This document shows, in pieces, positions 1 through 64,000 of a stretch of 64,000 nt of DNA. Origin of the DNA: an uncultured Chlorobiaceae bacterium (GTDB taxonomy: Bacteria > Bacteroidota > Ignavibacteria > UBA10030 > SZUA-254); contig CAYGZC010000028.1 of the NCBI GenBank assembly GCA_964354225.1, positions 4,536 through 68,535 of the forward strand. Direction: 5' to 3'. The position numbers and the translations under genes were made by a program. Position 1 is the stretch's first letter. Every line of letters starts with the position of its first letter. The notes under the pieces are model-generated. The model saw only the letters and a program-made list of their open reading frames with translations. It was not told the origin of the DNA and searched no databases.

Positions 1-66
1 AGGCCATTGGATGAATACAGAGTAGTTGTTCAAGGAGAGGAGGTATTCATTTCTAAAAAGTTATGA
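1..66 (+). CDS. C-terminal end of a probable Rieske 2Fe-2S subunit (partial, starts before the window)
   Basis: The frame ending at TGA 64-66 reads ...[21 protein letters not shown]. This resembles Rieske C-termini. The stop overlaps the cytochrome b ATG (ATGA). Only 21 codons are visible. Confidence 0.45.
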
Positions 67-1142
67 AAACACTTTGGCGAAAATTTTATAAGTGGATCGA
101 TGAACGAGTTGAGCTTGAAAATCTGGTTGAGTTCATGGGAAAAAAATACGTCCCCGTTCATCGGCATTCTATATGGTATTACTTTGGCGGTGTATCACTG
201 TTTCTCTTTATTATCCAGGTAATCACCGGTATTATGCTGCTTCTCTATTATAAAGGTGGAGAAGAGCTTGCATTCGAGAGCATTCAGTTTCTTATGTCGA
301 AGGTACAATTCGGCTGGTTAATTCGTTCCATCCATAGTTGGGCCGCAAACCTGTTCATCCTCGCGGCAATGATCCACATGTTCAGTGTATTTTTCGAGCG
401 GTCATACAGAAAACCTCGTGAAGTTACCTGGGTGACTGGGATGCTGATGTTCTTCCTCGCACTCGGTTTTGGTTTTAGCGGTTATCTTTTACCATGGAAT
501 GAGCTTGCATTTTTTGCAACAAAAGTCGGAACCGATATTGCCGGTGTTGTGCCCTTCATCGGAAAACCACTGATGGTATTTCTCAGGAGTGGTGATGATG
601 TTACCGGTGCCACACTCTCTCGTTTCTTTGGTTTCCACGTAGCTGTATTTCCGGGAATTTTCACAGTGCTGTTAGGTATACATCTTATTCTTGTGCAGCG
701 ACAAGGCATGAGCGAACCAATTGGTATTCTTACTGAGGATAAAAAAGAATTAAGAACGATGCCGTTCTTTCCAAATTTCCTGTTACGTGATATTCTTCTC
801 TGGTTGATTGTATTGAATCTGCTTGCAATTCTTGCAGTATTTTTCCCATGGGAATTGGGACATAAAGCCGATCCATTTGCATCAGCTCCGGCCGGTATCA
901 AACCCGAGTGGTACTTTCTTTTTATGTTCCAGACTTTAAAATATATCCCCGCGAAGGTTTTGGTTATTGATGGTGAGATTTTAGGCATTTTGCTTTTCAG
1001 TATCGCCGGTTTGTTCTGGCTCCTTGTTCCATTTTGGGATCGGAAGAGCGCAAGAGGCGAGAAGAATCGTTTCATAAATTATATCGGCTTGTTCGTTGTT
1101 TTATACATCATCCTCTTTACAATTATTGGATGGGTCGCATGA
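63..1142 (+). CDS. Cytochrome b of a bc-type quinol oxidoreductase (b plus subunit IV-like halves fused)
   Basis: 359-aa polytopic ORF. Cytochrome b hallmarks: [10 protein letters not shown]...MIHM, GYLLPW and [10 protein letters not shown]. Confidence 0.9.
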
Positions 1143-2617
1143 GAAGACAAATATTAATGATCGAAATTGTTGTTGTAACAACAATCTTATTCAGTGGATT
1201 AATAACAGCCGCCGATCAGTGTTTGAAATGCCACGAAGGACTGGGCGATAAACAATCTTCAATGTTCAAACATGGTATTCATTTTTCGAAAGGTATATCT
1301 TGTGCGGGCTGCCACGGAGGTAATTCAAATACTGATGATATGGAGCAAGCAATGAGCGCGAAGGAAGGATTCATCGGCGTGCCAAAGGGTGACGATATCT
1401 CAAAAACATGCGCTAATTGTCATTCAAATACCGAGAGGATGAAAGAATTTGGCTCATCACTTCCCACAAATCAATGGGAAAACTTGCAAACAAGTGTTCA
1501 TTCAAAATCTGCACTGAAGGGAAAAGAGCATATTGCACAATGTACCACTTGCCACGGTATTCACAACATCGTCTCTACTAAAAATCCAACGTCACCCGTC
1601 TATCCATTAAATGTTGTGAAAACTTGTACAAAGTGTCATGCTGATATTGCTTCTATGAAAACGTACAATCCGTCGCTGCCGGTAGATCAATTGGAGAAGT
1701 ATCGAACGAGTATACACGGGATGAAGAATGCAAAAGGTGATTCGAAAGTTGCTGAATGTGCAAGCTGCCATGGCAGCCACGATATACGTAATGCGAAAGA
1801 TGCGAAATCAAAGATATATGCAGTGAATCTACCCCAGACTTGTTCAAACTGCCACAGCAATGCCGAGTACATGAAAGAATACAATGTACCGACGAACCAA
1901 TTCGAGAAATTCTCGAAGAGTGTTCATGGGTTGGCTCTTCTACAAAAACACGATGTTGCTGCGCCTGCCTGTAACGATTGTCATGGGAATCATGGTGCCA
2001 CACCACCCGGTATTGAGTCAATATCAAAAGTATGCGGTACATGCCATGCATTAAATGCCGATTTGTTCTCAGCAAGTCCGCATAAAAAAGTATTTGATGA
2101 AAGAAAACTTCCTGAATGTGAAACATGCCACGGAAATCATGAGATCATAGCTGCAACAGACAAACTTCTCGGAGTTTCTCCCAATGCAGTTTGCAGCAAA
2201 TGCCACCATGAGAATGAAAACCCAAAAGGATATGTTGTTGCAAAAACAATGCGACAGCTTATCGATACCCTTGAATTTTCGGAACAGAATGCCAATTCAG
2301 TGGTAACTGATGCGGAACAGAAAGGTATGGAAATCTCGGAAGCAAAGTTCAAGTTAAAAGATATTCGGCAATCAAGATTGCAGGCGCGCACGATGGTTCA
2401 TTCGTTTAACGAGGAAAAATTCCGTGAAGTTGTTGAAAAGGGATTAACAGTTTCATCGGTTGTTGCTGAAGAAGGCAAGCAGGCAATCGATGAATATTAT
2501 TTCCGTCGATGGGGATTAGGCATTGCGACATTGTTCATTACAATTGTTGGAATTTCGTTATACATAACCATCCGGCGGATCGAGCGTAAGCAGCAAAACA
2601 AGACATTTATTAAATAA
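1139..2617 (+). CDS. Membrane-anchored multiheme cytochrome c with 11 CxxCH motifs
   Basis: 11 CxxCH motifs, four of them in a repeated CxxCHGxH context. N-terminal signal/anchor [24 protein letters not shown] and a C-terminal TM helix ([17 protein letters not shown]). I chose the ATG at 1139, which overlaps the cytochrome b stop (ATGA), over the track start at 1034. Confidence 0.85.
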
Positions 2618-2629
2618 GAAAGAGAAATA

Positions 2630-4873
2630 ATGAATTTAGGCCAAATTAGTATACTAATTGGATTCTTTGCGGCACTTGGTGCAACAATTGCATTCTACAG
2701 AAGTGAAAAATTAAAAACATCATTAAAATCTGGGCAAGCTCTGCTCACTTCCGGTCAAAAGATATCGAACAGGTTGTATCTAATAATGTTTGCTTCCGGA
2801 CTTGTTGCATCTGCGGCTCTTTTCTATCTAATATTGACACATCAATTCCAATATTCGTATGTTGCTCGCTATAGCTCACGAGACCTTCCATTGTTATATT
2901 TGATATCAGCTTTTTGGGCTGGTCAAGAAGGTACTTTTCTATTCTGGGTTTTGATGACGAGCATTATGGGATGGATGTTCCTGCGCGCAACTAAGAATGA
3001 AGACGGCTATGCAATGTCGGTTGTCAGCGGATTCTCTGCGTTTCTTTATATATTGATGTTAGTGAAAAGTCCTTTTGGGACAACAACAACTATTCCTGCC
3101 GATGGTTCTGGATTGAATCCGTTGTTACAAGATCCATGGATGGCGATTCACCCGCCGATATTGTTTTTGGGGTATGCGGCAACAACTTTTCCATTTGCAC
3201 TTGTAATATCCGGACTAGCCAGAAGAAATTATGAGCGCTGGTTTTCATCAGGATTTTCGTGGACACTTTTTGCATCCCTCGCGCTCGGTGCTGGAATTAT
3301 CATCGGTGGCTTTTGGGCTTATGAAGTTTTGGGCTGGGGTGGTTATTGGGGATGGGACCCGGTCGAAAATTCATCCCTCGTTCCCTGGATCACATTACTT
3401 GTGCTCATGCACGGACTCGTCGTTCAAAAATCAAAAGGTTCGCTGGTACGAACTAATATTTTCTTTGCGATTATTTCATTCGTTCTTGTAATCTATGCAA
3501 CATTTCTTACCCGAAGTGGTATCCTTGCTAACTTTTCCGTTCACTCGTTTGAAGATTTAGGTATCAATAATTATCTGATTGGCGGGATGGTGCTCTGCAT
3601 CGTGTTAGGTATCGGATTGTTTCTAACGCGTTTCGGCGGAATTAAATCTCCAAAGGTTGATTTATCGAACATAAATAGAGAGATGACACTTTTTTTAAGT
3701 CTCTATGTTCTGGGTGCGAGTGCTTTATTTATTTTTGTAGGGATGTCGTCTCCAATCATTACCGGCTTGTTAGGCAAAGCATCGCAGGTTGATACTTCGT
3801 TCTATAATAAAGTAAATTTGCCCATTGCGATTGTGATGGCACTATTACTCGGAATAACTCCATTTCTCGGCTGGACTGAGGAGAAAAAATCCGGTTTGCT
3901 GAAACGAATTTCAATGTCACTCGCATTGACTGTCCTTGCGTGCATCATCTCGTATGTTGCCGGGGTTACTTCTGTTCTATTATTATTGTTTGTCGGAAGT
4001 GCAGTGTTTGGTTTGATCAGTAATGTCATAATTGTATTCCGGCAGTATCGCTCAGGTCTGCTTACTATTGGTGGACCGATTTCTCATATTGGGGTTGCAT
4101 TACTATTGATTGGAATTATTGGTTCTGGTAAATTCGATGAATCAACAAAAACAATCTTAAAGCAGGGTGAGCCGCAGTCTATTTACGGATATCAATTTAC
4201 ATTTCAAGGGATATCAAATCCGACCGCGCTCAAACCGTTAATCAATATTGAAGTATCAGATGGTAAAAGCTCTTTTATTGCCAATCCAAAATTATATTAC
4301 AGTGAATACAATAAAGCAATGATGCGCGAACCGGATATCAAGGTTCTTCCTTTGAAAGATTTGTATATATCACCACTCGAATTGAAATCCTTTAAGTCGG
4401 AACACGCTCACAATCCGGCATATGAAATCACGAAAGGTGAAACGAAAGATATTGGCGGCTATCAAATGAGCTTTGTCCGATTCGACATGGGGCAGCACCA
4501 AACGGGTGGAATGGCTGTGGGTGCAGTGCTGAATGTGACAGTAAACGGAAAAACCCAAGAAGTAATTCCACAGCTAACATTCAATGAGCGCGGAGAGCGA
4601 AAACCAATTCCTGCCGATTTGCCAACGTTGAATCAGATGGGAAGCTATGCAGCGAAACCGCAGATTGCCCTTACTGCCATTAGTGTTGAGGAGAAAAAAA
4701 TTATGCTTGAGTTGCTCGGCTTTAGTCAGCATATTGGCACTCCGCAGGTGCAAGAACTTGTTGTTGATATCAGCATCAAGCCGCTAATGATGGTAGTTTG
4801 GACGGGCGTTGTTTTGATTATGGTTGGAACGCTGATTGCATGGCGACGGCGGATGCTTCAAAAAGCAGAATGA
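2630..4873 (+). CDS. ccmF: CcmF/NrfE-family cytochrome c heme lyase (System I type)
   Basis: 747-aa polytopic ORF. WWD motif GWGGYWGWDPVENSSLVPW and FWAGQEGTFLFWV, both typical of CcmF. It has a C-terminal soluble domain plus a final TM helix. Confidence 0.8.
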   Translation: MNLGQISILIGFFAALGATIAFYRSEKLKTSLKSGQALLTSGQKISNRLYLIMFASGLVASAALFYLILTHQFQYSYVARYSSRDLPLLYLISAFWAGQEGTFLFWVLMTSIMGWMFLRATKNEDGYAMSVVSGFSAFLYILMLVKSPFGTTTTIPADGSGLNPLLQDPWMAIHPPILFLGYAATTFPFALVISGLARRNYERWFSSGFSWTLFASLALGAGIIIGGFWAYEVLGWGGYWGWDPVENSSLVPWITLLVLMHGLVVQKSKGSLVRTNIFFAIISFVLVIYATFLTRSGILANFSVHSFEDLGINNYLIGGMVLCIVLGIGLFLTRFGGIKSPKVDLSNINREMTLFLSLYVLGASALFIFVGMSSPIITGLLGKASQVDTSFYNKVNLPIAIVMALLLGITPFLGWTEEKKSGLLKRISMSLALTVLACIISYVAGVTSVLLLLFVGSAVFGLISNVIIVFRQYRSGLLTIGGPISHIGVALLLIGIIGSGKFDESTKTILKQGEPQSIYGYQFTFQGISNPTALKPLINIEVSDGKSSFIANPKLYYSEYNKAMMREPDIKVLPLKDLYISPLELKSFKSEHAHNPAYEITKGETKDIGGYQMSFVRFDMGQHQTGGMAVGAVLNVTVNGKTQEVIPQLTFNERGERKPIPADLPTLNQMGSYAAKPQIALTAISVEEKKIMLELLGFSQHIGTPQVQELVVDISIKPLMMVVWTGVVLIMVGTLIAWRRRMLQKAE

Positions 4874-4905
4874 TGTTATGAGATAGTTTCACTTACAAAA
4901 TTGAA

Positions 4906-4934
4906 AGCCCCGCCGACAGCCGGTGGGGCTTTTT
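4906..4934 (+). terminator. Intrinsic terminator after the ccmF-like gene
   Basis: AGCCCCGCCG-acag-CCGGTGGGGCT hairpin followed by TTTT. Confidence 0.7.
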
Positions 4935-5170
4935 AATTTACACAACATTCTCAGCGTATCTTTGTTGAGATGTCTCACGCAGAGGTACAGAGGATACAGA
5001 GGAAAATTCAAGAATTTTTACATTTTTTATCATGTTGCAAGTGAATGACAATTTTTCTACCTTTTTAGGCAGAAACTAAATTAAAAACAGTATTGAACCA
5101 ATAATATAATATTTAATTAGCGTAGCTTCGGCTACTGTCTTTTCGTAATCTAGTAACTTATGACATACAA

Positions 5171-7555
5171 ATGAGTAAAGAAGCATTCTCTCGTGTTTTA
5201 ATTGATAAAGCTCTTGAAAATTCAGGGTGGGATTTATTGGATCCGCATTCTCTTGAATTTGAGCATCATTCGATTGATGGACGCGCGGATTATATCTTAA
5301 AAGATAAATATGGGCGTGCACTCTGCGTGATTGAGGCAAAGAAAGAAGAACTCGATCCGTACGATGCAAAAGAACAGGCACGCGGGTATGCTGCGAATCG
5401 TAATGCACCATTTGTTATTCTTACTAACGGCATTGTTCATTACTTCTGGAATCTTCAGCAAGCTGCGCACCAAGATGCATATCGCATTGAACGGCTGCCT
5501 TCTAGAGAGGATTTAGAACGACAACTTCTTAAGAACCTTAATCCTCCGCGCCAATTACAAACGGAACGCATTACACCGGAGTATCTTAAACCATTACGGG
5601 GCGACTTAACACTTCGCGGCTATCAAATCCGGGCAATGGATGTGATTGCACAGCAGTTTGATACTTTAGGAAAAAGGAAGTTCCTCCTTGAAATGGCAAC
5701 GGGAACCGGCAAAACATTACTTTGCGCTGCATTGATTCGAAGATTTCTTTTAACAAGAAATGCCGAACGAGTTCTTTTTATTGTGGACCGCATCGAACTC
5801 GCCAAACAAACAATGGAAGATTTTAATGTTATTCTTCCTGAGTATAATCCTGTCATTTATAAGACAGCGAGGAGAACAGGTGAATTGTTGGGTTCATCTG
5901 TGGTTGTCGCAACCATCCAATCTTTACTGATGGATCGTAGATACCGCGAGGAATTTACGCCGTTCTATTTTGATCTCGTTATCAATGATGAAGCTCATCG
6001 TTCGATTTACGGCGATGCACGCGAGGTTGTTCAATTTTTCCAAGGAACACGCCTCGGATTGACAGCAACGCCAAAGGCATATTTGAAAAATGTGGACGCT
6101 GCCAAACTTTCTCAGGAAAATCCAAAAGCATTAGAAGCACGTCTCTTGCGGGATACATATCACTATTTTGGCTGTGAACCCGGAGAGCCAACATATCGGT
6201 ACGATATCATCGATGCTGCAAACGATCCGGAAGGACCATTCCTCTGCCAACCGAAAATCTTCGATGTGCGTTCAGACATTACAACACAAGCACTGGAAGA
6301 TGCTGGTTGGACAGTTACCATCAACGAGCAGGAAGAAACATACAAGATTCAAGACCTTGAAAGAAAAATATTTACTCCTCACCGAAATTATGTCATGTGC
6401 GATGCGTTCTTACAGAATGCACAACGGTCACCGGATGGGCAGATTGGCAAGTCCATTATCTTTGCAGTGAACCAAACACATGCAACTGCTATTACCAAAA
6501 TACTGAATGAACTTCGCCCGAGTGTTGCGCTTACCATTACGTCACGAATTCCCGATGCTTCGAGCTTAGCAAAGGAATTCCGTGATGGCAAACGATCCGA
6601 ACGCGTTGCTGTTTCTGTGGACATGCTTTCGACCGGATATAATTGCAGAGACCTTCTCAATGTTGTTTTAATGCGACCTATCTTTTCTCCTACCGAATAT
6701 ATCCAGATCAAAGGGCGGGGAACAAGAAGATACGCATTTGTCATAAACAACGCAGAGTACGAGAAGAAGTATTACTTCCTATTAGATTTCTGTGCCGTTG
6801 CCGAGTACTTTGAAGAGAAATATGATTACAACGCACCGCTGAAGGTTCGTACCTCTGGTGGTTCTACATCTGCGCCGGTTCGTTATCAGCCGCCTGAAGG
6901 TGGTGGGATTGTAAGCGATACCGGAGAAACATACAGCCCAAGAACGGATATTCCAACCTGGGAAGGTATCGACCGCGTTATCAAACAAGAAGTGCGTATC
7001 GTCGGGCCAAACGGCGAAAAAGTCGATGTGATGACATTCCGCGGATCGTTCGAACGAGACATAAAAGATTATGTGCAGATGGATGAAGAACTTCAGCAAG
7101 CTGTGGAAATAGAAGATGACGATTCCATTGAGACAATTGTGCAGGAACGATTCTATCATCGCCCGGAAATGTTCTATTCACCGGATAAGCTGATTATTTC
7201 ATATGGTGTCCCTGCTACAACTCCTGCATTTGTATATAATGCGCTTGGTAAGAAACCATTGCCGACAAAACAGGAAATCATTTCGGATACGGTCGATTCT
7301 ATCGCAGCGCAGTTTAACCTTCGGTACAATGAACAAAAATGGCTAAATGCCACAGCGGAACTCATTGCAGATGATCCGGCAGCTTTGAAAGATTTCTTAG
7401 AAGGAAAAACAACAATTTTTGAACGAAGCCAATTTAGGTTACTAGGTGATCTTCATGCTTTAATGCAATTCAGAGAGCGCGATGCTGCCTTTGAAGCTCT
7501 GCGGCAGTCATTGTTGGTCCGTCAAGTTACATTGGCGGCAGGAGCAACAACATAG
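5171..7555 (+). CDS. hsdR: Type I restriction enzyme R subunit
   Basis: N-terminal PD-(D/E)xK nuclease-like region (DGRADYIL...VIEAKKE). Helicase motif I MATGTGKT, motif II INDEAHRS, motif VI QIKGRGTRR. Followed by hsdM and hsdS. Confidence 0.85.
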   Translation: MSKEAFSRVLIDKALENSGWDLLDPHSLEFEHHSIDGRADYILKDKYGRALCVIEAKKEELDPYDAKEQARGYAANRNAPFVILTNGIVHYFWNLQQAAHQDAYRIERLPSREDLERQLLKNLNPPRQLQTERITPEYLKPLRGDLTLRGYQIRAMDVIAQQFDTLGKRKFLLEMATGTGKTLLCAALIRRFLLTRNAERVLFIVDRIELAKQTMEDFNVILPEYNPVIYKTARRTGELLGSSVVVATIQSLLMDRRYREEFTPFYFDLVINDEAHRSIYGDAREVVQFFQGTRLGLTATPKAYLKNVDAAKLSQENPKALEARLLRDTYHYFGCEPGEPTYRYDIIDAANDPEGPFLCQPKIFDVRSDITTQALEDAGWTVTINEQEETYKIQDLERKIFTPHRNYVMCDAFLQNAQRSPDGQIGKSIIFAVNQTHATAITKILNELRPSVALTITSRIPDASSLAKEFRDGKRSERVAVSVDMLSTGYNCRDLLNVVLMRPIFSPTEYIQIKGRGTRRYAFVINNAEYEKKYYFLLDFCAVAEYFEEKYDYNAPLKVRTSGGSTSAPVRYQPPEGGGIVSDTGETYSPRTDIPTWEGIDRVIKQEVRIVGPNGEKVDVMTFRGSFERDIKDYVQMDEELQQAVEIEDDDSIETIVQERFYHRPEMFYSPDKLIISYGVPATTPAFVYNALGKKPLPTKQEIISDTVDSIAAQFNLRYNEQKWLNATAELIADDPAALKDFLEGKTTIFERSQFRLLGDLHALMQFRERDAAFEALRQSLLVRQVTLAAGATT

Positions 7556-7607
7556 TTCTTTCATTTGTCATCACCACGTGTAAAGAAAAAAGAAACGAAC
7601 AAGTCTT

Positions 7608-9119
7608 ATGCAAAACGGAACAACGAAAACAATGAACGGCTCTAATTTCTTCTCCTCGGGATTGCGTGAAAAGATCGACCGCCTAATGAATGTTCTGTGG
7701 GCGGGAGGCGTCAACAACCCGATGGATTCCATAGAACAGCTTTCATATCTCGTCTTTCTACGCCTGCTTTCCGAGCGGGACGAAATGCAAGCCGCATTGG
7801 ATAAAAAGTATAAACGCATCTTCTCGGGCGATTGGGCAAAGTATGCATGGGGCAACTTTGTTACGCTTACCGGCGACGCATTGTTCGATGCCGTCCGTGG
7901 AGCGATAGAAAAATTTTCCGAGCTTCCCCAGCTTTCGTCAACCGGTAAAGAACTTTTCCGGCAGGCGAATTTAAAAATATATGATCGGCCTACACTTCGC
8001 ACAGTCATTCAAGAACTGAACGAAATGGATATATCTCCACACAGCGGGCAAGATATCAAAGGAGATATGTATGAGTATCTTTTGAGTAAGCTTGCACAAT
8101 CGGGCACCAACGGACAATTCCGTACACCGCGCCATATTATCGATATGATCGTTGCTATCGTCGATCCGAAACCAAAAGACCGTATTTGTGATCCCGCATG
8201 CGGAACGGCGGGATTCCTTATTGCCGCTTATACACACATTCTTCAGAAAAACACAAAGTCGGCTGATCTTGCACGCGGTGTGAAAGACGGAAGCTCGTTA
8301 AGCCCGGCGGAATTCAAATTTCTTGAAGAGCAGGCGTTTACGGGATACGATAATGATCCCAATATGGTCAAGATCGCTATTATGAATCTCTATCTTCATC
8401 AACTTGATAAAGCAAAAATTGAACGTTGGAATCCGCTTACGGCCAATATAGGTAATTCGTATCCCGGCAAGCTATACGACGTAATTCTTGCCAATCCACC
8501 GTTTGCAGGAAAGATTCAGAAAGAAAGTATACTTGCCGACATCGGATTAGATACGCGCGATACAGAATTACTTTTTGTCAAATGGTTCATCGATCATTTA
8601 GCGCCCAAGGGGCGTGCCGGTGTGATTGTACCAAATGGTGTACTCTTTGGTTCCAGCAAGGCAGATAAGAAAGTGCGCGAGCTTCTCTTAACAACATGTG
8701 AGTTGCAGGCAGTGATTAGTTTGCCTTCGGGCGTGTTCAAGCCGTATTCCGGTGTCGGCACGGCAGTGCTCATCTTTCAAAAACATTCCCCATCTAAGTC
8801 TGTCTGGTTCTATGAATTGACAGCAGATGGATTTTCGTTAGATGATAAGCGAATTCCAAATCCAGAAAAACCACTGGGCGACATTCCCGATGTTCTTGCC
8901 AAATGGCAAACAAAAGAAGAAGGACCAAATAGTTTCTGCGTTCCAATTGAGCGGATAGAGGAAAACAACTGGAACCTTATGGCGGGACGATACAAACCGT
9001 TAGTTGTTTCTACTGTAAAGCATGACCCGCCGGATACAATTATTGGCGAGATTATAGAACTTGAAACAAAGATAGCCGACCGCGCGGCGAAGCTCCAAGA
9101 GGCACTGCAGAAAAAATGA
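7608..9119 (+). CDS. hsdM: Type I restriction-modification N6-adenine DNA methyltransferase M subunit
   Basis: SAM-binding motif DPACGTAGFL and catalytic NPPF (ILANPPFAGK). HsdM N-terminal-like helical domain. Confidence 0.9.
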   Translation: MQNGTTKTMNGSNFFSSGLREKIDRLMNVLWAGGVNNPMDSIEQLSYLVFLRLLSERDEMQAALDKKYKRIFSGDWAKYAWGNFVTLTGDALFDAVRGAIEKFSELPQLSSTGKELFRQANLKIYDRPTLRTVIQELNEMDISPHSGQDIKGDMYEYLLSKLAQSGTNGQFRTPRHIIDMIVAIVDPKPKDRICDPACGTAGFLIAAYTHILQKNTKSADLARGVKDGSSLSPAEFKFLEEQAFTGYDNDPNMVKIAIMNLYLHQLDKAKIERWNPLTANIGNSYPGKLYDVILANPPFAGKIQKESILADIGLDTRDTELLFVKWFIDHLAPKGRAGVIVPNGVLFGSSKADKKVRELLLTTCELQAVISLPSGVFKPYSGVGTAVLIFQKHSPSKSVWFYELTADGFSLDDKRIPNPEKPLGDIPDVLAKWQTKEEGPNSFCVPIERIEENNWNLMAGRYKPLVVSTVKHDPPDTIIGEIIELETKIADRAAKLQEALQKK

Positions 9120-10312
9120 GCAAGTGGGAAAGCAAAAAGTTGCTTGATGTTGCCTATGTCATACGGGGTGTTACGTTTGACAAGGGAGATGTAAGCAATT
9201 CGCTATCAGAAGGTTTGGTTCCTATCCTCCGTGCTGGAAATATTGGAAATAAACTCGATACGAAAAACGATCTTATCTATGTGCCCGCTCATAAAGTGGG
9301 AAAAGAACAATTACTTCAAGTCGGTGATGTCGCAATTTGTATGTCTTCAGGTAGTCCTGATATAGTTGGAAAAACCTCGAAGTTGGAGGAGACATGGAAA
9401 GGGTCTGTTGGTGCTTTTTGTGCAATCATACGATTTAATCAAAATGTTATTCCAAAATTTGGGGCTTTATATTTTCAAAGTCGTGCTTTCATTTGTTGGA
9501 GAAAGCAGCAAGCCGAAGGTGCGAACATAAAGAATATAAGAAAATCCGATCTTGAATCATTGATGTTACCAGTTCCCCCGCTTACCGAGCAAGAGCGCAT
9601 TGTACTCATTTTGGACGAAGCGGAAGAAATGAAGCGGCTCCGCGCCCAAGCCAGCAACCGCACCGCCGATCTTATACCTGCTTTGTTGGATGAGATGTTT
9701 GGGGATATAGGATCAAATAATAAAAAATGGAATTTCTGCAAACTTGGTGAAATCTGCATGATAAACCCACGGTTTATTGGAAAAGAATTGATAGACGAGG
9801 ACGAGGTATCATTTATTCCAATGAGTGAAGTTGATCAAAACGAGGGGAGAATATTATCAAACTTAACCGTAAAGTTCGGAGATGTTAAACGAGGATATAC
9901 ATCATTTATTGATGGCGATATTCTTTTCGCTAAAATCACACCTTGTATGGAAAACGGAAAAGCAGCATTTGTTAATAACCTATTCAATGGTGTTGGTTTT
10001 GGCTCTACTGAATTTCATGTACTCCGACCAAAAAAGGAAATTGATGCAATATTTCTTCTCTCATTGATTCGAAGGGAGAGTTTTAGGCAACAAGCAAAAG
10101 CAAGCTTTACTGGTACAGCAGGACAGAAACGTGTCCCTGTTGATTTCTTAATAAATTACTCTTTAGCTTTACCACCGCTTGCTCTTCAAAAAGAATTTGC
10201 AGCAAGAGTGGAAGAAATCCGCGCGATCTCATCGGATCAATCTGTTGCAGATCAAAAGCTCGAATCTCTCTTCCAATCACTTCTCCACCGTGCATTTGAA
10301 GGAGAATTATGA
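9116..10312 (+). CDS. hsdS: Type I restriction-modification specificity subunit
   Basis: Two target-recognition halves, each followed by a conserved helical spacer (LPVPPLTEQERIV... and LPPLALQKEFAARVEEI...). The start overlaps the hsdM stop (ATGA). Confidence 0.85.
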   Translation: MSKWESKKLLDVAYVIRGVTFDKGDVSNSLSEGLVPILRAGNIGNKLDTKNDLIYVPAHKVGKEQLLQVGDVAICMSSGSPDIVGKTSKLEETWKGSVGAFCAIIRFNQNVIPKFGALYFQSRAFICWRKQQAEGANIKNIRKSDLESLMLPVPPLTEQERIVLILDEAEEMKRLRAQASNRTADLIPALLDEMFGDIGSNNKKWNFCKLGEICMINPRFIGKELIDEDEVSFIPMSEVDQNEGRILSNLTVKFGDVKRGYTSFIDGDILFAKITPCMENGKAAFVNNLFNGVGFGSTEFHVLRPKKEIDAIFLLSLIRRESFRQQAKASFTGTAGQKRVPVDFLINYSLALPPLALQKEFAARVEEIRAISSDQSVADQKLESLFQSLLHRAFEGEL

Positions 10313-11142
10313 TCGGGAATTTGCGAAATCATTGGAGCTATACAGTGCAAGAAATCTGGGAGCCACTTGCAACCCACGAACAAGCACCGCAGGATTTATT
10401 CTCTGATCTCTACAATGAAGTGGAAGATCATCTTGGCGTACATACTTCGCAAGCCCTGTTTGAAGAAATACGGAATGATTCTGTTATCGCACAGGCAAAA
10501 TTTTTGGCTATCAAAGGAACAGACTTTGCGAGCGAATTGGAGATCGCAGAGTTTCTTGAAGAAGCATACGAAGCGATAGAAGATTATGGAATACCCGGCT
10601 ACAGCGAAAGATTCAAATCTCTACTGCGAACGTTTACATCAAAATACAACTTACGTTACCGACTGGACGATCCGTTTGAATTACGCTTCCTATTAACCGG
10701 TTCATTTGCCAATCTGTATAATGATCTGAGAAGAATTAATGCAACAAGTCCTACGCTTCTTGGCCTGATGTCTGATTTTGAGTATGCTTTTAATCAATAC
10801 TCGAGAACACTCACTCAGGCGGATTTGAAGACATGCATTGCAAAGGCAAGTAATTATGCGGAAGGTCTCGCTTCTTTTACAAACGGGAATCCCGTTGCGG
10901 GAAACACGCTAGGTGCTCTTTGCAATCAGTTGAACACTTGGCCCCATGATAAAGTGAAGGAATCTATCGTCAACCTATATCACTTTTGTTCAGGTTATCC
11001 GGGAATACGACATGGTGGTTCACCAATTGGTGTTCGAAGAGGGCTAAATAATGAAGATCCAATACTCGTTTCAATTCTCCTCTTTGCATTCTCAGGATAC
11101 CTGACAACGAATTTAAATAAGCAAGAAGTGCTCGGTGCGTGA
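10309..11142 (+). CDS. Hypothetical protein translationally coupled to hsdS (no family recognised)
   Basis: 277-aa ORF whose ATG overlaps the hsdS stop (ATGA). It looks soluble and acidic/helical, with a C-terminal GYPGIRHGGSPIGVRRG segment. I recognise no motif. Confidence 0.6.
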   Translation: MIGNLRNHWSYTVQEIWEPLATHEQAPQDLFSDLYNEVEDHLGVHTSQALFEEIRNDSVIAQAKFLAIKGTDFASELEIAEFLEEAYEAIEDYGIPGYSERFKSLLRTFTSKYNLRYRLDDPFELRFLLTGSFANLYNDLRRINATSPTLLGLMSDFEYAFNQYSRTLTQADLKTCIAKASNYAEGLASFTNGNPVAGNTLGALCNQLNTWPHDKVKESIVNLYHFCSGYPGIRHGGSPIGVRRGLNNEDPILVSILLFAFSGYLTTNLNKQEVLGA

Positions 11143-11361
11143 GCGCCTATGATTATATGGTCGGTGACCGACTAATTTTTCATTAGAAAATATCCAACCG
11201 TCGTTACGATATTAAAATCAATCTTGAAACTTCACCCTACACCCAATTTTCTATTTTGAAAATCAAACCTTAAAATCTTTCCAATTTCCAACCTTTATCT
11301 CAAATATATTTTCTGTTTCTGCAAACCTCTTTTTTATCTTAAAATAATATTATATATTTAT

Positions 11362-11512
11362 CATACTCCGAGTCTGACTACCTAAATCAATGATATGGTA
11401 ACAGGCCAGTAAGTCGATATTGACTTCCCGTCTCGTCCCGAAAGCTTTCGGGATCGTGACGGGACGGGTGATAACCGAAAGTTTAGCACCTCCCGTGTTT
11501 GGAAAGGAGAGA
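11362..11512 (+). promoter_or_regulatory. Molybdenum cofactor (Moco) riboswitch-like aptamer in the moaA leader
   Basis: ACUCCGAG at the 5' side and GCACCUCCC...GGAAAGGAGAG at the 3' side match my recollection of the Moco RNA motif. An internal GC-rich hairpin (CCCGUC...GACGGG) is present. It lies about 200 nt upstream of moaA on the same strand. Confidence 0.7.
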
Positions 11513-11530
11513 AAACGATTTGATCGTTTG

Positions 11531-11587
11531 CTCATTGTCTCATTGACTCATTGAACCGATGGATCAATGACTCAATGATCAAATGAG
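11531..11587 (+). repeat. Long imperfect palindrome built from TCATTGA/TCAATGA words
   Basis: Arms 11531-11554 and 11564-11587 are complementary at 20 of 24 positions, with a 9-nt loop. It sits between the riboswitch aptamer and the leader terminator. Confidence 0.7.
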
Positions 11588-11603
11588 TCAATAAATCATT
11601 ATC

Positions 11604-11637
11604 CCCATCCTTTCCATAAGCGATGGGTTTTTTATTT
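11604..11637 (+). terminator. Leader terminator (probable riboswitch expression platform)
   Basis: CCCATC (11604-11609) pairs with GATGGG (11622-11627), followed by TTTTTTATTTT. The segment CCTTTCC (11609-11615) is complementary to the aptamer GGAAAGG (11501-11507). Confidence 0.65.
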
Positions 11638-11716
11638 TAAAAACAAAAGTCAAAATGAGAAATTAAATCTTATTGCTGTGTCTCTTTGGAAACATATTTT
11701 GTAATTGAATAAATAG

Positions 11717-12706
11717 ATGATGCCATTAATTGATTCTTTTAACAGAAAACACACATATCTCCGCATCTCAGTAACGGATCGTTGTAACCTGCGCTGCATT
11801 TACTGTATGCCTTCGCAGGGAATTGAGATGAAAAGCCGCGATAAGATGTTGACATTCGATGAGATAAAACGCGTCGCTGAAATCTTTGCTGCTTTAGGAA
11901 TCACAAAAATCCGATTAACCGGAGGCGAACCGCTTGTCAGAAAAGATTTACCGAGGTTAGTTGAAAGTATATCAAATATTCCAGGCATCGACACGATCAG
12001 CATGACAACTAACGGGGTTCTTTTAAAAAACTTTGCACCTCAATTAAAAGAATCAGGTCTTACTCATCTAAACGTCAGCTTAGATACTCTTCGCCTTTCT
12101 CGTTTTGTGCAAATCGCGTTGCGGCAAAATTATTATGATGTCATCGCTGGAATAAATGCTGCACTCGATGCAGGTTTTCAACCGCTCAAGTTGAATACCG
12201 TTATAATCGGCGGCGTCAATGACGATGAGCTTCATGATTTTGTGGAATTTGTTCGCGATAAACCGATCAATATCCGCTTCATAGAATACATGCCGTTCAA
12301 GTTCAATCAATGGAATCAAGGTAAACTTATTTCATTCCAACAAATGAAAGAAAAAATTGAAGAGCGCTATAACCTGATTCCTTTGGAGAAATCATTAAAT
12401 GAAAATTCTGTTTCTAAGGATTTCAAAATTCAGGGATTTGCTGGAAGTGTCAGTTTTATCACTTCAATGTCGGATCATTTTTGCGGAACATGCAATCGGA
12501 TTCGTCTTACCGCCGATGGTTCGATTAAATCTTGTCTCTTCCATCCCGCTGAAGTCAACTTAAAATCGGCGCTTCGAAGTAATTCATCCGACGATGTTAT
12601 TTCGGAAATGATTCAATCTGCAATTTCAGTTAAACCGTACGGACATCCAAAAGCCGAAGATCTCATAGCCATCGAAAATAGAAGTATGATACAAATCGGA
12701 GGATGA
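11717..12706 (+). CDS. moaA: GTP 3',8-cyclase (radical SAM Moco biosynthesis protein A)
   Basis: CNLRCIYC radical-SAM cluster motif, GGEPL, and C-terminal CGTCNRIRLTADG. Confidence 0.95.
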   Translation: MMPLIDSFNRKHTYLRISVTDRCNLRCIYCMPSQGIEMKSRDKMLTFDEIKRVAEIFAALGITKIRLTGGEPLVRKDLPRLVESISNIPGIDTISMTTNGVLLKNFAPQLKESGLTHLNVSLDTLRLSRFVQIALRQNYYDVIAGINAALDAGFQPLKLNTVIIGGVNDDELHDFVEFVRDKPINIRFIEYMPFKFNQWNQGKLISFQQMKEKIEERYNLIPLEKSLNENSVSKDFKIQGFAGSVSFITSMSDHFCGTCNRIRLTADGSIKSCLFHPAEVNLKSALRSNSSDDVISEMIQSAISVKPYGHPKAEDLIAIENRSMIQIGG

Positions 12707-12821
12707 TAACAATTCAAAGGGTAAAATTAAAAAGTAAAAGTTAAGAGCAAAATTATATTGACAAATTACCATCAACAACTGACAAGCGACTAATGACTAT
12801 TGACCAAAATAGAGGCGATTC

Positions 12822-13730
12822 ATGATAGATATTTCAAACAAAATTAAAACACTCCGCACGGCGATTGCTCAAGCTACTTTGAAACTATCGCCTTCGACAA
12901 TAGCGCTGATTCACCAGAACAAAATTCCGAAAGGGAATCCGCTCGAGGTAGCAAAAGTAGCCGCTATTCAGGCGGCAAAGCATACGAGCGATATAATTCC
13001 ATATTGCCATCCCTTGCCGATTGATTATGCAGGCATCGATTATGAATTCGGCGAAGATAAAATTACCGTAACAGCGACCGTGAAAACAATTTATAAAACT
13101 GGTGTTGAGATGGAAGCCCTCACTTCGGCTTCAGTTGCTGTATTAACACTTTATGATATGATGAAAATGTTGGATGACTCGATGGAAATTATCGGTGTAA
13201 AGCTGTTGGAGAAAACGGGAGGTAAATCGGATTTCAAAACCAAATATGATCGATCGCTGTGTGCCGCAGTGCTTGTAATGTCGGATTCGGTTGTGGCTGG
13301 AACAAAATCGGATTTATCCGGACAATTAATCGTCGAGCGATTAAAAAAGGAAGGCATTCAAGTTGTTGATTACAAAATCATACCGGATGATATTGATAAT
13401 ATTGTACAGACACTTATTCATTATGCCGATGAAGATAAATTGGATTTAGTTATTACGACAGGCGGAACCGGCTTCAGTTCGCGGGATTGCACACCTGAAG
13501 CAATGTTGAAAGTTATCGAGCGAGAAATCCCCGGAATTCCAGAGGCGTCGCGGGAATTTGGACAAGAACGAACCCCATACTCAATGCTCTCACGTGCTAA
13601 ATCTGGAATCAGAGGAAGAACACTGATTGTCAATCTTCCCGGCTCTAAGAAAGGTGTCGCAGATTCTCTAAACGCACTATTCCCCGGATTGTTGCACTCA
13701 TTTAAAATGATATGGGGTGGGGGACATTGA
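12822..13730 (+). CDS. moaC: Bifunctional MoaC (cyclic pyranopterin monophosphate synthase) / MogA-MoaB-type domain protein
   Basis: The N-terminal half has MoaC motifs (IPYCHPLP, GVEMEALTSASVAVLTLYDM). The C-terminal half is a MoCF_biosynth-like domain (AAVLVMSDS...ITTGGTGFSSRD...NLPGS). Confidence 0.85.
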   Translation: MIDISNKIKTLRTAIAQATLKLSPSTIALIHQNKIPKGNPLEVAKVAAIQAAKHTSDIIPYCHPLPIDYAGIDYEFGEDKITVTATVKTIYKTGVEMEALTSASVAVLTLYDMMKMLDDSMEIIGVKLLEKTGGKSDFKTKYDRSLCAAVLVMSDSVVAGTKSDLSGQLIVERLKKEGIQVVDYKIIPDDIDNIVQTLIHYADEDKLDLVITTGGTGFSSRDCTPEAMLKVIEREIPGIPEASREFGQERTPYSMLSRAKSGIRGRTLIVNLPGSKKGVADSLNALFPGLLHSFKMIWGGGH

Positions 13731-13846
13731 TAGATTTCGGATTGTGGATTTTAGATTTGCGATTTTCAATTTGTTCACAATGAAAATCAAGTCAGTTAAA
13801 CGCAAAAAAATAAGCTCCGTTAGGAGCGACACAAGAAAAGAATAAA

Positions 13847-15058
13847 ATGATAGACTTTGAAGAAGCGGTAACAAAAATTTTAGACCACACACATCACCTG
13901 CCAACCACATCGCTCAGGTTAGCGAAATCGATTGGATATGTTCTTGCTGAGACGATAAAAGCCAAAGAATCAATTCCACGATTTGATTCATCTGCGGTAG
14001 ATGGATATGCAGTTAGATCCGAGGATTTACAAAAAGTATCCAATAAAAATCCAAAACTGCTTCCAATTATCGGAACAGTTAAAGCTGGTGATATCGTGAT
14101 TCCAATATTGCGAAAGGGTTTTGCGATTAAAATATTTACCGGGACTTGCGTTCCGCAAAACGCAAACGCAATCGTGATGCAAGAATATGCAGAAGAAAAA
14201 AATCACGCGGTTTCAATATTAAGAAAAGTTGAAAAAGGTGAGAACATCCGGCGACGAGGCAAGGAATTTAAAAAAGGCGAGATTGTTATTGAACGCGGAA
14301 ATTTAATCACACCGCCCGTTGTTGGTATGCTTGCATCTATGGGATATTCAAAGGTGCGTGTTTATAAAAAACCAAATATCGGATTGATTGTTACAGGAAA
14401 TGAACTTCGATCACTGGGAGTAAAATTACAAAACGGAGAGATATATGATTCAAACTCATTTGCCCTCACCGCAGTGTTACACTCGCTTGGTATCAATCCA
14501 GTAATTGAGAGACGAACAAAAGATAATAAGCGATCGATTAAGACAGCTCTCGAAGAAGCGATTAAACTTTCCGATGTTGTCATATCGGTCGGCGGTGTTT
14601 CTGTTGGTGAGTATGATTTTGTTAAAGAAATTTTCACGGAACTTGGTGTAAAGAAAATATTCTGGAAAGTAGCTGTAAAACCGGGAAAACCAAATTATTT
14701 TGGTACACTCGGAAGAAAATTAATCTTTGGTTTACCTGGCAACCCTGTTGCAGCGTTGGTTTCGTTTTATCAATTGGTAATACCTGCAATCCATAAGTTA
14801 ATCGGGCGCAATCATAAAGAAGTGTTTATGCCTGTTGTGCAACTTTCAGCCGATCTAAAGAAAAAACATGGACGTTTAGAGTTTGTTCGCGGTGTTATTT
14901 CTACCAATCGGCTTGGTGAATTGATTGTATCACCAACGAAAGGACAGGGCTCACACATGCTTAGCGGAATAGCAAAAGCAAATTGTCTGATTCATTTTCC
15001 CAAGCAGGAGGATTTTATACGTAAAGGTTCAAACGTAAAAGTGGAATTGTTGAGGTGA
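13847..15058 (+). CDS. moeA: Molybdopterin molybdotransferase
   Basis: 403 aa with MoeA architecture: SAVDGYAV, GGVSVGEYDF, GLPGNPVAALVSF. Confidence 0.9.
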   Translation: MIDFEEAVTKILDHTHHLPTTSLRLAKSIGYVLAETIKAKESIPRFDSSAVDGYAVRSEDLQKVSNKNPKLLPIIGTVKAGDIVIPILRKGFAIKIFTGTCVPQNANAIVMQEYAEEKNHAVSILRKVEKGENIRRRGKEFKKGEIVIERGNLITPPVVGMLASMGYSKVRVYKKPNIGLIVTGNELRSLGVKLQNGEIYDSNSFALTAVLHSLGINPVIERRTKDNKRSIKTALEEAIKLSDVVISVGGVSVGEYDFVKEIFTELGVKKIFWKVAVKPGKPNYFGTLGRKLIFGLPGNPVAALVSFYQLVIPAIHKLIGRNHKEVFMPVVQLSADLKKKHGRLEFVRGVISTNRLGELIVSPTKGQGSHMLSGIAKANCLIHFPKQEDFIRKGSNVKVELLR

Positions 15059-15147
15059 GATATTTAGTATTGAAAAGATTAGAATGATGAAATAATTCAT
15101 CACGATGACGATAGATCATAAAGCAAACAACAAAGAACAGAGAACAA

Positions 15148-15630
15148 TTGACCAATGACGAAGTAAAAGGCAAAATAGTAGCCATTAACATCAGCAAGAA
15201 AAAGGGGATACCCAAAACAAATGTTCAGCAAGCGACGTTGATTGAAAATTATGGTATAGAAGGAGATACTCATGCAGGCAACTGGCACCGGCAGATAAGT
15301 TTACTCGGAATAGAAAGTATCAAGAAGATGCGAGAAGAAGGATTGAATGTCCGTCCCGGTGCTTTTGCAGAAAACATAACTACCGAATTTCTTAATCTAC
15401 CCAAACTTAACATTGGTGATAAAATAACTATAGGAGACTCAGTTTTGGAAATAACTCAAATTGGTAAAGAGTGTCACACTAAATGTGCAATTTATTATCA
15501 GGCAGGCGATTGTGTGATGCCGAGGGAGGGAATCTTTGCCCGAGTATTAAAAGGTGGAATTATTAAAGTTGATGATGATCTAAAAATTATTACAGAAAGA
15601 GAATCCATCTCAGCAGGAGTATCGGACTAA
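15148..15630 (+). CDS. MOSC domain-containing protein
   Basis: 160 aa with GDTHAGNWHRQISLL, which resembles small MOSC proteins. The track start is a TTG. Sits within the Moco operon. Confidence 0.75.
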   Translation: MTNDEVKGKIVAINISKKKGIPKTNVQQATLIENYGIEGDTHAGNWHRQISLLGIESIKKMREEGLNVRPGAFAENITTEFLNLPKLNIGDKITIGDSVLEITQIGKECHTKCAIYYQAGDCVMPREGIFARVLKGGIIKVDDDLKIITERESISAGVSD

Positions 15631-15637
15631 TGGATTT

Positions 15638-16231
15638 ATGGAATTAAGAGATGATATTGTCGGTGTTATTCTTGCCGGCGGAAAAAGTTCAAGAATGGGA
15701 ACAGATAAAGCATTGCTGGAGTTCAAAGGAAAACCTTTAATCCAACATATCGCTGAAACATTGAAGTCCGTCTTCAATCATGTTATTATAATTTCTGATT
15801 ACAAAGAACAATATAAATTTCTTAGCTTACCTATATATGACGACATTTATAAAAATTGCGGACCGCTGGGAGGGATCCACTCAGCTTTTGTAAATTCAAA
15901 AAATGAAAATATCTTCATCGCATCATGCGATTTACCATTCATAAATTCTCTTGCAATTCATTATCTCCTTGATCATCATTCTCAGAGTGAGGCAACGATG
16001 TTCTCGATTAATCAACGAACTCAACCCTTGTTCGGTTTGTATAATCGATCATGTTTTTTGAAGCTAGAAAATCATCTAAAACAAAAACAGTATTCTGTTC
16101 TGCAATTCTTAAATAATATCCCCACGAATGTTATCCAGTTAAAATCTTCTCTCGCAATTGCCTTTTCAGGGAATTTAAAAAACATAAACACCCCTGCAGA
16201 TTACCGAGCGATTGCTATAAAAATAACATAA
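15638..16231 (+). CDS. mobA: Molybdenum cofactor guanylyltransferase
   Basis: N-terminal GVILAGGKSSRMGTDKALL nucleotidyltransferase motif. 197 aa, in the Moco operon. Confidence 0.85.
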   Translation: MELRDDIVGVILAGGKSSRMGTDKALLEFKGKPLIQHIAETLKSVFNHVIIISDYKEQYKFLSLPIYDDIYKNCGPLGGIHSAFVNSKNENIFIASCDLPFINSLAIHYLLDHHSQSEATMFSINQRTQPLFGLYNRSCFLKLENHLKQKQYSVLQFLNNIPTNVIQLKSSLAIAFSGNLKNINTPADYRAIAIKIT

Positions 16232-16350
16232 GTGTTTTACACCCCCCAAAAAGTCCACGAAATAGCTTGTTTTCGGGGTATGTGTGATATAACCCAGCAT
16301 GTTATTAAAGATTTTTGTATCTTTAATAACGAAATTTGGATTGTAGCAAA

Positions 16351-17862
16351 ATGAGGGTTATCGTAGAAAAATTATTTCCATCTTTAGGTAAAAAAATTGC
16401 CTTTGCAGTTGTTCTCGTCTTTCTGATAGCCGGGGGTGCATTCGTGTATTTTGCGCATCAGACAGGATATACAATGCTTCAAAAACAAACACGAGCCAAA
16501 GCTCATGGGGTTGCCGAATTTGGAAAGGCGATCTTAGAGCATATCATGTTAGGCGGTCGGAATGACCATTTGCAATCTGCACTCAAAAGAGCGGTGGCAT
16601 CGGGACAAGCAAAAGATTTTCTAATTCTAACTGATGATGGTACGATCGTATTAAAAGCAGACAGCAATCAATACATTGATAGATTGCCAATAGAGAAATT
16701 TGTTGAATTACCTCAATTCCCCGGAGATCGTTTTCTTTCATTAAAACAAAATGACTCGTTATACGAATTTATCGTAACGCCGATTCAAAAGAAATCTGAA
16801 TGCTATAGCTGCCACCCTGAAAAAGAAACGACGAAGGGATTCCTCGCTGTCAATATCTCTATGGATGATGTTCGAGCGGCCTCATTGGAACACCGGACAA
16901 TAAATCTGGTGATGACAGTTGTTACTTTTTCGGGCTTAGGAATTATCTTGTACCTTGCGTTGATGTTCCTTGTAATTCGCCCGGTGAAAAAACTAAATAG
17001 GCAGATGATTGATGTGGAAGAACAAATCGAAAAATATGAAGAAGGAAAACAGGTACAATTTTCAGAACTTGAACTGCCACACTCGAAAGACGAGATTGCA
17101 GGATTGCTGGCCGCGTTCAACAAACTCATCAAGCGATTAAATAAAACTCATAATAAATTACACGAAATGCACCAATCTCAGCTTGAGCATGCGGATCGCT
17201 TGGCAACAACCGGTGAGATGGCGGCAAGCATTGCTCACGAGATCAAAAATCCAATAGCTGGTGTGCTTGGAGCACTACAAGTTTTCGATAGTGAAACTCC
17301 GCATCACGATGAACGGAAAATAATCCTTGCCGAAATGATGATTCAATTACAGCGTGTCAACAATACCGTCAATGATCTTCTGAATTATGCAAGACCCACC
17401 CCGCCTGTTTTTGGGGAAGTTTATATTAACGAGTTAATCGAAAAAACGCTTTCTTTGATATCGCAGCAAATCAAGAACGAACACATCGTTATTAAAAAAG
17501 AGTTGATGGCTGAACGTGTAAGCATCATAGCCGATGGGAAACAATTACAGCAAGTTTTATGGAATATCCTGCTTAATGCAATTCAGGCGATGGATGGAAA
17601 GGGCGCACTTTCAGTTACATCATATCAAAAAGATTCATCTGTGATAATTTTAATTGAAGATACAGGCAAAGGCATTCTTCCCGAGAATCTTGAAAGCATT
17701 TTCAAACCATTCTTCACAACCAAACATAAAGGGACCGGACTTGGAATGACAATATCGAAGCGTATAATTACACAACATAAAGGGACTATAATCATTGATA
17801 GTGAGCCCGGAAAGGGAACTATCGCAACAATAATGTTACCACCACAACAAAATCACAGATGA
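16351..17862 (+). CDS. Sensor histidine kinase with a CxxCH motif in the periplasmic sensor domain
   Basis: Two TM helices flank a ~150-aa periplasmic domain that contains CYSCH (16801-16815). H-box ASIAHEIKNPIAG, N-box NILLNAIQAM, G-boxes EDTGKGI and GTGLGM. I preferred the ATG at 16351 over the TTG at 16336. Confidence 0.85.
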   Translation: MRVIVEKLFPSLGKKIAFAVVLVFLIAGGAFVYFAHQTGYTMLQKQTRAKAHGVAEFGKAILEHIMLGGRNDHLQSALKRAVASGQAKDFLILTDDGTIVLKADSNQYIDRLPIEKFVELPQFPGDRFLSLKQNDSLYEFIVTPIQKKSECYSCHPEKETTKGFLAVNISMDDVRAASLEHRTINLVMTVVTFSGLGIILYLALMFLVIRPVKKLNRQMIDVEEQIEKYEEGKQVQFSELELPHSKDEIAGLLAAFNKLIKRLNKTHNKLHEMHQSQLEHADRLATTGEMAASIAHEIKNPIAGVLGALQVFDSETPHHDERKIILAEMMIQLQRVNNTVNDLLNYARPTPPVFGEVYINELIEKTLSLISQQIKNEHIVIKKELMAERVSIIADGKQLQQVLWNILLNAIQAMDGKGALSVTSYQKDSSVIILIEDTGKGILPENLESIFKPFFTTKHKGTGLGMTISKRIITQHKGTIIIDSEPGKGTIATIMLPPQQNHR

Positions 17863-17868
17863 GTTTAT

Positions 17869-19239
17869 ATGCGGGGTGAAACAATCTTAATAGTCGATGA
17901 TGAAAAGTTAATCCGATGGACGCTACTCCAGGAACTTTCTAAAAATGGTTTTAGAATTCTTGAAGCAATTAACATTAAAACGGCGTTTGGCATTATCAAT
18001 GAAAACGAACCAGACCTAATTATTCTCGATCAAATGCTGCCCGATGGAACGGGTATCGATCTTCTTGAGAAGATGAAAGGCGGTGAGAGCATGCTGCCCG
18101 TGATTATGTTAACCGCGGTAGACCGCTCGAATATTGCTGTACAAGCGATGAAGCTCGGGGCTTTCGATTATGTTACAAAACCGGTAAATATTGAAGAACT
18201 CAAAATTGTTATTGAGAAGGCCCTCGAAACTACAAAGTTAAAAAGACAAGTTGCAAGTTTTTTAAAACAGCAAGAAACAAAGTGCGGTTTGTATGGACTT
18301 CTCGGTTCATCACCTCCTATGAAGAAGGTTTGCGAACAAATCAGGAAGGTTGCCCAAAGCAGCGGAACCACAGTATTGATAACTGGGGAGACTGGTACGG
18401 GGAAGGAGTTAGCTGCAAAGGCAATACACTTTCTAAGTGAGCGGCGAGATAAACCGTTAATTCCGGTAAACTTCTCGGCATTGACAGAAACAATTGTTGA
18501 AAGTGAATTATTCGGACATGAGAAAGGTGCATTCACAGATGCGAGAAGTCAAAGAAAGGGTATCTTTGAAATCGCAGATGGTGGAACCATCTTTCTTGAT
18601 GAGATAGGTGACACCTCTCCAAAAATTCAAGTGCGGTTACTCCGCGTGCTTGAACAAAAAACTTTTCAGCGAGTTGGTGGCACGGCAGAAATAACTGTCG
18701 ATATTCGTATCTTTGCGGCAACCAATCAGCCAATTGAAAAATTAGTAAAAGAAGCAAAATTTCGTTCAGATCTTTATTACCGGCTCAATGTTGCAAATAT
18801 ACATATGCCTCCACTCAGAGAGCGCGAGGATGACATTATCTTGTTGGCGGAATTTTTCTTGCATGAGTTTAATGCAACTTTCCATAAAAATTTTAAAGGT
18901 TTATCGGAGGATACTAAAAAACTATTCCTTAGTTATCACTGGCCCGGGAATGTACGAGAGCTACGCAATGTTGTAGAAAGAGCTGTCTTAATGGATGAAG
19001 GTGACTATATCTTTTCACATCAGGTCGAGCTGGGCCATCTTCATCATTTAAATCATGAATCACATTCTCCAAGACTGACGCATAATAATGATAACATTTC
19101 TCTCGGTGATGTTGAAAAAGACACAATTATTAGGGCACTTGAAAAAACGAATTATAATCAATCCCAAGCTGCAAAATTACTCAAGATAAGTCGCGATACA
19201 CTCCGTTATCGGATGAAAAAACATAACCTGCTCACTTAG
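17869..19239 (+). CDS. Sigma54-dependent response regulator (NtrC family bacterial enhancer-binding protein)
   Basis: REC domain (ILIVDDE...LDQMLPDG), AAA+ domain with Walker A GETGTGKE and GAFTDA loop, and a C-terminal Fis-type HTH (QSQAAKLLKISRDTLRYRMKK). Confidence 0.9.
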   Translation: MRGETILIVDDEKLIRWTLLQELSKNGFRILEAINIKTAFGIINENEPDLIILDQMLPDGTGIDLLEKMKGGESMLPVIMLTAVDRSNIAVQAMKLGAFDYVTKPVNIEELKIVIEKALETTKLKRQVASFLKQQETKCGLYGLLGSSPPMKKVCEQIRKVAQSSGTTVLITGETGTGKELAAKAIHFLSERRDKPLIPVNFSALTETIVESELFGHEKGAFTDARSQRKGIFEIADGGTIFLDEIGDTSPKIQVRLLRVLEQKTFQRVGGTAEITVDIRIFAATNQPIEKLVKEAKFRSDLYYRLNVANIHMPPLREREDDIILLAEFFLHEFNATFHKNFKGLSEDTKKLFLSYHWPGNVRELRNVVERAVLMDEGDYIFSHQVELGHLHHLNHESHSPRLTHNNDNISLGDVEKDTIIRALEKTNYNQSQAAKLLKISRDTLRYRMKKHNLLT

Positions 19240-19347
19240 AGAAGGTCCAACATGTTCATCTTGCGCTAAATAACGCACCGAATAATCGCTTCCTATTTAT
19301 TATCCCGCAAAATTATTTCCTTTCTTAAAGAGATGACATATTCATTA

Positions 19348-19363
19348 TGGCATAGACTTTGCA
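19348..19363 (+). promoter_or_regulatory. Sigma54-type -24/-12 promoter upstream of the single-domain response regulator
   Basis: TGGCAT-AGACT-TTGCA, one mismatch to TGGCAC-N5-TTGCW. It lies about 30 nt upstream of the ATG at 19392. Confidence 0.6.
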
Positions 19364-19391
19364 ATTTCACAGGTGAATATCTAAGAAACAG

Positions 19392-19808
19392 ATGAGTTAT
19401 ACCACAAACAATAATCAGAAAAAGATAGACGGCAAAGTTCTTCTTGTTGAAGATGAAAACCTGATCGGATGGTCGATCGCCACCGCTCTCCGGAGAGAGG
19501 GGTATGCTGTAACATTGGTAGAGTCGGGTGAGGAAGCGATAGAGATCATATCCTCAACAAAGTTCGATATCGTGATTACTGATCTCAAACTTCCTCAGAT
19601 CAACGGCTTTGAAGTGGCAACAGTCGTCAAATCCCAATGCTCCTCAATACCGGTAATTATGATCAGCGCACAATCCAGCCAGACAACTCAAGATGTAAAA
19701 GTGCATCAGGCAGTTGATCGCTATATCGAAAAACCATTTGATCTAAATGAAATAATTAAAATTACTCATCGACTGATTGGCCGTAGTTCAGCAAAAGTTG
19801 TTCGCTAA
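19392..19808 (+). CDS. Single-domain (CheY-like) response regulator
   Basis: 138 aa consisting of a REC domain only (VLLVEDENL...VITDLKLPQINGFE...IEKPF). Confidence 0.85.
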   Translation: MSYTTNNNQKKIDGKVLLVEDENLIGWSIATALRREGYAVTLVESGEEAIEIISSTKFDIVITDLKLPQINGFEVATVVKSQCSSIPVIMISAQSSQTTQDVKVHQAVDRYIEKPFDLNEIIKITHRLIGRSSAKVVR

Positions 19809-19831
19809 TATTCGTAATCTATAACTTGAAC

Positions 19832-19868
19832 TGTGTGATTTAACCCATCGTTTGGGTTCTATACCCCA
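19832..19868 (+). promoter_or_regulatory. Candidate enhancer (UAS) with TGGGTT/AACCCA half-sites
   Basis: TGTGTGATTTAACCCA (19832-19847) followed by TGGGTTCTATACCCCA (19853-19868). It lies 70-105 nt upstream of the sigma54 promoter at 19939 and is related to the perfect palindrome at 22866. Confidence 0.45.
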
Positions 19869-19938
19869 AAGAGAGAAATCTTTCCTCCCAAAAGACAGAA
19901 TATTCTTATTTTTTTACCCGTTTAATACAACATCCAAA

Positions 19939-19954
19939 TGGCACGCTGCTTGCA
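19939..19954 (+). promoter_or_regulatory. Sigma54-type -24/-12 promoter upstream of the first T9SS multiheme cytochrome
   Basis: TGGCAC-GCTGC-TTGCA, a perfect match to the consensus core, about 60 nt upstream of the ATG at 20018. Confidence 0.75.
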
Positions 19955-20017
19955 ATTCTTTCTGGAAAACCCAAATTAATCCACAATTTTATGAAACCTT
20001 TCATAAGGAGACACATC

Positions 20018-22756
20018 ATGAGATATGTTCGGTTACTATCTCTTTCATTAATTCTTATCCTTTGTATAGTTGGTCTGGCATTATCACAAATACAAACAGC
20101 CAGAATCATCATCAAAGGTATATCACCTGATATCAAAGTAGCCGGTCGATACGATGCTTTGTCAAGCGGTTTACCTAATGTCGGTAAAGGGCAAAAAGTG
20201 TGGTTAGAGGCATTAGCGCTTTATACCACAGGTACTGTTAATAATAGCTGGATCGATACTATAATTACTGAAACTTGGTCGGTGACAAATCCTCCGGGTG
20301 GTTTTGTAACGATCACACATACCGATACTACAACTTATTTTATTCCAGATAGAACGGGCCAATATAAAGTAGATCTCTCTGTGACCACAAGTCATGGAAC
20401 CGCAACGGCGTCTGTCTACATTAACTCAGCTTACTGGGTTGGTGTTGGAAACGTTACCGGTCCTGTTTCAAATCCAGCATCCTGCGGATTTGGGTGCCAC
20501 AGCGGTAAAGTAAGTGAGTGGCAGGAAACCCCTCACGCCGGGATCTTCTCTTACAACGTAGATAGCAGCGATCACTATTCTACAAATTGTGTTTATTGCC
20601 ATACTGTTGGTTACGACGCAGCTGCAACAGCTGTAAACGGTGGGTGGGACGATGTGCGTGCGGCACTTGGTTTCGTTATTCCGAGTCCACAACATCCCGG
20701 AGTGTGGGATTCAATCAAAACAAATTTCCCAACCCTTGCTAATGTTTCAAATATACAGTGCGAAAACTGCCACGGACCGGGTAGCTTGCATTTTAGTATG
20801 ACAGATAAAAACCAGATTGCTGCCAGTCTCTCTGCCGATGTATGTAATCAATGTCACGGTAGAAAATTTGGTCACATCAAGGGTTATGAATGGGGAAATA
20901 CTGCTCATGCGAAATCGGTTGGAGAACCTGGTGAAATTGAACATATGAACAGCACAAGCTGTGCACAATGCCATACAGCTCAGGGTTTCATCACCGAAAA
21001 TTTAGGCCATGGTACTTCCGGTGCACCGTATGCCGATGTTCAATCTGTTACATGCGCCGCATGTCATGATCCACACAGTGACGAGAATCCATCGCAATTG
21101 CGAGTTGCATCAGTTGGTGATGCATGTACTGGTTGCCATAAGACACGTATAAGTTCACGCGGCTTGCACCACTCACTGCAGGGTCCGATGTTCGCCGGTG
21201 TTACAGGAACACCATTTACATTGGGTCAAACCGGTATAGGTACTTGGGGTGGCTTCCAATTCCCAGGTTACCAATATCGGAATTCTTCTCACAGCAACAT
21301 TGCAGGTAAATGTGCTGAGTGCCATATGGCTACAATTGCCGGAGCGGATACGCTTCTCATTCCAGGTATTCCATTTAGCCAGTATCAAGGTAAGCTTGGT
21401 GGTCACTCATTTAAAGTCGCTTATGATAATGGTACACCGGATGATGCAATAGATGATATACTCAATCCGGTTGGATGTAAAGAATGTCATGGTACCGTAT
21501 CATTGGAATTTGTTGAACAAAGCCAGGATAAGATTAAGGCATTGCTTGAGGAACTCAGAGTACTTCTGCCACATGCGACATCAGGTGATACAACTCAGCC
21601 TCTAACTCACACTAGTTCGAGCCTTACAACAATCCAAAAAGGTGCAGCATACAACTACTACTTCGTTAGCTATGATGGCAGCTATGGCGTGCACAATTAT
21701 GAGTACGCTGCTGGATTACTCCGTTCTTCAATCGAAATGGTGAAGCTCGGTGCCGGTGCTGCTTCTATCGCTTCAATTAAAGACGTACCAAACGATCAAG
21801 GTAAGCAAGTCCAGGTTGTGTGGAATAAGTTCCCGGCTGAGAGCTATCCTGATCCAGTTGTCAATTACCTCATTCTACGACAAGACTCTGCCGGTATGTT
21901 GCTTGGTAAAACTGTAGCAGCGACATCATTCCGTGAGATGCTTTCGAAAGTTACCGACGGTTCACGCGTCACCCTGAGCGGTAGTGTTTGGACAAAGGTT
22001 GGCGAGTTCAAGGCAATCAAACAACCGAAGTACTCGCTTATGGTTCCAACACTTTTTGATTCGACGATCATTGATGGACAAAAACTCACAACATTCGATG
22101 TGGTTGGATATACCGCAGCAAATGTTGTATATGCTTCAGCGGCTGCGACTGGGTACTCTGTAGATAACCTGGCGCCGGCAGCTCCAACAGGATTCGCATT
22201 ACAAAGCGTAGCTGGTGTGGTCAACATCTCGTGGGAATCTTCTACAGATGCGGACTTCAAATATTTCGCAGTCTACAGAGGTGTTACACCAAACTTCAAT
22301 GCTCATGGTACACCACTTGCAACAGCTACAGGCACCCAGTATACGGATGCTTCAATTCAGCTTGGACGTACATATTACTATAAGCTCACGGCGTTTGATT
22401 TCTCCGGAAACGAGAGCAACTTCACCGATGAGAAATCTATTATGGTTACCAGTATTGAAGAAGGTAACGGCATCCCAATAGAGTTTGCATTGCGTCAAAA
22501 TCATCCGAATCCATTCAATCCAACAACATCAATTCGATATGAATTGCCGCAGGCAGCTCATGTGGAGATTAGCATTTACAACTCACTTGGCATGCTTGTA
22601 ACAACATTGGTAGATCAGGATGAACAAAGTGGCTATCATACAATCGAGTGGAATGGAACAAATAATTCTGGCAACACCATTGCAAGCGGAATTTACATTT
22701 ACAAAATGGAAGCCGGAACATTCTCATCCATCAAAAAGATGTTGTTCATCAAATAG
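20018..22756 (+). CDS. Secreted multiheme cytochrome c (8 CxxCH plus 1 CxxxCH) with Ig/Fn3-like domains and a T9SS C-terminal sorting domain
   Basis: Signal peptide MRYVRLLSLSLILILCIVGLALSQ. I chose the ATG at 20018, preceded by AAGGAGA. Heme motifs: CGFGCH, CVYCH, CENCH, CNQCH, CAQCH, CAACH, CTGCH, CAECH, CKECH. The C-terminus QNHPNPFNPTTSIRYELP...GIYIYKMEAGTFSSIKKMLFIK is typical of T9SS type A tails. Confidence 0.85.
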   Translation: MRYVRLLSLSLILILCIVGLALSQIQTARIIIKGISPDIKVAGRYDALSSGLPNVGKGQKVWLEALALYTTGTVNNSWIDTIITETWSVTNPPGGFVTITHTDTTTYFIPDRTGQYKVDLSVTTSHGTATASVYINSAYWVGVGNVTGPVSNPASCGFGCHSGKVSEWQETPHAGIFSYNVDSSDHYSTNCVYCHTVGYDAAATAVNGGWDDVRAALGFVIPSPQHPGVWDSIKTNFPTLANVSNIQCENCHGPGSLHFSMTDKNQIAASLSADVCNQCHGRKFGHIKGYEWGNTAHAKSVGEPGEIEHMNSTSCAQCHTAQGFITENLGHGTSGAPYADVQSVTCAACHDPHSDENPSQLRVASVGDACTGCHKTRISSRGLHHSLQGPMFAGVTGTPFTLGQTGIGTWGGFQFPGYQYRNSSHSNIAGKCAECHMATIAGADTLLIPGIPFSQYQGKLGGHSFKVAYDNGTPDDAIDDILNPVGCKECHGTVSLEFVEQSQDKIKALLEELRVLLPHATSGDTTQPLTHTSSSLTTIQKGAAYNYYFVSYDGSYGVHNYEYAAGLLRSSIEMVKLGAGAASIASIKDVPNDQGKQVQVVWNKFPAESYPDPVVNYLILRQDSAGMLLGKTVAATSFREMLSKVTDGSRVTLSGSVWTKVGEFKAIKQPKYSLMVPTLFDSTIIDGQKLTTFDVVGYTAANVVYASAAATGYSVDNLAPAAPTGFALQSVAGVVNISWESSTDADFKYFAVYRGVTPNFNAHGTPLATATGTQYTDASIQLGRTYYYKLTAFDFSGNESNFTDEKSIMVTSIEEGNGIPIEFALRQNHPNPFNPTTSIRYELPQAAHVEISIYNSLGMLVTTLVDQDEQSGYHTIEWNGTNNSGNTIASGIYIYKMEAGTFSSIKKMLFIK

Positions 22757-22810
22757 TATCAAACAATATCCCGCCATTTGAAGACGGTTAAGCTATAACT
22801 CTATCTCAAT

Positions 22811-22846
22811 AGCGCAGGTGATTTAGTTTGCCTGTGCTTTTTTATT
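22811..22846 (+). terminator. Intrinsic terminator after the first cytochrome gene
   Basis: AGCGCAGG pairs with CCTGTGCT (8 bp including one G-U), followed by TTTTTTATTT. Confidence 0.6.
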
Positions 22847-22865
22847 TATGCTTATAAAAGTTAGT

Positions 22866-22881
22866 TGGGTTATATAACCCA
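22866..22881. promoter_or_regulatory. Perfect 16-bp palindrome, candidate enhancer-binding-protein site
   Basis: TGGGTTATATAACCCA equals its own reverse complement. It lies 106 nt upstream of the sigma54 -24 element at 22987. Confidence 0.55.
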
Positions 22882-22986
22882 CTCAATTATGAAATTCTCT
22901 TCAATTTAGTGATTTATTCTGGAGGTAAATCGGTTAAATTTGTATGATTTTAAGAATATGTCTCATCCCTACAACTATTCTTGAAT

Positions 22987-23002
22987 TGGCACATGAGTTG
23001 CA
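22987..23002 (+). promoter_or_regulatory. Sigma54-type -24/-12 promoter upstream of the second T9SS multiheme cytochrome
   Basis: TGGCAC-ATGAG-TTGCA, a perfect consensus core, about 130 nt upstream of the ATG at 23134. Confidence 0.75.
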
Positions 23003-23133
23003 ATTTATTCATTCACCTTGTATCTTATTTAAGTTTTACAATTGAGGTAACTTGCATTTTTTCGAATAAAGCTTTATAAGTGTCCAAGTAAATAATTCAC
23101 AATTTGTCACTTTAATTACAGAAAGGAGTCAAT

Positions 23134-24666
23134 ATGAAACTTGCCACGATACTATTACTTCTGTTGATGGTCATCTTCGGTTTCTCTCATCCTATTTATG
23201 CTCAGACCTACACCGGCGTTTACAATCCAATCCTGGGTTGCAGCACAACGGGATGCCATACAGTAACTGGTAAATCACAATTTACGCAATGGTCGTCAAC
23301 TCTTCATGCCCAGGCATATGATTCAATCACATTCATTCAGAAAAATCCAGACTGTTTACCTTGTCATACAACTGGTTGGGATACAACAAAACACATTGAT
23401 GGTTTTTCAGATTTCTATCCGCCGGTTACTCACAACGATTCTGTTGGTATTGACCAAATGAAGAATGTTCAATGTGAAGCTTGCCATGGTCCGGTTCAAT
23501 TTGGCGTGAATCATGGTCAGGCTTCTACCATTAATCCAACCGCTGAAAAGTGCGGATCGTGTCATCAAGGTGAACACCATCCATACTACAGCGAATGGGC
23601 AACGACAAAACATTCTATGTCCGACACGAACGCGTCCGGTTTTCTAACGGGGGAATTTCGCAACGATCCAAACTGTTCGGGTTGTCACACATATCAAGGT
23701 TTTGTTCAATTCGTTAACGATACCAGCTTGGCTCCAAATGTTACCCCACCCGGAAGTGAAGCGCTGCCGATTGTTTGTACAGCGTGCCATGATCCGCATT
23801 CAAATGCGAATCCGGGACAACTACGGAAATCACCAAGCGCTCTTTGCCAGAAATGTCATAACCCGGAATATGATCCCGACAGTCCGACACCTGACGGAAC
23901 AACAATACATCACTCAACGGCATATATGTTAGAAGGGAAAGGCGGATATCAATATGCTGGATACACGTATGAGAATTCATTCCATGGTTTGGTGGCTATA
24001 GACAAATGCGTCACGTGCCATGTCGTGATGACTCCGTTTATCAGCAGCTCCCAGCCGGCATCCACGGGTCATACATTCCAGCCCAAGGGAATAAAATGTT
24101 TCGAGTGTCATGCCGATTTTGATACCCTGTCAACTTCATTTAATTACCGTAATACTCAAACAAAGATTGACAGTTTGAGTGCCGTTCTCGGTGCGAAATT
24201 AGCGGCGGCAACGCATGTAGATTCTTCATCTGTTGAATTCTACCGCGCTAAGTTCAACTACGACTTCGTCCAGGCAGAAGGTAGTCATGGCATTCACAAC
24301 ACGAAATATGCAAAGGGATTATTGGAATCTGCGATTGCCAATTTCACTCCATCAACTTCCGTTGAGATTATTGATAACGGTATCCCGACCAGTTTTGAGC
24401 TGAGACAAAACTATCCTAATCCGTTTAATCCGTCGACAAATATTAGTTTTGCTCTACCGTCGGCAGAGTTTGTGCGGATCCAAATTTTTGACGTGTTGGG
24501 TAGTTTAGTTACAACCTTACTCAATCGAGATTTAACTGCCGGTAATTATAAAATCGCATGGAATGGTGTCGATCAAAATGGCGCATCTGTCACAACCGGA
24601 GTTTATCTCTACAAACTTGAGACGGGCTCGTTTACAGAAACAAAGAAAATGTTGCTGATGAAATAG
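23134..24666 (+). CDS. Secreted multiheme cytochrome c (8 CxxCH plus 1 Cx4CH) with a T9SS C-terminal sorting domain; paralogue of 20018-22756
   Basis: Signal peptide MKLATILLLLLMVIFGFSHPIYA. Motifs: CSTTGCH, CLPCH, CEACH, CGSCH, CSGCH, CTACH, CQKCH, CVTCH, CFECH. Blocks shared with the 912-aa protein include CTACHDPHS/CAACHDPHS and HGIHNTKYAKGLL/YGVHNYEYAAGLL. C-terminal QNYPNPFNPSTNISFALP...GVYLYKLETGSFTETKKMLLMK. Confidence 0.85.
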   Translation: MKLATILLLLLMVIFGFSHPIYAQTYTGVYNPILGCSTTGCHTVTGKSQFTQWSSTLHAQAYDSITFIQKNPDCLPCHTTGWDTTKHIDGFSDFYPPVTHNDSVGIDQMKNVQCEACHGPVQFGVNHGQASTINPTAEKCGSCHQGEHHPYYSEWATTKHSMSDTNASGFLTGEFRNDPNCSGCHTYQGFVQFVNDTSLAPNVTPPGSEALPIVCTACHDPHSNANPGQLRKSPSALCQKCHNPEYDPDSPTPDGTTIHHSTAYMLEGKGGYQYAGYTYENSFHGLVAIDKCVTCHVVMTPFISSSQPASTGHTFQPKGIKCFECHADFDTLSTSFNYRNTQTKIDSLSAVLGAKLAAATHVDSSSVEFYRAKFNYDFVQAEGSHGIHNTKYAKGLLESAIANFTPSTSVEIIDNGIPTSFELRQNYPNPFNPSTNISFALPSAEFVRIQIFDVLGSLVTTLLNRDLTAGNYKIAWNGVDQNGASVTTGVYLYKLETGSFTETKKMLLMK

Positions 24667-24710
24667 TGTCAAATGATCCCGCTCGTGATAGGGATTCTAT
24701 AAGATTAAAA

Positions 24711-24749
24711 GTTCCTCTTAGGTGTGACATCCTCGGAGGAACTTTTTTT
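24711..24749 (+). terminator. Intrinsic terminator after the second cytochrome gene
   Basis: GTTCCTC...GAGGAAC hairpin followed by TTTTTTT. Confidence 0.7.
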
Positions 24750-24848
24750 ATCTCCCGTCTCTTAAAACCTTTATAAACTAAATTTGACAAAGCAATAAAC
24801 ATTATGTACAATCAAGTTCATGATTATCAAAGTTACCAATAACAGAAC

Positions 24849-25694
24849 ATGTTATATTTAAAAGGATTTACTCTGGGAATGGATTCCTCGGTGAATAAAA
24901 ACAAATTCCTTTTATATTCAATACTTTATTTAACCGTTTTGGTGTCCACTGTTATAGGACAGGGACCTTACAAATGCGATTGGGCAAAAGATGGACTAAT
25001 TTTAGGAAGCGGTGCGATCATTGTGTCGACTGCCTATGTTATAGATCATTCACCATCTGCTTTATCATTACAGGAGATCAATCAACTTTCAAGTAAATCA
25101 ATAAACTGGTTCGATCGGGGTGCCGTGTATCGGTTCTCTGAGGAAGCCGCAAAAATAAGTAACATTGTAGCGGGATTGAGTATTGCGGCCCCGCTGGTTC
25201 TTTTTAGTGACAGCAAAATTAGAAAAGAGTGGAGGATATATACTCTCATGTACTTCGAGACTATACTGTTCTCAGCATCCGTTCCATCAATTGGTAAAGG
25301 GAGCGTTAAAAGAACACGACCTTTTGTTTATAATCCTGATGTTACGCTCGAAAAGAAAACAACTGGCGAGGCAAGGAGATCATTTTTTTCCCGGCATACA
25401 ACTATAACATTTGCAGCAGCCGTCTTCCTCTCGACTGTTTATGATAATAGTTACCCGGATTCAAAATGGACACCTTATGTGTGGACAGGTTCACTATTAG
25501 CGGCAGGTGCTGTTGGGTATTTGCGTTATGAAGCCGGTGAGCATTTCCCGACAGATATTATCACTGGCGCAGTTGTTGGGAGCGCAATTGGTTACTTTAT
25601 TCCGTTTTTACATCAGGCAAATAACGGAGATACTCAAATTTCGATAACTTCAACCATCTTGCCGCCAGGTATTGGCATACAACTAAGGTTATGA
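24849..25694 (+). CDS. PAP2-family membrane phosphatase
   Basis: Acid-phosphatase signature pieces KRTRPF, SFFSRHT and GEHFPTDIITGAVVG, in a polytopic protein. The start is uncertain (alternative ATG at 24879). Confidence 0.75.
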   Translation: MLYLKGFTLGMDSSVNKNKFLLYSILYLTVLVSTVIGQGPYKCDWAKDGLILGSGAIIVSTAYVIDHSPSALSLQEINQLSSKSINWFDRGAVYRFSEEAAKISNIVAGLSIAAPLVLFSDSKIRKEWRIYTLMYFETILFSASVPSIGKGSVKRTRPFVYNPDVTLEKKTTGEARRSFFSRHTTITFAAAVFLSTVYDNSYPDSKWTPYVWTGSLLAAGAVGYLRYEAGEHFPTDIITGAVVGSAIGYFIPFLHQANNGDTQISITSTILPPGIGIQLRL

Positions 25695-25804
25695 TTATTA
25701 AATTTCATACCCTTTCAGGCTTACTAAAAGTGCTTGACTCTAAGTTAAATTCCACTTAATTTATTTTAGACAATTCGCAACACAATTCATCAAATGAGAT
25801 AGTT

Positions 25805-28800
25805 ATGCGCAATGTATATTTTGCAACGCTTTGTGTTTTTATTTTTATGTTCACATTTATCTGTACTTTAAAATATCAGGAATCCTCACCAACCGCTGAG
25901 CAGGGTGAAGGCGGGAAGAATGGCAGGTCGGGTGCCCTTGAGGCATTGGAATTCTGGACACGCTCGCGTGCATATCCCGAAAACGATATTCCACAAGATA
26001 AATATTTCAGAGCATTTCAATCTGCAAAGGTAAAGACGCGCGAAATCTCAAGTCTGCTAAGCGCAGCAAGTATTTGGGATCCCATCGGACCTCTCAATCT
26101 TCAGGGCAGAACCAAAAGTGTTGCAATAAATCCTATGAATCCCAACACCGTCTATGTTGGAACGGCAAGCGGGGGATTGTGGCGATCATACACCGGAGGT
26201 CTGGGTGGCGATTGGCACCAGGTGAAACTTGGTCATCCCGCTTTAGGCATCAGTGCAATCGTAATTGATCCGACAGATTCAAACACAATTTATCTTGGCA
26301 CCGGAGAAGTGTACCGGTATCAGAATTCAATGGTTGGATTAGTAGTGCGAACAACACGTGGGAGCTACGGCATCGGTATTCTTAAAACAATTGATGGAGG
26401 CACTACATGGACTAAAAGTCTCGATTGGTCCTATGAGCAGCAAAGAGGGATTCAATCATTAAAGATGAATCCGCTAAATCCCCGAACTCTCTGGGCGGCG
26501 ACATCAGAAGGAATTTATAAATCCACCAATGCCGGTTCAACCTGGGAAGAGATGTTATTCGGTTATATGACGCAAGATATTGTTATTCATCTTACTGACA
26601 CAAATAAAGTTCTATGCACAATAGGAAATTTTTACCCGAGTGTTACATTCTATACTACCGATGGGGGAACAAACTGGTCAGCTTCACCGTTACCGAGTTA
26701 CACAGGTAAAACCACACTCGCAATATATCCAGTCAATCCAAATGTTGTCTATGCAAGTGCTGCAGACAGTACGAACGGTGTGGGAGCTCTTTATCGAACC
26801 ACTGACTTTGGAATAAGCTGGACAAAATTAAAAGAGTATTTCAATACTGGTCAGCTCTTAGGAGTTCAAGGTTGGTACTCACATTATGTTGCAGTCTACC
26901 CAACTGATTCAAGCATCATTGTACATAACGGTGTTGGCAGAAGTAAATCAACGAACGGCGGTATCACATTTTCTGGTGTTTCTAGTGGATATTCGGATAA
27001 TCATTCTTATGCTATCCATCCCACAAATCCAAATATTTTATATGCCGTCAATGACGATGGCATATATCGTTCTACAAATTTCGGCAGCTCTTACACGAAC
27101 ATTGGTTTTGGATTGCAGTCGGGACAAATTTATAATGGATTTTCATGTTCAACAATAGATTCTCTTCTTGCACTTGCTCAATCGCAAGATCATATTCCGG
27201 GTTACCGGTACTTAGGTTCTTCAACCTGGGATCACGGCAGCGCGGTGGATGAAGCCGGCTGGAATGCCATTACTCCATCTAATGATAACATTATGTATTC
27301 AGTGTATCGATTTGGACAAGCGCTTTACAAATCTATAGATCGTGGCGAATCTTTCTTTTATGTGGGCGGCTTTAGCTCGGGTGCATGGAATTCTCCCATC
27401 GTGGTTTCTCCTTCTAATCCGAATATTCTTTACGTGGGCACAACCAGAATTTATAAATCTATTGATGGTGCAGGAAGCTGGAACAGCGGTTCTTATCTTG
27501 ACGGTAATCCAGCTCTATCTATGGCAGTCTCTGCAATGAATTCCGATACCGTTTATGTTGGTATGGCGCCGCAAGTAAATCGGGCACATATTTATTGCAC
27601 AACGAATGGAGGAACATTATGGACGAACGTGACTGGTTCCCTGCCCGATAGGTATCCAATCGACATGGCTGTTGATCCTACCAATTCAAAAATAGTTTAT
27701 GTAGCATTTGGAGGATTCGGCACGGGACATCTATACAAATCTACCGATGCTGGGACAAGCTGGAGCAATATCACCGGAACACTGCCTGATGCACCAACAA
27801 CTGCAATTGCGATTGATCCTCTTTACCCAAATATCGTTTATGTCGGAAATGATATCGGTGTTTATGTAGCAACCAATAGCGGTTCAACCTGGTCAGGATT
27901 CAGTGCTGGGCTACCGGATGCAGTCATTGTTGCCGATTTGACTATTTCTCCGTCAAACCGAGCGCTGAGAGTTGCAACACATGGTAATGGTATATGGGAG
28001 CGGAAACTTCTTAATGAGTTACCGGAAACTTACTTTGATTATAAAGCACTCACTGTAAATTATCCAGTCGATGGAACCGTTTTAAATGTTGGGTTGCCAC
28101 TTTCATCAATGAAGGCATCCTTCCGAAGTCTTAGTTTACAGGCACATCCGGATTCATTCGATGTTAAATATCGAATCCTTCTGGATAACACAGAAGTTTT
28201 CTCAAAAACAAAACGGATTTTAGGTTTAGTATCGGCAGAGAACAGAACTGTAACATTTGATGGAAGTTATGCTCCTATAGAAGACGGAACGTATATAGTT
28301 CAGGCAATCACACTCGCCAGTGATGATAACAATAATAACGACACAGTACAGAGTACCTTCAATATTATTGCACCATCCACTGTTTCATACTGGACAGCAA
28401 CCAAGATTCATTCTCCATACACAGAGATTACCAGCGGTTCACCCGGACCATCTGGCGATGATAACTGGATGAGAACAGAAATTCCATTTTCATTTACTTA
28501 TGATAATCACACTTACGATTCGGTTCTTATTAATACCAACGGTTGGCTGGAATTAGGTGCCGGAACACGCGGATTTCTTATGGGTTTATCAACAGCAGAG
28601 CAGATCGGGAGTTATTTCACTTATTCACTCGCAACTACAGATCATCCGACAAAAGCACTCGGTCCGTGGTGGACTGACCTCAGTGCTGCACCCGGGCAAA
28701 TTACTTACAAAACTATCGGCTCGGCACCAAATCGAACATTCATTGTGCAATGGAAAGATGTACCTGCTTACTGCTGCGACGCCGCAACTACCACGACTCT

Positions 28801-30160
28801 TAATTTCCAGGTGATGCTTCATGAAACAACTAATCTTATCGAGTTCTGCTACGGTTCAGTATATGCCGGTGTATTGTCATCTTATTATGGGGCATCAATT
28901 GGCTTGAAAGATTATGCGGGCGGTGATTATCGTTTCTATGATGTCTATAGTCAACGTACAGGATTGATAGTTGATCTCAATACAAGTCTTAATCCGCTAA
29001 CCGATTGGCCCGGACAGGATAACTGCTATCAGATTACAACAAACCCTAATGGAATTAGCTTGGCATTAACAAGTGATTGGAACCTGATCTCTCTTCCTGT
29101 GAATAGAAGCAATTATTCTATTGCATCCATTTTTCCAACAGCGGTTTCCGGTACATTGTTCCAATATACAACATCGTATCAAACGGCAGATTCAATAATG
29201 CCGGGGGGCGGCTATTGGTTAAAGTTCCCGGCATCGATGAACCAATTCATCATCGGTTCAGAGATGCCATCGGTTTCTGTATCATTAAATGCCGGCTGGA
29301 ATATCATCGGCTCTGTCGATCATGAAGTAACCGCACCAAGCGGAGGGATAATTACAAGCAGCGTGTTCGAGTTTAATGGCTCGGGATACTCTGAAGTATC
29401 GACGTTAAAACCCGGTAAGGGATACTGGGTGAGGGCCAGTTCAACAGGCGTTCTGACACTTGGACCACAGAATGAGCCCAAACCATCAGCAAAGAAAGTT
29501 GAAGCGAATTTCACGATGACTATCACGGATAAATTGGGACGGAAGCGGGAGCTTTCACTTTCGGAGAATCAGGTAAACCTTGAGCGATATGATTTACCGC
29601 CGTTACCGCCTGCTGAAGTATTCGATGTTCGCTTCACCAGCCAGCGAATGCTTGAATCATATCCGAAAGAGATAAATGAAGAAACATTATGTCCAATCAA
29701 GATGCAGTCGCCGGTATATCCACTGACGATAACATACAAGACCCAGAATGCAGGCAGTAAAGGATATGTTATAGATGAAATGTTTAACGATAAAATCACG
29801 GGTTCTCATAATCTCTCTGGTGAAGGAAAGATAATAATCAACAGCGGTGATGAGAGAACACTTCGATTGAGAGTAATCAGTGGAAAACAAATTCCGACTC
29901 ATTTTGCACTGATGCAGAATTATCCGAATCCTTTCAATCCGATCACAGCAATCTCGTTTGATCTTCCGGCGAAAAGCACCGTTAGCTTAAAGGTGTACGA
30001 TATAATTGGGAAGGAAGTGATGACGCTGGCTAATGGAGAATACGAAGCAGGCTCATATGCTGTTCAAGCCGACTTAACCAATCTGGCAAGCGGAATGTAT
30101 TTGTACAGGCTGAGAGTGGGCACATTCACTGATGTGAAAAAGATGATACTCGCAAAGTAA
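25805..30160 (+). CDS. Large secreted Asp-box (BNR)/sortilin-like beta-propeller protein with a T9SS C-terminal sorting domain
   Basis: 1451 aa. It has about a dozen SxDxGxTW-like Asp-boxes (e.g. TIDGGTTWT, STNAGSTWE, TTDGGTNWS, TTNGGTLWT, STDAGTSWS). C-terminal QNYPNPFNPITAISFDLP...GMYLYRLRVGTFTDVKKMILAK. Confidence 0.8.
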   Translation: MRNVYFATLCVFIFMFTFICTLKYQESSPTAEQGEGGKNGRSGALEALEFWTRSRAYPENDIPQDKYFRAFQSAKVKTREISSLLSAASIWDPIGPLNLQGRTKSVAINPMNPNTVYVGTASGGLWRSYTGGLGGDWHQVKLGHPALGISAIVIDPTDSNTIYLGTGEVYRYQNSMVGLVVRTTRGSYGIGILKTIDGGTTWTKSLDWSYEQQRGIQSLKMNPLNPRTLWAATSEGIYKSTNAGSTWEEMLFGYMTQDIVIHLTDTNKVLCTIGNFYPSVTFYTTDGGTNWSASPLPSYTGKTTLAIYPVNPNVVYASAADSTNGVGALYRTTDFGISWTKLKEYFNTGQLLGVQGWYSHYVAVYPTDSSIIVHNGVGRSKSTNGGITFSGVSSGYSDNHSYAIHPTNPNILYAVNDDGIYRSTNFGSSYTNIGFGLQSGQIYNGFSCSTIDSLLALAQSQDHIPGYRYLGSSTWDHGSAVDEAGWNAITPSNDNIMYSVYRFGQALYKSIDRGESFFYVGGFSSGAWNSPIVVSPSNPNILYVGTTRIYKSIDGAGSWNSGSYLDGNPALSMAVSAMNSDTVYVGMAPQVNRAHIYCTTNGGTLWTNVTGSLPDRYPIDMAVDPTNSKIVYVAFGGFGTGHLYKSTDAGTSWSNITGTLPDAPTTAIAIDPLYPNIVYVGNDIGVYVATNSGSTWSGFSAGLPDAVIVADLTISPSNRALRVATHGNGIWERKLLNELPETYFDYKALTVNYPVDGTVLNVGLPLSSMKASFRSLSLQAHPDSFDVKYRILLDNTEVFSKTKRILGLVSAENRTVTFDGSYAPIEDGTYIVQAITLASDDNNNNDTVQSTFNIIAPSTVSYWTATKIHSPYTEITSGSPGPSGDDNWMRTEIPFSFTYDNHTYDSVLINTNGWLELGAGTRGFLMGLSTAEQIGSYFTYSLATTDHPTKALGPWWTDLSAAPGQITYKTIGSAPNRTFIVQWKDVPAYCCDAATTTTLNFQVMLHETTNLIEFCYGSVYAGVLSSYYGASIGLKDYAGGDYRFYDVYSQRTGLIVDLNTSLNPLTDWPGQDNCYQITTNPNGISLALTSDWNLISLPVNRSNYSIASIFPTAVSGTLFQYTTSYQTADSIMPGGGYWLKFPASMNQFIIGSEMPSVSVSLNAGWNIIGSVDHEVTAPSGGIITSSVFEFNGSGYSEVSTLKPGKGYWVRASSTGVLTLGPQNEPKPSAKKVEANFTMTITDKLGRKRELSLSENQVNLERYDLPPLPPAEVFDVRFTSQRMLESYPKEINEETLCPIKMQSPVYPLTITYKTQNAGSKGYVIDEMFNDKITGSHNLSGEGKIIINSGDERTLRLRVISGKQIPTHFALMQNYPNPFNPITAISFDLPAKSTVSLKVYDIIGKEVMTLANGEYEAGSYAVQADLTNLASGMYLYRLRVGTFTDVKKMILAK

Positions 30161-30177
30161 GTCATTTCACCCGGTTT

Positions 30178-30237
30178 AGAACTCCGATTTCTATCTTATT
30201 ATTTCCCCAGCAAGAAATTGGAGTTCTTCTTTGTTTG
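30178..30237 (+). terminator. Long hairpin / probable terminator after the 1451-aa gene
   Basis: AGAACTCCGATTTCT (30178-30192) pairs with AGAAATTGGAGTTCT (30213-30227) at 14 of 15 positions plus one G-U, followed by a T-rich run. Confidence 0.55.
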
Positions 30238-30394
30238 CACTTCACCTTCCTACACCTTATATTCTAATCGATTCGAAACTTGTCCGAAGGACTCCTTCGA
30301 AGAAACTTGTATCATCAATTCCCGATTCGTTTCACTCATCGGGATTTCGTCCCGCTTATTGAAATAGCGGGATTCAACTTAAATCTATTATTTT

Positions 30395-31003
30395 ATGATC
30401 TCCGGAATCATACTTGCTGCCGGCTCTTCTCAACGCATGGGCTTGCCGAAAGCTCTCCTAAAAATTGGAGAGAAAACATTTCTCCAACATATTGTCGAAG
30501 CCCTTCACTCAGCGCGAATAATCGATGTTGTTATTGTTCTCGGTGCAGAAGCGGAAAAGATTCAAAAAACATTGACATGGTTCGATGGAAAAGTTGTCGT
30601 CAACGACGAATGGCAGAAAGGGCAGCTTACATCAATAATCACTGGACTGAATAATTTGGATATGACTGCGACCGATCCGGAAGAAATCCACGGTGCAATA
30701 ATTTGTCCGGCGGATCATCCACTGCTTACACAATCGCTCTTGGTTGATCTACTTCAAGGGTATTGGCTATCAAAAAAAAGAATTATTATTCCTATACATC
30801 GGGGAAAACGGGGTCATCCGGTTATTTTCGATAGAGAACTTTTTGATGATATACGAAATGCTCCGCTTGATATTGGTGCGAGAGCAGTTGTGCGAAATCA
30901 TGAGCAGGAGGTTCACAAAGTTGATGTGAATGACGAAGGAGTACTTATCAACATCGATTCACCTGACGATTACAAAAAATATATTCTAAACTATGGCAAG
31001 TGA
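30395..31003 (+). CDS. MobA-like NTP transferase (possible Moco cytidylyltransferase, MocA-like)
   Basis: GIILAAGSSQRMGLPKALL N-terminal motif; 202 aa. Confidence 0.7.
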   Translation: MISGIILAAGSSQRMGLPKALLKIGEKTFLQHIVEALHSARIIDVVIVLGAEAEKIQKTLTWFDGKVVVNDEWQKGQLTSIITGLNNLDMTATDPEEIHGAIICPADHPLLTQSLLVDLLQGYWLSKKRIIIPIHRGKRGHPVIFDRELFDDIRNAPLDIGARAVVRNHEQEVHKVDVNDEGVLINIDSPDDYKKYILNYGK

Positions 31004-32510
31004 CGGATATTTGCTCGGTTATGATGTCGGAAGTTCCTTCGTAAAAGCAGCACTACTTGATTCTGCATCCGGGGCAGTGATTGCCTCTGCCAGTTCGCCC
31101 GAGCAAGGAATAGAAATACTCTCGTCTAAACCCGGTTGGGCTGAGCAGCATCCGTCTTTGTGGTGGGATAATGTGAAGAAGGTAACCACAATGCTTAGGG
31201 AAAAATCAGGTGCCGATCTGCACGATGTCTGCGCCATCGGTATCTCGTACCAAATGCACGGACTAGTAATTATTGATAAAAACTATCAAGTGCTCAGACC
31301 GGCAATCATTTGGTGCGACACTCGTGCGGCTGATATCGGCGAGCGGGCATTTAACTCGCTCGGTGAACAAACTTGTTTCCATCGTCTGCTTAATTCTCCT
31401 GGTAACTTCACAGCATCTAAATTAAAATGGGTTATGGACCGCGAGCCGGATATTTATCGGCGTATAAACAAATTCATGTTGCCCGGTGATTACATCGGGA
31501 TGATGATGACGGGTGAAATTCTTACAACACCCTTAGGACTATCGGAGATGATTTTGTGGGATTATTTAGAAGACAAGATTGCCGATTTTGTGCTGCGTCA
31601 TTTCGGAATCTCTCAAGATCTGATGCCTCAGGTTGTTCCAAACTTTTACGATCAAGGAGTTCTCACAGAAAAGGCAGCCGTAGAGTTAGGACTGAAACCA
31701 AGAACTAAAGTTACATATCGAGCAGGCGATCAGCCAAACAGTTCGTTCTCACTTAACGTCTTGAGACCGGGTGAAGCTGCGATTGCGGCAAACACAACCG
31801 GCGTTATCTTCGGTATCACCGATAAAGCCGCGGCTGATTCTCAATCCCGTGTGAATACATTCTTGCATGTTAACCACACAAAAAACAAACCAAAATATGC
31901 TGTTCTCCTTTATATTAATGGCGGAAGCATACTCAATAGCTGGCTCAAGAGAAATGTCGTTACCTTTGGCAGTGATACTCTTACATACTCGCAGATGAAT
32001 AAACTTGCCGAATTAATTCCTGCCGGTTCAGAAGGGCTCGTTATTTTCCCGTACGGAAACGGAGTTGAACCTACACTAAATAACAAAAATATCGGGGCGG
32101 CAATGTGTAATTTAGATTTCACAATTCACAGCAAGCCGCATATTCTTCGGGCGGCACAGGAAGGAATTGCTTTTGCGCTCAAACACGGACTGGAAATTGT
32201 ATCCGGGATGGGATTGGAAGTTCAGGTGATAAAAGCAAGCAGTTCGGGTATGTTCCTCAGCCCGATTTTCTGTGAGGCACTTTCAACCGTAACGAATGTA
32301 CCGGTAACACTCTATAATACTGATGCCGCTCAAGGAGCTGCCCGCGGTGCAGGCGTTGGTGTTGGAATATATGAATCGGTGGAAGATGCGTTCATCGGTC
32401 TAACGACCATGAAAGTTATTGAGCCGAATCTAAGAAAACGGGAAACATATCTCGAAGCGTATATAAAATGGTATAATGTTTTGAAAAAGTTTCTTTCATC
32501 TGAAAGTTAA
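30993..32510 (+). CDS. FGGY-family carbohydrate kinase (xylulokinase-like)
   Basis: 505 aa with LGYDVGSSFVKAAL N-terminal phosphate-binding motif and FGGY N- and C-domain layout. The start overlaps the preceding gene by 11 nt. Confidence 0.8.
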   Translation: MASDGYLLGYDVGSSFVKAALLDSASGAVIASASSPEQGIEILSSKPGWAEQHPSLWWDNVKKVTTMLREKSGADLHDVCAIGISYQMHGLVIIDKNYQVLRPAIIWCDTRAADIGERAFNSLGEQTCFHRLLNSPGNFTASKLKWVMDREPDIYRRINKFMLPGDYIGMMMTGEILTTPLGLSEMILWDYLEDKIADFVLRHFGISQDLMPQVVPNFYDQGVLTEKAAVELGLKPRTKVTYRAGDQPNSSFSLNVLRPGEAAIAANTTGVIFGITDKAAADSQSRVNTFLHVNHTKNKPKYAVLLYINGGSILNSWLKRNVVTFGSDTLTYSQMNKLAELIPAGSEGLVIFPYGNGVEPTLNNKNIGAAMCNLDFTIHSKPHILRAAQEGIAFALKHGLEIVSGMGLEVQVIKASSSGMFLSPIFCEALSTVTNVPVTLYNTDAAQGAARGAGVGVGIYESVEDAFIGLTTMKVIEPNLRKRETYLEAYIKWYNVLKKFLSSES

Positions 32511-32554
32511 ATTAGCCAATTCACAAAATGAAATAATGCAAAGAGGACTGCAAT

Positions 32555-33202
32555 ATGAATACCAAAAGAACATTCTTAAATATTATCTTAGCGATCTCGC
32601 TCTTGCATATCTTCTGCGAAAATTCTTCCGGGCAGGTGAGAGCATATGGACTCAAAATCGGAACCGTTGCTTCAAGACTTGATTTTGATTACGCAGCAAA
32701 TCTTGATCGTAATCTCAATACTTACTACCGATGGGGAATAAATGTCGGTGTTTTTATAGAGGCATTGGACGTTCCAAATCTGAGTGTAGTAGGATCTGTG
32801 GATTATACACAGAAAGGTGTTGGCTTTAAACTTATAGAGAGAACACCGGCGCATCCTGAAGGCATCGAAGGACCGAAGTCATTTGCCGACGAAATTGATT
32901 ACCTTTCGCTATCAATATTATTGAAACCAAGAATTGATCTGCGGTTCGGTGAGTTCTACGTGCTTGCAGGACCACGGCTCGACGTTATGCTAAGAGCGCT
33001 AAATGAGTGGAGCATATACACTCATTTTCGCGATGGCGCTTATGGTGTAACGATTGGCGGCGGTTTCATTGTACCTGATATGGTTGCCCGTGGTGTTGGA
33101 TTGGAAATTCAATATAGTCCCAATTTTGGAAAAGAATATTCTTCCGACAAAGTGAGTGTTACGGGTACATCTGTCCAGATACTACTAGTTCTTGAATTAT
33201 AA
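32555..33202 (+). CDS. Small outer-membrane beta-barrel protein (porin-family-like)
   Basis: Signal peptide, alternating hydrophobic beta-strand pattern, and a C-terminal aromatic-rich strand. Confidence 0.55.
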   Translation: MNTKRTFLNIILAISLLHIFCENSSGQVRAYGLKIGTVASRLDFDYAANLDRNLNTYYRWGINVGVFIEALDVPNLSVVGSVDYTQKGVGFKLIERTPAHPEGIEGPKSFADEIDYLSLSILLKPRIDLRFGEFYVLAGPRLDVMLRALNEWSIYTHFRDGAYGVTIGGGFIVPDMVARGVGLEIQYSPNFGKEYSSDKVSVTGTSVQILLVLEL

Positions 33203-33877
33203 ATGATCGATTATTACAGCGACAAGCTCTCCGCCGAAAGATTGAAGCGTGTTTACGAGATAGCACCTCCGCGCGTTCGGCAATATTTTGAGGCAGAAAT
33301 TAACTACGTATTGCAAAAAATCGGTTCGGACGAATTAGTTTTAGATTTAGGGTGTGGATATGGACGAATCATTCCTATGCTTGCTAAGCGAGCAAAATCT
33401 GTTATCGGTATTGATACTTCTTTTTCTAGTTTGTCAATGGGCAAAGAAATGCTTTCTAAAATTTCAAATTACAACCTGTTACAAGTGAATGCAGTTCATC
33501 TTGCTTTCCGTGATCGTAGTTTTGATGTAGTTATTTGCATTCAGAATGGAATCTCTGCCTTCCATGTTGATCAAAAAAATTTGATAAAAGAAAGTATGCG
33601 CGTAACCAAGCCGAACGGTAAAATTTTTTTCTCAAGCTACTCTGAGAAATTTTGGAATCACCGGCTTGAGTGGTTTCAATTGCAATCAGCGGCAGAACTT
33701 TTGGGTGAAGTTGATTATGAGAAAACAAGAGATGGCGTGATCGTTTGCAAGGATGGATTTACAGCAACTACCGTAAACCCGGATCAATTTCTTTCTTTGG
33801 TTTCAGGTTTGGATATTGAAGCAAAAATCGTGCAGGTGGATGAATCAAGTGTGTTTTGTGAGATGAGGAAGAAATAA
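33203..33877 (+). CDS. Class I SAM-dependent methyltransferase
   Basis: Motif I VLDLGCGYGR. The post-I and motif II spacing is typical of the Methyltransf_11/25 fold. Confidence 0.8.
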   Translation: MIDYYSDKLSAERLKRVYEIAPPRVRQYFEAEINYVLQKIGSDELVLDLGCGYGRIIPMLAKRAKSVIGIDTSFSSLSMGKEMLSKISNYNLLQVNAVHLAFRDRSFDVVICIQNGISAFHVDQKNLIKESMRVTKPNGKIFFSSYSEKFWNHRLEWFQLQSAAELLGEVDYEKTRDGVIVCKDGFTATTVNPDQFLSLVSGLDIEAKIVQVDESSVFCEMRKK

Positions 33878-33940
33878 TATAACTTCAGCATTCCATCCAA
33901 AACAAGAATACTGAGGTTCTTAATTACACGAAGCTATTAT

Positions 33941-34996
33941 TTAAAATGCTTTCCGTCTACGCCGCACAATGGAAACCAACGATATTAGGACGAGCAACAA
34001 TAACAAGCCAGCCGATACAATAAAAGCCCAAACATTAACCACCCGCGACGATGCATGCATAACATAAGCGGCAACCTTCGCATGATACGGACTGAACTTC
34101 CAGGTTACACTGTTTCCCCGGATTGTCTGACCGTTTGATTCCAGCAGCAATCCCGGCATAATAGTGGTATATTCCCAGGTATCTGGAAATTTTATAAGCT
34201 CATCTTTCAATTGCATGGCTTGTACTGCCTGCACAGCAGTCGGCCGTAGTTTCTCGGTGGCAGCTTTGCCGAAAACTTTTTCACCTGACTCTAAATAAAT
34301 GTTCAGGAGAATCTCATCTTGAGTAAGCGTTGTGTCCGAATATTTTTTTCCTGCTTTCTTCGTTGAATCATCCTCAGCAAGCATGCTTGCGAAACGTTCT
34401 TTATTATCGCGAAGAAGTGAAACAGTAACTGTAGGATCATTCATTCTTTCAGCATCATTTATCAATGCCGCAAACAGTTCCTCAAACTCATCTCTTTCTA
34501 TCCACCTATCAACTTTTTCCTTTAGTGCTTCTTCCTTTTCACCGCGCTGGAATTGTTCTATCTCTTCCGGAGTCAGAAAATCTGTGACGGGTACATGCCC
34601 GTATGGATTTTTAAACAGATATTTCTCGCTGTAATCGATGTAGGTATAAAACCATTGAAATCGTTTTTCGATTGAAACATCTATTCGCATGGCTTTTGAG
34701 ATGTTCTCCGATGAATATTCGGCGCGGAATTCTTCGGGTGTCCGGAACGATTTAGTAGCGATGTATTCATAGGATACGCTGGTGTCGCCACTTTCCCGCC
34801 ATTCAACCGACCATCCATCCGAACCCAGCGGAAATGCCCTCTCGGGGACGGACTTCGATTGCAGTTTCATTGAAATCGTTCGCTGACACGAGCCGTCGCT
34901 ATTGATTGTGGTTTTCACTTTTTCGTCAAGACATCCAGTCAGTGAAATCAGTAACGGGAATAACAGAGTGATTATTATTTTATTGATCAAGTTCAT
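33941..34996 (-). CDS. Hypothetical lipoprotein with a C-terminal membrane anchor
   Basis: The N-terminus LLISLTGC is a lipobox-like signal. There is a C-terminal TM helix plus an RRRRK stop-transfer sequence. It is the last gene of the ECF sigma module. Confidence 0.6.
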   Translation of the reverse strand: MNLINKIIITLLFPLLISLTGCLDEKVKTTINSDGSCQRTISMKLQSKSVPERAFPLGSDGWSVEWRESGDTSVSYEYIATKSFRTPEEFRAEYSSENISKAMRIDVSIEKRFQWFYTYIDYSEKYLFKNPYGHVPVTDFLTPEEIEQFQRGEKEEALKEKVDRWIERDEFEELFAALINDAERMNDPTVTVSLLRDNKERFASMLAEDDSTKKAGKKYSDTTLTQDEILLNIYLESGEKVFGKAATEKLRPTAVQAVQAMQLKDELIKFPDTWEYTTIMPGLLLESNGQTIRGNSVTWKFSPYHAKVAAYVMHASSRVVNVWAFIVSAGLLLLLVLISLVSIVRRRRKAF

Positions 34997-34998
34997 AA

Positions 34999-35739
34999 TT
35001 ATTTTTCTCCTTCTTGTGTCAATTGTTCAAGATCTTTAATTAGTGCTTTCCCTTCTGTAGCCAGAATCTTTCGCTCACGGTCATTAATTCCATCTTCGAG
35101 TGTCACCTTCGACAGGTTCGGGTACCGAGAAGATAGATAATCGAAAAGTCCATTTTTCTTTTTGAATAATTCGAGAAGCTCTGAACCAATCATTCGCATT
35201 GGATCCAACCCGATCGCTGCGTTATTAAACGATGATGGGGATGCAAAACCTTTCTTTTCCTCTAATGATGCTATCCCAATGAGACGTCTCGCATCTGAAT
35301 TAGTATAAGAAACATCTACTCCAGCGTTTCTTTCCATAGTTTGTAAATGTATTTCGAGATTAGAAATCTTTTGTGCGTCTCGCGATTGTTGAGTTACAAA
35401 TAACACGGTGGCAGCCAAAACGATAAAGCTTAACGCTGGTCGCAGCCAGCCGAATATTACATCTAAATTCAGAGGTCTCTTTTCGCTTGTCCTATTGCTA
35501 ATATTTATTTTTACAATGCGATCTATTGTCTCATTAACAAGAGAGACATCCTCGGATAAATCCGGAACACTTTCTCTAAGTGGTAAGAGAGCGGCGTCAA
35601 TTGAAAGCAGTTGTTGAATAATTTCTTGACAATATGTGCAGCTCTTGGTATGCTCAAGAACCTTTTTACTTTCATCAGCCGATAGCTCTCCATTACGATA
35701 AAGATAGATTAGAGATTCGATTTTTCTACATTCATTCAT
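34999..35739 (-). CDS. Putative anti-sigma factor (zf-HC2-like N-terminus, single TM)
   Basis: An H-x3-C-x2-C motif (HTKSCTYCQE) near the N-terminus and a central TM helix (LRPALSFIVLAATVLFV). The start overlaps the ECF sigma gene stop. Confidence 0.6.
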   Translation of the reverse strand: MNECRKIESLIYLYRNGELSADESKKVLEHTKSCTYCQEIIQQLLSIDAALLPLRESVPDLSEDVSLVNETIDRIVKINISNRTSEKRPLNLDVIFGWLRPALSFIVLAATVLFVTQQSRDAQKISNLEIHLQTMERNAGVDVSYTNSDARRLIGIASLEEKKGFASPSSFNNAAIGLDPMRMIGSELLELFKKKNGLFDYLSSRYPNLSKVTLEDGINDRERKILATEGKALIKDLEQLTQEGEK

Positions 35740-36332
35740 AACTGCTCACTTTCCTGCAATCGATTTACAGCAATACGAATTCTCCGACGGGCATAGCAGA
35801 GGTTTGTTTTTACCGAACCGATTGATATTCCAACTATCTCCGCGATTTCCTCAATAGAAAAATCCAGAACATCACGAAGATGAAAAACAAGATATTCTTT
35901 CGGAGGCAGGTTCTTCGATTCGGAAATGACATGATCGCAAAGATCCGATTTCTCGACTTCCGAATGGAAATCCCTGCTATCGGCGACGTCATTATTTCCG
36001 AATAAATTTCCTGTATAACTAAAAATATTTTTCTGCCGTGAATTCATTTTTATTTTGTCATAGCATAAATTGATAACGATTTTATAAAGCCATGTGGTGA
36101 ATTTAATTTCCTTGCGATATTTTCTCAGATTGTTCCAAACACGGATAAATGCTTCTTGGACAACATCTTTTGAATTTTCTTCATCATGCAATAAACGGAA
36201 CGCAACCGCATAAGCATATTGTTTCTGTGAATCCATGAGCGACCTGAATGCCGCGATATCTCCATCTAAGCATTTCTGCACAAGCTCGGGCAAATTTGGT
36301 TTCTGCTGTTCCGATTTCAGTAAATTCCTCAT
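35736..36332 (-). CDS. ECF-type RNA polymerase sigma-70 family factor
   Basis: Region 2 (YAYAVAFRLLHDEENSKDVVQEAFIRVW...WLYKIVINLCYD) and a region 4 HTH (SIEEIAEIVGISIGSVKTNLCYARRRI). Confidence 0.85.
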   Translation of the reverse strand: MRNLLKSEQQKPNLPELVQKCLDGDIAAFRSLMDSQKQYAYAVAFRLLHDEENSKDVVQEAFIRVWNNLRKYRKEIKFTTWLYKIVINLCYDKIKMNSRQKNIFSYTGNLFGNNDVADSRDFHSEVEKSDLCDHVISESKNLPPKEYLVFHLRDVLDFSIEEIAEIVGISIGSVKTNLCYARRRIRIAVNRLQESEQL

Positions 36333-36426
36333 TGGCTGTATTTATAATCTTTTATAATGATACGACTGAAAGTAATACTGGTTAAAAAATATACCAAAAT
36401 TAATTAACACTAGAAACGGGGTAAAA

Positions 36427-36495
36427 TTTGGTATTTAAGCAAAAACTGGGGGATGAATGAATCGAGTGTGTTTTGTGAGATGATAAAGATGTAAT
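36427..36495 (+). pseudogene. Degenerate copy of the 3' end of the methyltransferase gene (fossil fragment / direct repeat of 33808-33878)
   Basis: 36457-36495 matches 33840-33878 at 34 of 39 positions and still reads NESSVFCEMIKM*, compared with DESSVFCEMRKK*. Weaker similarity extends about 30 nt further upstream and is interrupted by a stop. Confidence 0.55.
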
Positions 36496-36527
36496 TAGGT
36501 TGTGATTATTTCAGCTAACAGTTAGGT

Positions 36528-36650
36528 AAACAACGCAATATTTTTGTGAACCTCTGATTTTTATTTCAGGGAACAAAAGTATTGAGCAAGGTTTTCAGGC
36601 GTCAGACTTTTCCAGCGCCGTTGTTTGCTGTGTTATGTGCCGCTTAACCA
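36528..36650. repeat. Structured ~120-nt repeat, copy 1 (just 3' of ORF 36662-37348)
   Basis: Shares these blocks with copy 2: GCAATATTTTT(G/A)TGAACCT, ATTTCAG, AGTA(T/G)TGAGC(A/G)AG, TTTTCCA..GCCGTT(G/A)TTT, TGTGTTA(T/A)GTGC. Internal inverted repeat AAACAACG / CGTTGTTT. Confidence 0.6.
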
Positions 36651-36661
36651 GAATATCAATC

Positions 36662-37348
36662 TTACATATTTGGGTGAATCTGTTGTCTCCTAGCGTCAAT
36701 TGCTAAGATGAACTGTTTCAAGTTTTCTTCTCGGAGTCTCTTCAGTTCCTCGGAATAACCGATTTGAACCCACGGAGCACTTTCATAAATTGTGTTGAGC
36801 GTCTTGTTCACTCGAGTTTCGCTTTCGGCAATTTCAAGCTGACCTCCGTATCGGGTAACAAGTATCGATTTATATGCCACGGACGCTGGAATAAAATTGA
36901 TGGAGTATTGCATGTGATGCTTGTAAATCCAAATAATGTCAGATAGACGAACGAAGTTGACCGTAAACATTCTAGGTACAAGCAACCAAGAAGTTGTAAG
37001 TGTGCATTTTGGTAGGCGGATCAAGTTGCTTTCCAATCGGAACTCATTGTCGATATCCATAATCACAGTATTGAGTTCTCCATATCCAGACAGAGAGTGA
37101 TGAATAGGGTGGACAGCAGGCATCTTAGCACGTTTTATGTACTTTCGAATGTTCCATACTGGAACAATAAGCAATAGAGACAGGAAGAACAAAAATATGA
37201 CTGCCATAATCAGGTCTGCGCCTCCTCGATACGGAATTGTCTCCAAGAATAGGAATGCAAAGCACAGCACGGGAAGAACCAGAGCGATATTAACGATTAG
37301 CAAGTTCCTATTTGTTCGTCTAATCTGATAGTCAACCATACTTTGCAT
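36662..37348 (-). CDS. Hypothetical membrane protein (two N-terminal TM helices plus a soluble C-terminal domain)
   Basis: 228-aa ORF preceded by AAGGAGA. I recognise no motif. Confidence 0.6.
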   Translation of the reverse strand: MQSMVDYQIRRTNRNLLIVNIALVLPVLCFAFLFLETIPYRGGADLIMAVIFLFFLSLLLIVPVWNIRKYIKRAKMPAVHPIHHSLSGYGELNTVIMDIDNEFRLESNLIRLPKCTLTTSWLLVPRMFTVNFVRLSDIIWIYKHHMQYSINFIPASVAYKSILVTRYGGQLEIAESETRVNKTLNTIYESAPWVQIGYSEELKRLREENLKQFILAIDARRQQIHPNM

Positions 37349-37390
37349 TTATTATCTCCTTAGTGGTTAAATGGCACATAATGTCCCGAC

Positions 37391-37507
37391 GAATAAAGCA
37401 ATATTTTTATGAACCTATAATTTTCATTTCAGCGTACTATAGTAGTGAGCGAGACTTTATTATCATTGGCTTTATTTTCCATTGCCGTTATTTTATGTGT
37501 TAAGTGC
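37391..37507. repeat. Structured ~120-nt repeat, copy 2 (just 3' of ORF 37518-38180)
   Basis: Aligns with copy 1 through the blocks listed there. Internal inverted repeat AATAAAGC / GCTTTATT at the position equivalent to the copy 1 stem. Confidence 0.6.
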
Positions 37508-37517
37508 AGTTACGCCT

Positions 37518-38180
37518 TTATAAAACTCGCTCCATTCTCTCGACAAGCCATATGCGTCTGCCATCCGGAATCTGATGAGGGACAAGAGAGGCAACAGTCC
37601 TCGACTGTTGACCTAATCCTGTTCTGCGGAAGTCAGTGAGTTTGTAAAAGACACAGAATTGGTTGCACTGATTCCTCTCGTCAGCATCTTCTCGAATGAC
37701 TAGCTCAACATATGAGTCTCGGACTAATTTACCCAATAGTCCTCTGCCCATTGCGTTGTCGGTATAGTTAAGGCGTCTGAAAAAATTTACGTGTGGGCTA
37801 ACAGACATTATGATTCCCATCGCGGGTCGAGATTCATCTTGTGCGTGTACTTCGATGATGGTAAGCCGGTTAGTCGTCCTTCCCTCGATGTCAGCCAATC
37901 GATGCACGACATCTGCAAGAATCGGGATGCCACGCGACCTTGAGTATTCTTCAATGATGCTACGCACTTGATAGCCCGGAACATGTTCGATCTCGATCAT
38001 ATAACGTAAGAGATATGGAATGCAAGTATCCTCATGTGGATTCCAAGGTGGCTCCTGCAAATTGAAGAAGACCTTGCTTCCACAAGTGCAGGAGAAATAG
38101 TAAACATCCTGTCCGCAGTCGGGGCAACTTGTTCCAAAAATTTTGGTATCACAGTCGTCTCTATGTGTTGGTACTGGCAT
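37518..38180 (-). CDS. Hypothetical protein with an N-terminal Cys-rich (zinc-ribbon-like) segment
   Basis: 220-aa ORF with CPDCGQDVYYFSCTCGSKVFF near the N-terminus. It is preceded by AAGGAGA within a leader about 80 percent identical to the leader of 36662-37348. Confidence 0.6.
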   Translation of the reverse strand: MPVPTHRDDCDTKIFGTSCPDCGQDVYYFSCTCGSKVFFNLQEPPWNPHEDTCIPYLLRYMIEIEHVPGYQVRSIIEEYSRSRGIPILADVVHRLADIEGRTTNRLTIIEVHAQDESRPAMGIIMSVSPHVNFFRRLNYTDNAMGRGLLGKLVRDSYVELVIREDADERNQCNQFCVFYKLTDFRRTGLGQQSRTVASLVPHQIPDGRRIWLVERMERVL

Positions 38181-38483
38181 TTATTCTCCTTGTGGCGCAA
38201 TTGCACTCAACTAGTGTATTAATGGATGCCGTATATCCACCCAAAATGACATTATAGACTTCCCGCATTGCAAGGGGTTATTTCGCTTTGGGCTGATGCA
38301 TAGCCAAATCCAATGAATTAATAATTTTACCAAGTTTACCACTGATATGTTCTCCTCTTTTCTATTTGTATCTCGTATAAAACTGAATAGGTGAAATTAA
38401 TAAAACTCCAATGCAATATCAAGTTATTTTTTATTATAATTGAATTGATTCCATACGATTGATCCGTCTGGAAAGCAGACTAA

Positions 38484-38834
38484 TCAGCTTCCCCGTTGAC
38501 CGCCACGCCGGATAGCAGTTGGTCCGCGAAATGTTCCGGTGCTCTTCGGTATATGAATTCCGGATCTACCGGCTTCTTGTGTATGGAATACATCTCCGGG
38601 TTTTAGAATTCTGACCCTTATCGGTTTTCCCTGAATCTCTTTCCCGCGCAAACCCTCAACTGCCTCGCGGGCTTCTGATTTCACCGTCATAACAACGATG
38701 CCGTATCCGTCCGATGTATTCGTTTTTTTGTTTCGCCCGATAGTTGCTTTTTTGACTGCACCGAATGGTTCGAACATTTTTTTCAATTCGTCATCAGTAT
38801 ATTCCAAAGGTATATTTCCAATATAGATTTGCAT
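38484..38834 (-). CDS. RRM-domain RNA-binding protein
   Basis: RNP2 IYIGNI, an RNP1-like DGYGIVVM, and a C-terminal Arg/Gly-rich tail. Confidence 0.85.
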   Translation of the reverse strand: MQIYIGNIPLEYTDDELKKMFEPFGAVKKATIGRNKKTNTSDGYGIVVMTVKSEAREAVEGLRGKEIQGKPIRVRILKPGDVFHTQEAGRSGIHIPKSTGTFRGPTAIRRGGQRGS

Positions 38835-39009
38835 TTTTGTGCCCTGTTCTATTATTTAGTCGAAATACTCGTATGATTAAAAGGTAGGGAAAAACATCCT
38901 AACATTCAACCAACAACTTTATTAATATCTCGAACAACATTTTGAGATATTAAGCAGAAATCCCATGAATTAAAAATCCCAATCGATTGATCGGGATTCT
39001 ATAATCTTC

Positions 39010-39080
39010 GCTCCGCAGGCATCAGCCTTTGGCTGAGAACTTGCATCTCGTTCCAAAGGAACAGGATAACAGCCGGATGT
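39010..39080 (-). repeat. tRNA-Asn-derived pseudo-copy A (anticodon-loop to 3' acceptor part, with inserted hairpins)
   Basis: Shares GCTCCGCAGGCA, GAACTTGCA and TAACAGCCGGATG with the intact tRNA-Asn. It carries extra hairpins TCAGCC-TTT-GGCTGA and TCTCGTTCC-AAA-GGAACAGGA. Confidence 0.5.
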
Positions 39081-39337
39081 TATAAATCTAATTTCCCATT
39101 AATTAATCGGTGAATCTTCTCTTTATTCTTCCAACTTTTAATTAACCGCTCAAACGATATTGCTTCACTTCGCGTATTATACCCTTTCGTAAAAACCAAT
39201 TCCCGTGGACGGTACTTTGATGTGTAACCCTTCTCTATCGTGTTATGAAATTCCAATCTTTTGCTTGGATTCTTAGATTGGCCAACATAATATTTATCTG
39301 CTGATTTTGAATGAAGAATATAAATCCAATATCCCAT
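39080..39337 (-). CDS. GIY-YIG nuclease-family small protein
   Basis: The protein starts MGYWIYILHSKSADKYYVGQS...RLEFHN and is 85 aa when started at ATG 39337. The longer track ORF would overlap the tRNA gene. Confidence 0.8.
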   Translation of the reverse strand: MGYWIYILHSKSADKYYVGQSKNPSKRLEFHNTIEKGYTSKYRPRELVFTKGYNTRSEAISFERLIKSWKNKEKIHRLINGKLDL

Positions 39338-39373
39338 AAAATCAAAATCCCATCTATTCTGATGTGACTCCTT

Positions 39374-39448
39374 TGGCTCCGCAGGCAAGACTCGAACTTG
39401 CAACCCTCCGGTTAACAGCCGGATGCTCTACCATTGAGCTACTGCGGA
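39374..39448 (-). tRNA. tRNA-Asn (anticodon GTT), CCA encoded
   Basis: The reverse complement folds as a cloverleaf: TCCGCAG-TA-GCTC-AATGGTA-GAGC-A-TCCGG-CTGTTAA-CCGGA-GGGTT-GCAAG-TTCGAGT-CTTGC-CTGCGGA-G-CCA. Confidence 0.9.
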
Positions 39449-39473
39449 ATATATTTTATTTTCTACCTTAATC

Positions 39474-39567
39474 CCTTGAACTTGTATCCCATTCCAAAGG
39501 AACGGGATAACAGCCGGATGTACCAACGGTATCCCCTTGGGACTCCACCATGGAACTGCTGCGGAAT
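39474..39567 (-). repeat. tRNA-Asn-derived pseudo-copy B (5' acceptor, D-arm and anticodon part, with insertions)
   Basis: Contains CTCCACCATGGAACTGCTGCGGA (the tRNA has CTCTACCATTGAGCTACTGCGGA), TAACAGCCGGATG, and the same inserted hairpin as copy A. Positions 39478-39521 match 39037-39080 at 40 of 44 positions. Confidence 0.45.
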
Positions 39568-39775
39568 TAATTAACTTTAATTTTGCTAATTAATTTCGAT
39601 TGTTTTAAAGCGAATGTGAATAAATATATGAAAATCCCTCCCGAAAGTCAATCATTCAGTATTTGACTAATCCTACCTATTTAACTATATTGACTTAGAA
39701 AATGGAATGATAATCCATTAAAATCTGTTCTAATTAATAGAAACACCAATTATCAGAGAAAATCAGGATTATTAA

Positions 39776-42277
<2,502 letters not shown>

Positions 42278-42296
42278 ACCTCTTATTAATATTTTC

Positions 42297-42335
42297 AACC
42301 CCCGTCCGAGAAGTTGTTGTGATGGGGGTTTTTCT
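42297..42335 (+). terminator. Intrinsic terminator after clpC
   Basis: AACCCCC...GGGGGTT hairpin followed by TTTTCTATTTT. Confidence 0.7.
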
Positions 42336-42348
42336 ATTTTAAATTCAA

Positions 42349-43377
42349 ATGGTATTATCGAAGAAAAATCCAAGGGTACGGGAATTATCATTCCAGTCAT
42401 TTTTAAATAAAAAGGTTAACGAGCTTGAGCTGCGCCCGGAAGGTACACTCCGTGAATGCTTGATAGAGTTGCGGCACGAGCTGATGAAGAAGCATATCGC
42501 TTTCTTCCCGCACTTTTATTTTGGCGATGAACCATGGGGCTGCATCGACAGAACCGGTTCGGTTGAAATTCCATTCTATCTTGCTAACAATAAACTCCGT
42601 CGGCTTGCCGAAAAGTATTATCTTTCCTACTCCAAAGAAGAGATCAAGATGATATTGCGGCACGAAACGGGTCATGCACTCAATTATGCTTATAAACTCT
42701 GGATAAGAGAAGATTGGAAACAATTATTTGGAAGATTTAGACAATCATACCGTCCATTTTATCACTTTAATACTACAAGTAAAGATTTTGTTAGATACCT
42801 TCATTACGTTGGTCATCCACACTACGCACAAAAACACCCTGATGAGGATTTTGCAGAAACATTCGCAGTCTGGCTCGACCCGACATCGAAGTGGAAATGG
42901 AATTATAAACTCTGGAATAGAGCTATGGAGAAACTCCGATTCGTTGATTTACTGTTCGGGCATGAACAAATTGCATCGAAGCGTCCATTGAGAGTTCGAT
43001 ATACAGAGACAGACAATTACCGTAACATTATCTCAACTGTAGCTGAATATTTCGAGATCGAACGAAAGATTGATCCACGGGTGAAAGAGTATACCGAAGA
43101 CCTCAAGCAAATATTTTCCGATGTGAGCACAAAATCCCATCGTTTGATCAGGGCAGATTTATTTATTCAGCATTACACTAAATATTTAGAGGAAGAGTTG
43201 TTCACCTGGATTGCGAAAGCAGATCGGCGGGATATTCGAAAGTATCTGCGTGAAGTGCAAACGCTTTGCTCGATAAACAATCTGCATCTTCAGCCCGACC
43301 AAGCAACTGAAAAGCTGGTAGAGCTTGTGATCGTTTCAACCTACCACGTTCTGAAACGATTGAGATTTATAAGATAG
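42349..43377 (+). CDS. Putative zinc metallopeptidase-like protein (HExxH)
   Basis: 342 aa with HETGHAL and a downstream acidic residue (PDEDFAETFA). Family assignment is uncertain. Confidence 0.55.
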   Translation: MVLSKKNPRVRELSFQSFLNKKVNELELRPEGTLRECLIELRHELMKKHIAFFPHFYFGDEPWGCIDRTGSVEIPFYLANNKLRRLAEKYYLSYSKEEIKMILRHETGHALNYAYKLWIREDWKQLFGRFRQSYRPFYHFNTTSKDFVRYLHYVGHPHYAQKHPDEDFAETFAVWLDPTSKWKWNYKLWNRAMEKLRFVDLLFGHEQIASKRPLRVRYTETDNYRNIISTVAEYFEIERKIDPRVKEYTEDLKQIFSDVSTKSHRLIRADLFIQHYTKYLEEELFTWIAKADRRDIRKYLREVQTLCSINNLHLQPDQATEKLVELVIVSTYHVLKRLRFIR

Positions 43378-43390
43378 GAAACCTTCTGTC

Positions 43391-43438
43391 AACCCCCCGA
43401 AGGTTTCCCGTTCTTGCATCAAGAACCTTCGGGGGGTT
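43391..43438. terminator. Bidirectional terminator between convergent genes
   Basis: A perfect 15-bp stem, AACCCCCCGAAGGTT (43391-43405) with AACCTTCGGGGGGTT (43424-43438). Confidence 0.7.
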
Positions 43439-43455
43439 AGACGATATCAGCTGTT

Positions 43456-46400
43456 TTAGAAATCAACTTTAATCGTTACAATTCCATTTTTCATCGTTTT
43501 TACTTTCACAACATTCTTTTCAAACCACACTGCACTTCCGTCTTGTTCTAAAAAGTTTGAGGTGAAAGCTTTCTTCGGAGTCTGAGGTAGTGTCAACACT
43601 GCATCAGTTTCTTCACCTTTTGCATCGTACCACTGGAAAATCCAGGCATCAGAATCTTCTGCCTTTTTAATTGTGGTAAGAACTAAGTTCGAGGGCTCCA
43701 ATTTCACGAGCGAGTTTGATGCCGGGAGTTTCCCCCTGTGTTTATCACTTATTACTGCAATCATCGGATCGTTAAATTCGTACCCTTTCTGCGTTGTGCT
43801 TGATTGCTGCCAATTTTTACTATGAGGGTAAAGTGCATACCGAATAGAATGTTTCCCGCGGTCAGCAGTTGGGTCGGGCCACTTAGGCGAGCGAAGAAGC
43901 GAGAGCCGCATAACGTTTCCTTTGATATCGTAACCGTATTTTGATGTATTCAATAAACTTACGCCAAAATCGTTCTGCGAAAGATCAGCCCAGCGCTGGG
44001 CGGGGACTTCTACCTTTGCACTGTCCCAGCTATCGCGCCATTGAGTTGAACGTTGGATTGTTCCGTAAGGAATTTCGTACGTTGCCACCGTGTTGCTTAC
44101 TGAAACAGGAAACGCAACCTTCAGCATGGTTTTCTCTTCCCACCAATCAACATCCGTCTTGAAATCGATGTAATCAATGCCGTCATACAACGAGATGTCT
44201 TGGGTGAAAAACGTGTTTGGGTAATCTTGCGTTGGCGCTTCTTTCTTCACGCCCGGTTTAAGATAATCAGAAATTATTCGCAGAGTCGCACGCACCGGTC
44301 CATACTCCACAACTTCAATCTTACGGAGAGTTGTTGGGAACTTCACGCCCGTTAATCCAATATTCCATGCATCCCAAGCTGATGGTTTATCTTCGAGCAT
44401 TTGAAGCTGGTTGCCATTTCCGGCTAAAATTTCTTTTCCATTTAGCTTGTCGATTATACTTTTCACCTCCCCAGTCATCTCATCGATGGTAACGAAGAAG
44501 AATTCATTTTCAATAGAAGCCACCGATATTTCCAGATTCTTTGCCTTGACTGTTGACTTTTGTTTTCTCATCTCGTACAGTTTATACCCAAGCGAAGGAA
44601 CACTCTCTGCTTTAAAGAAAATCTCGCGGTTGTATTTATCTTTTTGAATAGTTTGCGATGGAACTTCTTTTCCCTGAAGATCAAAGATGCTGTACTCATT
44701 ATTGTCAGCTTCGGGAAGCTGGAGAGTTACAATACTTGCTCGTTCCCACGAAAGCGGATTGAAGACTAGTAATGGTTCACCTTTCTTTACGGTTGATGTG
44801 TTAATTTGATTTGAAAGATAGGTGAGAGATTTCTTAAGCTCGAATGTACCGATAGCTTCCGATTGTTTATACCGTTCAGGTGCATCAATGTACACTTCTC
44901 GAATACTGGAACCGGGAAGAATGTCATGAAATTGATTAAACAGAACATTCTTCCACGCTTCTTCGAGATCGGCAGCGTTGTACTTACCACCGAACATAGC
45001 GGCAAGAGAAGAAAATTTCTCAACATTAGTTAGAAGAACCTCACACTTACGATTCCACTCTTTACCTTTTGCCTGTGTTGTGAAAGTTCCTTGATGATAC
45101 TCAAGATAAAGCTCGTCTTTCCAAACAGGTAGAGTGGTAAGATTTTGTTTTTTCAGCCAATCGAGATATTGTGTTGTTGTGCCGTATTCAATGGAAGGAT
45201 AAATATCAAGTGTTTTCAGATGCTCGATACGATCTATCATATCGTTAGATGGTCCACCACCATGGTCACCGACACCGAAGAGGATCATCATTTTCGTGAA
45301 GCCGGTGTTTGCATCGAATTGGCGCACCCAATCAACTAAACGGTAAGGATCATCGACAGTGTTCACGTAATCGAAAGGGAAATAACTCAAAACGCGAGAA
45401 CCATCAGGGCTCTCCCACCAGAAAACTCGGTATGGAAAAACATTCGTTTCATTCCATCCTATTTTCTGCGTGATGAATGCATCAATACCAGCATTGATGC
45501 AGAACTGCGGCATATTCCAATTGTAACCGAATGAATCAGGATTCCAGCCAATCTTTACATCTACACCAAACTTTTCTTTGAAGTAACGCTTGGCATAAAG
45601 AAGATGCCTCATCCACGATTCACCGCTCGGTAAATTGCAATCCGGCTCAATCCACATACCGCCAATTATTTCCCATCGACCATCTTTAATTCTCGGGATC
45701 ATCCGTTTAAATACATCGGGGTAGTACTGCTCCATCCAATCGTAGTACGCTGCAGAACTTTGTGTATATGTGAAATCGGGGCGAGTATCCATCATGCTAA
45801 GCACAGAAGCGAAAGTATTTTTACAAACCTCAATCGTTTCTCGCTCACGCCAAAGCCAGGCGGCATCGATATGAGCATTTGCATCGAAGAAAATTGTGTA
45901 TCGCTTGGCGAAATCACTGACCGGCTTTAACTGTGCGCGAATTTTATCAAGTGAAGCCGTGAATTTATCCAAATCACCAGAAGCAAGTGGTTGTACATCC
46001 ACTTCACCGGCAAGTTTCTGGAGAAGATTATTCAAACGGATTTTCTCCTCACGATCCATATTCGATTTATCGATACCCGGGTCTTGTTTCCTTCGAGCAT
46101 TAGTTTGGTATGTATCGAAGCTTAACAATTTCTGTCCGACACGAATGCTGGTGGAAAAATCCTGGACCATCTGGCTGATTTTCTTTGATCGCTCCGATTC
46201 GATTTCCGCTCGAATCAAACGCAGCGGTCCACCAGTATTAATTGCTTTTACCGCAACCAAGAATTTCTGCCCGGGTTTGGCATCCTTCGTCAGCTCGAAC
46301 TCTCCGTCCCAGGGAAAATATCCTTTGCTCTCTCCATTCACCCACAGATAACCGTAATCATCAACTGATACCAGAAACTTCACTGCACCACTCACCGGCT

Positions 46401-46680
46401 GTCCCAAGATCTGATCGGGTATAACAAATTCCTTCCTGATCCAGCATGAATCGGGATAGATGCGTTGGTCTAGTTTTAGATTCTCCCATTTCGAATCATC
46501 GAAATCGGATTTTGTGGGATCGCCGGTTATCGGCTGTTTCAAGTCGGGACTTGCTTTCCAGTTGTTAAACGAAATGGTTCCAAGTGAATCTAGCGAATGC
46601 ACGACTTTATCGACTTGAGTTTGAGCAAACATTGAGAAAGGCAAAAGGCAAAAAACAAAAATTAAGAACAGGGTTTTCAT
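43456..46680 (-). CDS. Secreted GH38-family alpha-mannosidase
   Basis: GH38 catalytic-core signatures (DAAWLW, WNPDSFGY, FWWESPDGS, FGVGDHGGGP). I chose the ATG at 46680 (MKTLFLIFVFCLLPFSMFAQ signal peptide) over the TTG at 46725. Confidence 0.85.
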   Translation of the reverse strand: MKTLFLIFVFCLLPFSMFAQTQVDKVVHSLDSLGTISFNNWKASPDLKQPITGDPTKSDFDDSKWENLKLDQRIYPDSCWIRKEFVIPDQILGQPVSGAVKFLVSVDDYGYLWVNGESKGYFPWDGEFELTKDAKPGQKFLVAVKAINTGGPLRLIRAEIESERSKKISQMVQDFSTSIRVGQKLLSFDTYQTNARRKQDPGIDKSNMDREEKIRLNNLLQKLAGEVDVQPLASGDLDKFTASLDKIRAQLKPVSDFAKRYTIFFDANAHIDAAWLWRERETIEVCKNTFASVLSMMDTRPDFTYTQSSAAYYDWMEQYYPDVFKRMIPRIKDGRWEIIGGMWIEPDCNLPSGESWMRHLLYAKRYFKEKFGVDVKIGWNPDSFGYNWNMPQFCINAGIDAFITQKIGWNETNVFPYRVFWWESPDGSRVLSYFPFDYVNTVDDPYRLVDWVRQFDANTGFTKMMILFGVGDHGGGPSNDMIDRIEHLKTLDIYPSIEYGTTTQYLDWLKKQNLTTLPVWKDELYLEYHQGTFTTQAKGKEWNRKCEVLLTNVEKFSSLAAMFGGKYNAADLEEAWKNVLFNQFHDILPGSSIREVYIDAPERYKQSEAIGTFELKKSLTYLSNQINTSTVKKGEPLLVFNPLSWERASIVTLQLPEADNNEYSIFDLQGKEVPSQTIQKDKYNREIFFKAESVPSLGYKLYEMRKQKSTVKAKNLEISVASIENEFFFVTIDEMTGEVKSIIDKLNGKEILAGNGNQLQMLEDKPSAWDAWNIGLTGVKFPTTLRKIEVVEYGPVRATLRIISDYLKPGVKKEAPTQDYPNTFFTQDISLYDGIDYIDFKTDVDWWEEKTMLKVAFPVSVSNTVATYEIPYGTIQRSTQWRDSWDSAKVEVPAQRWADLSQNDFGVSLLNTSKYGYDIKGNVMRLSLLRSPKWPDPTADRGKHSIRYALYPHSKNWQQSSTTQKGYEFNDPMIAVISDKHRGKLPASNSLVKLEPSNLVLTTIKKAEDSDAWIFQWYDAKGEETDAVLTLPQTPKKAFTSNFLEQDGSAVWFEKNVVKVKTMKNGIVTIKVDF

Positions 46681-46782
46681 TGTGGATTCCTTAAATAAAT
46701 GGTTAATTTTATTGTTGTGAAACAAATTTTTCCAGGTTTAAATGTAGAATTAAACTTTTACATGCGTAAACTGAATAGATGC

Positions 46783-48810
46783 TTATTTAAGAGATTGAAG
46801 TATCCTTCGTATCTCAGGTGCATTAGCGTCATCCGGTGAAATTTCAAGATACTTTTGCCAGTATAATTTCGCCTCAGCCACTTTTTTTAACTGAAAATAA
46901 CAATTGCCTGCACCTAAATATGCATCGGCGAAGTTAGAATTAAACTCTATCGCAGATAGAAAATTCTTAAGTGCTTCCTGGATATCATCTTTACCCTGCA
47001 GATAGACAACACCCATTGTATGATAAGCAGCAGCTAATTCTGGATTTAGCTCGAGCGCTTTTTGCAATGCAATAATTGCCTCATCATATCTTTGAGCCGC
47101 CGCATAGGCGATACCCGTGTTCAAGTATATATCAGGATTTGTTGTTCCGACCTTAATAGCTTTTTCATTGTAACGTAATTCATTACTTCGATCCCCATGT
47201 AAAGAATAGACATGTGCTAAACTTCCCCATATTCTGGAATTCGCTGAATCTACCTCAAGAAATTTTCTAAAATATTTAATAGCGTTATCTGCATCCATTC
47301 GTGAGCGGTAAAATATTGCAAGCTCTTCATAAGCAGAGGTCCTCGCGCTTGGTGACCACAGTTTTTGATCCGGCAAAGTATTGAATCGTTCTATAGCTCT
47401 TGCTTCATCTGCATTAACCAAAATAAAACTTGCACTATGAAGCAAAGTCATGCCAAAAATCATAACAACCATTCGACGTTTTAGCATTAAGTTATCCGGA
47501 CAATAATTTCCCCAATTCGCAGCCGCCACTATTATTCCCACATTAAATACCGCAAAGATATCCCAATCTCTGCTCATACCTATCTCGCTGTTGAATAAAA
47601 CAATAAAACTTAAAGAACAGCCCGCGATAAGGAATAGAAATACCTGTTGATTGTTAATCGATTGTACCTTGTGTTTCCATATAAACAATGCTACAAGTAG
47701 TAATAATGGATAAGGAGAAAGCAAACCCTGTAAGTTACCAAGATTTATTAAATGTGCGAATGAAAAAAGTGAATATGCTTTATAATAATCTTGAGCAGTA
47801 CCAAACACAAGAAGGTGCTTCCCACTTTTTGAAAACACATTATAAAAAGTATCAAATGAAAAGCCGCACATCCACAGCGACACCATAGCTGCCGAACACA
47901 TAACAATTGTAGAAATTACCAGTCTTGACCAATGCCCCTGTCGAATATTTTGAATAAACAAGTAGAGCAACGTTGGCAGCAAACATAGTGTGCCGAAGTG
48001 AAGTGTAAATAATATTCCATACATCACAACAGGAAATACGACGCTCATGTCGCCATGAAGAGAAGCAATTGCCAGCCCAAAATATAGCAATAATCCAAAA
48101 TAGAGTGGTGTATAAACTTCGACATATCCAAAGAATAGCTGAATGCCTCCGGATGTAATTATGAAAAGAAAGATTAGCACTCTATCTATTTCCGATTCAG
48201 CAAGATATTTAACAAGCCGAGTGAGCACTAAAACACTTCCTATTCCAAACGTAATACTTGTAAACTGAATAGGGAATTCATTGCTTATAAAAATTCCAAG
48301 CGAAGAGAGCATCTGAGCTGTTTTCAACAAAATGAAGCCAGAAAGAGGTTCATTTTTAAATATCGCAACATCAACATCTCCAGCCAAACCCTTTTGGATG
48401 ATTCGTGCAACAAGACTTCCATCTCCCAAAAGAAAGAACCGCTCACGGAAAAACCAATAAACAATTCCGGAGCAAATGACACAACCGACGAGAATTAAAA
48501 TTCTGATAGATTTATTTTGCATGCGAATATTTGCATTTATCTTCTCAAGAATCCGCAATATCATCATTTGAGTAGATGGTATCATCAACAATACCATCAG
48601 CAAAGGAATACCCACCTTAAAAATTATCGGAAGGAATGCAAGCTGATGAAAACCCCAATTTGCCGCTGTTGGATAAAACAGAGCAACAATTTGAAAGAAA
48701 ATAAAAATACCACTCACGGCGACAATGATGAAGTACAACATTGTAAAACCTGAAAAACCTTCGAATTTTTTTTGTCTACCCGGAATAGGTTCCTTTTTTT
48801 GTATCGTCAT
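46783..48810 (-). CDS. Polytopic membrane protein with C-terminal TPR repeats
   Basis: About 12 predicted TM helices are followed by several 34-aa TPR-like repeats (AIKYFRKFLEVD..., AIIALQKALELNP..., ALKNFLSAIEFNS...). Confidence 0.65.
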   Translation of the reverse strand: MTIQKKEPIPGRQKKFEGFSGFTMLYFIIVAVSGIFIFFQIVALFYPTAANWGFHQLAFLPIIFKVGIPLLMVLLMIPSTQMMILRILEKINANIRMQNKSIRILILVGCVICSGIVYWFFRERFFLLGDGSLVARIIQKGLAGDVDVAIFKNEPLSGFILLKTAQMLSSLGIFISNEFPIQFTSITFGIGSVLVLTRLVKYLAESEIDRVLIFLFIITSGGIQLFFGYVEVYTPLYFGLLLYFGLAIASLHGDMSVVFPVVMYGILFTLHFGTLCLLPTLLYLFIQNIRQGHWSRLVISTIVMCSAAMVSLWMCGFSFDTFYNVFSKSGKHLLVFGTAQDYYKAYSLFSFAHLINLGNLQGLLSPYPLLLLVALFIWKHKVQSINNQQVFLFLIAGCSLSFIVLFNSEIGMSRDWDIFAVFNVGIIVAAANWGNYCPDNLMLKRRMVVMIFGMTLLHSASFILVNADEARAIERFNTLPDQKLWSPSARTSAYEELAIFYRSRMDADNAIKYFRKFLEVDSANSRIWGSLAHVYSLHGDRSNELRYNEKAIKVGTTNPDIYLNTGIAYAAAQRYDEAIIALQKALELNPELAAAYHTMGVVYLQGKDDIQEALKNFLSAIEFNSNFADAYLGAGNCYFQLKKVAEAKLYWQKYLEISPDDANAPEIRRILQSLK

Positions 48811-48981
48811 TGTTTTACAATCTCATTGCTGAATAGATCGGAGCTTTTCGCGGATTGTGGATGCATCAATATTTTATGGATCCAGTTCCAAGAATCCGTG
48901 GATTAGTTGAATCAATCGCAATAACTTTTGATTGTGTTCTGGAAAACTTAACTGTATTATTCATCGTATCTATAATCATTT

Positions 48982-49575
48982 TCAGAACATAAACAGATGG
49001 ACACCGAACACTATACGGATACCTCCAAAATCACCGTAAAGTTGTTTCTGCTGAGAGCGGCGATAATCGTACACAACATCACCAAATATAGAGAGGTGAC
49101 CCTCTTCATCCAAAGGTTGCTCAAGTCCGATGCCGCCATAATAACCCAACTTCTTGTCGGCTTCTATCGATTTTTCCGGAGTGCGAAAACTTGAAGTAGT
49201 TTGTTTAATTGAGACATAACTAAGACCACCCGAAAGACGAATAAATACATTGCCGCTTAGGATTTGTTTGTTGATTATGCCAACATGAATAAATCGCTCG
49301 AACAACTCAATTGAACTATCAGTCTGCGATTCGACTACAGCTTTTGCGCGAAAGAATGAAATATCTCCCGCAGCATAAAGGGAAGATTTAAATGGAAGGC
49401 AGATGCCGCCACCCCAGATAATATCGGAGCTCGATTGTGCATGAGATCTAAACTGCTGATTTGATGGTAAGAAAAGCCCGCCATACAATGTGATGATGAA
49501 CGGCTGCTGTTGTGCTTCAAGTACAGGCGTAAAAAATAAAAAAATTACAGTGACTATTGATAAAAATAATTTCAT
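48982..49575 (-). CDS. Small outer-membrane beta-barrel protein
   Basis: Signal peptide MKLFLSIVTVIFLFFTPVLEAQ, an alternating strand pattern, and a C-terminal F. The start overlaps the upstream permease gene by 4 nt. Confidence 0.5.
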   Translation of the reverse strand: MKLFLSIVTVIFLFFTPVLEAQQQPFIITLYGGLFLPSNQQFRSHAQSSSDIIWGGGICLPFKSSLYAAGDISFFRAKAVVESQTDSSIELFERFIHVGIINKQILSGNVFIRLSGGLSYVSIKQTTSSFRTPEKSIEADKKLGYYGGIGLEQPLDEEGHLSIFGDVVYDYRRSQQKQLYGDFGGIRIVFGVHLFMF

Positions 49576-50540
49576 TTTATCCTCATTTGATCTAATAATA
49601 CTGCAAGTAAGATAACTACACCAAGAACTACCATTTGAACATACGATCCAACATTGAGAAGGTTCAATCCATTTCGCAAAACACCGATGAGCATTGCGCC
49701 TAAAAATGTTCCAACGATTGAACCTCTGCCGCCAAACAAACTTGTTCCGCCAACGACAACCGCTGCGATAACATCCATCTCGTACATCAAGCCGGCATTT
49801 GGTTGGCCTGAGTTCATTCGGGAAGCTAATAACACGCCACTAATTGCAGCAAGAACTCCACTTATCATGTAAACATATAACAAGGTTCTGCTTACATTGA
49901 TGCCGGCAAGTCGCGCAGCTTCTTTATTTCCCCCGACGGCATATACATATCTACCAAACTTGGTATGTTTCAGAATGGTGAATGCAACAATGTAAACACA
50001 GATCATTATGATAGTAGAAATCGGAACGCCAAAAACTCTTCCACTTCCGACAAAACTAAATTCATCCGGTAATCCCCAAATAGGTCTGCCATCAGTATAC
50101 ATGTATGATGAGCCGCGCCAGATCGTCATGAGTGCGAGGGTTACGATGAATGGTGTGATATTGAATCGTGTTACGAATAGCCCTGCGATTGAACCCGATA
50201 GAATTCCAATCACTAATCCAGCAAAAAGTGCGAGTGGAAATGAAACCGTGAACGGAAGATCTAGTTTCAATATACTCGTAGCGATTACTCCGCTGAAAGC
50301 AACCATTGCACCGACCGATAGATCAATCCCGGCTGTGAGAATAACAAACGTCATTCCTGCCGCAATGATTGCAGTAATGGATGTTTGGAGTGTTACATTC
50401 AGGATGTTGTCGGCTGTGAAAAAATATGGTGATAGTGATGAAAATATAGCTATTTCGACAAGCAGAGCTATTGTGATTCCAAATTCGCCTATGATAGTTT
50501 TGAATTTTTTTGTTGAAGGTAATTTCTCAGCCATTGCCAA
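49572..50540 (-). CDS. Sugar ABC transporter permease (RbsC/AraH family)
   Basis: 322-aa polytopic protein with conserved blocks GGIDLSVGA-like (AGIDLSVGAMVAF) and VVGGTSLFGGRGS. Confidence 0.9.
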   Translation of the reverse strand: MAMAEKLPSTKKFKTIIGEFGITIALLVEIAIFSSLSPYFFTADNILNVTLQTSITAIIAAGMTFVILTAGIDLSVGAMVAFSGVIATSILKLDLPFTVSFPLALFAGLVIGILSGSIAGLFVTRFNITPFIVTLALMTIWRGSSYMYTDGRPIWGLPDEFSFVGSGRVFGVPISTIIMICVYIVAFTILKHTKFGRYVYAVGGNKEAARLAGINVSRTLLYVYMISGVLAAISGVLLASRMNSGQPNAGLMYEMDVIAAVVVGGTSLFGGRGSIVGTFLGAMLIGVLRNGLNLLNVGSYVQMVVLGVVILLAVLLDQMRIK

Positions 50541-52035
50541 CCTCTACTTTTTCACCTGTGGCAAGTGTCATTATTCTCTCCTGAGTTGACTCGCTTCGAG
50601 AGAGAATACCTGTGAGTTTTCCTTCCCACATTACCGCAATCCGATCACTGATGCCGAGAAGTTCGGGAAGATCGGATGAAATGACAATAACACCAATGCC
50701 ATCCTTCGCAAGCTGGTTGATGAGATTGTAGATTTCGTACTTTATGCCAACATCGATACCAACGGTTGGTTCATCGAAAATAAGGAGTTTTGATTTCGTA
50801 AAGAGCCATCGGGCAAGAACAACTTTCTGTCGATTGCCTCCGCTTAAGTTTTCAACTTCCTGTTCTATAGACGGTGTTTTAATTCTCAAGTCGTTCGTGA
50901 ATTTCTTGCTAATCGAATTTTCTTTTGATCGGTTGATGAATAATCCTTTTACGACATCATTAAGATTTGAGAGAGATATGTTTTCCCTCACGTTCATCTG
51001 CATGATCAAACCATACTTGTTTCGATCTTCCGTGAGAAGACCAATACCAAGATCTATTGCTTCACGAGGCGAGCGAGGATGAATTTCATTTCCTTCTAAA
51101 TATATCGAACCGCTTTCTTTTGGATCGGCACCAAATATGATTCGTGCAAGTTCGCTCCTTCCTGAACCAACAAGTCCAGCAAGTCCAAGTATCTCTCCTT
51201 TGTGAACGGTAAGGTTGACATTTTTCAACAAACCACCGCTGATATTTTTTACTTTGAGAATTTCTTCCCCGCGCTGTAATTCGATTTTTGGATATTCTTG
51301 CTCAAGTTCTCTGCCAACCATCCATCGTACAAGACTTCTACGATCTGACTCCGTCACATTACAGCTATGGATAAATTTTCCATCTCGCAAAACCGTAAGC
51401 CGATCTCCGATTTCAAATATTTCTTCTAAGCGATGAGAGATATAGATGATCCCGACGCCTTCGGTTTTTAAACGACGGATAACTGCGAAAAGATTTTTCA
51501 ACTCATTCTCTGTGAGTGCTGCTGATGGCTCGTCCATAGCAAGTATACGTACTTTCTTCGATATAGCTTTTGCGATTTCAACAATTTGCCGTTGTGCAAC
51601 ACTTAACGAACTGATCAGAGCGGTTGTAGGAATTTCTTCTCCAAGCTGAGCTAAAGCAGTGCGTGCAATTTCGTGCATCTTTTTAAAGTCAACAAACGGA
51701 GATTTTTTTTTAGTTGGTTCATTTCCAAGAAGAATATTTTCAGCGACAGTCAATTCCGGAACCAGCTTGAATTCCTGATAAATCATTCCGATTCCTGCTC
51801 TTTGGGAATCTGCAGGTGAATGGAACTCTACATCTTTCCCTTCGATTAATATTGAGCCACTATCTTTCCGAATCGCACCAGAAAGGACTTTCATAAGTGT
51901 GGATTTACCTGCACCATTCTCACCGAGCAGGCAATGCACTTCACCAGCACGAAGCTCAAAGTTCACATCCGACAATGCCAGCACGCCGGGGTACTGTTTG
52001 CGGATGTTTTGCATTTGGAGGAGAGGCGTCACCAA
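50527..52035 (-). CDS. Sugar ABC transporter ATP-binding protein with duplicated ABC domains (RbsA-like)
   Basis: Walker A GENGAGKST and GLVGSGRSE; signature motifs LSVAQRQ and LSGGNRQK. The track start is a TTG, and an ATG at 52014 is an alternative. Confidence 0.9.
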   Translation of the reverse strand: MVTPLLQMQNIRKQYPGVLALSDVNFELRAGEVHCLLGENGAGKSTLMKVLSGAIRKDSGSILIEGKDVEFHSPADSQRAGIGMIYQEFKLVPELTVAENILLGNEPTKKKSPFVDFKKMHEIARTALAQLGEEIPTTALISSLSVAQRQIVEIAKAISKKVRILAMDEPSAALTENELKNLFAVIRRLKTEGVGIIYISHRLEEIFEIGDRLTVLRDGKFIHSCNVTESDRRSLVRWMVGRELEQEYPKIELQRGEEILKVKNISGGLLKNVNLTVHKGEILGLAGLVGSGRSELARIIFGADPKESGSIYLEGNEIHPRSPREAIDLGIGLLTEDRNKYGLIMQMNVRENISLSNLNDVVKGLFINRSKENSISKKFTNDLRIKTPSIEQEVENLSGGNRQKVVLARWLFTKSKLLIFDEPTVGIDVGIKYEIYNLINQLAKDGIGVIVISSDLPELLGISDRIAVMWEGKLTGILSRSESTQERIMTLATGEKVEVGNG

Positions 52036-52157
52036 TCCCTTCTTTTATTCTTCCCCCTAAGAAGGTGGAGAAAAAACAAGCCTGCCCATCCTCCTCTTAC
52101 CATGGTAAGGATTATAGAAAGGGTCATATTTTTGCATGAGCTCATGTTCAAGTTCGT

Positions 52158-53078
52158 CTACTTCGCGATCACTTGTTGTAAAGCTTCCTTATCAGCAATA
52201 CCAACCTCGACAGGAACAACTTTTGGAACGGAAACACCGATAAAGTAGTCATGTATTTTTTGGATAGTCATCTCGCCGATCTTTTTTGGATTCTGGATTA
52301 CGTCTGCTCTTAATTGTGTATCTTTGAGAATAGCATCGCGGGCGGGTGGTGTTGCATCGTATCCGACAATCTTTACATTGGGACGTTTGTATTGCATCAC
52401 CGCATCCAATGCACCAAGAGCGGAATCATCATTGATACCGAAGATACCGTCAAGGTCTGGATGTGCTTGTAAAATATCTGAAGTAATCTGCATCGCCTTA
52501 TCGCGGACACCTTCAGCATTCATGTCGGCAACAATTTTGATATCGGGATACTTTGCAATTACTTCTTTAAATCCTTGTGTCCGATCCAGTACTGATGTTA
52601 CCGTCGGCTGACCGATGATTGCGACTTTTCCTTTGCCATTCAAAACTTTTGCAAGATATTCTCCCGCTAACTTTCCACCGGCGATATTATCCGAAGCGAT
52701 GTGGCTGACGATCTCACCTTCCTGCGAGGCAATGTCAGCAGTGAAGACAGGAATCTTAGCATCATTCGCTTTTTTTATTGCCGGACCGACACCGCGCGAA
52801 TCTACCGGACATACGATGATGGCATCGACTTTTCGTGTGATGAAATCTTCAATCTGGTTGCTTTGCTTCCCGAGATCAAAATCACCGGCAGTGACAATGA
52901 GTTCGTAACCGTTCTTCGCGGCTTCGGTTTTTAGACCTTCTTCCAAATCTTTATAGAAAACATGCGCACGAGTGAGAAGTGAGACACCAATGGTTTTAGT
53001 GGATTTGGAATCTTCTTTCTTCCAACAACTGACAAGAAGCAGAATAAATACCAATGTAACTGTTAAAACATATTTCAT
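52158..53078 (-). CDS. Periplasmic sugar-binding protein (RbsB-like)
   Basis: Lipoprotein-type signal (LLLVSCW) and periplasmic binding protein type I architecture (IGVSLLTRAHVFY..., DAIIVCPVDS). Confidence 0.85.
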   Translation of the reverse strand: MKYVLTVTLVFILLLVSCWKKEDSKSTKTIGVSLLTRAHVFYKDLEEGLKTEAAKNGYELIVTAGDFDLGKQSNQIEDFITRKVDAIIVCPVDSRGVGPAIKKANDAKIPVFTADIASQEGEIVSHIASDNIAGGKLAGEYLAKVLNGKGKVAIIGQPTVTSVLDRTQGFKEVIAKYPDIKIVADMNAEGVRDKAMQITSDILQAHPDLDGIFGINDDSALGALDAVMQYKRPNVKIVGYDATPPARDAILKDTQLRADVIQNPKKIGEMTIQKIHDYFIGVSVPKVVPVEVGIADKEALQQVIAK

Positions 53079-53241
53079 ATATCTTCCTAAAAATATTATG
53101 TTACTTTTTATTTTGCGTACCTTAGTGTTCTCTGTGGTTTTATTTCACCGCCAAGAACACAAGGGATCGTTGAGCCATTGCGCTCATCAAGTGCAACTCA
53201 CTTCTAACCTTGAAGCTAACCTGAAAGTGAGTCGCACATCG

Positions 53242-54201
53242 TTAAAATTTCCCCGTTTTCCACTTTTCGGCATACTCTTCAACATTTTCTTTGGTAATGA
53301 TATCAAGTCCGGAATCAATGACGGATTGAGCGGGAATTTTTCCTTCCTTAAATTCTTTCAACAATCGAACGCTTTCATATCCCCAGCCCCAAAGTTTTTG
53401 TCCCATCAAAACTTGTACATAACCTTGTCGAACATAATCAAGTTGTTCAGGTAATGCATCTATGGAAACAACGAACAGATCACCCGGTTTCTTCGCAGCA
53501 AATGGACCGGGAGGTGGTGTAAACAACGCCCAAGCACCGGGTAAAATCCAACCTTTAAGATCAGGATGTGCTTGCATTGCCGCTTCCATTACGCTCACGC
53601 CTTTGTTAACATCGTCGTAACAGTATTCTGTTGCAACAACTTTAATGTCGGGATAAGATTTGAGATACTCAAGTATTCCCTGTCGTCGTTCTTCAAGATT
53701 TGGTGCACCCGGTGTGCCCATCAGGATAGCAATATTTCCTTTCGTTCCCATCATATTCACAAGTCGTTCTGCCATTTGCTTTCCGCTCGGGAAGTTGGCT
53801 GTTCCATAGTAAGCGAATCGCTTGCTTCTCGGCGCATCTGAATCGAAGCAGACCACCGGAATTCCCGCATCTACAGCTTTGTTAATTGATTCAGTAAGAG
53901 CGTCAGCATCATTTACAGAAACGGCAATGCCGTTGACCTTCTTCTCGATCAAACTTTCGATGATTTGCGCTTGCTCGACTGCATCAGATTTTACAGGTGC
54001 AAAACGCTGGACTTCTATTTTTCCAGCGCCTAAATCTTTCGCCGCTCCTTGAGCACCTTGCCATGCCACCTGAAAAACCGGATTGTCCAAAAGTTTCGGT
54101 ACGAACGCAAAAACCAATTTCTTCTCTTCCTGCTTCTTGCCGCAACCGGAGAGAAGAAGAATGACAGCAACGATGATAGATAGATATTTTTTCATTTGCA
54201 T
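53242..54201 (-). CDS. Second periplasmic sugar-binding protein (PBP type I)
   Basis: Lipoprotein-type signal (LLLSGCG). The sequence LVFAFVPKLLDNPVF...NGIAVSVNDA is typical of sugar ABC binding proteins. Confidence 0.8.
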   Translation of the reverse strand: MQMKKYLSIIVAVILLLSGCGKKQEEKKLVFAFVPKLLDNPVFQVAWQGAQGAAKDLGAGKIEVQRFAPVKSDAVEQAQIIESLIEKKVNGIAVSVNDADALTESINKAVDAGIPVVCFDSDAPRSKRFAYYGTANFPSGKQMAERLVNMMGTKGNIAILMGTPGAPNLEERRQGILEYLKSYPDIKVVATEYCYDDVNKGVSVMEAAMQAHPDLKGWILPGAWALFTPPPGPFAAKKPGDLFVVSIDALPEQLDYVRQGYVQVLMGQKLWGWGYESVRLLKEFKEGKIPAQSVIDSGLDIITKENVEEYAEKWKTGKF

Positions 54202-54273
54202 TTTCTCAAGTTATTATTTCAATTTTCCAGTTTGACCCTCTCCCGATTCGGGGGAGGGATTATAGGGTGCAGA

Positions 54274-55218
54274 TCACCGTTTCGTTTTTCTATCCAATAT
54301 AACAGCTAACAAAATCACAAGCCCAATCGCAACTTGCTGCCAATATGCGGAGACATTTAAAAGCACTAAACCGTTTCGCAATATCCCCATCAACAGTGAA
54401 CCGATGATGGCACCGAGAATTGTTCCCCTACCGCCGCTGAGACTTATTCCACCAATTACAGCTGCTGCAATAACATCAAGCTCGTAACCAAGTCCGGCAG
54501 TAGATTGACCGACACCGAATCGCGCTGTGAATAATACGCCTGCAATTCCAGCACCAAAGCCACACAAAGTATAAACTAAAATTTTCATTCTTCCAACATT
54601 CACACCGCTGAAGTGTGATGCTTCCTCATTCCCGCCTATGGCATAGACATAGCGTCCCCATTTTGTTGCTTTCAAGAAATATCCAATAACGAATGCGAAA
54701 ATCGCCATGGCGATGATTGGAATAGGTATGCTTAAGAATGTTCCTTGCCCGAGAGTCAGAAACTCTGCCGGTAAATTTCTGATAGTCTCACCGCCTGTTA
54801 GTGCGAATGCCAAACCGCGAGCGATACTCATCATTCCAAGCGTTGCAATGAACGGGGGAAGCTTTGTTTCTGTAATCAGCAATCCATTCGCTAAACCACA
54901 GAGCAATCCAACAATTAAACCGATTAAAGCCGATGAAGTTATATCAAACCCGTTATTCAGTAACACAGCAGTGACGACACCTGAAAGTCCAAGGATAGAA
55001 CCAACCGATAAATCAATACCGGCGGTAATAATAACGAGCGATTGACCCACAGCCATGATGGCGATGAAGGAAAGTGCTCTGATTACCTGAGAGATGTTAG
55101 ACCAATTTAGAAAAGTTGACTCGAATAAGCTTTCCCCGCCAAAGGATGACGTTAGAATCGTGAGAAGGACGACTTCCACGATGAGAGCGAGCCAGATGCC
55201 GAGACGTTTGGATTTCAA
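54274..55218 (-). CDS. Second sugar ABC transporter permease (RbsC/AraH family)
   Basis: 314 aa and paralogous to 49572-50540 (AGIDLSVGSILGL, VIGGISLSGGRGT). Confidence 0.9.
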   Translation of the reverse strand: MKSKRLGIWLALIVEVVLLTILTSSFGGESLFESTFLNWSNISQVIRALSFIAIMAVGQSLVIITAGIDLSVGSILGLSGVVTAVLLNNGFDITSSALIGLIVGLLCGLANGLLITETKLPPFIATLGMMSIARGLAFALTGGETIRNLPAEFLTLGQGTFLSIPIPIIAMAIFAFVIGYFLKATKWGRYVYAIGGNEEASHFSGVNVGRMKILVYTLCGFGAGIAGVLFTARFGVGQSTAGLGYELDVIAAAVIGGISLSGGRGTILGAIIGSLLMGILRNGLVLLNVSAYWQQVAIGLVILLAVILDRKTKR

Positions 55219-55481
55219 GAGTTTGAATTCGTTAATTCGATAACTTTAAGTTGCATTATCTTACAAATAAAAGAGGGAAAAATCAATTACTAGAGAGATT
55301 GGAACGAAAAGTGTGGGACTTTGAGAGAAATTTAAAAGTTGGGATTGATCCGATGCATTTGGATTGATAATTCACATTTTAAAACTTATTTTGATTAGAA
55401 TATAGCATGCAGGGAGGTGAAGTGCAACACGATCCCAATTATGATTTCAATTTGAACGAACAGATAATCAAAGTCTCTTGA

Positions 55482-57728
55482 TCAGACATTAAACAAATAA
55501 GTTACTTTAGCAATAATCGTCCGGTTGTTGATGCGGGGCGAATGCTGAACATCCCATTGCTCGTTGTAAACGAGGTAAATATCGGAGTTTGGCAGGTACT
55601 GGTAATTGAAAAGAAGATTGATGTTCAAATCACGGTCGGTATCGTTCCATTGTACAAATAGCTTGCTGAACATTTTCGTGGTCAGCCCCCAGTTAATCCT
55701 GCCGATCAGCAGGTTCGTTGCAAACTTTCCGTTATCGACCGGCAAATTGATATCGTTGCGCTGGTACTGCATATCGAACTTCCAGTGCATCGACGGTTTC
55801 CACACCGCTCCTAACTCGATTGTTTTAATAGTTCCATTATAAAAATTACCGATCTTACCGGTTACCTTACTGGATAAAACCTGACTTCGATCCGAGTAAT
55901 AATCGGCAACAAGACGCGTGAATTTGTATGTCCCCTTCGGTACGACAGTCTCATTGCGAAGATAGAAAGCCTCATCGATAATTTCTGTTTGAAAAGGAAC
56001 ACCGACAAACAACTCGCTCCCGTTGCCAAACACCGTATAGCTGGCAAGAAGATTATAGCCTGATTGTAACGACCAATCCTGATTATTGTGATAAATGAAT
56101 TCACCGAAAAGATAAGTTTTGCGGATCCCAAGAATTCCGGGGCGTGTAGCCACTGCCGGATTAATGTAGATCTTTCGTATACCTGTGCGAGGCATGAAAC
56201 CAACTTCCGGATTGAATCCTTTATCGATAACCAGGTACTGCGCCTGAAGTTCCACATCATCCGTCATATAATTCAGATCGATATTCGCTGCACCATTATC
56301 GCGGATTACACCGTAATCGAATGTCTTCGCTGCAAAACCGCCAAGCTGAAGCTGTTCGGCAAGATAGAAATTCCAATCGGTTCCGATCGTACGATTATAC
56401 ATATCCCTCCCTGCCTGTTTATTTATACCGATCATTCCGATGCTGGATTGACCGAACACTGGTTGCTTCACGCGGAGAACGGAGACATTCGTCAGCGGCG
56501 TTTCAACCGGATTGCTACTCTCGTCAAACATTTTTTTCTTCTCGGTCCAGATGCTCAGCACACCTAGATCGGTTCTACCGATTTTTCCGGTCGTGCGAAT
56601 ACCACCGAGGAGTGGAATCTTCACGCCTCCATCTTTCGACAAACCGATCCTGCGGCTGAAGAACAGAAGCAATGCGTCGTAGTTTCCAGAGAACCTCTCA
56701 CCGAACCAGAAAATACCCGCACCTTCTAAAAAGAAATCCCGTTTCTCTGGGTAAAACAAATCGAACCGGGTGAGATTGATTCTTTCCTGATCGGCTTCTA
56801 CTTGCGCGAAGTCGGTGTTTACAGTGAGGTCGGCAGTAAGGTTCGGCGTGATACTGTACTTCAGATCGAGACCGGTATTGGAGATGCTGTTTTTACCGGT
56901 GAATCTATCGTCTTCCATTCCACCCGCAAGGTACGGTTTTACCTGAAGACCGCTTCCCTGCGAAATATTTTTAAAGCCGGAGATATGCCCGAACTTGGAC
57001 ACTCTATACTGACCGAGGTAGCCATAATCCCTCAAGACCGGTGTGGAAAAAATTTCCTCGCGGTTCCGCATGATGAATCTGCCAATGTTTATACCCCATT
57101 CGTCCTCTCCATTTTCATCGAAGCGCAGTGTTCGAAAGGGAATCGCGAATTCGGCTGTCCATCCTAACGGATCGATCTGCGTCGCACAAAACCAGACGCC
57201 GTTCCAGTCCCAGTTTAAATTTTCACCTTCATTGCGTACGAGTCCGTCACGCTGTACCCCCAGTGGATTCGTCGAAAAGAAAAAGGCGTTACGTCCATCG
57301 TTGAAAGTATCAAGAATTATTTCAATGCGATCATTTTCGCCAAGTTCAACATCACGCCGCATCTCGTTGGCAACAATTTGATCCACTTTAGAATCGTAGC
57401 ATTGAATGCCGATGTATAAATTATGTGTGTCAAAGGCGATGGCAACATTTGTAGATTCCGTTGCCGATAATCCTTCATTCGGTTCACGTTGGAAAAAAGT
57501 TGTTATTCGCGATGCACCAATCCAAACTGAATCATTAAGCAAGCCATCCACCATCGGTTCTCCGACACATTGACTTACTGTTAATAAAGGTGGGGTATTT
57601 TTTTCACCCTGTGTTTGTGTAAAACCGAAGTAATTAAAAAATAATGCTAATGAGATAATTATTGTCTGTTTTGGGAAGATGGGAATTGTTGTAGATGCTT
57701 TATTAGTAAAGATTCTAGTTGTCATCAT
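55482..57728 (-). CDS. CBM9-like / DUF5916-like secreted or outer-membrane protein
   Basis: The N-terminal VDGLLNDSVW...FFQREPNEGLSATE...LYIGIQCYD...DRIEIILDTFNDGRNAFFFSTNPLGVQRDG pattern is followed by a long beta-rich region ending in F-x-V. Confidence 0.65.
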   Translation of the reverse strand: MMTTRIFTNKASTTIPIFPKQTIIISLALFFNYFGFTQTQGEKNTPPLLTVSQCVGEPMVDGLLNDSVWIGASRITTFFQREPNEGLSATESTNVAIAFDTHNLYIGIQCYDSKVDQIVANEMRRDVELGENDRIEIILDTFNDGRNAFFFSTNPLGVQRDGLVRNEGENLNWDWNGVWFCATQIDPLGWTAEFAIPFRTLRFDENGEDEWGINIGRFIMRNREEIFSTPVLRDYGYLGQYRVSKFGHISGFKNISQGSGLQVKPYLAGGMEDDRFTGKNSISNTGLDLKYSITPNLTADLTVNTDFAQVEADQERINLTRFDLFYPEKRDFFLEGAGIFWFGERFSGNYDALLLFFSRRIGLSKDGGVKIPLLGGIRTTGKIGRTDLGVLSIWTEKKKMFDESSNPVETPLTNVSVLRVKQPVFGQSSIGMIGINKQAGRDMYNRTIGTDWNFYLAEQLQLGGFAAKTFDYGVIRDNGAANIDLNYMTDDVELQAQYLVIDKGFNPEVGFMPRTGIRKIYINPAVATRPGILGIRKTYLFGEFIYHNNQDWSLQSGYNLLASYTVFGNGSELFVGVPFQTEIIDEAFYLRNETVVPKGTYKFTRLVADYYSDRSQVLSSKVTGKIGNFYNGTIKTIELGAVWKPSMHWKFDMQYQRNDINLPVDNGKFATNLLIGRINWGLTTKMFSKLFVQWNDTDRDLNINLLFNYQYLPNSDIYLVYNEQWDVQHSPRINNRTIIAKVTYLFNV

Positions 57729-57747
57729 GAATTTTAGAAAGATAATG

Positions 57748-58806
57748 TTAATTAATATTCTCAGACATATGGCGCAAAGATTGTTTCTTACCGCGTCGGA
57801 TAAAAATTAATTCTGTGACAATACTGATACCTATTTCCTCTGCTGAAACAGCTCCGATGTCGATACCGACAGGTGCGTGAACGCGCTTGAGTTGTTCATC
57901 GGTAATACCACGCTCACGAAGATGCTCGTACGTTGTAAGGACTTTTCGTTTACTGCCGATCATACCAATATATTTCGCTCGTGTTTTTACAGCTTGCTCT
58001 AAAATTATTTCGTCAAATTTATGTCCGCGTGTAACAATAACGATGTATGTGAACGGCTTGATCGTCAGATAGGAGAAGGCATCGGCGAAATCGCTGACAA
58101 CGGTTTGAATCGCTTCGGGAAACCGTTGTGGATTGGCAAATTTTTCACGATCATCTACAATCGTCACTTGAAATCCCACCATTGCCGCAGTACGAGAGAC
58201 AAATTTCGATACATGACCGCCGCCAAAAATAATGAGACTTGGACTGCCCATGATCGGCTCAAAAATCCATTCGCCTTCATCCGTTTTGACACGCTGTGAT
58301 TCGTTTCGACTGGACGCCTTTTCAATTATCTCTTGCATCTGCGGTTGATGGAATCGAATTTCAGATTCAAGTGTCTTTGTCGGATCAATAATCTTTTTTT
58401 GTTTGACAAAACTATCCGATGAAATAAAAGTTGCAAAGATACAATCCTCGCCATCAGCGCATCGAGTCTGTAATTCTCGGAAGATAGGAATATGATCTCT
58501 CGTCAACGGCTCGATTAGAACATCGAGACTTCCTCCGCAAATTAATCCCGCTTCAGCATCATCTTCGTTGAGATGGAATGTCAATATCTCGGCTTTGTTC
58601 GCTTCAAACAATCTGTTAGCGTGAAGTATAACCTCACCTTCCATACACCCGCCGCCAACCGTCCCAACCGAAACCGTGCCGCCTTGCTTCACGATCATCT
58701 TTGAAAGTGCAGACGCCGGTGTCGAGCCGCTCGTTGAGATGACGGTGGCAAGCATGATTATTTCTTCATGCTCGAGGGCGGATAATATTTCGTGGTAAAT
58801 GTTCAA
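57748..58806 (-). CDS. XdhC/CoxI-family molybdoenzyme maturation protein
   Basis: N-terminal XdhC_CoxI-like LATVISTSGSTPA...GGCMEG and a C-terminal Rossmann-like LIIFGGGHVS. TTG start. Confidence 0.8.
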   Translation of the reverse strand: MNIYHEILSALEHEEIIMLATVISTSGSTPASALSKMIVKQGGTVSVGTVGGGCMEGEVILHANRLFEANKAEILTFHLNEDDAEAGLICGGSLDVLIEPLTRDHIPIFRELQTRCADGEDCIFATFISSDSFVKQKKIIDPTKTLESEIRFHQPQMQEIIEKASSRNESQRVKTDEGEWIFEPIMGSPSLIIFGGGHVSKFVSRTAAMVGFQVTIVDDREKFANPQRFPEAIQTVVSDFADAFSYLTIKPFTYIVIVTRGHKFDEIILEQAVKTRAKYIGMIGSKRKVLTTYEHLRERGITDEQLKRVHAPVGIDIGAVSAEEIGISIVTELIFIRRGKKQSLRHMSENIN

Positions 58807-58892
58807 ATGAAGTTAAGATTCAAGACGCACGATTCATGATTATCTTCGGCCAGAGAGTAATCTTGGCTTTCTTCTTTTAGGCAGAAGTGAAT

Positions 58893-59351
58893 TTATTTGC
58901 CAATGTCTTCGTTCCACAATTTAGGATGTTCTTTGATAAACTTGTCCATCATATTAAAACATTCTTTTAGATCAAGATTGATGACTTCAACACCATGTTC
59001 ACGCATGAATTTTTCCGAACCGGCAAAGGTTCTTGCCTCGCCGACCACAACTCTCGGAATATTGAACTGAACAACTGCACCACCGCAAAGATAACACGGC
59101 ATCAAGGTCGAGTACAAAACAGTATCTCGATAATTTCCGACACGCCCCACATTAATAAAACAATCTATCTCAGCATGTTTCATCGTGTTACTTTCCTGCA
59201 CGCGCCGGTTATGTCCTCGTCCGATTATTTTTCCATCGCGCACCAAAACCGAGCCGATTGGAATTCCGCCTTCCGCCATTCCTTTCCGCGCTTCCGCAAT
59301 CGCTTCTTGCATGAACTTATCCACAGGAGATTTCCTCATTTCGCTTTCCAT
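58893..59351 (-). CDS. Cytosine deaminase of the small CMP/dCMP-deaminase (yeast Fcy1-like) type
   Basis: Zinc motifs HAEIDC and PCYLCGGA. The C-terminal part IPRVVVGE...FIKEHPKLWNEDIGK closely resembles my recollection of the Fcy1 C-terminus. Confidence 0.75.
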   Translation of the reverse strand: MESEMRKSPVDKFMQEAIAEARKGMAEGGIPIGSVLVRDGKIIGRGHNRRVQESNTMKHAEIDCFINVGRVGNYRDTVLYSTLMPCYLCGGAVVQFNIPRVVVGEARTFAGSEKFMREHGVEVINLDLKECFNMMDKFIKEHPKLWNEDIGK

Positions 59352-59390
59352 TGTCTCTGTGTTCCGTGCGCTTTCTGTGATGAAAAGAAT

Positions 59391-60770
59391 TTACCCGCGT
59401 GCGGCTTTCAGCTTTGCATCGATCTCGCTAACCATTTGTTGATGTTTGATCCACCATTCCTGGCTGAGCTGTGCGTCGAGTTCTTCAACTGTCTTTCCTT
59501 GCTGCTCGACCCATGTATAATATTTCAAGTTGTGCCACTGGCGGCGCATATCGGTGGTACCTTCGTGAATCCAATCGGTTGTCTTGTCGTGGAAAATTTG
59601 CGCACGCGCGGTCGCTTCGGCTTCATCCATCTTGTCGAACATCTTGGTCATATCGCCCATCACCGAATGATAGCGATCGATCGCGTCGGTACAAATCGTG
59701 ACGATGATGTCGTTCTTACCGAATCCGTAAAACTTGGCAGTCTTGATCGCGCCAAGGACGTTGCACACACCGCTGATGCCGAAAATCTTTGCCATTGTTT
59801 CAACCGATGTGCGCGGCACACCGAATCGCTTGACGAGTGTATTCCATCCGGCTTCTTCGGTGAGCAGCTGTAATCCTTTTTTACATTCGATGTCGTCGAG
59901 ACACATGATCGCGTCCATATTCATCACGTTATGAATCCACGTCACGTGCTTGTCGCCGATGCCTTGAATGTCGTGCGAGCCGTAGCCATTGTTGTACAAC
60001 GTCGGGCATTGAATCGGTTCCAGTCCGACGATTTTGTGATCGTGCCACATCTGTTTCAAGCGATCACCTGCCGCGATCGTGCCCGAGCTCCCCATTGCAG
60101 AACAGTAGGCGGAAATTTTGCCTGTGCCGATGCCTTGCGCTTTCAGCACGTCTGCGAGTTCGACTATCGTATTGCCGGTGACGTGATAGTGGAAACGATA
60201 ATTGCCCATCACCTCGAATTGATTAAGGATGCGAATGTTGGGATCCTGGATTAAGCGATGCGTCTCGTCGTAGATTTCTTTTACGTTGCTTTCTGAGCCG
60301 AAGGTCTTGATGATGCGCGCACCGTAGGATTCGATTTGCACAAAGCGTTCTTTGCTCATGCCTTCGGGTAACACAACGATCGATTTTGTGCCGACACGTC
60401 CGCCAACCCATGCGCCACCGATGCCATAGTTGCCTGTCGAGGGCCAGACAACGGTATGCTTGGCTGGGTCAACTTCGCCGAACAGAATCTTTTCGAGCAA
60501 GACCGAATACGCCGCACCGACCTTGTGTGCACCGGTTGGAAAGTCTTTGCCGTAGAGGACAACGATGTTCGCGTCCACGCCGGTCAATTCTTTCGGCATC
60601 ACGAAATAGTACAACTGATCGTTGCTATCGCGCCAAGTGATATTAAACAGATTAATCGGATCAAGCGGGTCTTTTGCCTTCGCCTCAATCGCGCGCTTGC
60701 GAATCTCCGGAGCGATTTTGTTTGGGTGCAGCATTTCTTCGAATGTGGGACCGAGAATTAGTTTGGACAT
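59391..60770 (-). CDS. PLP-dependent enzyme of the tryptophan-synthase-beta/cysteine-synthase fold (specific function unknown)
   Basis: 459 aa with a candidate PLP lysine in PTGAHKVGAA and STGNYGIGGAW. Confidence 0.65.
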   Translation of the reverse strand: MSKLILGPTFEEMLHPNKIAPEIRKRAIEAKAKDPLDPINLFNITWRDSNDQLYYFVMPKELTGVDANIVVLYGKDFPTGAHKVGAAYSVLLEKILFGEVDPAKHTVVWPSTGNYGIGGAWVGGRVGTKSIVVLPEGMSKERFVQIESYGARIIKTFGSESNVKEIYDETHRLIQDPNIRILNQFEVMGNYRFHYHVTGNTIVELADVLKAQGIGTGKISAYCSAMGSSGTIAAGDRLKQMWHDHKIVGLEPIQCPTLYNNGYGSHDIQGIGDKHVTWIHNVMNMDAIMCLDDIECKKGLQLLTEEAGWNTLVKRFGVPRTSVETMAKIFGISGVCNVLGAIKTAKFYGFGKNDIIVTICTDAIDRYHSVMGDMTKMFDKMDEAEATARAQIFHDKTTDWIHEGTTDMRRQWHNLKYYTWVEQQGKTVEELDAQLSQEWWIKHQQMVSEIDAKLKAARG

Positions 60771-60785
60771 TTCGTTTTCCTTTTT

Positions 60786-62018
60786 TTATTTGAATTTCAA
60801 TTGTTTGACTGCATCCAGCGTCGGCTCGATAACCGTGCCTGCGCCTGCCACTTTCATTGCGCTCGAGATATCTTTTAAGCCGTTGCCTGTTAACATGCAC
60901 ACAACCGTTTCATCTGATTTAACGAGACCTTGCTTGACTGCCTTCTTCAATCCTGCGTATGTGGCCGATGCGGCAGGTTCTGAGAAAATTGCTTCGCCAC
61001 GTGCGAGTTCCGGAATTGCCGCGAGAATTTCATCGTCGGTCACGGTAAGGTACGCCCCACTGGTTTCACGTACAGCTCGCACAGCACGCACACCATCGCG
61101 CGGCAAATCCGCACTGATAGAATCGGCAACAGTCTGCGCGTTAACGGCAGTGATTTTTTCTGTCTCAGCTTTCCACGCATTGTAACACGCCGCCGAGCCC
61201 TCAGCTTGAATACCTATCAATCTCGGTATTCTGTCAATCCAACCAAGCGCGAGCAAATCGCGCAAGCCCTTCCACAGACCACTGATGATGTTGCCATCGC
61301 CGACAGATACGAAAATGGTATCAGGTGCCTTCCAACCAAGTTGCTCACACAACTCTATGGACGCGGTTTTCTTTCCTTCAACCGTATATGGATTGAATGC
61401 AGTATTGCGGCAATACCAGCCAAACTCTTTAGATGCTTCTAAGCAGAGGTCGAACGCCTGGTCGTACGTCCCTTTGACAAGGATGACGCGCGCTCCGAAA
61501 ATCAGCAGCTGTGCAATTTTCGCTTGTGGTGCAGTTTGTGGTACAAATATCACTGCAGGCATTTTCGTAGCAGCCGCAAGACCTGCGAGTGCTGCACCAG
61601 CATTTCCTGTGCTCGCAGTAGTGATTACTTCGACACCGAGCTCACGCGCTTTTGCAACAACGACAGCACTCGCACGATCTTTAAACGACGCAGTCGGATT
61701 GCGACCATCGTCTTTGAAATACAAATTACTCAAGCCCAGTTGTGGACCGAGTGTCGTTGAACTATAAAGTGGTGTCCATCCTACATGAAGTGGAGGGGCA
61801 GATTTCAGTGCATCATTAATCGGCAAGAGTGGCGCGTACCGCCAGATAGAAAAATCTCGAGAATCAGAAATCGCGCGCGGTGAAGTCGTTGCGTTGATTT
61901 GCTTGTAATCGAAAACCGTATCGAGGATGCCATCATCGTCGTGTTTGGGACAAACGTAGCGCGTGGTCTTCGGATCGTATTCTGAACCACAAAGGGTACA
62001 TTTGAAATGATAGGTCAT
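60786..62018 (-). CDS. Threonine-synthase-like PLP enzyme with an N-terminal zinc ribbon
   Basis: CTLCGSEYDPKTTRYVCPK N-terminus, PLP-lysine motif NPTASFKDRAS, and STGNAGAALA. Confidence 0.75.
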   Translation of the reverse strand: MTYHFKCTLCGSEYDPKTTRYVCPKHDDDGILDTVFDYKQINATTSPRAISDSRDFSIWRYAPLLPINDALKSAPPLHVGWTPLYSSTTLGPQLGLSNLYFKDDGRNPTASFKDRASAVVVAKARELGVEVITTASTGNAGAALAGLAAATKMPAVIFVPQTAPQAKIAQLLIFGARVILVKGTYDQAFDLCLEASKEFGWYCRNTAFNPYTVEGKKTASIELCEQLGWKAPDTIFVSVGDGNIISGLWKGLRDLLALGWIDRIPRLIGIQAEGSAACYNAWKAETEKITAVNAQTVADSISADLPRDGVRAVRAVRETSGAYLTVTDDEILAAIPELARGEAIFSEPAASATYAGLKKAVKQGLVKSDETVVCMLTGNGLKDISSAMKVAGAGTVIEPTLDAVKQLKFK

Positions 62019-62021
62019 TAC

Positions 62022-63035
62022 TTACTTCCGTAAGATGTGCGTCCCGGTTTCACCGCGCAATGCGCGACCGATGTTTTCGGGATTCGTGATGATTGCGTGC
62101 TTCCCACCGTTTTCGAGGAACCAAATGATCGCCTGAATCTTGGGGGCCATCGAGCCTTTGGAAAAATGTGTGCCTTCAGCGAGATAGTGTTTTGCCTCAG
62201 CCAGCGTCATCTTGCCGAGCCATTGCTGATTCGGTTTGCCGAAATTAATAGCCACTTTTTCGACTGCTGTCGCAATCAAGAACAAATCAGCTTTGACTTC
62301 GCGGGCAAGCAGACTGCTTGCGAAATCTTTATCGATCACTGCCGCCGTACCGCGATACTCGCCATCGCCAACATCAATGACCGGGATGCCGCCGCCGCCA
62401 ACCGTGATAACGATGATGCCCTGATCCAGTACCGCCTTGACGGTCGCGAGTTCGACAATCTCTTCGGGGAATGGTGAAGGAACCACCCGCCGCCAACCAC
62501 GTCCCGCATCTTCGACGACGCTCCAACCCATTTTGGTCTTACGCCTCATCGCTTCGGCTTTATCCATGAATCCGCCGATGGGTTTGGATGGGTTTTTAAA
62601 CGCGGTGTCATTTTGATTTACCAACACTTGGGTGATGATCGTCGCACAGCGTTTCTTGATGCCCCGATGATATAATTCGTTCTGCAATGCTTGTTGAAAT
62701 TCGTAGCCGATTGCACCTTGCGTGTCCGCACCGCACACATCAAGCGGAACTTCGTGCATCCCCTCGACTTTAGCGGCGATCTCGGATCGACGCAAAATGA
62801 AACCGACTTGCGGTCCGTTACCGTGACCGATTGCGACATCCCAGCCCTGTTCGATCATATCGGCGATGTGTTTTGCGGTTTCGCGTAACGCGTCTTCTTG
62901 ATCTTCGACCGTTTGATGCTGTGAATCCCTGATGAGTGAATTGCCGCCGATCGCGATCACCGCAAGCTTGCGCTTGACAGTTTTCTTCGCAGTGGACTTG
63001 AGTGCCTTCTTCACAATTTTCTTTTTTGTTGCCAT
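62022..63035 (-). CDS. arcC: Carbamate kinase with a Lys-rich N-terminal extension
   Basis: Core AVIAIGGNSL...GHGNGPQVG...ITVGGGGIPV. I chose the ATG at 63035, because the track start at 63092 lies in tandem-repeat DNA. The N-terminal peptide is MATKKKIVKKALKSTAKKTVKRK. Confidence 0.85.
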   Translation of the reverse strand: MATKKKIVKKALKSTAKKTVKRKLAVIAIGGNSLIRDSQHQTVEDQEDALRETAKHIADMIEQGWDVAIGHGNGPQVGFILRRSEIAAKVEGMHEVPLDVCGADTQGAIGYEFQQALQNELYHRGIKKRCATIITQVLVNQNDTAFKNPSKPIGGFMDKAEAMRRKTKMGWSVVEDAGRGWRRVVPSPFPEEIVELATVKAVLDQGIIVITVGGGGIPVIDVGDGEYRGTAAVIDKDFASSLLAREVKADLFLIATAVEKVAINFGKPNQQWLGKMTLAEAKHYLAEGTHFSKGSMAPKIQAIIWFLENGGKHAIITNPENIGRALRGETGTHILRK

Positions 63036-63096
63036 AGTTAGTCTCATAGTTTGACAGTTGGATAGTTTGGTAGTTGGATAGTCACTACACAACTAC

Positions 63097-64000
63097 TTAA
63101 CTCATCGTCAGTGCCATTACCGCTTTTTGCACGTGCATACGGTTTTCGGCTTGGTCGTATACAACCGAGTTGGGTCCATCCATCACGCCGTCAGTGACTT
63201 CGATGTTGCGGTCGGCGGGAAGCGGATGCATGTAGATCGCATCGGATTTTGCCAGCTTCAATCGCCGCTCGTCCATAATCCACGAGGAGTATTTATTGAT
63301 AATTTTCACGCCTTCCTTTTCGTCCTGAGTGTGGACCATAGCACCCCAGGATTTGGCGTAAATAACATCGGCACCCTTGATCGCAGTATCCATATCGTCT
63401 GCCACTTCAAAACCTGCACCAAATTTCTTCGCTTGCTCACGTGCCTGATCCATAATTTCCGGCATCAATTTGAATTCTGGCGGATGCGCAAGAACGATAT
63501 CCAATCCAAATCGCGGCATTTGCAGGATGAGCGATTGCGGAACCGACATCGGTTTTTGATACGATGAAGCATATGCCCATGATACGACCATTTTTTTGCG
63601 TCGCAAATCGTGTCCCTTTTTCTCGACAATTGTCATCAAGTCAGCAAGAATCTGGAATGGGTGATAAATATCGCATTGCATATTAAGCACGGGCACGCGC
63701 GAATATTTCGCAACTTCGTTTAGGTATTTGTTGCCAAGTTTCCAGTCCACATGACGAATCGCAATGCCGTCGAAATAGCGTCCGAAAATTTCGCCGATTT
63801 CCTTCGGCGTATCGCCGTGCGCAATCTGCGTCGAGCGCGATTCGATGAACGCTCCGTGTCCACCGAGTTGAGCCATCCCGGCTTCGAATGAGCCGCGTGT
63901 CCGAGTGCTGGAGAAAAAGAACATCATGGCGAGGACTTTATCGCGCAAAACTGCATGTGATTCATTCAACGCGCGTTTGCGCTTTAAATCGAACGCGACG
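63097..64000 (-). CDS. Carbamoyltransferase of the OTC/ATC superfamily, possibly YgeW-like (partial; 5' end beyond the window)
   Basis: STRTR motif (FSSTRTRGSFE), HPLP motif (MHPLPADRN) and SWAYASSYQKPMSVPQS. The reading frame stays open upstream of the TTG at 63969 to the window edge (...VAFDLKRKRAL...). Confidence 0.85.
   Translation of the reverse strand, partial: VAFDLKRKRALNESHAVLRDKVLAMMFFFSSTRTRGSFEAGMAQLGGHGAFIESRSTQIAHGDTPKEIGEIFGRYFDGIAIRHVDWKLGNKYLNEVAKYSRVPVLNMQCDIYHPFQILADLMTIVEKKGHDLRRKKMVVSWAYASSYQKPMSVPQSLILQMPRFGLDIVLAHPPEFKLMPEIMDQAREQAKKFGAGFEVADDMDTAIKGADVIYAKSWGAMVHTQDEKEGVKIINKYSSWIMDERRLKLAKSDAIYMHPLPADRNIEVTDGVMDGPNSVVYDQAENRMHVQKAVMALTMS

Follow-up and report, generated by a model that had tools for sequence, protein, structure and literature searches.

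Nine-heme cytochromes of the OcwA/OmhA type with type IX secretion tails, putative surface terminal oxidoreductases beside sigma-54 promoters and a heme-c sensor kinase

OcwA (TherJR_2595, PDB 6I5B) is a nine-heme terminal reductase on the cell surface of Thermincola potens, in which H281/282 and H380/381 sit over two five-coordinate hemes (PMC6703420, PMC9250108). Its activity is described in vitro only, with no knockout, and includes the reduction of nitrite and the turnover of hydroxylamine (PMC6703420). OmhA (PDB 6QVM) is an 11-heme S-layer cytochrome and extracellular iron reductase of Carboxydothermus ferrireducens. OcwA has already been placed among nonahemes of Gram-negative bacteria (Gavrilov et al., PMC7829351), the localisation of which is not discussed there. 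Type IX secretion (T9SS) may occur in Ignavibacteriota and other FCB phyla according to reviews (PMC11285876). The window analyzed here, a stretch of 64 kb, encodes two cytochromes, A and B, that are fairly likely to be nine-heme members of the OcwA/OmhA clade with a type IX tail, exported by T9SS to act outside the cell as terminal oxidoreductases that are fed via a porin-cytochrome (Pcc) conduit and controlled by sigma-54.

The ORF list, heme motifs, domain matches and structural models place cytochrome A (912 aa) at 20018..22756 and cytochrome B (510 aa) at 23134..24666, both on the + strand. Public gene calls start A at M10 (position 20018), in agreement with the original prediction, which described two paralogous cytochromes with a Sec signal peptide, nine heme motifs and a T9SS tail; this description is confirmed. 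The signal peptides are recognizable by eye (A aa 1-22, 20018-20083, MRYVRLLSLSLILILCIVGLALS; B aa 1-23, 23134-23202, MKLATILLLLLMVIFGFSHPIYA; + strand), are each followed by Q, and contain no lipobox. In A, an N-terminal Ig-like domain (aa 25-138, 20090-20431) and a nine-heme OcwA-like domain (aa ~155-578, 20480-21751) are followed by a beta-sandwich (aa 584-713, 21767-22156), a FnIII-like domain (aa 727-809, 22196-22444) and the T9SS type A tail (aa 830-912, 22505-22753). B consists of a nine-heme OcwA-like domain with a C-terminal three-helix bundle (aa 24-405, 23203-24348) and a T9SS type A tail (aa 418-510, 24385-24663). The two beta-sandwiches before the tail of A are seen in the AF2 model (pLDDT 86.4), and the top Foldseek matches of this region are tandem FnIII arrays, which bears out the proposed stalk of Ig/Fn3 spacers between the heme domain and the tail. 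The N-terminal Ig-like domain of A was absent from the earlier account. The heme domains of A and B share 30% identity over 440 aa (E 6e-37) and the tails share 47%; the two are old paralogues, with a separate orthologue series for each.

Both proteins contain eight CxxCH motifs and an atypical first motif, C-GFG-CH (CX3CH) in A and C-STTG-CH (CX4CH) in B, so the predicted count of nine stands. Of 70 B-family sequences, 60 have an ordinary CxxCH at the first site; in the A family the spacing there is variable. A heme-motif scan found no CxxCK in A or B. Among PDB entries, A matches OcwA (6I5B, E 5.6e-9) and OmhA (6QVM, E 7.6e-6), and the B-family profile matches the same two (E 3.9e-37 and 2.9e-34), with the octaheme nitrite reductases (~1e-12) and NrfA far behind. 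Structure prediction and comparison of the heme domain, which had been suggested with the original prediction, returned OmhA as the best Foldseek match of the B model (E 7.7e-8). B also reaches the PF22113 cut-off (52.9 bits) via generic heme motifs. H148/149 and H259/260 of B align with H281/282 and H380/381 of OcwA, and H148, H149, H259 and H260 are kept in 68, 51, 68 and 53 of 70 family members; in A, the N-terminal His-His pair lacks its first His. Also present are a GSxG(I/V)HN motif and the C-terminal three-helix bundle. The heme domain of A and B belongs to the OcwA/OmhA clade.

The C-termini of both proteins exceed the cut-offs of the T9SS-tail models TIGR04183 (A 32.7 bits, B 38.8 bits; cut-off 23) and PF18962 (A 28.4 bits, B 33.1 bits; cut-off 27), and their extreme ends hold the motifs QN(H/Y)PNPFNP, G(I/V)Y(I/L)YK and KKML(F/L)(I/M)K. 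Failure on such models would have counted against the original prediction. The tail is modelled as a beta-sandwich, with matches to the substrate CTDs in SprA complexes 8GL8, 8GL6 and 8GLK, and also to PorZ and PorU. A third tailed protein in the window, a sortilin/BNR-like protein of 1451 aa (25805..30160, + strand; PF18962 40.9 bits), is matched with an E-value of 6e-35 by an HMM built from the cytochrome tails, which shows that the organism uses the same tail type. The architecture of heme domain plus tail-type C-terminal domain (PF18962 and/or PF13860) appears conserved across the 120 listed homologues each of A and B, barring a few that are truncated or without a tail match. The few organism names among these homologues are Ignavibacteriales, Melioribacteraceae, Caldithrix, KSB1, Bacteroidota and Rhodothermia. 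Among the 150 best heme-domain representatives the tail is found on 36, including the 11 closest.

Several relatives have genes that could account for how electrons cross the outer membrane. In L003 and L090, a Pcc-type cluster lies directly 3' of the B-type gene and encodes a c554-like tetraheme cytochrome, a porin-like protein of 424-426 aa, a 14-heme cytochrome of 402-404 aa and a lipoprotein cytochrome. The pcc cluster of Ignavibacterium album is IALB_1837-1840, in which IALB_1838 has 400 aa and 14 heme motifs (PMC4245776). The 14-heme cytochrome of the relatives matches IALB_1838, and their genes for a porin-like protein and for outer-membrane and associated periplasmic cytochromes have counterparts of like kind in the I. 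album cluster. A-type genes in relatives lie 3' of clusters of multiheme cytochromes, NHL propellers and barrel-like proteins. The Pcc clusters beside B-type genes are therefore a candidate electron route across the outer membrane; no porin-cytochrome cluster is present within the 64-kb window. The original prediction set T9SS delivery apart from the Mtr/Pcc and type II secretion routes. That contrast between T9SS and porin-cytochrome systems confuses the export of a protein with the conduction of electrons: the terminal cytochrome is probably delivered by T9SS, and the electrons would still pass along a Pcc conduit. The suggested link to the cytochrome b/11-heme module (63-2617) finds no support: 17 kb, with a type I restriction system and molybdenum cofactor genes, separate it from A and B, the module lacks a sigma-54 promoter, and none of the relatives examined has a cytochrome b gene near the A/B-type pair.

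The genes 5' of the cytochromes encode a two-component system. The sensor histidine kinase (508 aa, 16336..17862, + strand) is arranged as TM1, periplasmic domain, TM2 and the Pfam domains HAMP, HisKA and HATPase, and its periplasmic domain contains a single CxxCH (CYSCH, aa 156-160, nt 16801-16815). A CxxCH occurs at the same place in the kinases adjoining B-type cytochromes of L087, L089 and L092. Kinase sensors beside B-type genes of relatives score 35.9 and 30.4 bits against PF21563 (cut-off 27) and match PDB 3B42 over the CxxCH, and the sensor in the window has a weak PF21563 match of 12.5 bits against the same cut-off. The kinase gene is followed by an NtrC-type sigma-54 enhancer-binding response regulator (456 aa, 17869..19239, + strand; Response_reg, Sigma54_activat 223 bits, HTH_8), with 37% identity to the L092 activator, and a single-domain response regulator (138 aa, 19392..19808, + strand; Response_reg 86 bits). 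A short receiver gene is at the same position in L087, L089 and L092, with sequences that are not alignable. The kinase/NtrC/cytochrome module recurs in distant relatives. This regulatory module of heme-c sensor kinase, NtrC-type activator and sigma-54 promoters had been missed in the first reading of the locus.

Perfect sigma-54 (-24/-12) matches occur only twice on both strands of the 64 kb, where 0.12 are expected, and these are upstream of A (TGGCACGCTGCTTGC, 19939..19953, + strand, 65 nt 5' of the ATG) and of B (TGGCACATGAGTTGC, 22987..23001, + strand, 133 nt 5' of the ATG). A sigma-54-like promoter matching 9/10 consensus positions (TGGCATAGACTTTGC, 19348..19362, + strand) is 30 nt 5' of the single-domain response regulator gene, and the equivalent place in L089 has a 10/10 match. 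A-like starts have a match 52 nt upstream in L004 (10/10) and L001 (9/10), and B-like starts have one 130-131 nt upstream in L001 (9/10) and L004 (8/10). These promoters are kept even though L001 and L004 have a different kinase beside the cytochromes, with an OmpR-type regulator in L001. A terminator-like hairpin 3' of A (22811..22838, + strand), with an 11-bp stem followed by the T-run TTTTTATTT, implies that A and B are transcribed separately. A weak candidate for a regulator-binding site, TGTGTGATATAACCCA (16281..16296, + strand), is 40 nt 5' of the kinase gene and has 2 mismatches to TGGGTT-N4-AACCCA; only 5 such sites occur in the 64 kb, 4 of them within the cytochrome/kinase gene group. 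Two tandem palindromic sites (TGTGTGATTTAACCCA; TGGGTTCTATACCCCA; 19832..19868, + strand) are 70-105 nt 5' of promoter A, a placement that would fit an upstream activator site. A perfect palindrome (TGGGTTATATAACCCA, 22866..22881, + strand), unique in the window where 0.06 are expected, is 106-121 nt 5' of promoter B. The palindromes are not conserved in the relatives examined.

Since the heme domain is homologous to that of the experimentally surface-located OcwA and OmhA, a surface redox role, as originally proposed, is the natural reading. The apoproteins would be exported by Sec and cut before Gln by signal peptidase I, and the hemes would be attached in the periplasm. The folded holo-cytochromes would then be recognized through the type A C-terminal domain, passed through the T9SS translocon, and either tethered to the surface with the tail cleaved or released. 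The two FnIII-like domains may hold the heme domain of A off the membrane. Outside the cell, the proteins would serve as terminal oxidoreductases, acting on Fe(III)/Mn(IV) minerals, humics, flavins or similar extracellular acceptors, with electrons supplied by a porin-cytochrome conduit encoded elsewhere in the genome, much as MtrCAB feeds OmcA in Shewanella. The adjacent two-component system probably turns on the expression of A and B. The kinase may use a covalently bound heme to sense the periplasmic redox state (or a small ligand) and phosphorylate the NtrC-type activator, which would act on the separate sigma-54 promoters in front of the two cytochrome genes and, probably, on that of the small receiver gene.

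The substrate of A and B is left unfixed by homology because OcwA also reduces nitrite and hydroxylamine. They could instead be secreted or surface enzymes for soluble N or S compounds (nitrite, hydroxylamine, sulfite, tetrathionate), or for detoxification, rather than outlets to solids. The heme domain belongs to the NrfA/c554/MccA/HAO superfamily, His-His pockets are kept over two presumably five-coordinate hemes, OcwA is active on nitrite and hydroxylamine in vitro (PMC6703420), and one source names a homologue cluster as ammonia-forming nitrite reductase (P0098). However, OcwA turns nitrite over very slowly (kcat 1 per min), CxxCK is absent from A and B, and the closest solved relatives, by >20 orders of magnitude in E-value, are two surface iron reductases. 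Export past the outer membrane would also separate such a reductase from its periplasmic donors, and relatives adjoin Pcc clusters; a soluble substrate is considered unlikely. Electron flow could also be reversed at the same location, with uptake from Fe(II), reduced humics, cathodes or partner cells, since multiheme wires are reversible, direction cannot be read from sequence alone, and the Mtr/Mto and Pcc families include reducers and oxidizers. This is quite improbable given that the hosts of OcwA and OmhA reduce Fe(III) and that reports on cultured Ignavibacteria describe them as reducing iron, arsenate or nitrate (PMC7399161).

Two further readings concern where the proteins end up. If the tail were cleaved without lipid attachment, A and B would be released as soluble or matrix-bound electron carriers, comparable to PgcA or OmcZ, instead of being tethered. 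Many type A cargoes are released in Flavobacterium, and B has no stalk between its heme domain and tail; the FnIII stalk of A fits mainly a tethered protein, although the sequence itself gives neither tether nor release, and this outcome is given a low probability. It is very improbable that the proteins stay in the periplasm with the C-terminal beta-sandwich acting as a structural domain of Ig or FlgD-like type instead of a working secretion signal. PF13860 (FlgD_ig) does score above PF18962 on both tails (A 47.2 vs 28.4 bits; B 33.5 vs 33.1), and no T9SS core genes are seen within the 64-kb window. However, FlgD_ig and T9SS-tail matches often occur together among the homologues listed, both tails exceed the curated TIGR04183 cut-off and have KKMLxxK at the very end of the protein, and they are close to the tail of the non-cytochrome neighbor and structurally match translocon-bound CTDs.

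Surface terminal oxidoreductases delivered by T9SS would combine features of several described systems. The periplasmic heme-c PAS-like sensors GSU0935/GSU0582 (PDB 3B42) are matched by the B-adjacent kinase sensors; in Geobacter these domains are in chemotaxis receptors, whereas here they are in histidine kinases, with a divergent sensor in the window. RpoN and PilR control electron-transfer genes in Geobacter, and an NtrC-type activator with -24/-12 promoters is found here too. T9SS type A cargoes (gingipains, RemA, NucA, and glycoside hydrolases of Bacteroidota/Melioribacter) share with A and B a Sec signal peptide, a TIGR04183-passing beta-sandwich tail, Ig/FnIII spacers before the tail, and, in keeping with the 'Q-rule' (PMC5837995), a Gln behind the signal peptidase site. 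These cargoes have so far been proteases, adhesins, nucleases and CAZymes, whereas A and B are cytochromes. To our knowledge, no c-type cytochrome has been demonstrated as a T9SS cargo; in the literature searched, no covalently heme-loaded respiratory cytochrome is described as such a cargo, and no paper links T9SS with multiheme cytochromes. MtrC/OmcA with MtrAB in Shewanella and the OmcB-type Pcc systems of Geobacter and I. album follow the logic proposed here, in which a trans-outer-membrane conduit leads to an outward-facing multiheme cytochrome. However, MtrC, OmcA and OmcB are lipoproteins with a staggered-cross decaheme fold unlike that of A and B, and type II secretion brings MtrC/OmcA to the surface. 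OmhA has two additional N-terminal hemes and is S-layer-associated, whereas A and B have a T9SS sorting tail. Like A and B, OcwA has nine heme sites, a C-terminal three-helix bundle, the GSxGxHN motif and both distal His-His motifs, and its motifs can be aligned with theirs in order and spacing along the full length of the heme domain. It differs in its monoderm host without a T9SS tail, in an internal beta-sheet domain (aa 75-156) that is mostly absent from A and B, in the first heme motif, and in lacking the Ig and FnIII domains of A. The tails, sigma-54 promoters and heme sensor kinase of A and B thus point to an undescribed way of displaying respiratory cytochromes on the surface of Ignavibacteria-like bacteria.

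The two adjacent genes A (20018-22756, plus strand) and B (23134-24666, plus strand) encode multiheme cytochromes of 912 and 510 aa, each with a C-terminal T9SS type A sorting domain (the tail). The start of the A open reading frame follows the public gene calls; an alternative ATG at 19991 would lengthen the protein by 9 residues. Both open reading frames are complete. Each protein has eight CxxCH motifs plus one atypical motif at the heme 1 position, which is CGFGCH (CX3CH) in A and CSTTGCH (CX4CH) in B. In 60 of 70 B-family members the heme 1 site is a CxxCH. Almost all cysteines of A and B fall within heme motifs. A Sec signal peptide is indicated at both N-termini by inspection of the sequences and by the N-terminal helix in both AF2 models. 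The predicted signal-peptidase site exposes a Gln in A (aa 23-24; nt 20084-20089) and in B (aa 23-24; nt 23200-23205), and Q24 is almost invariant across the B family. This agrees with the "Q-rule" of pyroglutamate N-termini, for which a Q-value of 77% is given for Ignavibacterium album (PMC5837995). The two proteins are 30% identical in the heme domain (E 6e-37) and 47% identical in the tail, and they are old paralogues. The original prediction of two paralogous proteins with signal peptides, nine heme-attachment motifs and T9SS tails is thus borne out, with the refinement that the spacing of the ninth heme site is non-standard. The C-terminal motifs it quoted are present at the extreme C-termini of both proteins.

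The tail is a domain of about 90 residues, and the model match stops 3-4 residues before the stop codon in both genes. Both C-termini exceed the curated cut-offs of the T9SS sorting-domain models, with TIGR04183 scores of 32.7 bits for A and 38.8 for B (cut-off 23) and PF18962 scores of 28.4 and 33.1 bits (cut-off 27). In the model that AF2 gives for B, the tail folds into a seven-stranded beta-sandwich at aa 422-508, which Foldseek matches with a probability of 1.00 to 8GL8_D, 8GL6_D, 8GLK_D, PorZ (5M11) and PorU (6ZA2). An NCBIfam match to the PorU "sortase" was set aside, since it is partial, covers the tail and is far under the cut-off. In the AF2 model of A (pLDDT 86.4) the signal peptide is followed by an Ig-like domain (aa 25-138), the heme domain (about 155-578), a beta-sandwich (584-713), an FnIII-like domain (727-809) and, after a short linker of low confidence, the tail (830-912). 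Tandem FnIII arrays are the top Foldseek matches of A. Both results confirm the Ig/Fn3-like spacer domains that had been proposed to act as a stalk. Taken together, the sequences and structure models make the assignment of A and B as probable T9SS cargo well supported.

Used as a single query against solved structures, A finds 6I5B, the OcwA of Thermincola potens, at E 5.6e-9, and 6QVM, the OmhA of Carboxydothermus ferrireducens, at 7.6e-6. A profile from 70 B-type sequences reaches 6I5B at 3.9e-37 and 6QVM at 2.9e-34; its next-best matches, at about 1e-13 to 1e-12 or weaker, are octaheme nitrite reductases, NrfA, HAO, MccA and c554. OmhA is also the top Foldseek match of the B model (pLDDT 87.4), and OcwA is not among its top matches. 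Since AF2 predicts heme proteins without their hemes and such models are approximate, the clade placement rests on the sequence profile and not on Foldseek. The whole A model was set aside as a guide to the heme domain because the FnIII stalk dominated its matches. By profile, the heme domain of A and B is therefore assigned to the OcwA/OmhA clade of the NrfA/c554/MccA multiheme superfamily, ahead of the octaheme nitrite reductases. Among Gram-positive iron reducers, OcwA and OmhA are the two extracellular terminal reductases with a characterised structure, and their hallmark is two five-coordinate hemes with a His-His motif over each (PMC6703420; PMC9250108). The non-ligating distal histidines of OcwA are H281/H282 and H380/H381 (PMC9250108). 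HH148/149 and HH259/260 of B align with these motifs, and H148, H149, H259 and H260 are conserved in 68, 51, 68 and 53 of the 70 B-family sequences. In A the first site reads G-H and the second is HH384/385. The distal His-His feature is thus complete in B and partial in A. Both models also contain a C-terminal three-helix bundle (helices 338-357, 367-382 and 390-403 in B; 496-516, 538-551 and 558-578 in A) that aligns with the OcwA C-terminus and carries the GSxG(I/V)HN motif. OcwA sits within a subclade of nonahemes from Gram-negative bacteria (Gavrilov et al., PMC7829351), and A and B belong to that population.

Other multiheme families were considered for A and B. The MtrC/OmcA/UndA decahemes differ from them: they carry a lipoprotein signal, arrange ten hemes in a staggered cross and have two flanking beta-barrel domains. 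The MtrC/MtrF domain PF22113 scores 52.9 bits in B and 25.4 bits in A against a cut-off of 30, so only B passes. Inspection of the sequences found no lipobox in A or B; both have nine motifs, and their heme domains are modelled as all-helical without split barrels. Because fold, heme number and signal type disagree, membership of B in PF22113 is rejected, and OcwA and OmhA are themselves unrelated to MtrC (PMC6703420). Assignment to the pentaheme nitrite reductase NrfA would draw on PF02335 matches of 13.8 and 14.6 bits, which are below the cut-off of 24.1, and on an NF008339 match of 12.3 bits in A only against a cut-off of 595. No CxxCK motif was found in A or B, and this family was also rejected. 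A partial UshA_like_PCGU NCBIfam match to the c554-like segment is far under its cut-off and was discarded.

The fusion of this heme domain with a T9SS tail is widespread. For each of the two proteins the best 120 homologues are all multiheme proteins, with identities of 38-73% to B (mostly over the full length) and 33-85% to A, and nearly all contain PF18962 and/or the co-hitting PF13860. The sources named for a few of these best 120 are Ignavibacteriales, Melioribacteraceae, Caldithrix, KSB1, Bacteroidota, Rhodothermia and "Deferribacteres"; the closest named homologues of A are from Ignavibacteriales, at 76% identity. A-type and B-type genes adjoin in several loci of relatives, namely L001, L004 and pairs of homologues with longest contigs of equal length. 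When 1.84 billion cluster representatives were searched with just the heme domain, 1901 relatives had E<=1e-3, and 55 had E<=1e-30. Most members of this larger family terminate directly after the helix bundle. The tail is present in 36 of the best 150 of the 1901 relatives, including the 11 closest, so the tailed form is one well-populated branch of the larger family. Some tailed relatives have 13-18 hemes; the tailed homologues P0241 (1061 aa), P0049 (887 aa) and P0242 (943 aa) have 18, 16 and 13 CxxCH motifs, with the extra heme modules N-terminal of the OcwA-like module. A profile search of the genome collection with the B-family alignment and the pattern N[YF]PNPFNP returned 80 loci, mostly with tail-only similarity (query residues ~400-510), and these were set aside as uninformative on cytochrome neighbourhoods. 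Locus L088, which has a B-like gene with a group II intron reverse transcriptase directly upstream, also encodes two unrelated-looking T9SS-tailed cytochromes of 722 aa and 472 aa (196-4633) beside a MarR regulator. T9SS tails on cytochromes therefore extend beyond the OcwA-like family.

The window also has a third tailed protein, a sortilin/BNR-like protein of 1451 aa (25805-30160). The HMM built from the cytochrome tails finds its tail at E 6e-35, which indicates that the organism uses this tail on unrelated proteins. In locus L091 a 1094-aa BNR protein lies beside a 1737-aa T9SS-tailed protein (13494-22171). The presence of a large sortilin/BNR-type protein near the cytochromes in both places may reflect a recurrent neighbour or a coincidence. 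None of the T9SS core genes (sprA/sov, porK/L/M/N, porU, porV) occurs within the 64-kb window. Since three tailed genes are found there, the organism probably has a T9SS, and reviews indicate that the system may occur in Ignavibacteriota and other FCB phyla (PMC11285876; PMC5837995).

The genes upstream of A suggest how the cytochromes may be regulated. They encode a histidine kinase (16336-17862), an NtrC-type sigma-54 activator with a Sigma54_activat domain (17869-19239) and, directly before A, a single-domain receiver (19392-19808). Perfect TGGCAC-N5-TTGC sigma-54 promoter matches are found at 19939, 65 nt before A, and at 22987, 133 nt before B. These are the only two perfect matches on both strands of the 64 kb, where 0.12 are expected. 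A 9/10 match lies 30 nt upstream of the receiver gene, and a terminator-like hairpin after A argues for a separate promoter for each cytochrome gene. L001 and L004 have 8-10/10 matches 52 nt before the A-like start and 130-131 nt before the B-like start, so that the predicted promoter positions are conserved in these relatives. Three distant relatives (L087, L089 and L092), with 42-45% identity to B, have a short receiver gene before the B-type gene and a kinase and sigma-54 activator flanking it; in L089 a perfect sigma-54 match precedes the receiver-cytochrome pair. The window receiver has no alignable sequence in common with that of L092, so the conservation is one of position only. All four kinases (the window, L087, L089 and L092) have a single CxxCH at the same place in the periplasmic sensor domain. 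Of these sensors, those of L092 and L089 pass PF21563, and the window's own is divergent at 12.5 bits. The L092 sensor aligns across the CxxCH with PDB 3B42, a PAS-like sensor domain with heme c from a Geobacter chemoreceptor. A palindrome, TGGGTT-N4-AACCCA, has a perfect copy 106-121 nt upstream of promoter B, and degenerate copies lie upstream of both promoter A and the kinase gene. With <=2 mismatches it has five matches in the 64 kb, and four of the five are in the kinase-to-cytochrome gene group. The palindrome was not found in the relatives and is therefore kept only as a local candidate operator. Going by these sequence features, a redox- or ligand-sensing heme kinase would drive sigma-54-dependent expression of the cytochromes.

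The window starts with a cytochrome b of 359 aa (63-1142), an 11-heme cytochrome with a C-terminal membrane anchor (to 2617) and a CcmF/NrfE-type heme lyase (2630-4873). The first NCBIfam match of the cytochrome b is a generic cytochrome b6 model; the second is ExtP, the selenite/tellurite-operon cytochrome, at 206.8 bits and below the cut-off of 290. The three genes are plausibly a quinol-oxidising module with its own lyase. The original prediction joined the cytochrome b and 11-heme genes to A and B in one extracellular respiration pathway. The two groups are separated by a complete type I restriction-modification system (HsdR, HsdM, HsdS; 5171-10312) and by molybdenum cofactor genes. Shared promoters or synteny between 63-2617 and the A and B genes were looked for and none were found; likewise, no relative examined has a cytochrome b gene near the A/B-type pair. 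A single pathway for the two groups is speculation. The molybdenum cofactor genes form a full set (11717-16231, 30395-31003 and 57748-58806) of MoaA, a MoaC-MogA fusion, MoeA, MOSC, two MobA-like genes and XdhC, yet the window contains no molybdoenzyme gene. An ECF sigma factor and zf-HC2 anti-sigma pair, followed by a 350-aa protein without a family match, lies on the minus strand at 34999-36332.

The relatives, not the window itself, suggest how electrons might pass through the outer membrane. In L003 and L090 four genes come directly after the B-type gene. The first encodes a c554-like tetraheme protein and the last a lipoprotein cytochrome with a CX4CH/CxxCH domain; the others encode a 424-426 aa signal-peptide protein of porin-like sequence without a Pfam match and a 402-404 aa cytochrome with 14 CxxCH. 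The 14-heme cytochrome matches IALB_1838 (400 aa with 14 heme motifs), which belongs to the pcc cluster IALB_1837-1840 of Ignavibacterium album (Shi et al., PMC4245776). The other three genes correspond in kind to the rest of that cluster (porin-like protein, outer-membrane cytochrome and associated periplasmic cytochrome). The A-type genes of L004, L091 and L001 come after clusters with DmsE/GSU2203-like multihemes, which in L004 and L091 also include NHL propellers and 544-545 aa barrel-like proteins. Two more genes are conserved in L001 and L004 between the multiheme cluster and the A-like gene, about 2 kb upstream of the latter. One encodes a 360-aa AhpC/TSA-redoxin protein with TPR repeats, and the other is small, on the minus strand, and has a weak match to a c7-type heme family. 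They may provide a thiol-redox aid to heme attachment and are absent from the window. The contrast drawn earlier between T9SS and the porin-cytochrome route needs correction, since genes of porin-cytochrome complex (Pcc) type adjoin the B-type gene in L003 and L090. In the simplest model, a Pcc-type conduit would carry electrons through the outer membrane to a T9SS-delivered OcwA-like cytochrome.

Of the first interpretation, the T9SS-cargo part stands on sequence and structure models, and the pathway claims were either unsupported or corrected. The full mechanistic model for A and B is considered somewhat probable, and its main uncertainty lies in the physiological substrate and in secretion. 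Both building blocks are already known, the heme domain family as the OcwA/OmhA clade and the tail family as the T9SS type A CTD, and automatic database labels call such proteins either "T9SS type A sorting domain-containing protein" or "multiheme c-type cytochrome". Within the literature searched, no link was found between T9SS tails and multiheme cytochromes or extracellular electron transfer, and its papers on Ignavibacteria, on bioanode communities and on pcc clusters make no mention of secretion tails. The combination, for which no description was found there, would give an OcwA-type terminal cytochrome another route to the surface and tie it to a conserved heme-kinase/sigma-54 switch and, in relatives, to Pcc conduits.

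A mechanistic understanding of extracellular electron transfer exists for just a few members of the Proteobacteria and Firmicutes. Bioanodes and iron-rich sediments commonly harbour Ignavibacteria and their relatives, whose genomes are known to contain large cytochromes and Pcc clusters; the route of the terminal cytochrome to the surface has so far not been addressed in them. If T9SS delivers these proteins, an OcwA-like domain with a type A tail would be a signature that flags candidate electroactive bacteria across several little-studied phyla. It would also define a new class of T9SS cargo, namely folded proteins with many covalent cofactors. The conserved heme-c kinase/sigma-54 module offers a handle on the signal that activates the pathway.

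In the proposed model T9SS would replace the protein-localisation step and not the porin-cytochrome wire. Two routes are otherwise used for surface multiheme cytochromes: Proteobacteria rely on lipoprotein/T2SS delivery, and Firmicutes anchor the proteins in the cell wall or S-layer. It is tentatively proposed, at slightly less than even confidence, that T9SS may be a third route throughout the FCB superphylum, with OcwA-like cargo fed by Pcc conduits and switched by heme-c kinases and sigma-54. Such an arrangement would give Ignavibacteriota, Calditrichota, KSB1 and some Bacteroidota a complete and hitherto unrecognised system for extracellular respiration.
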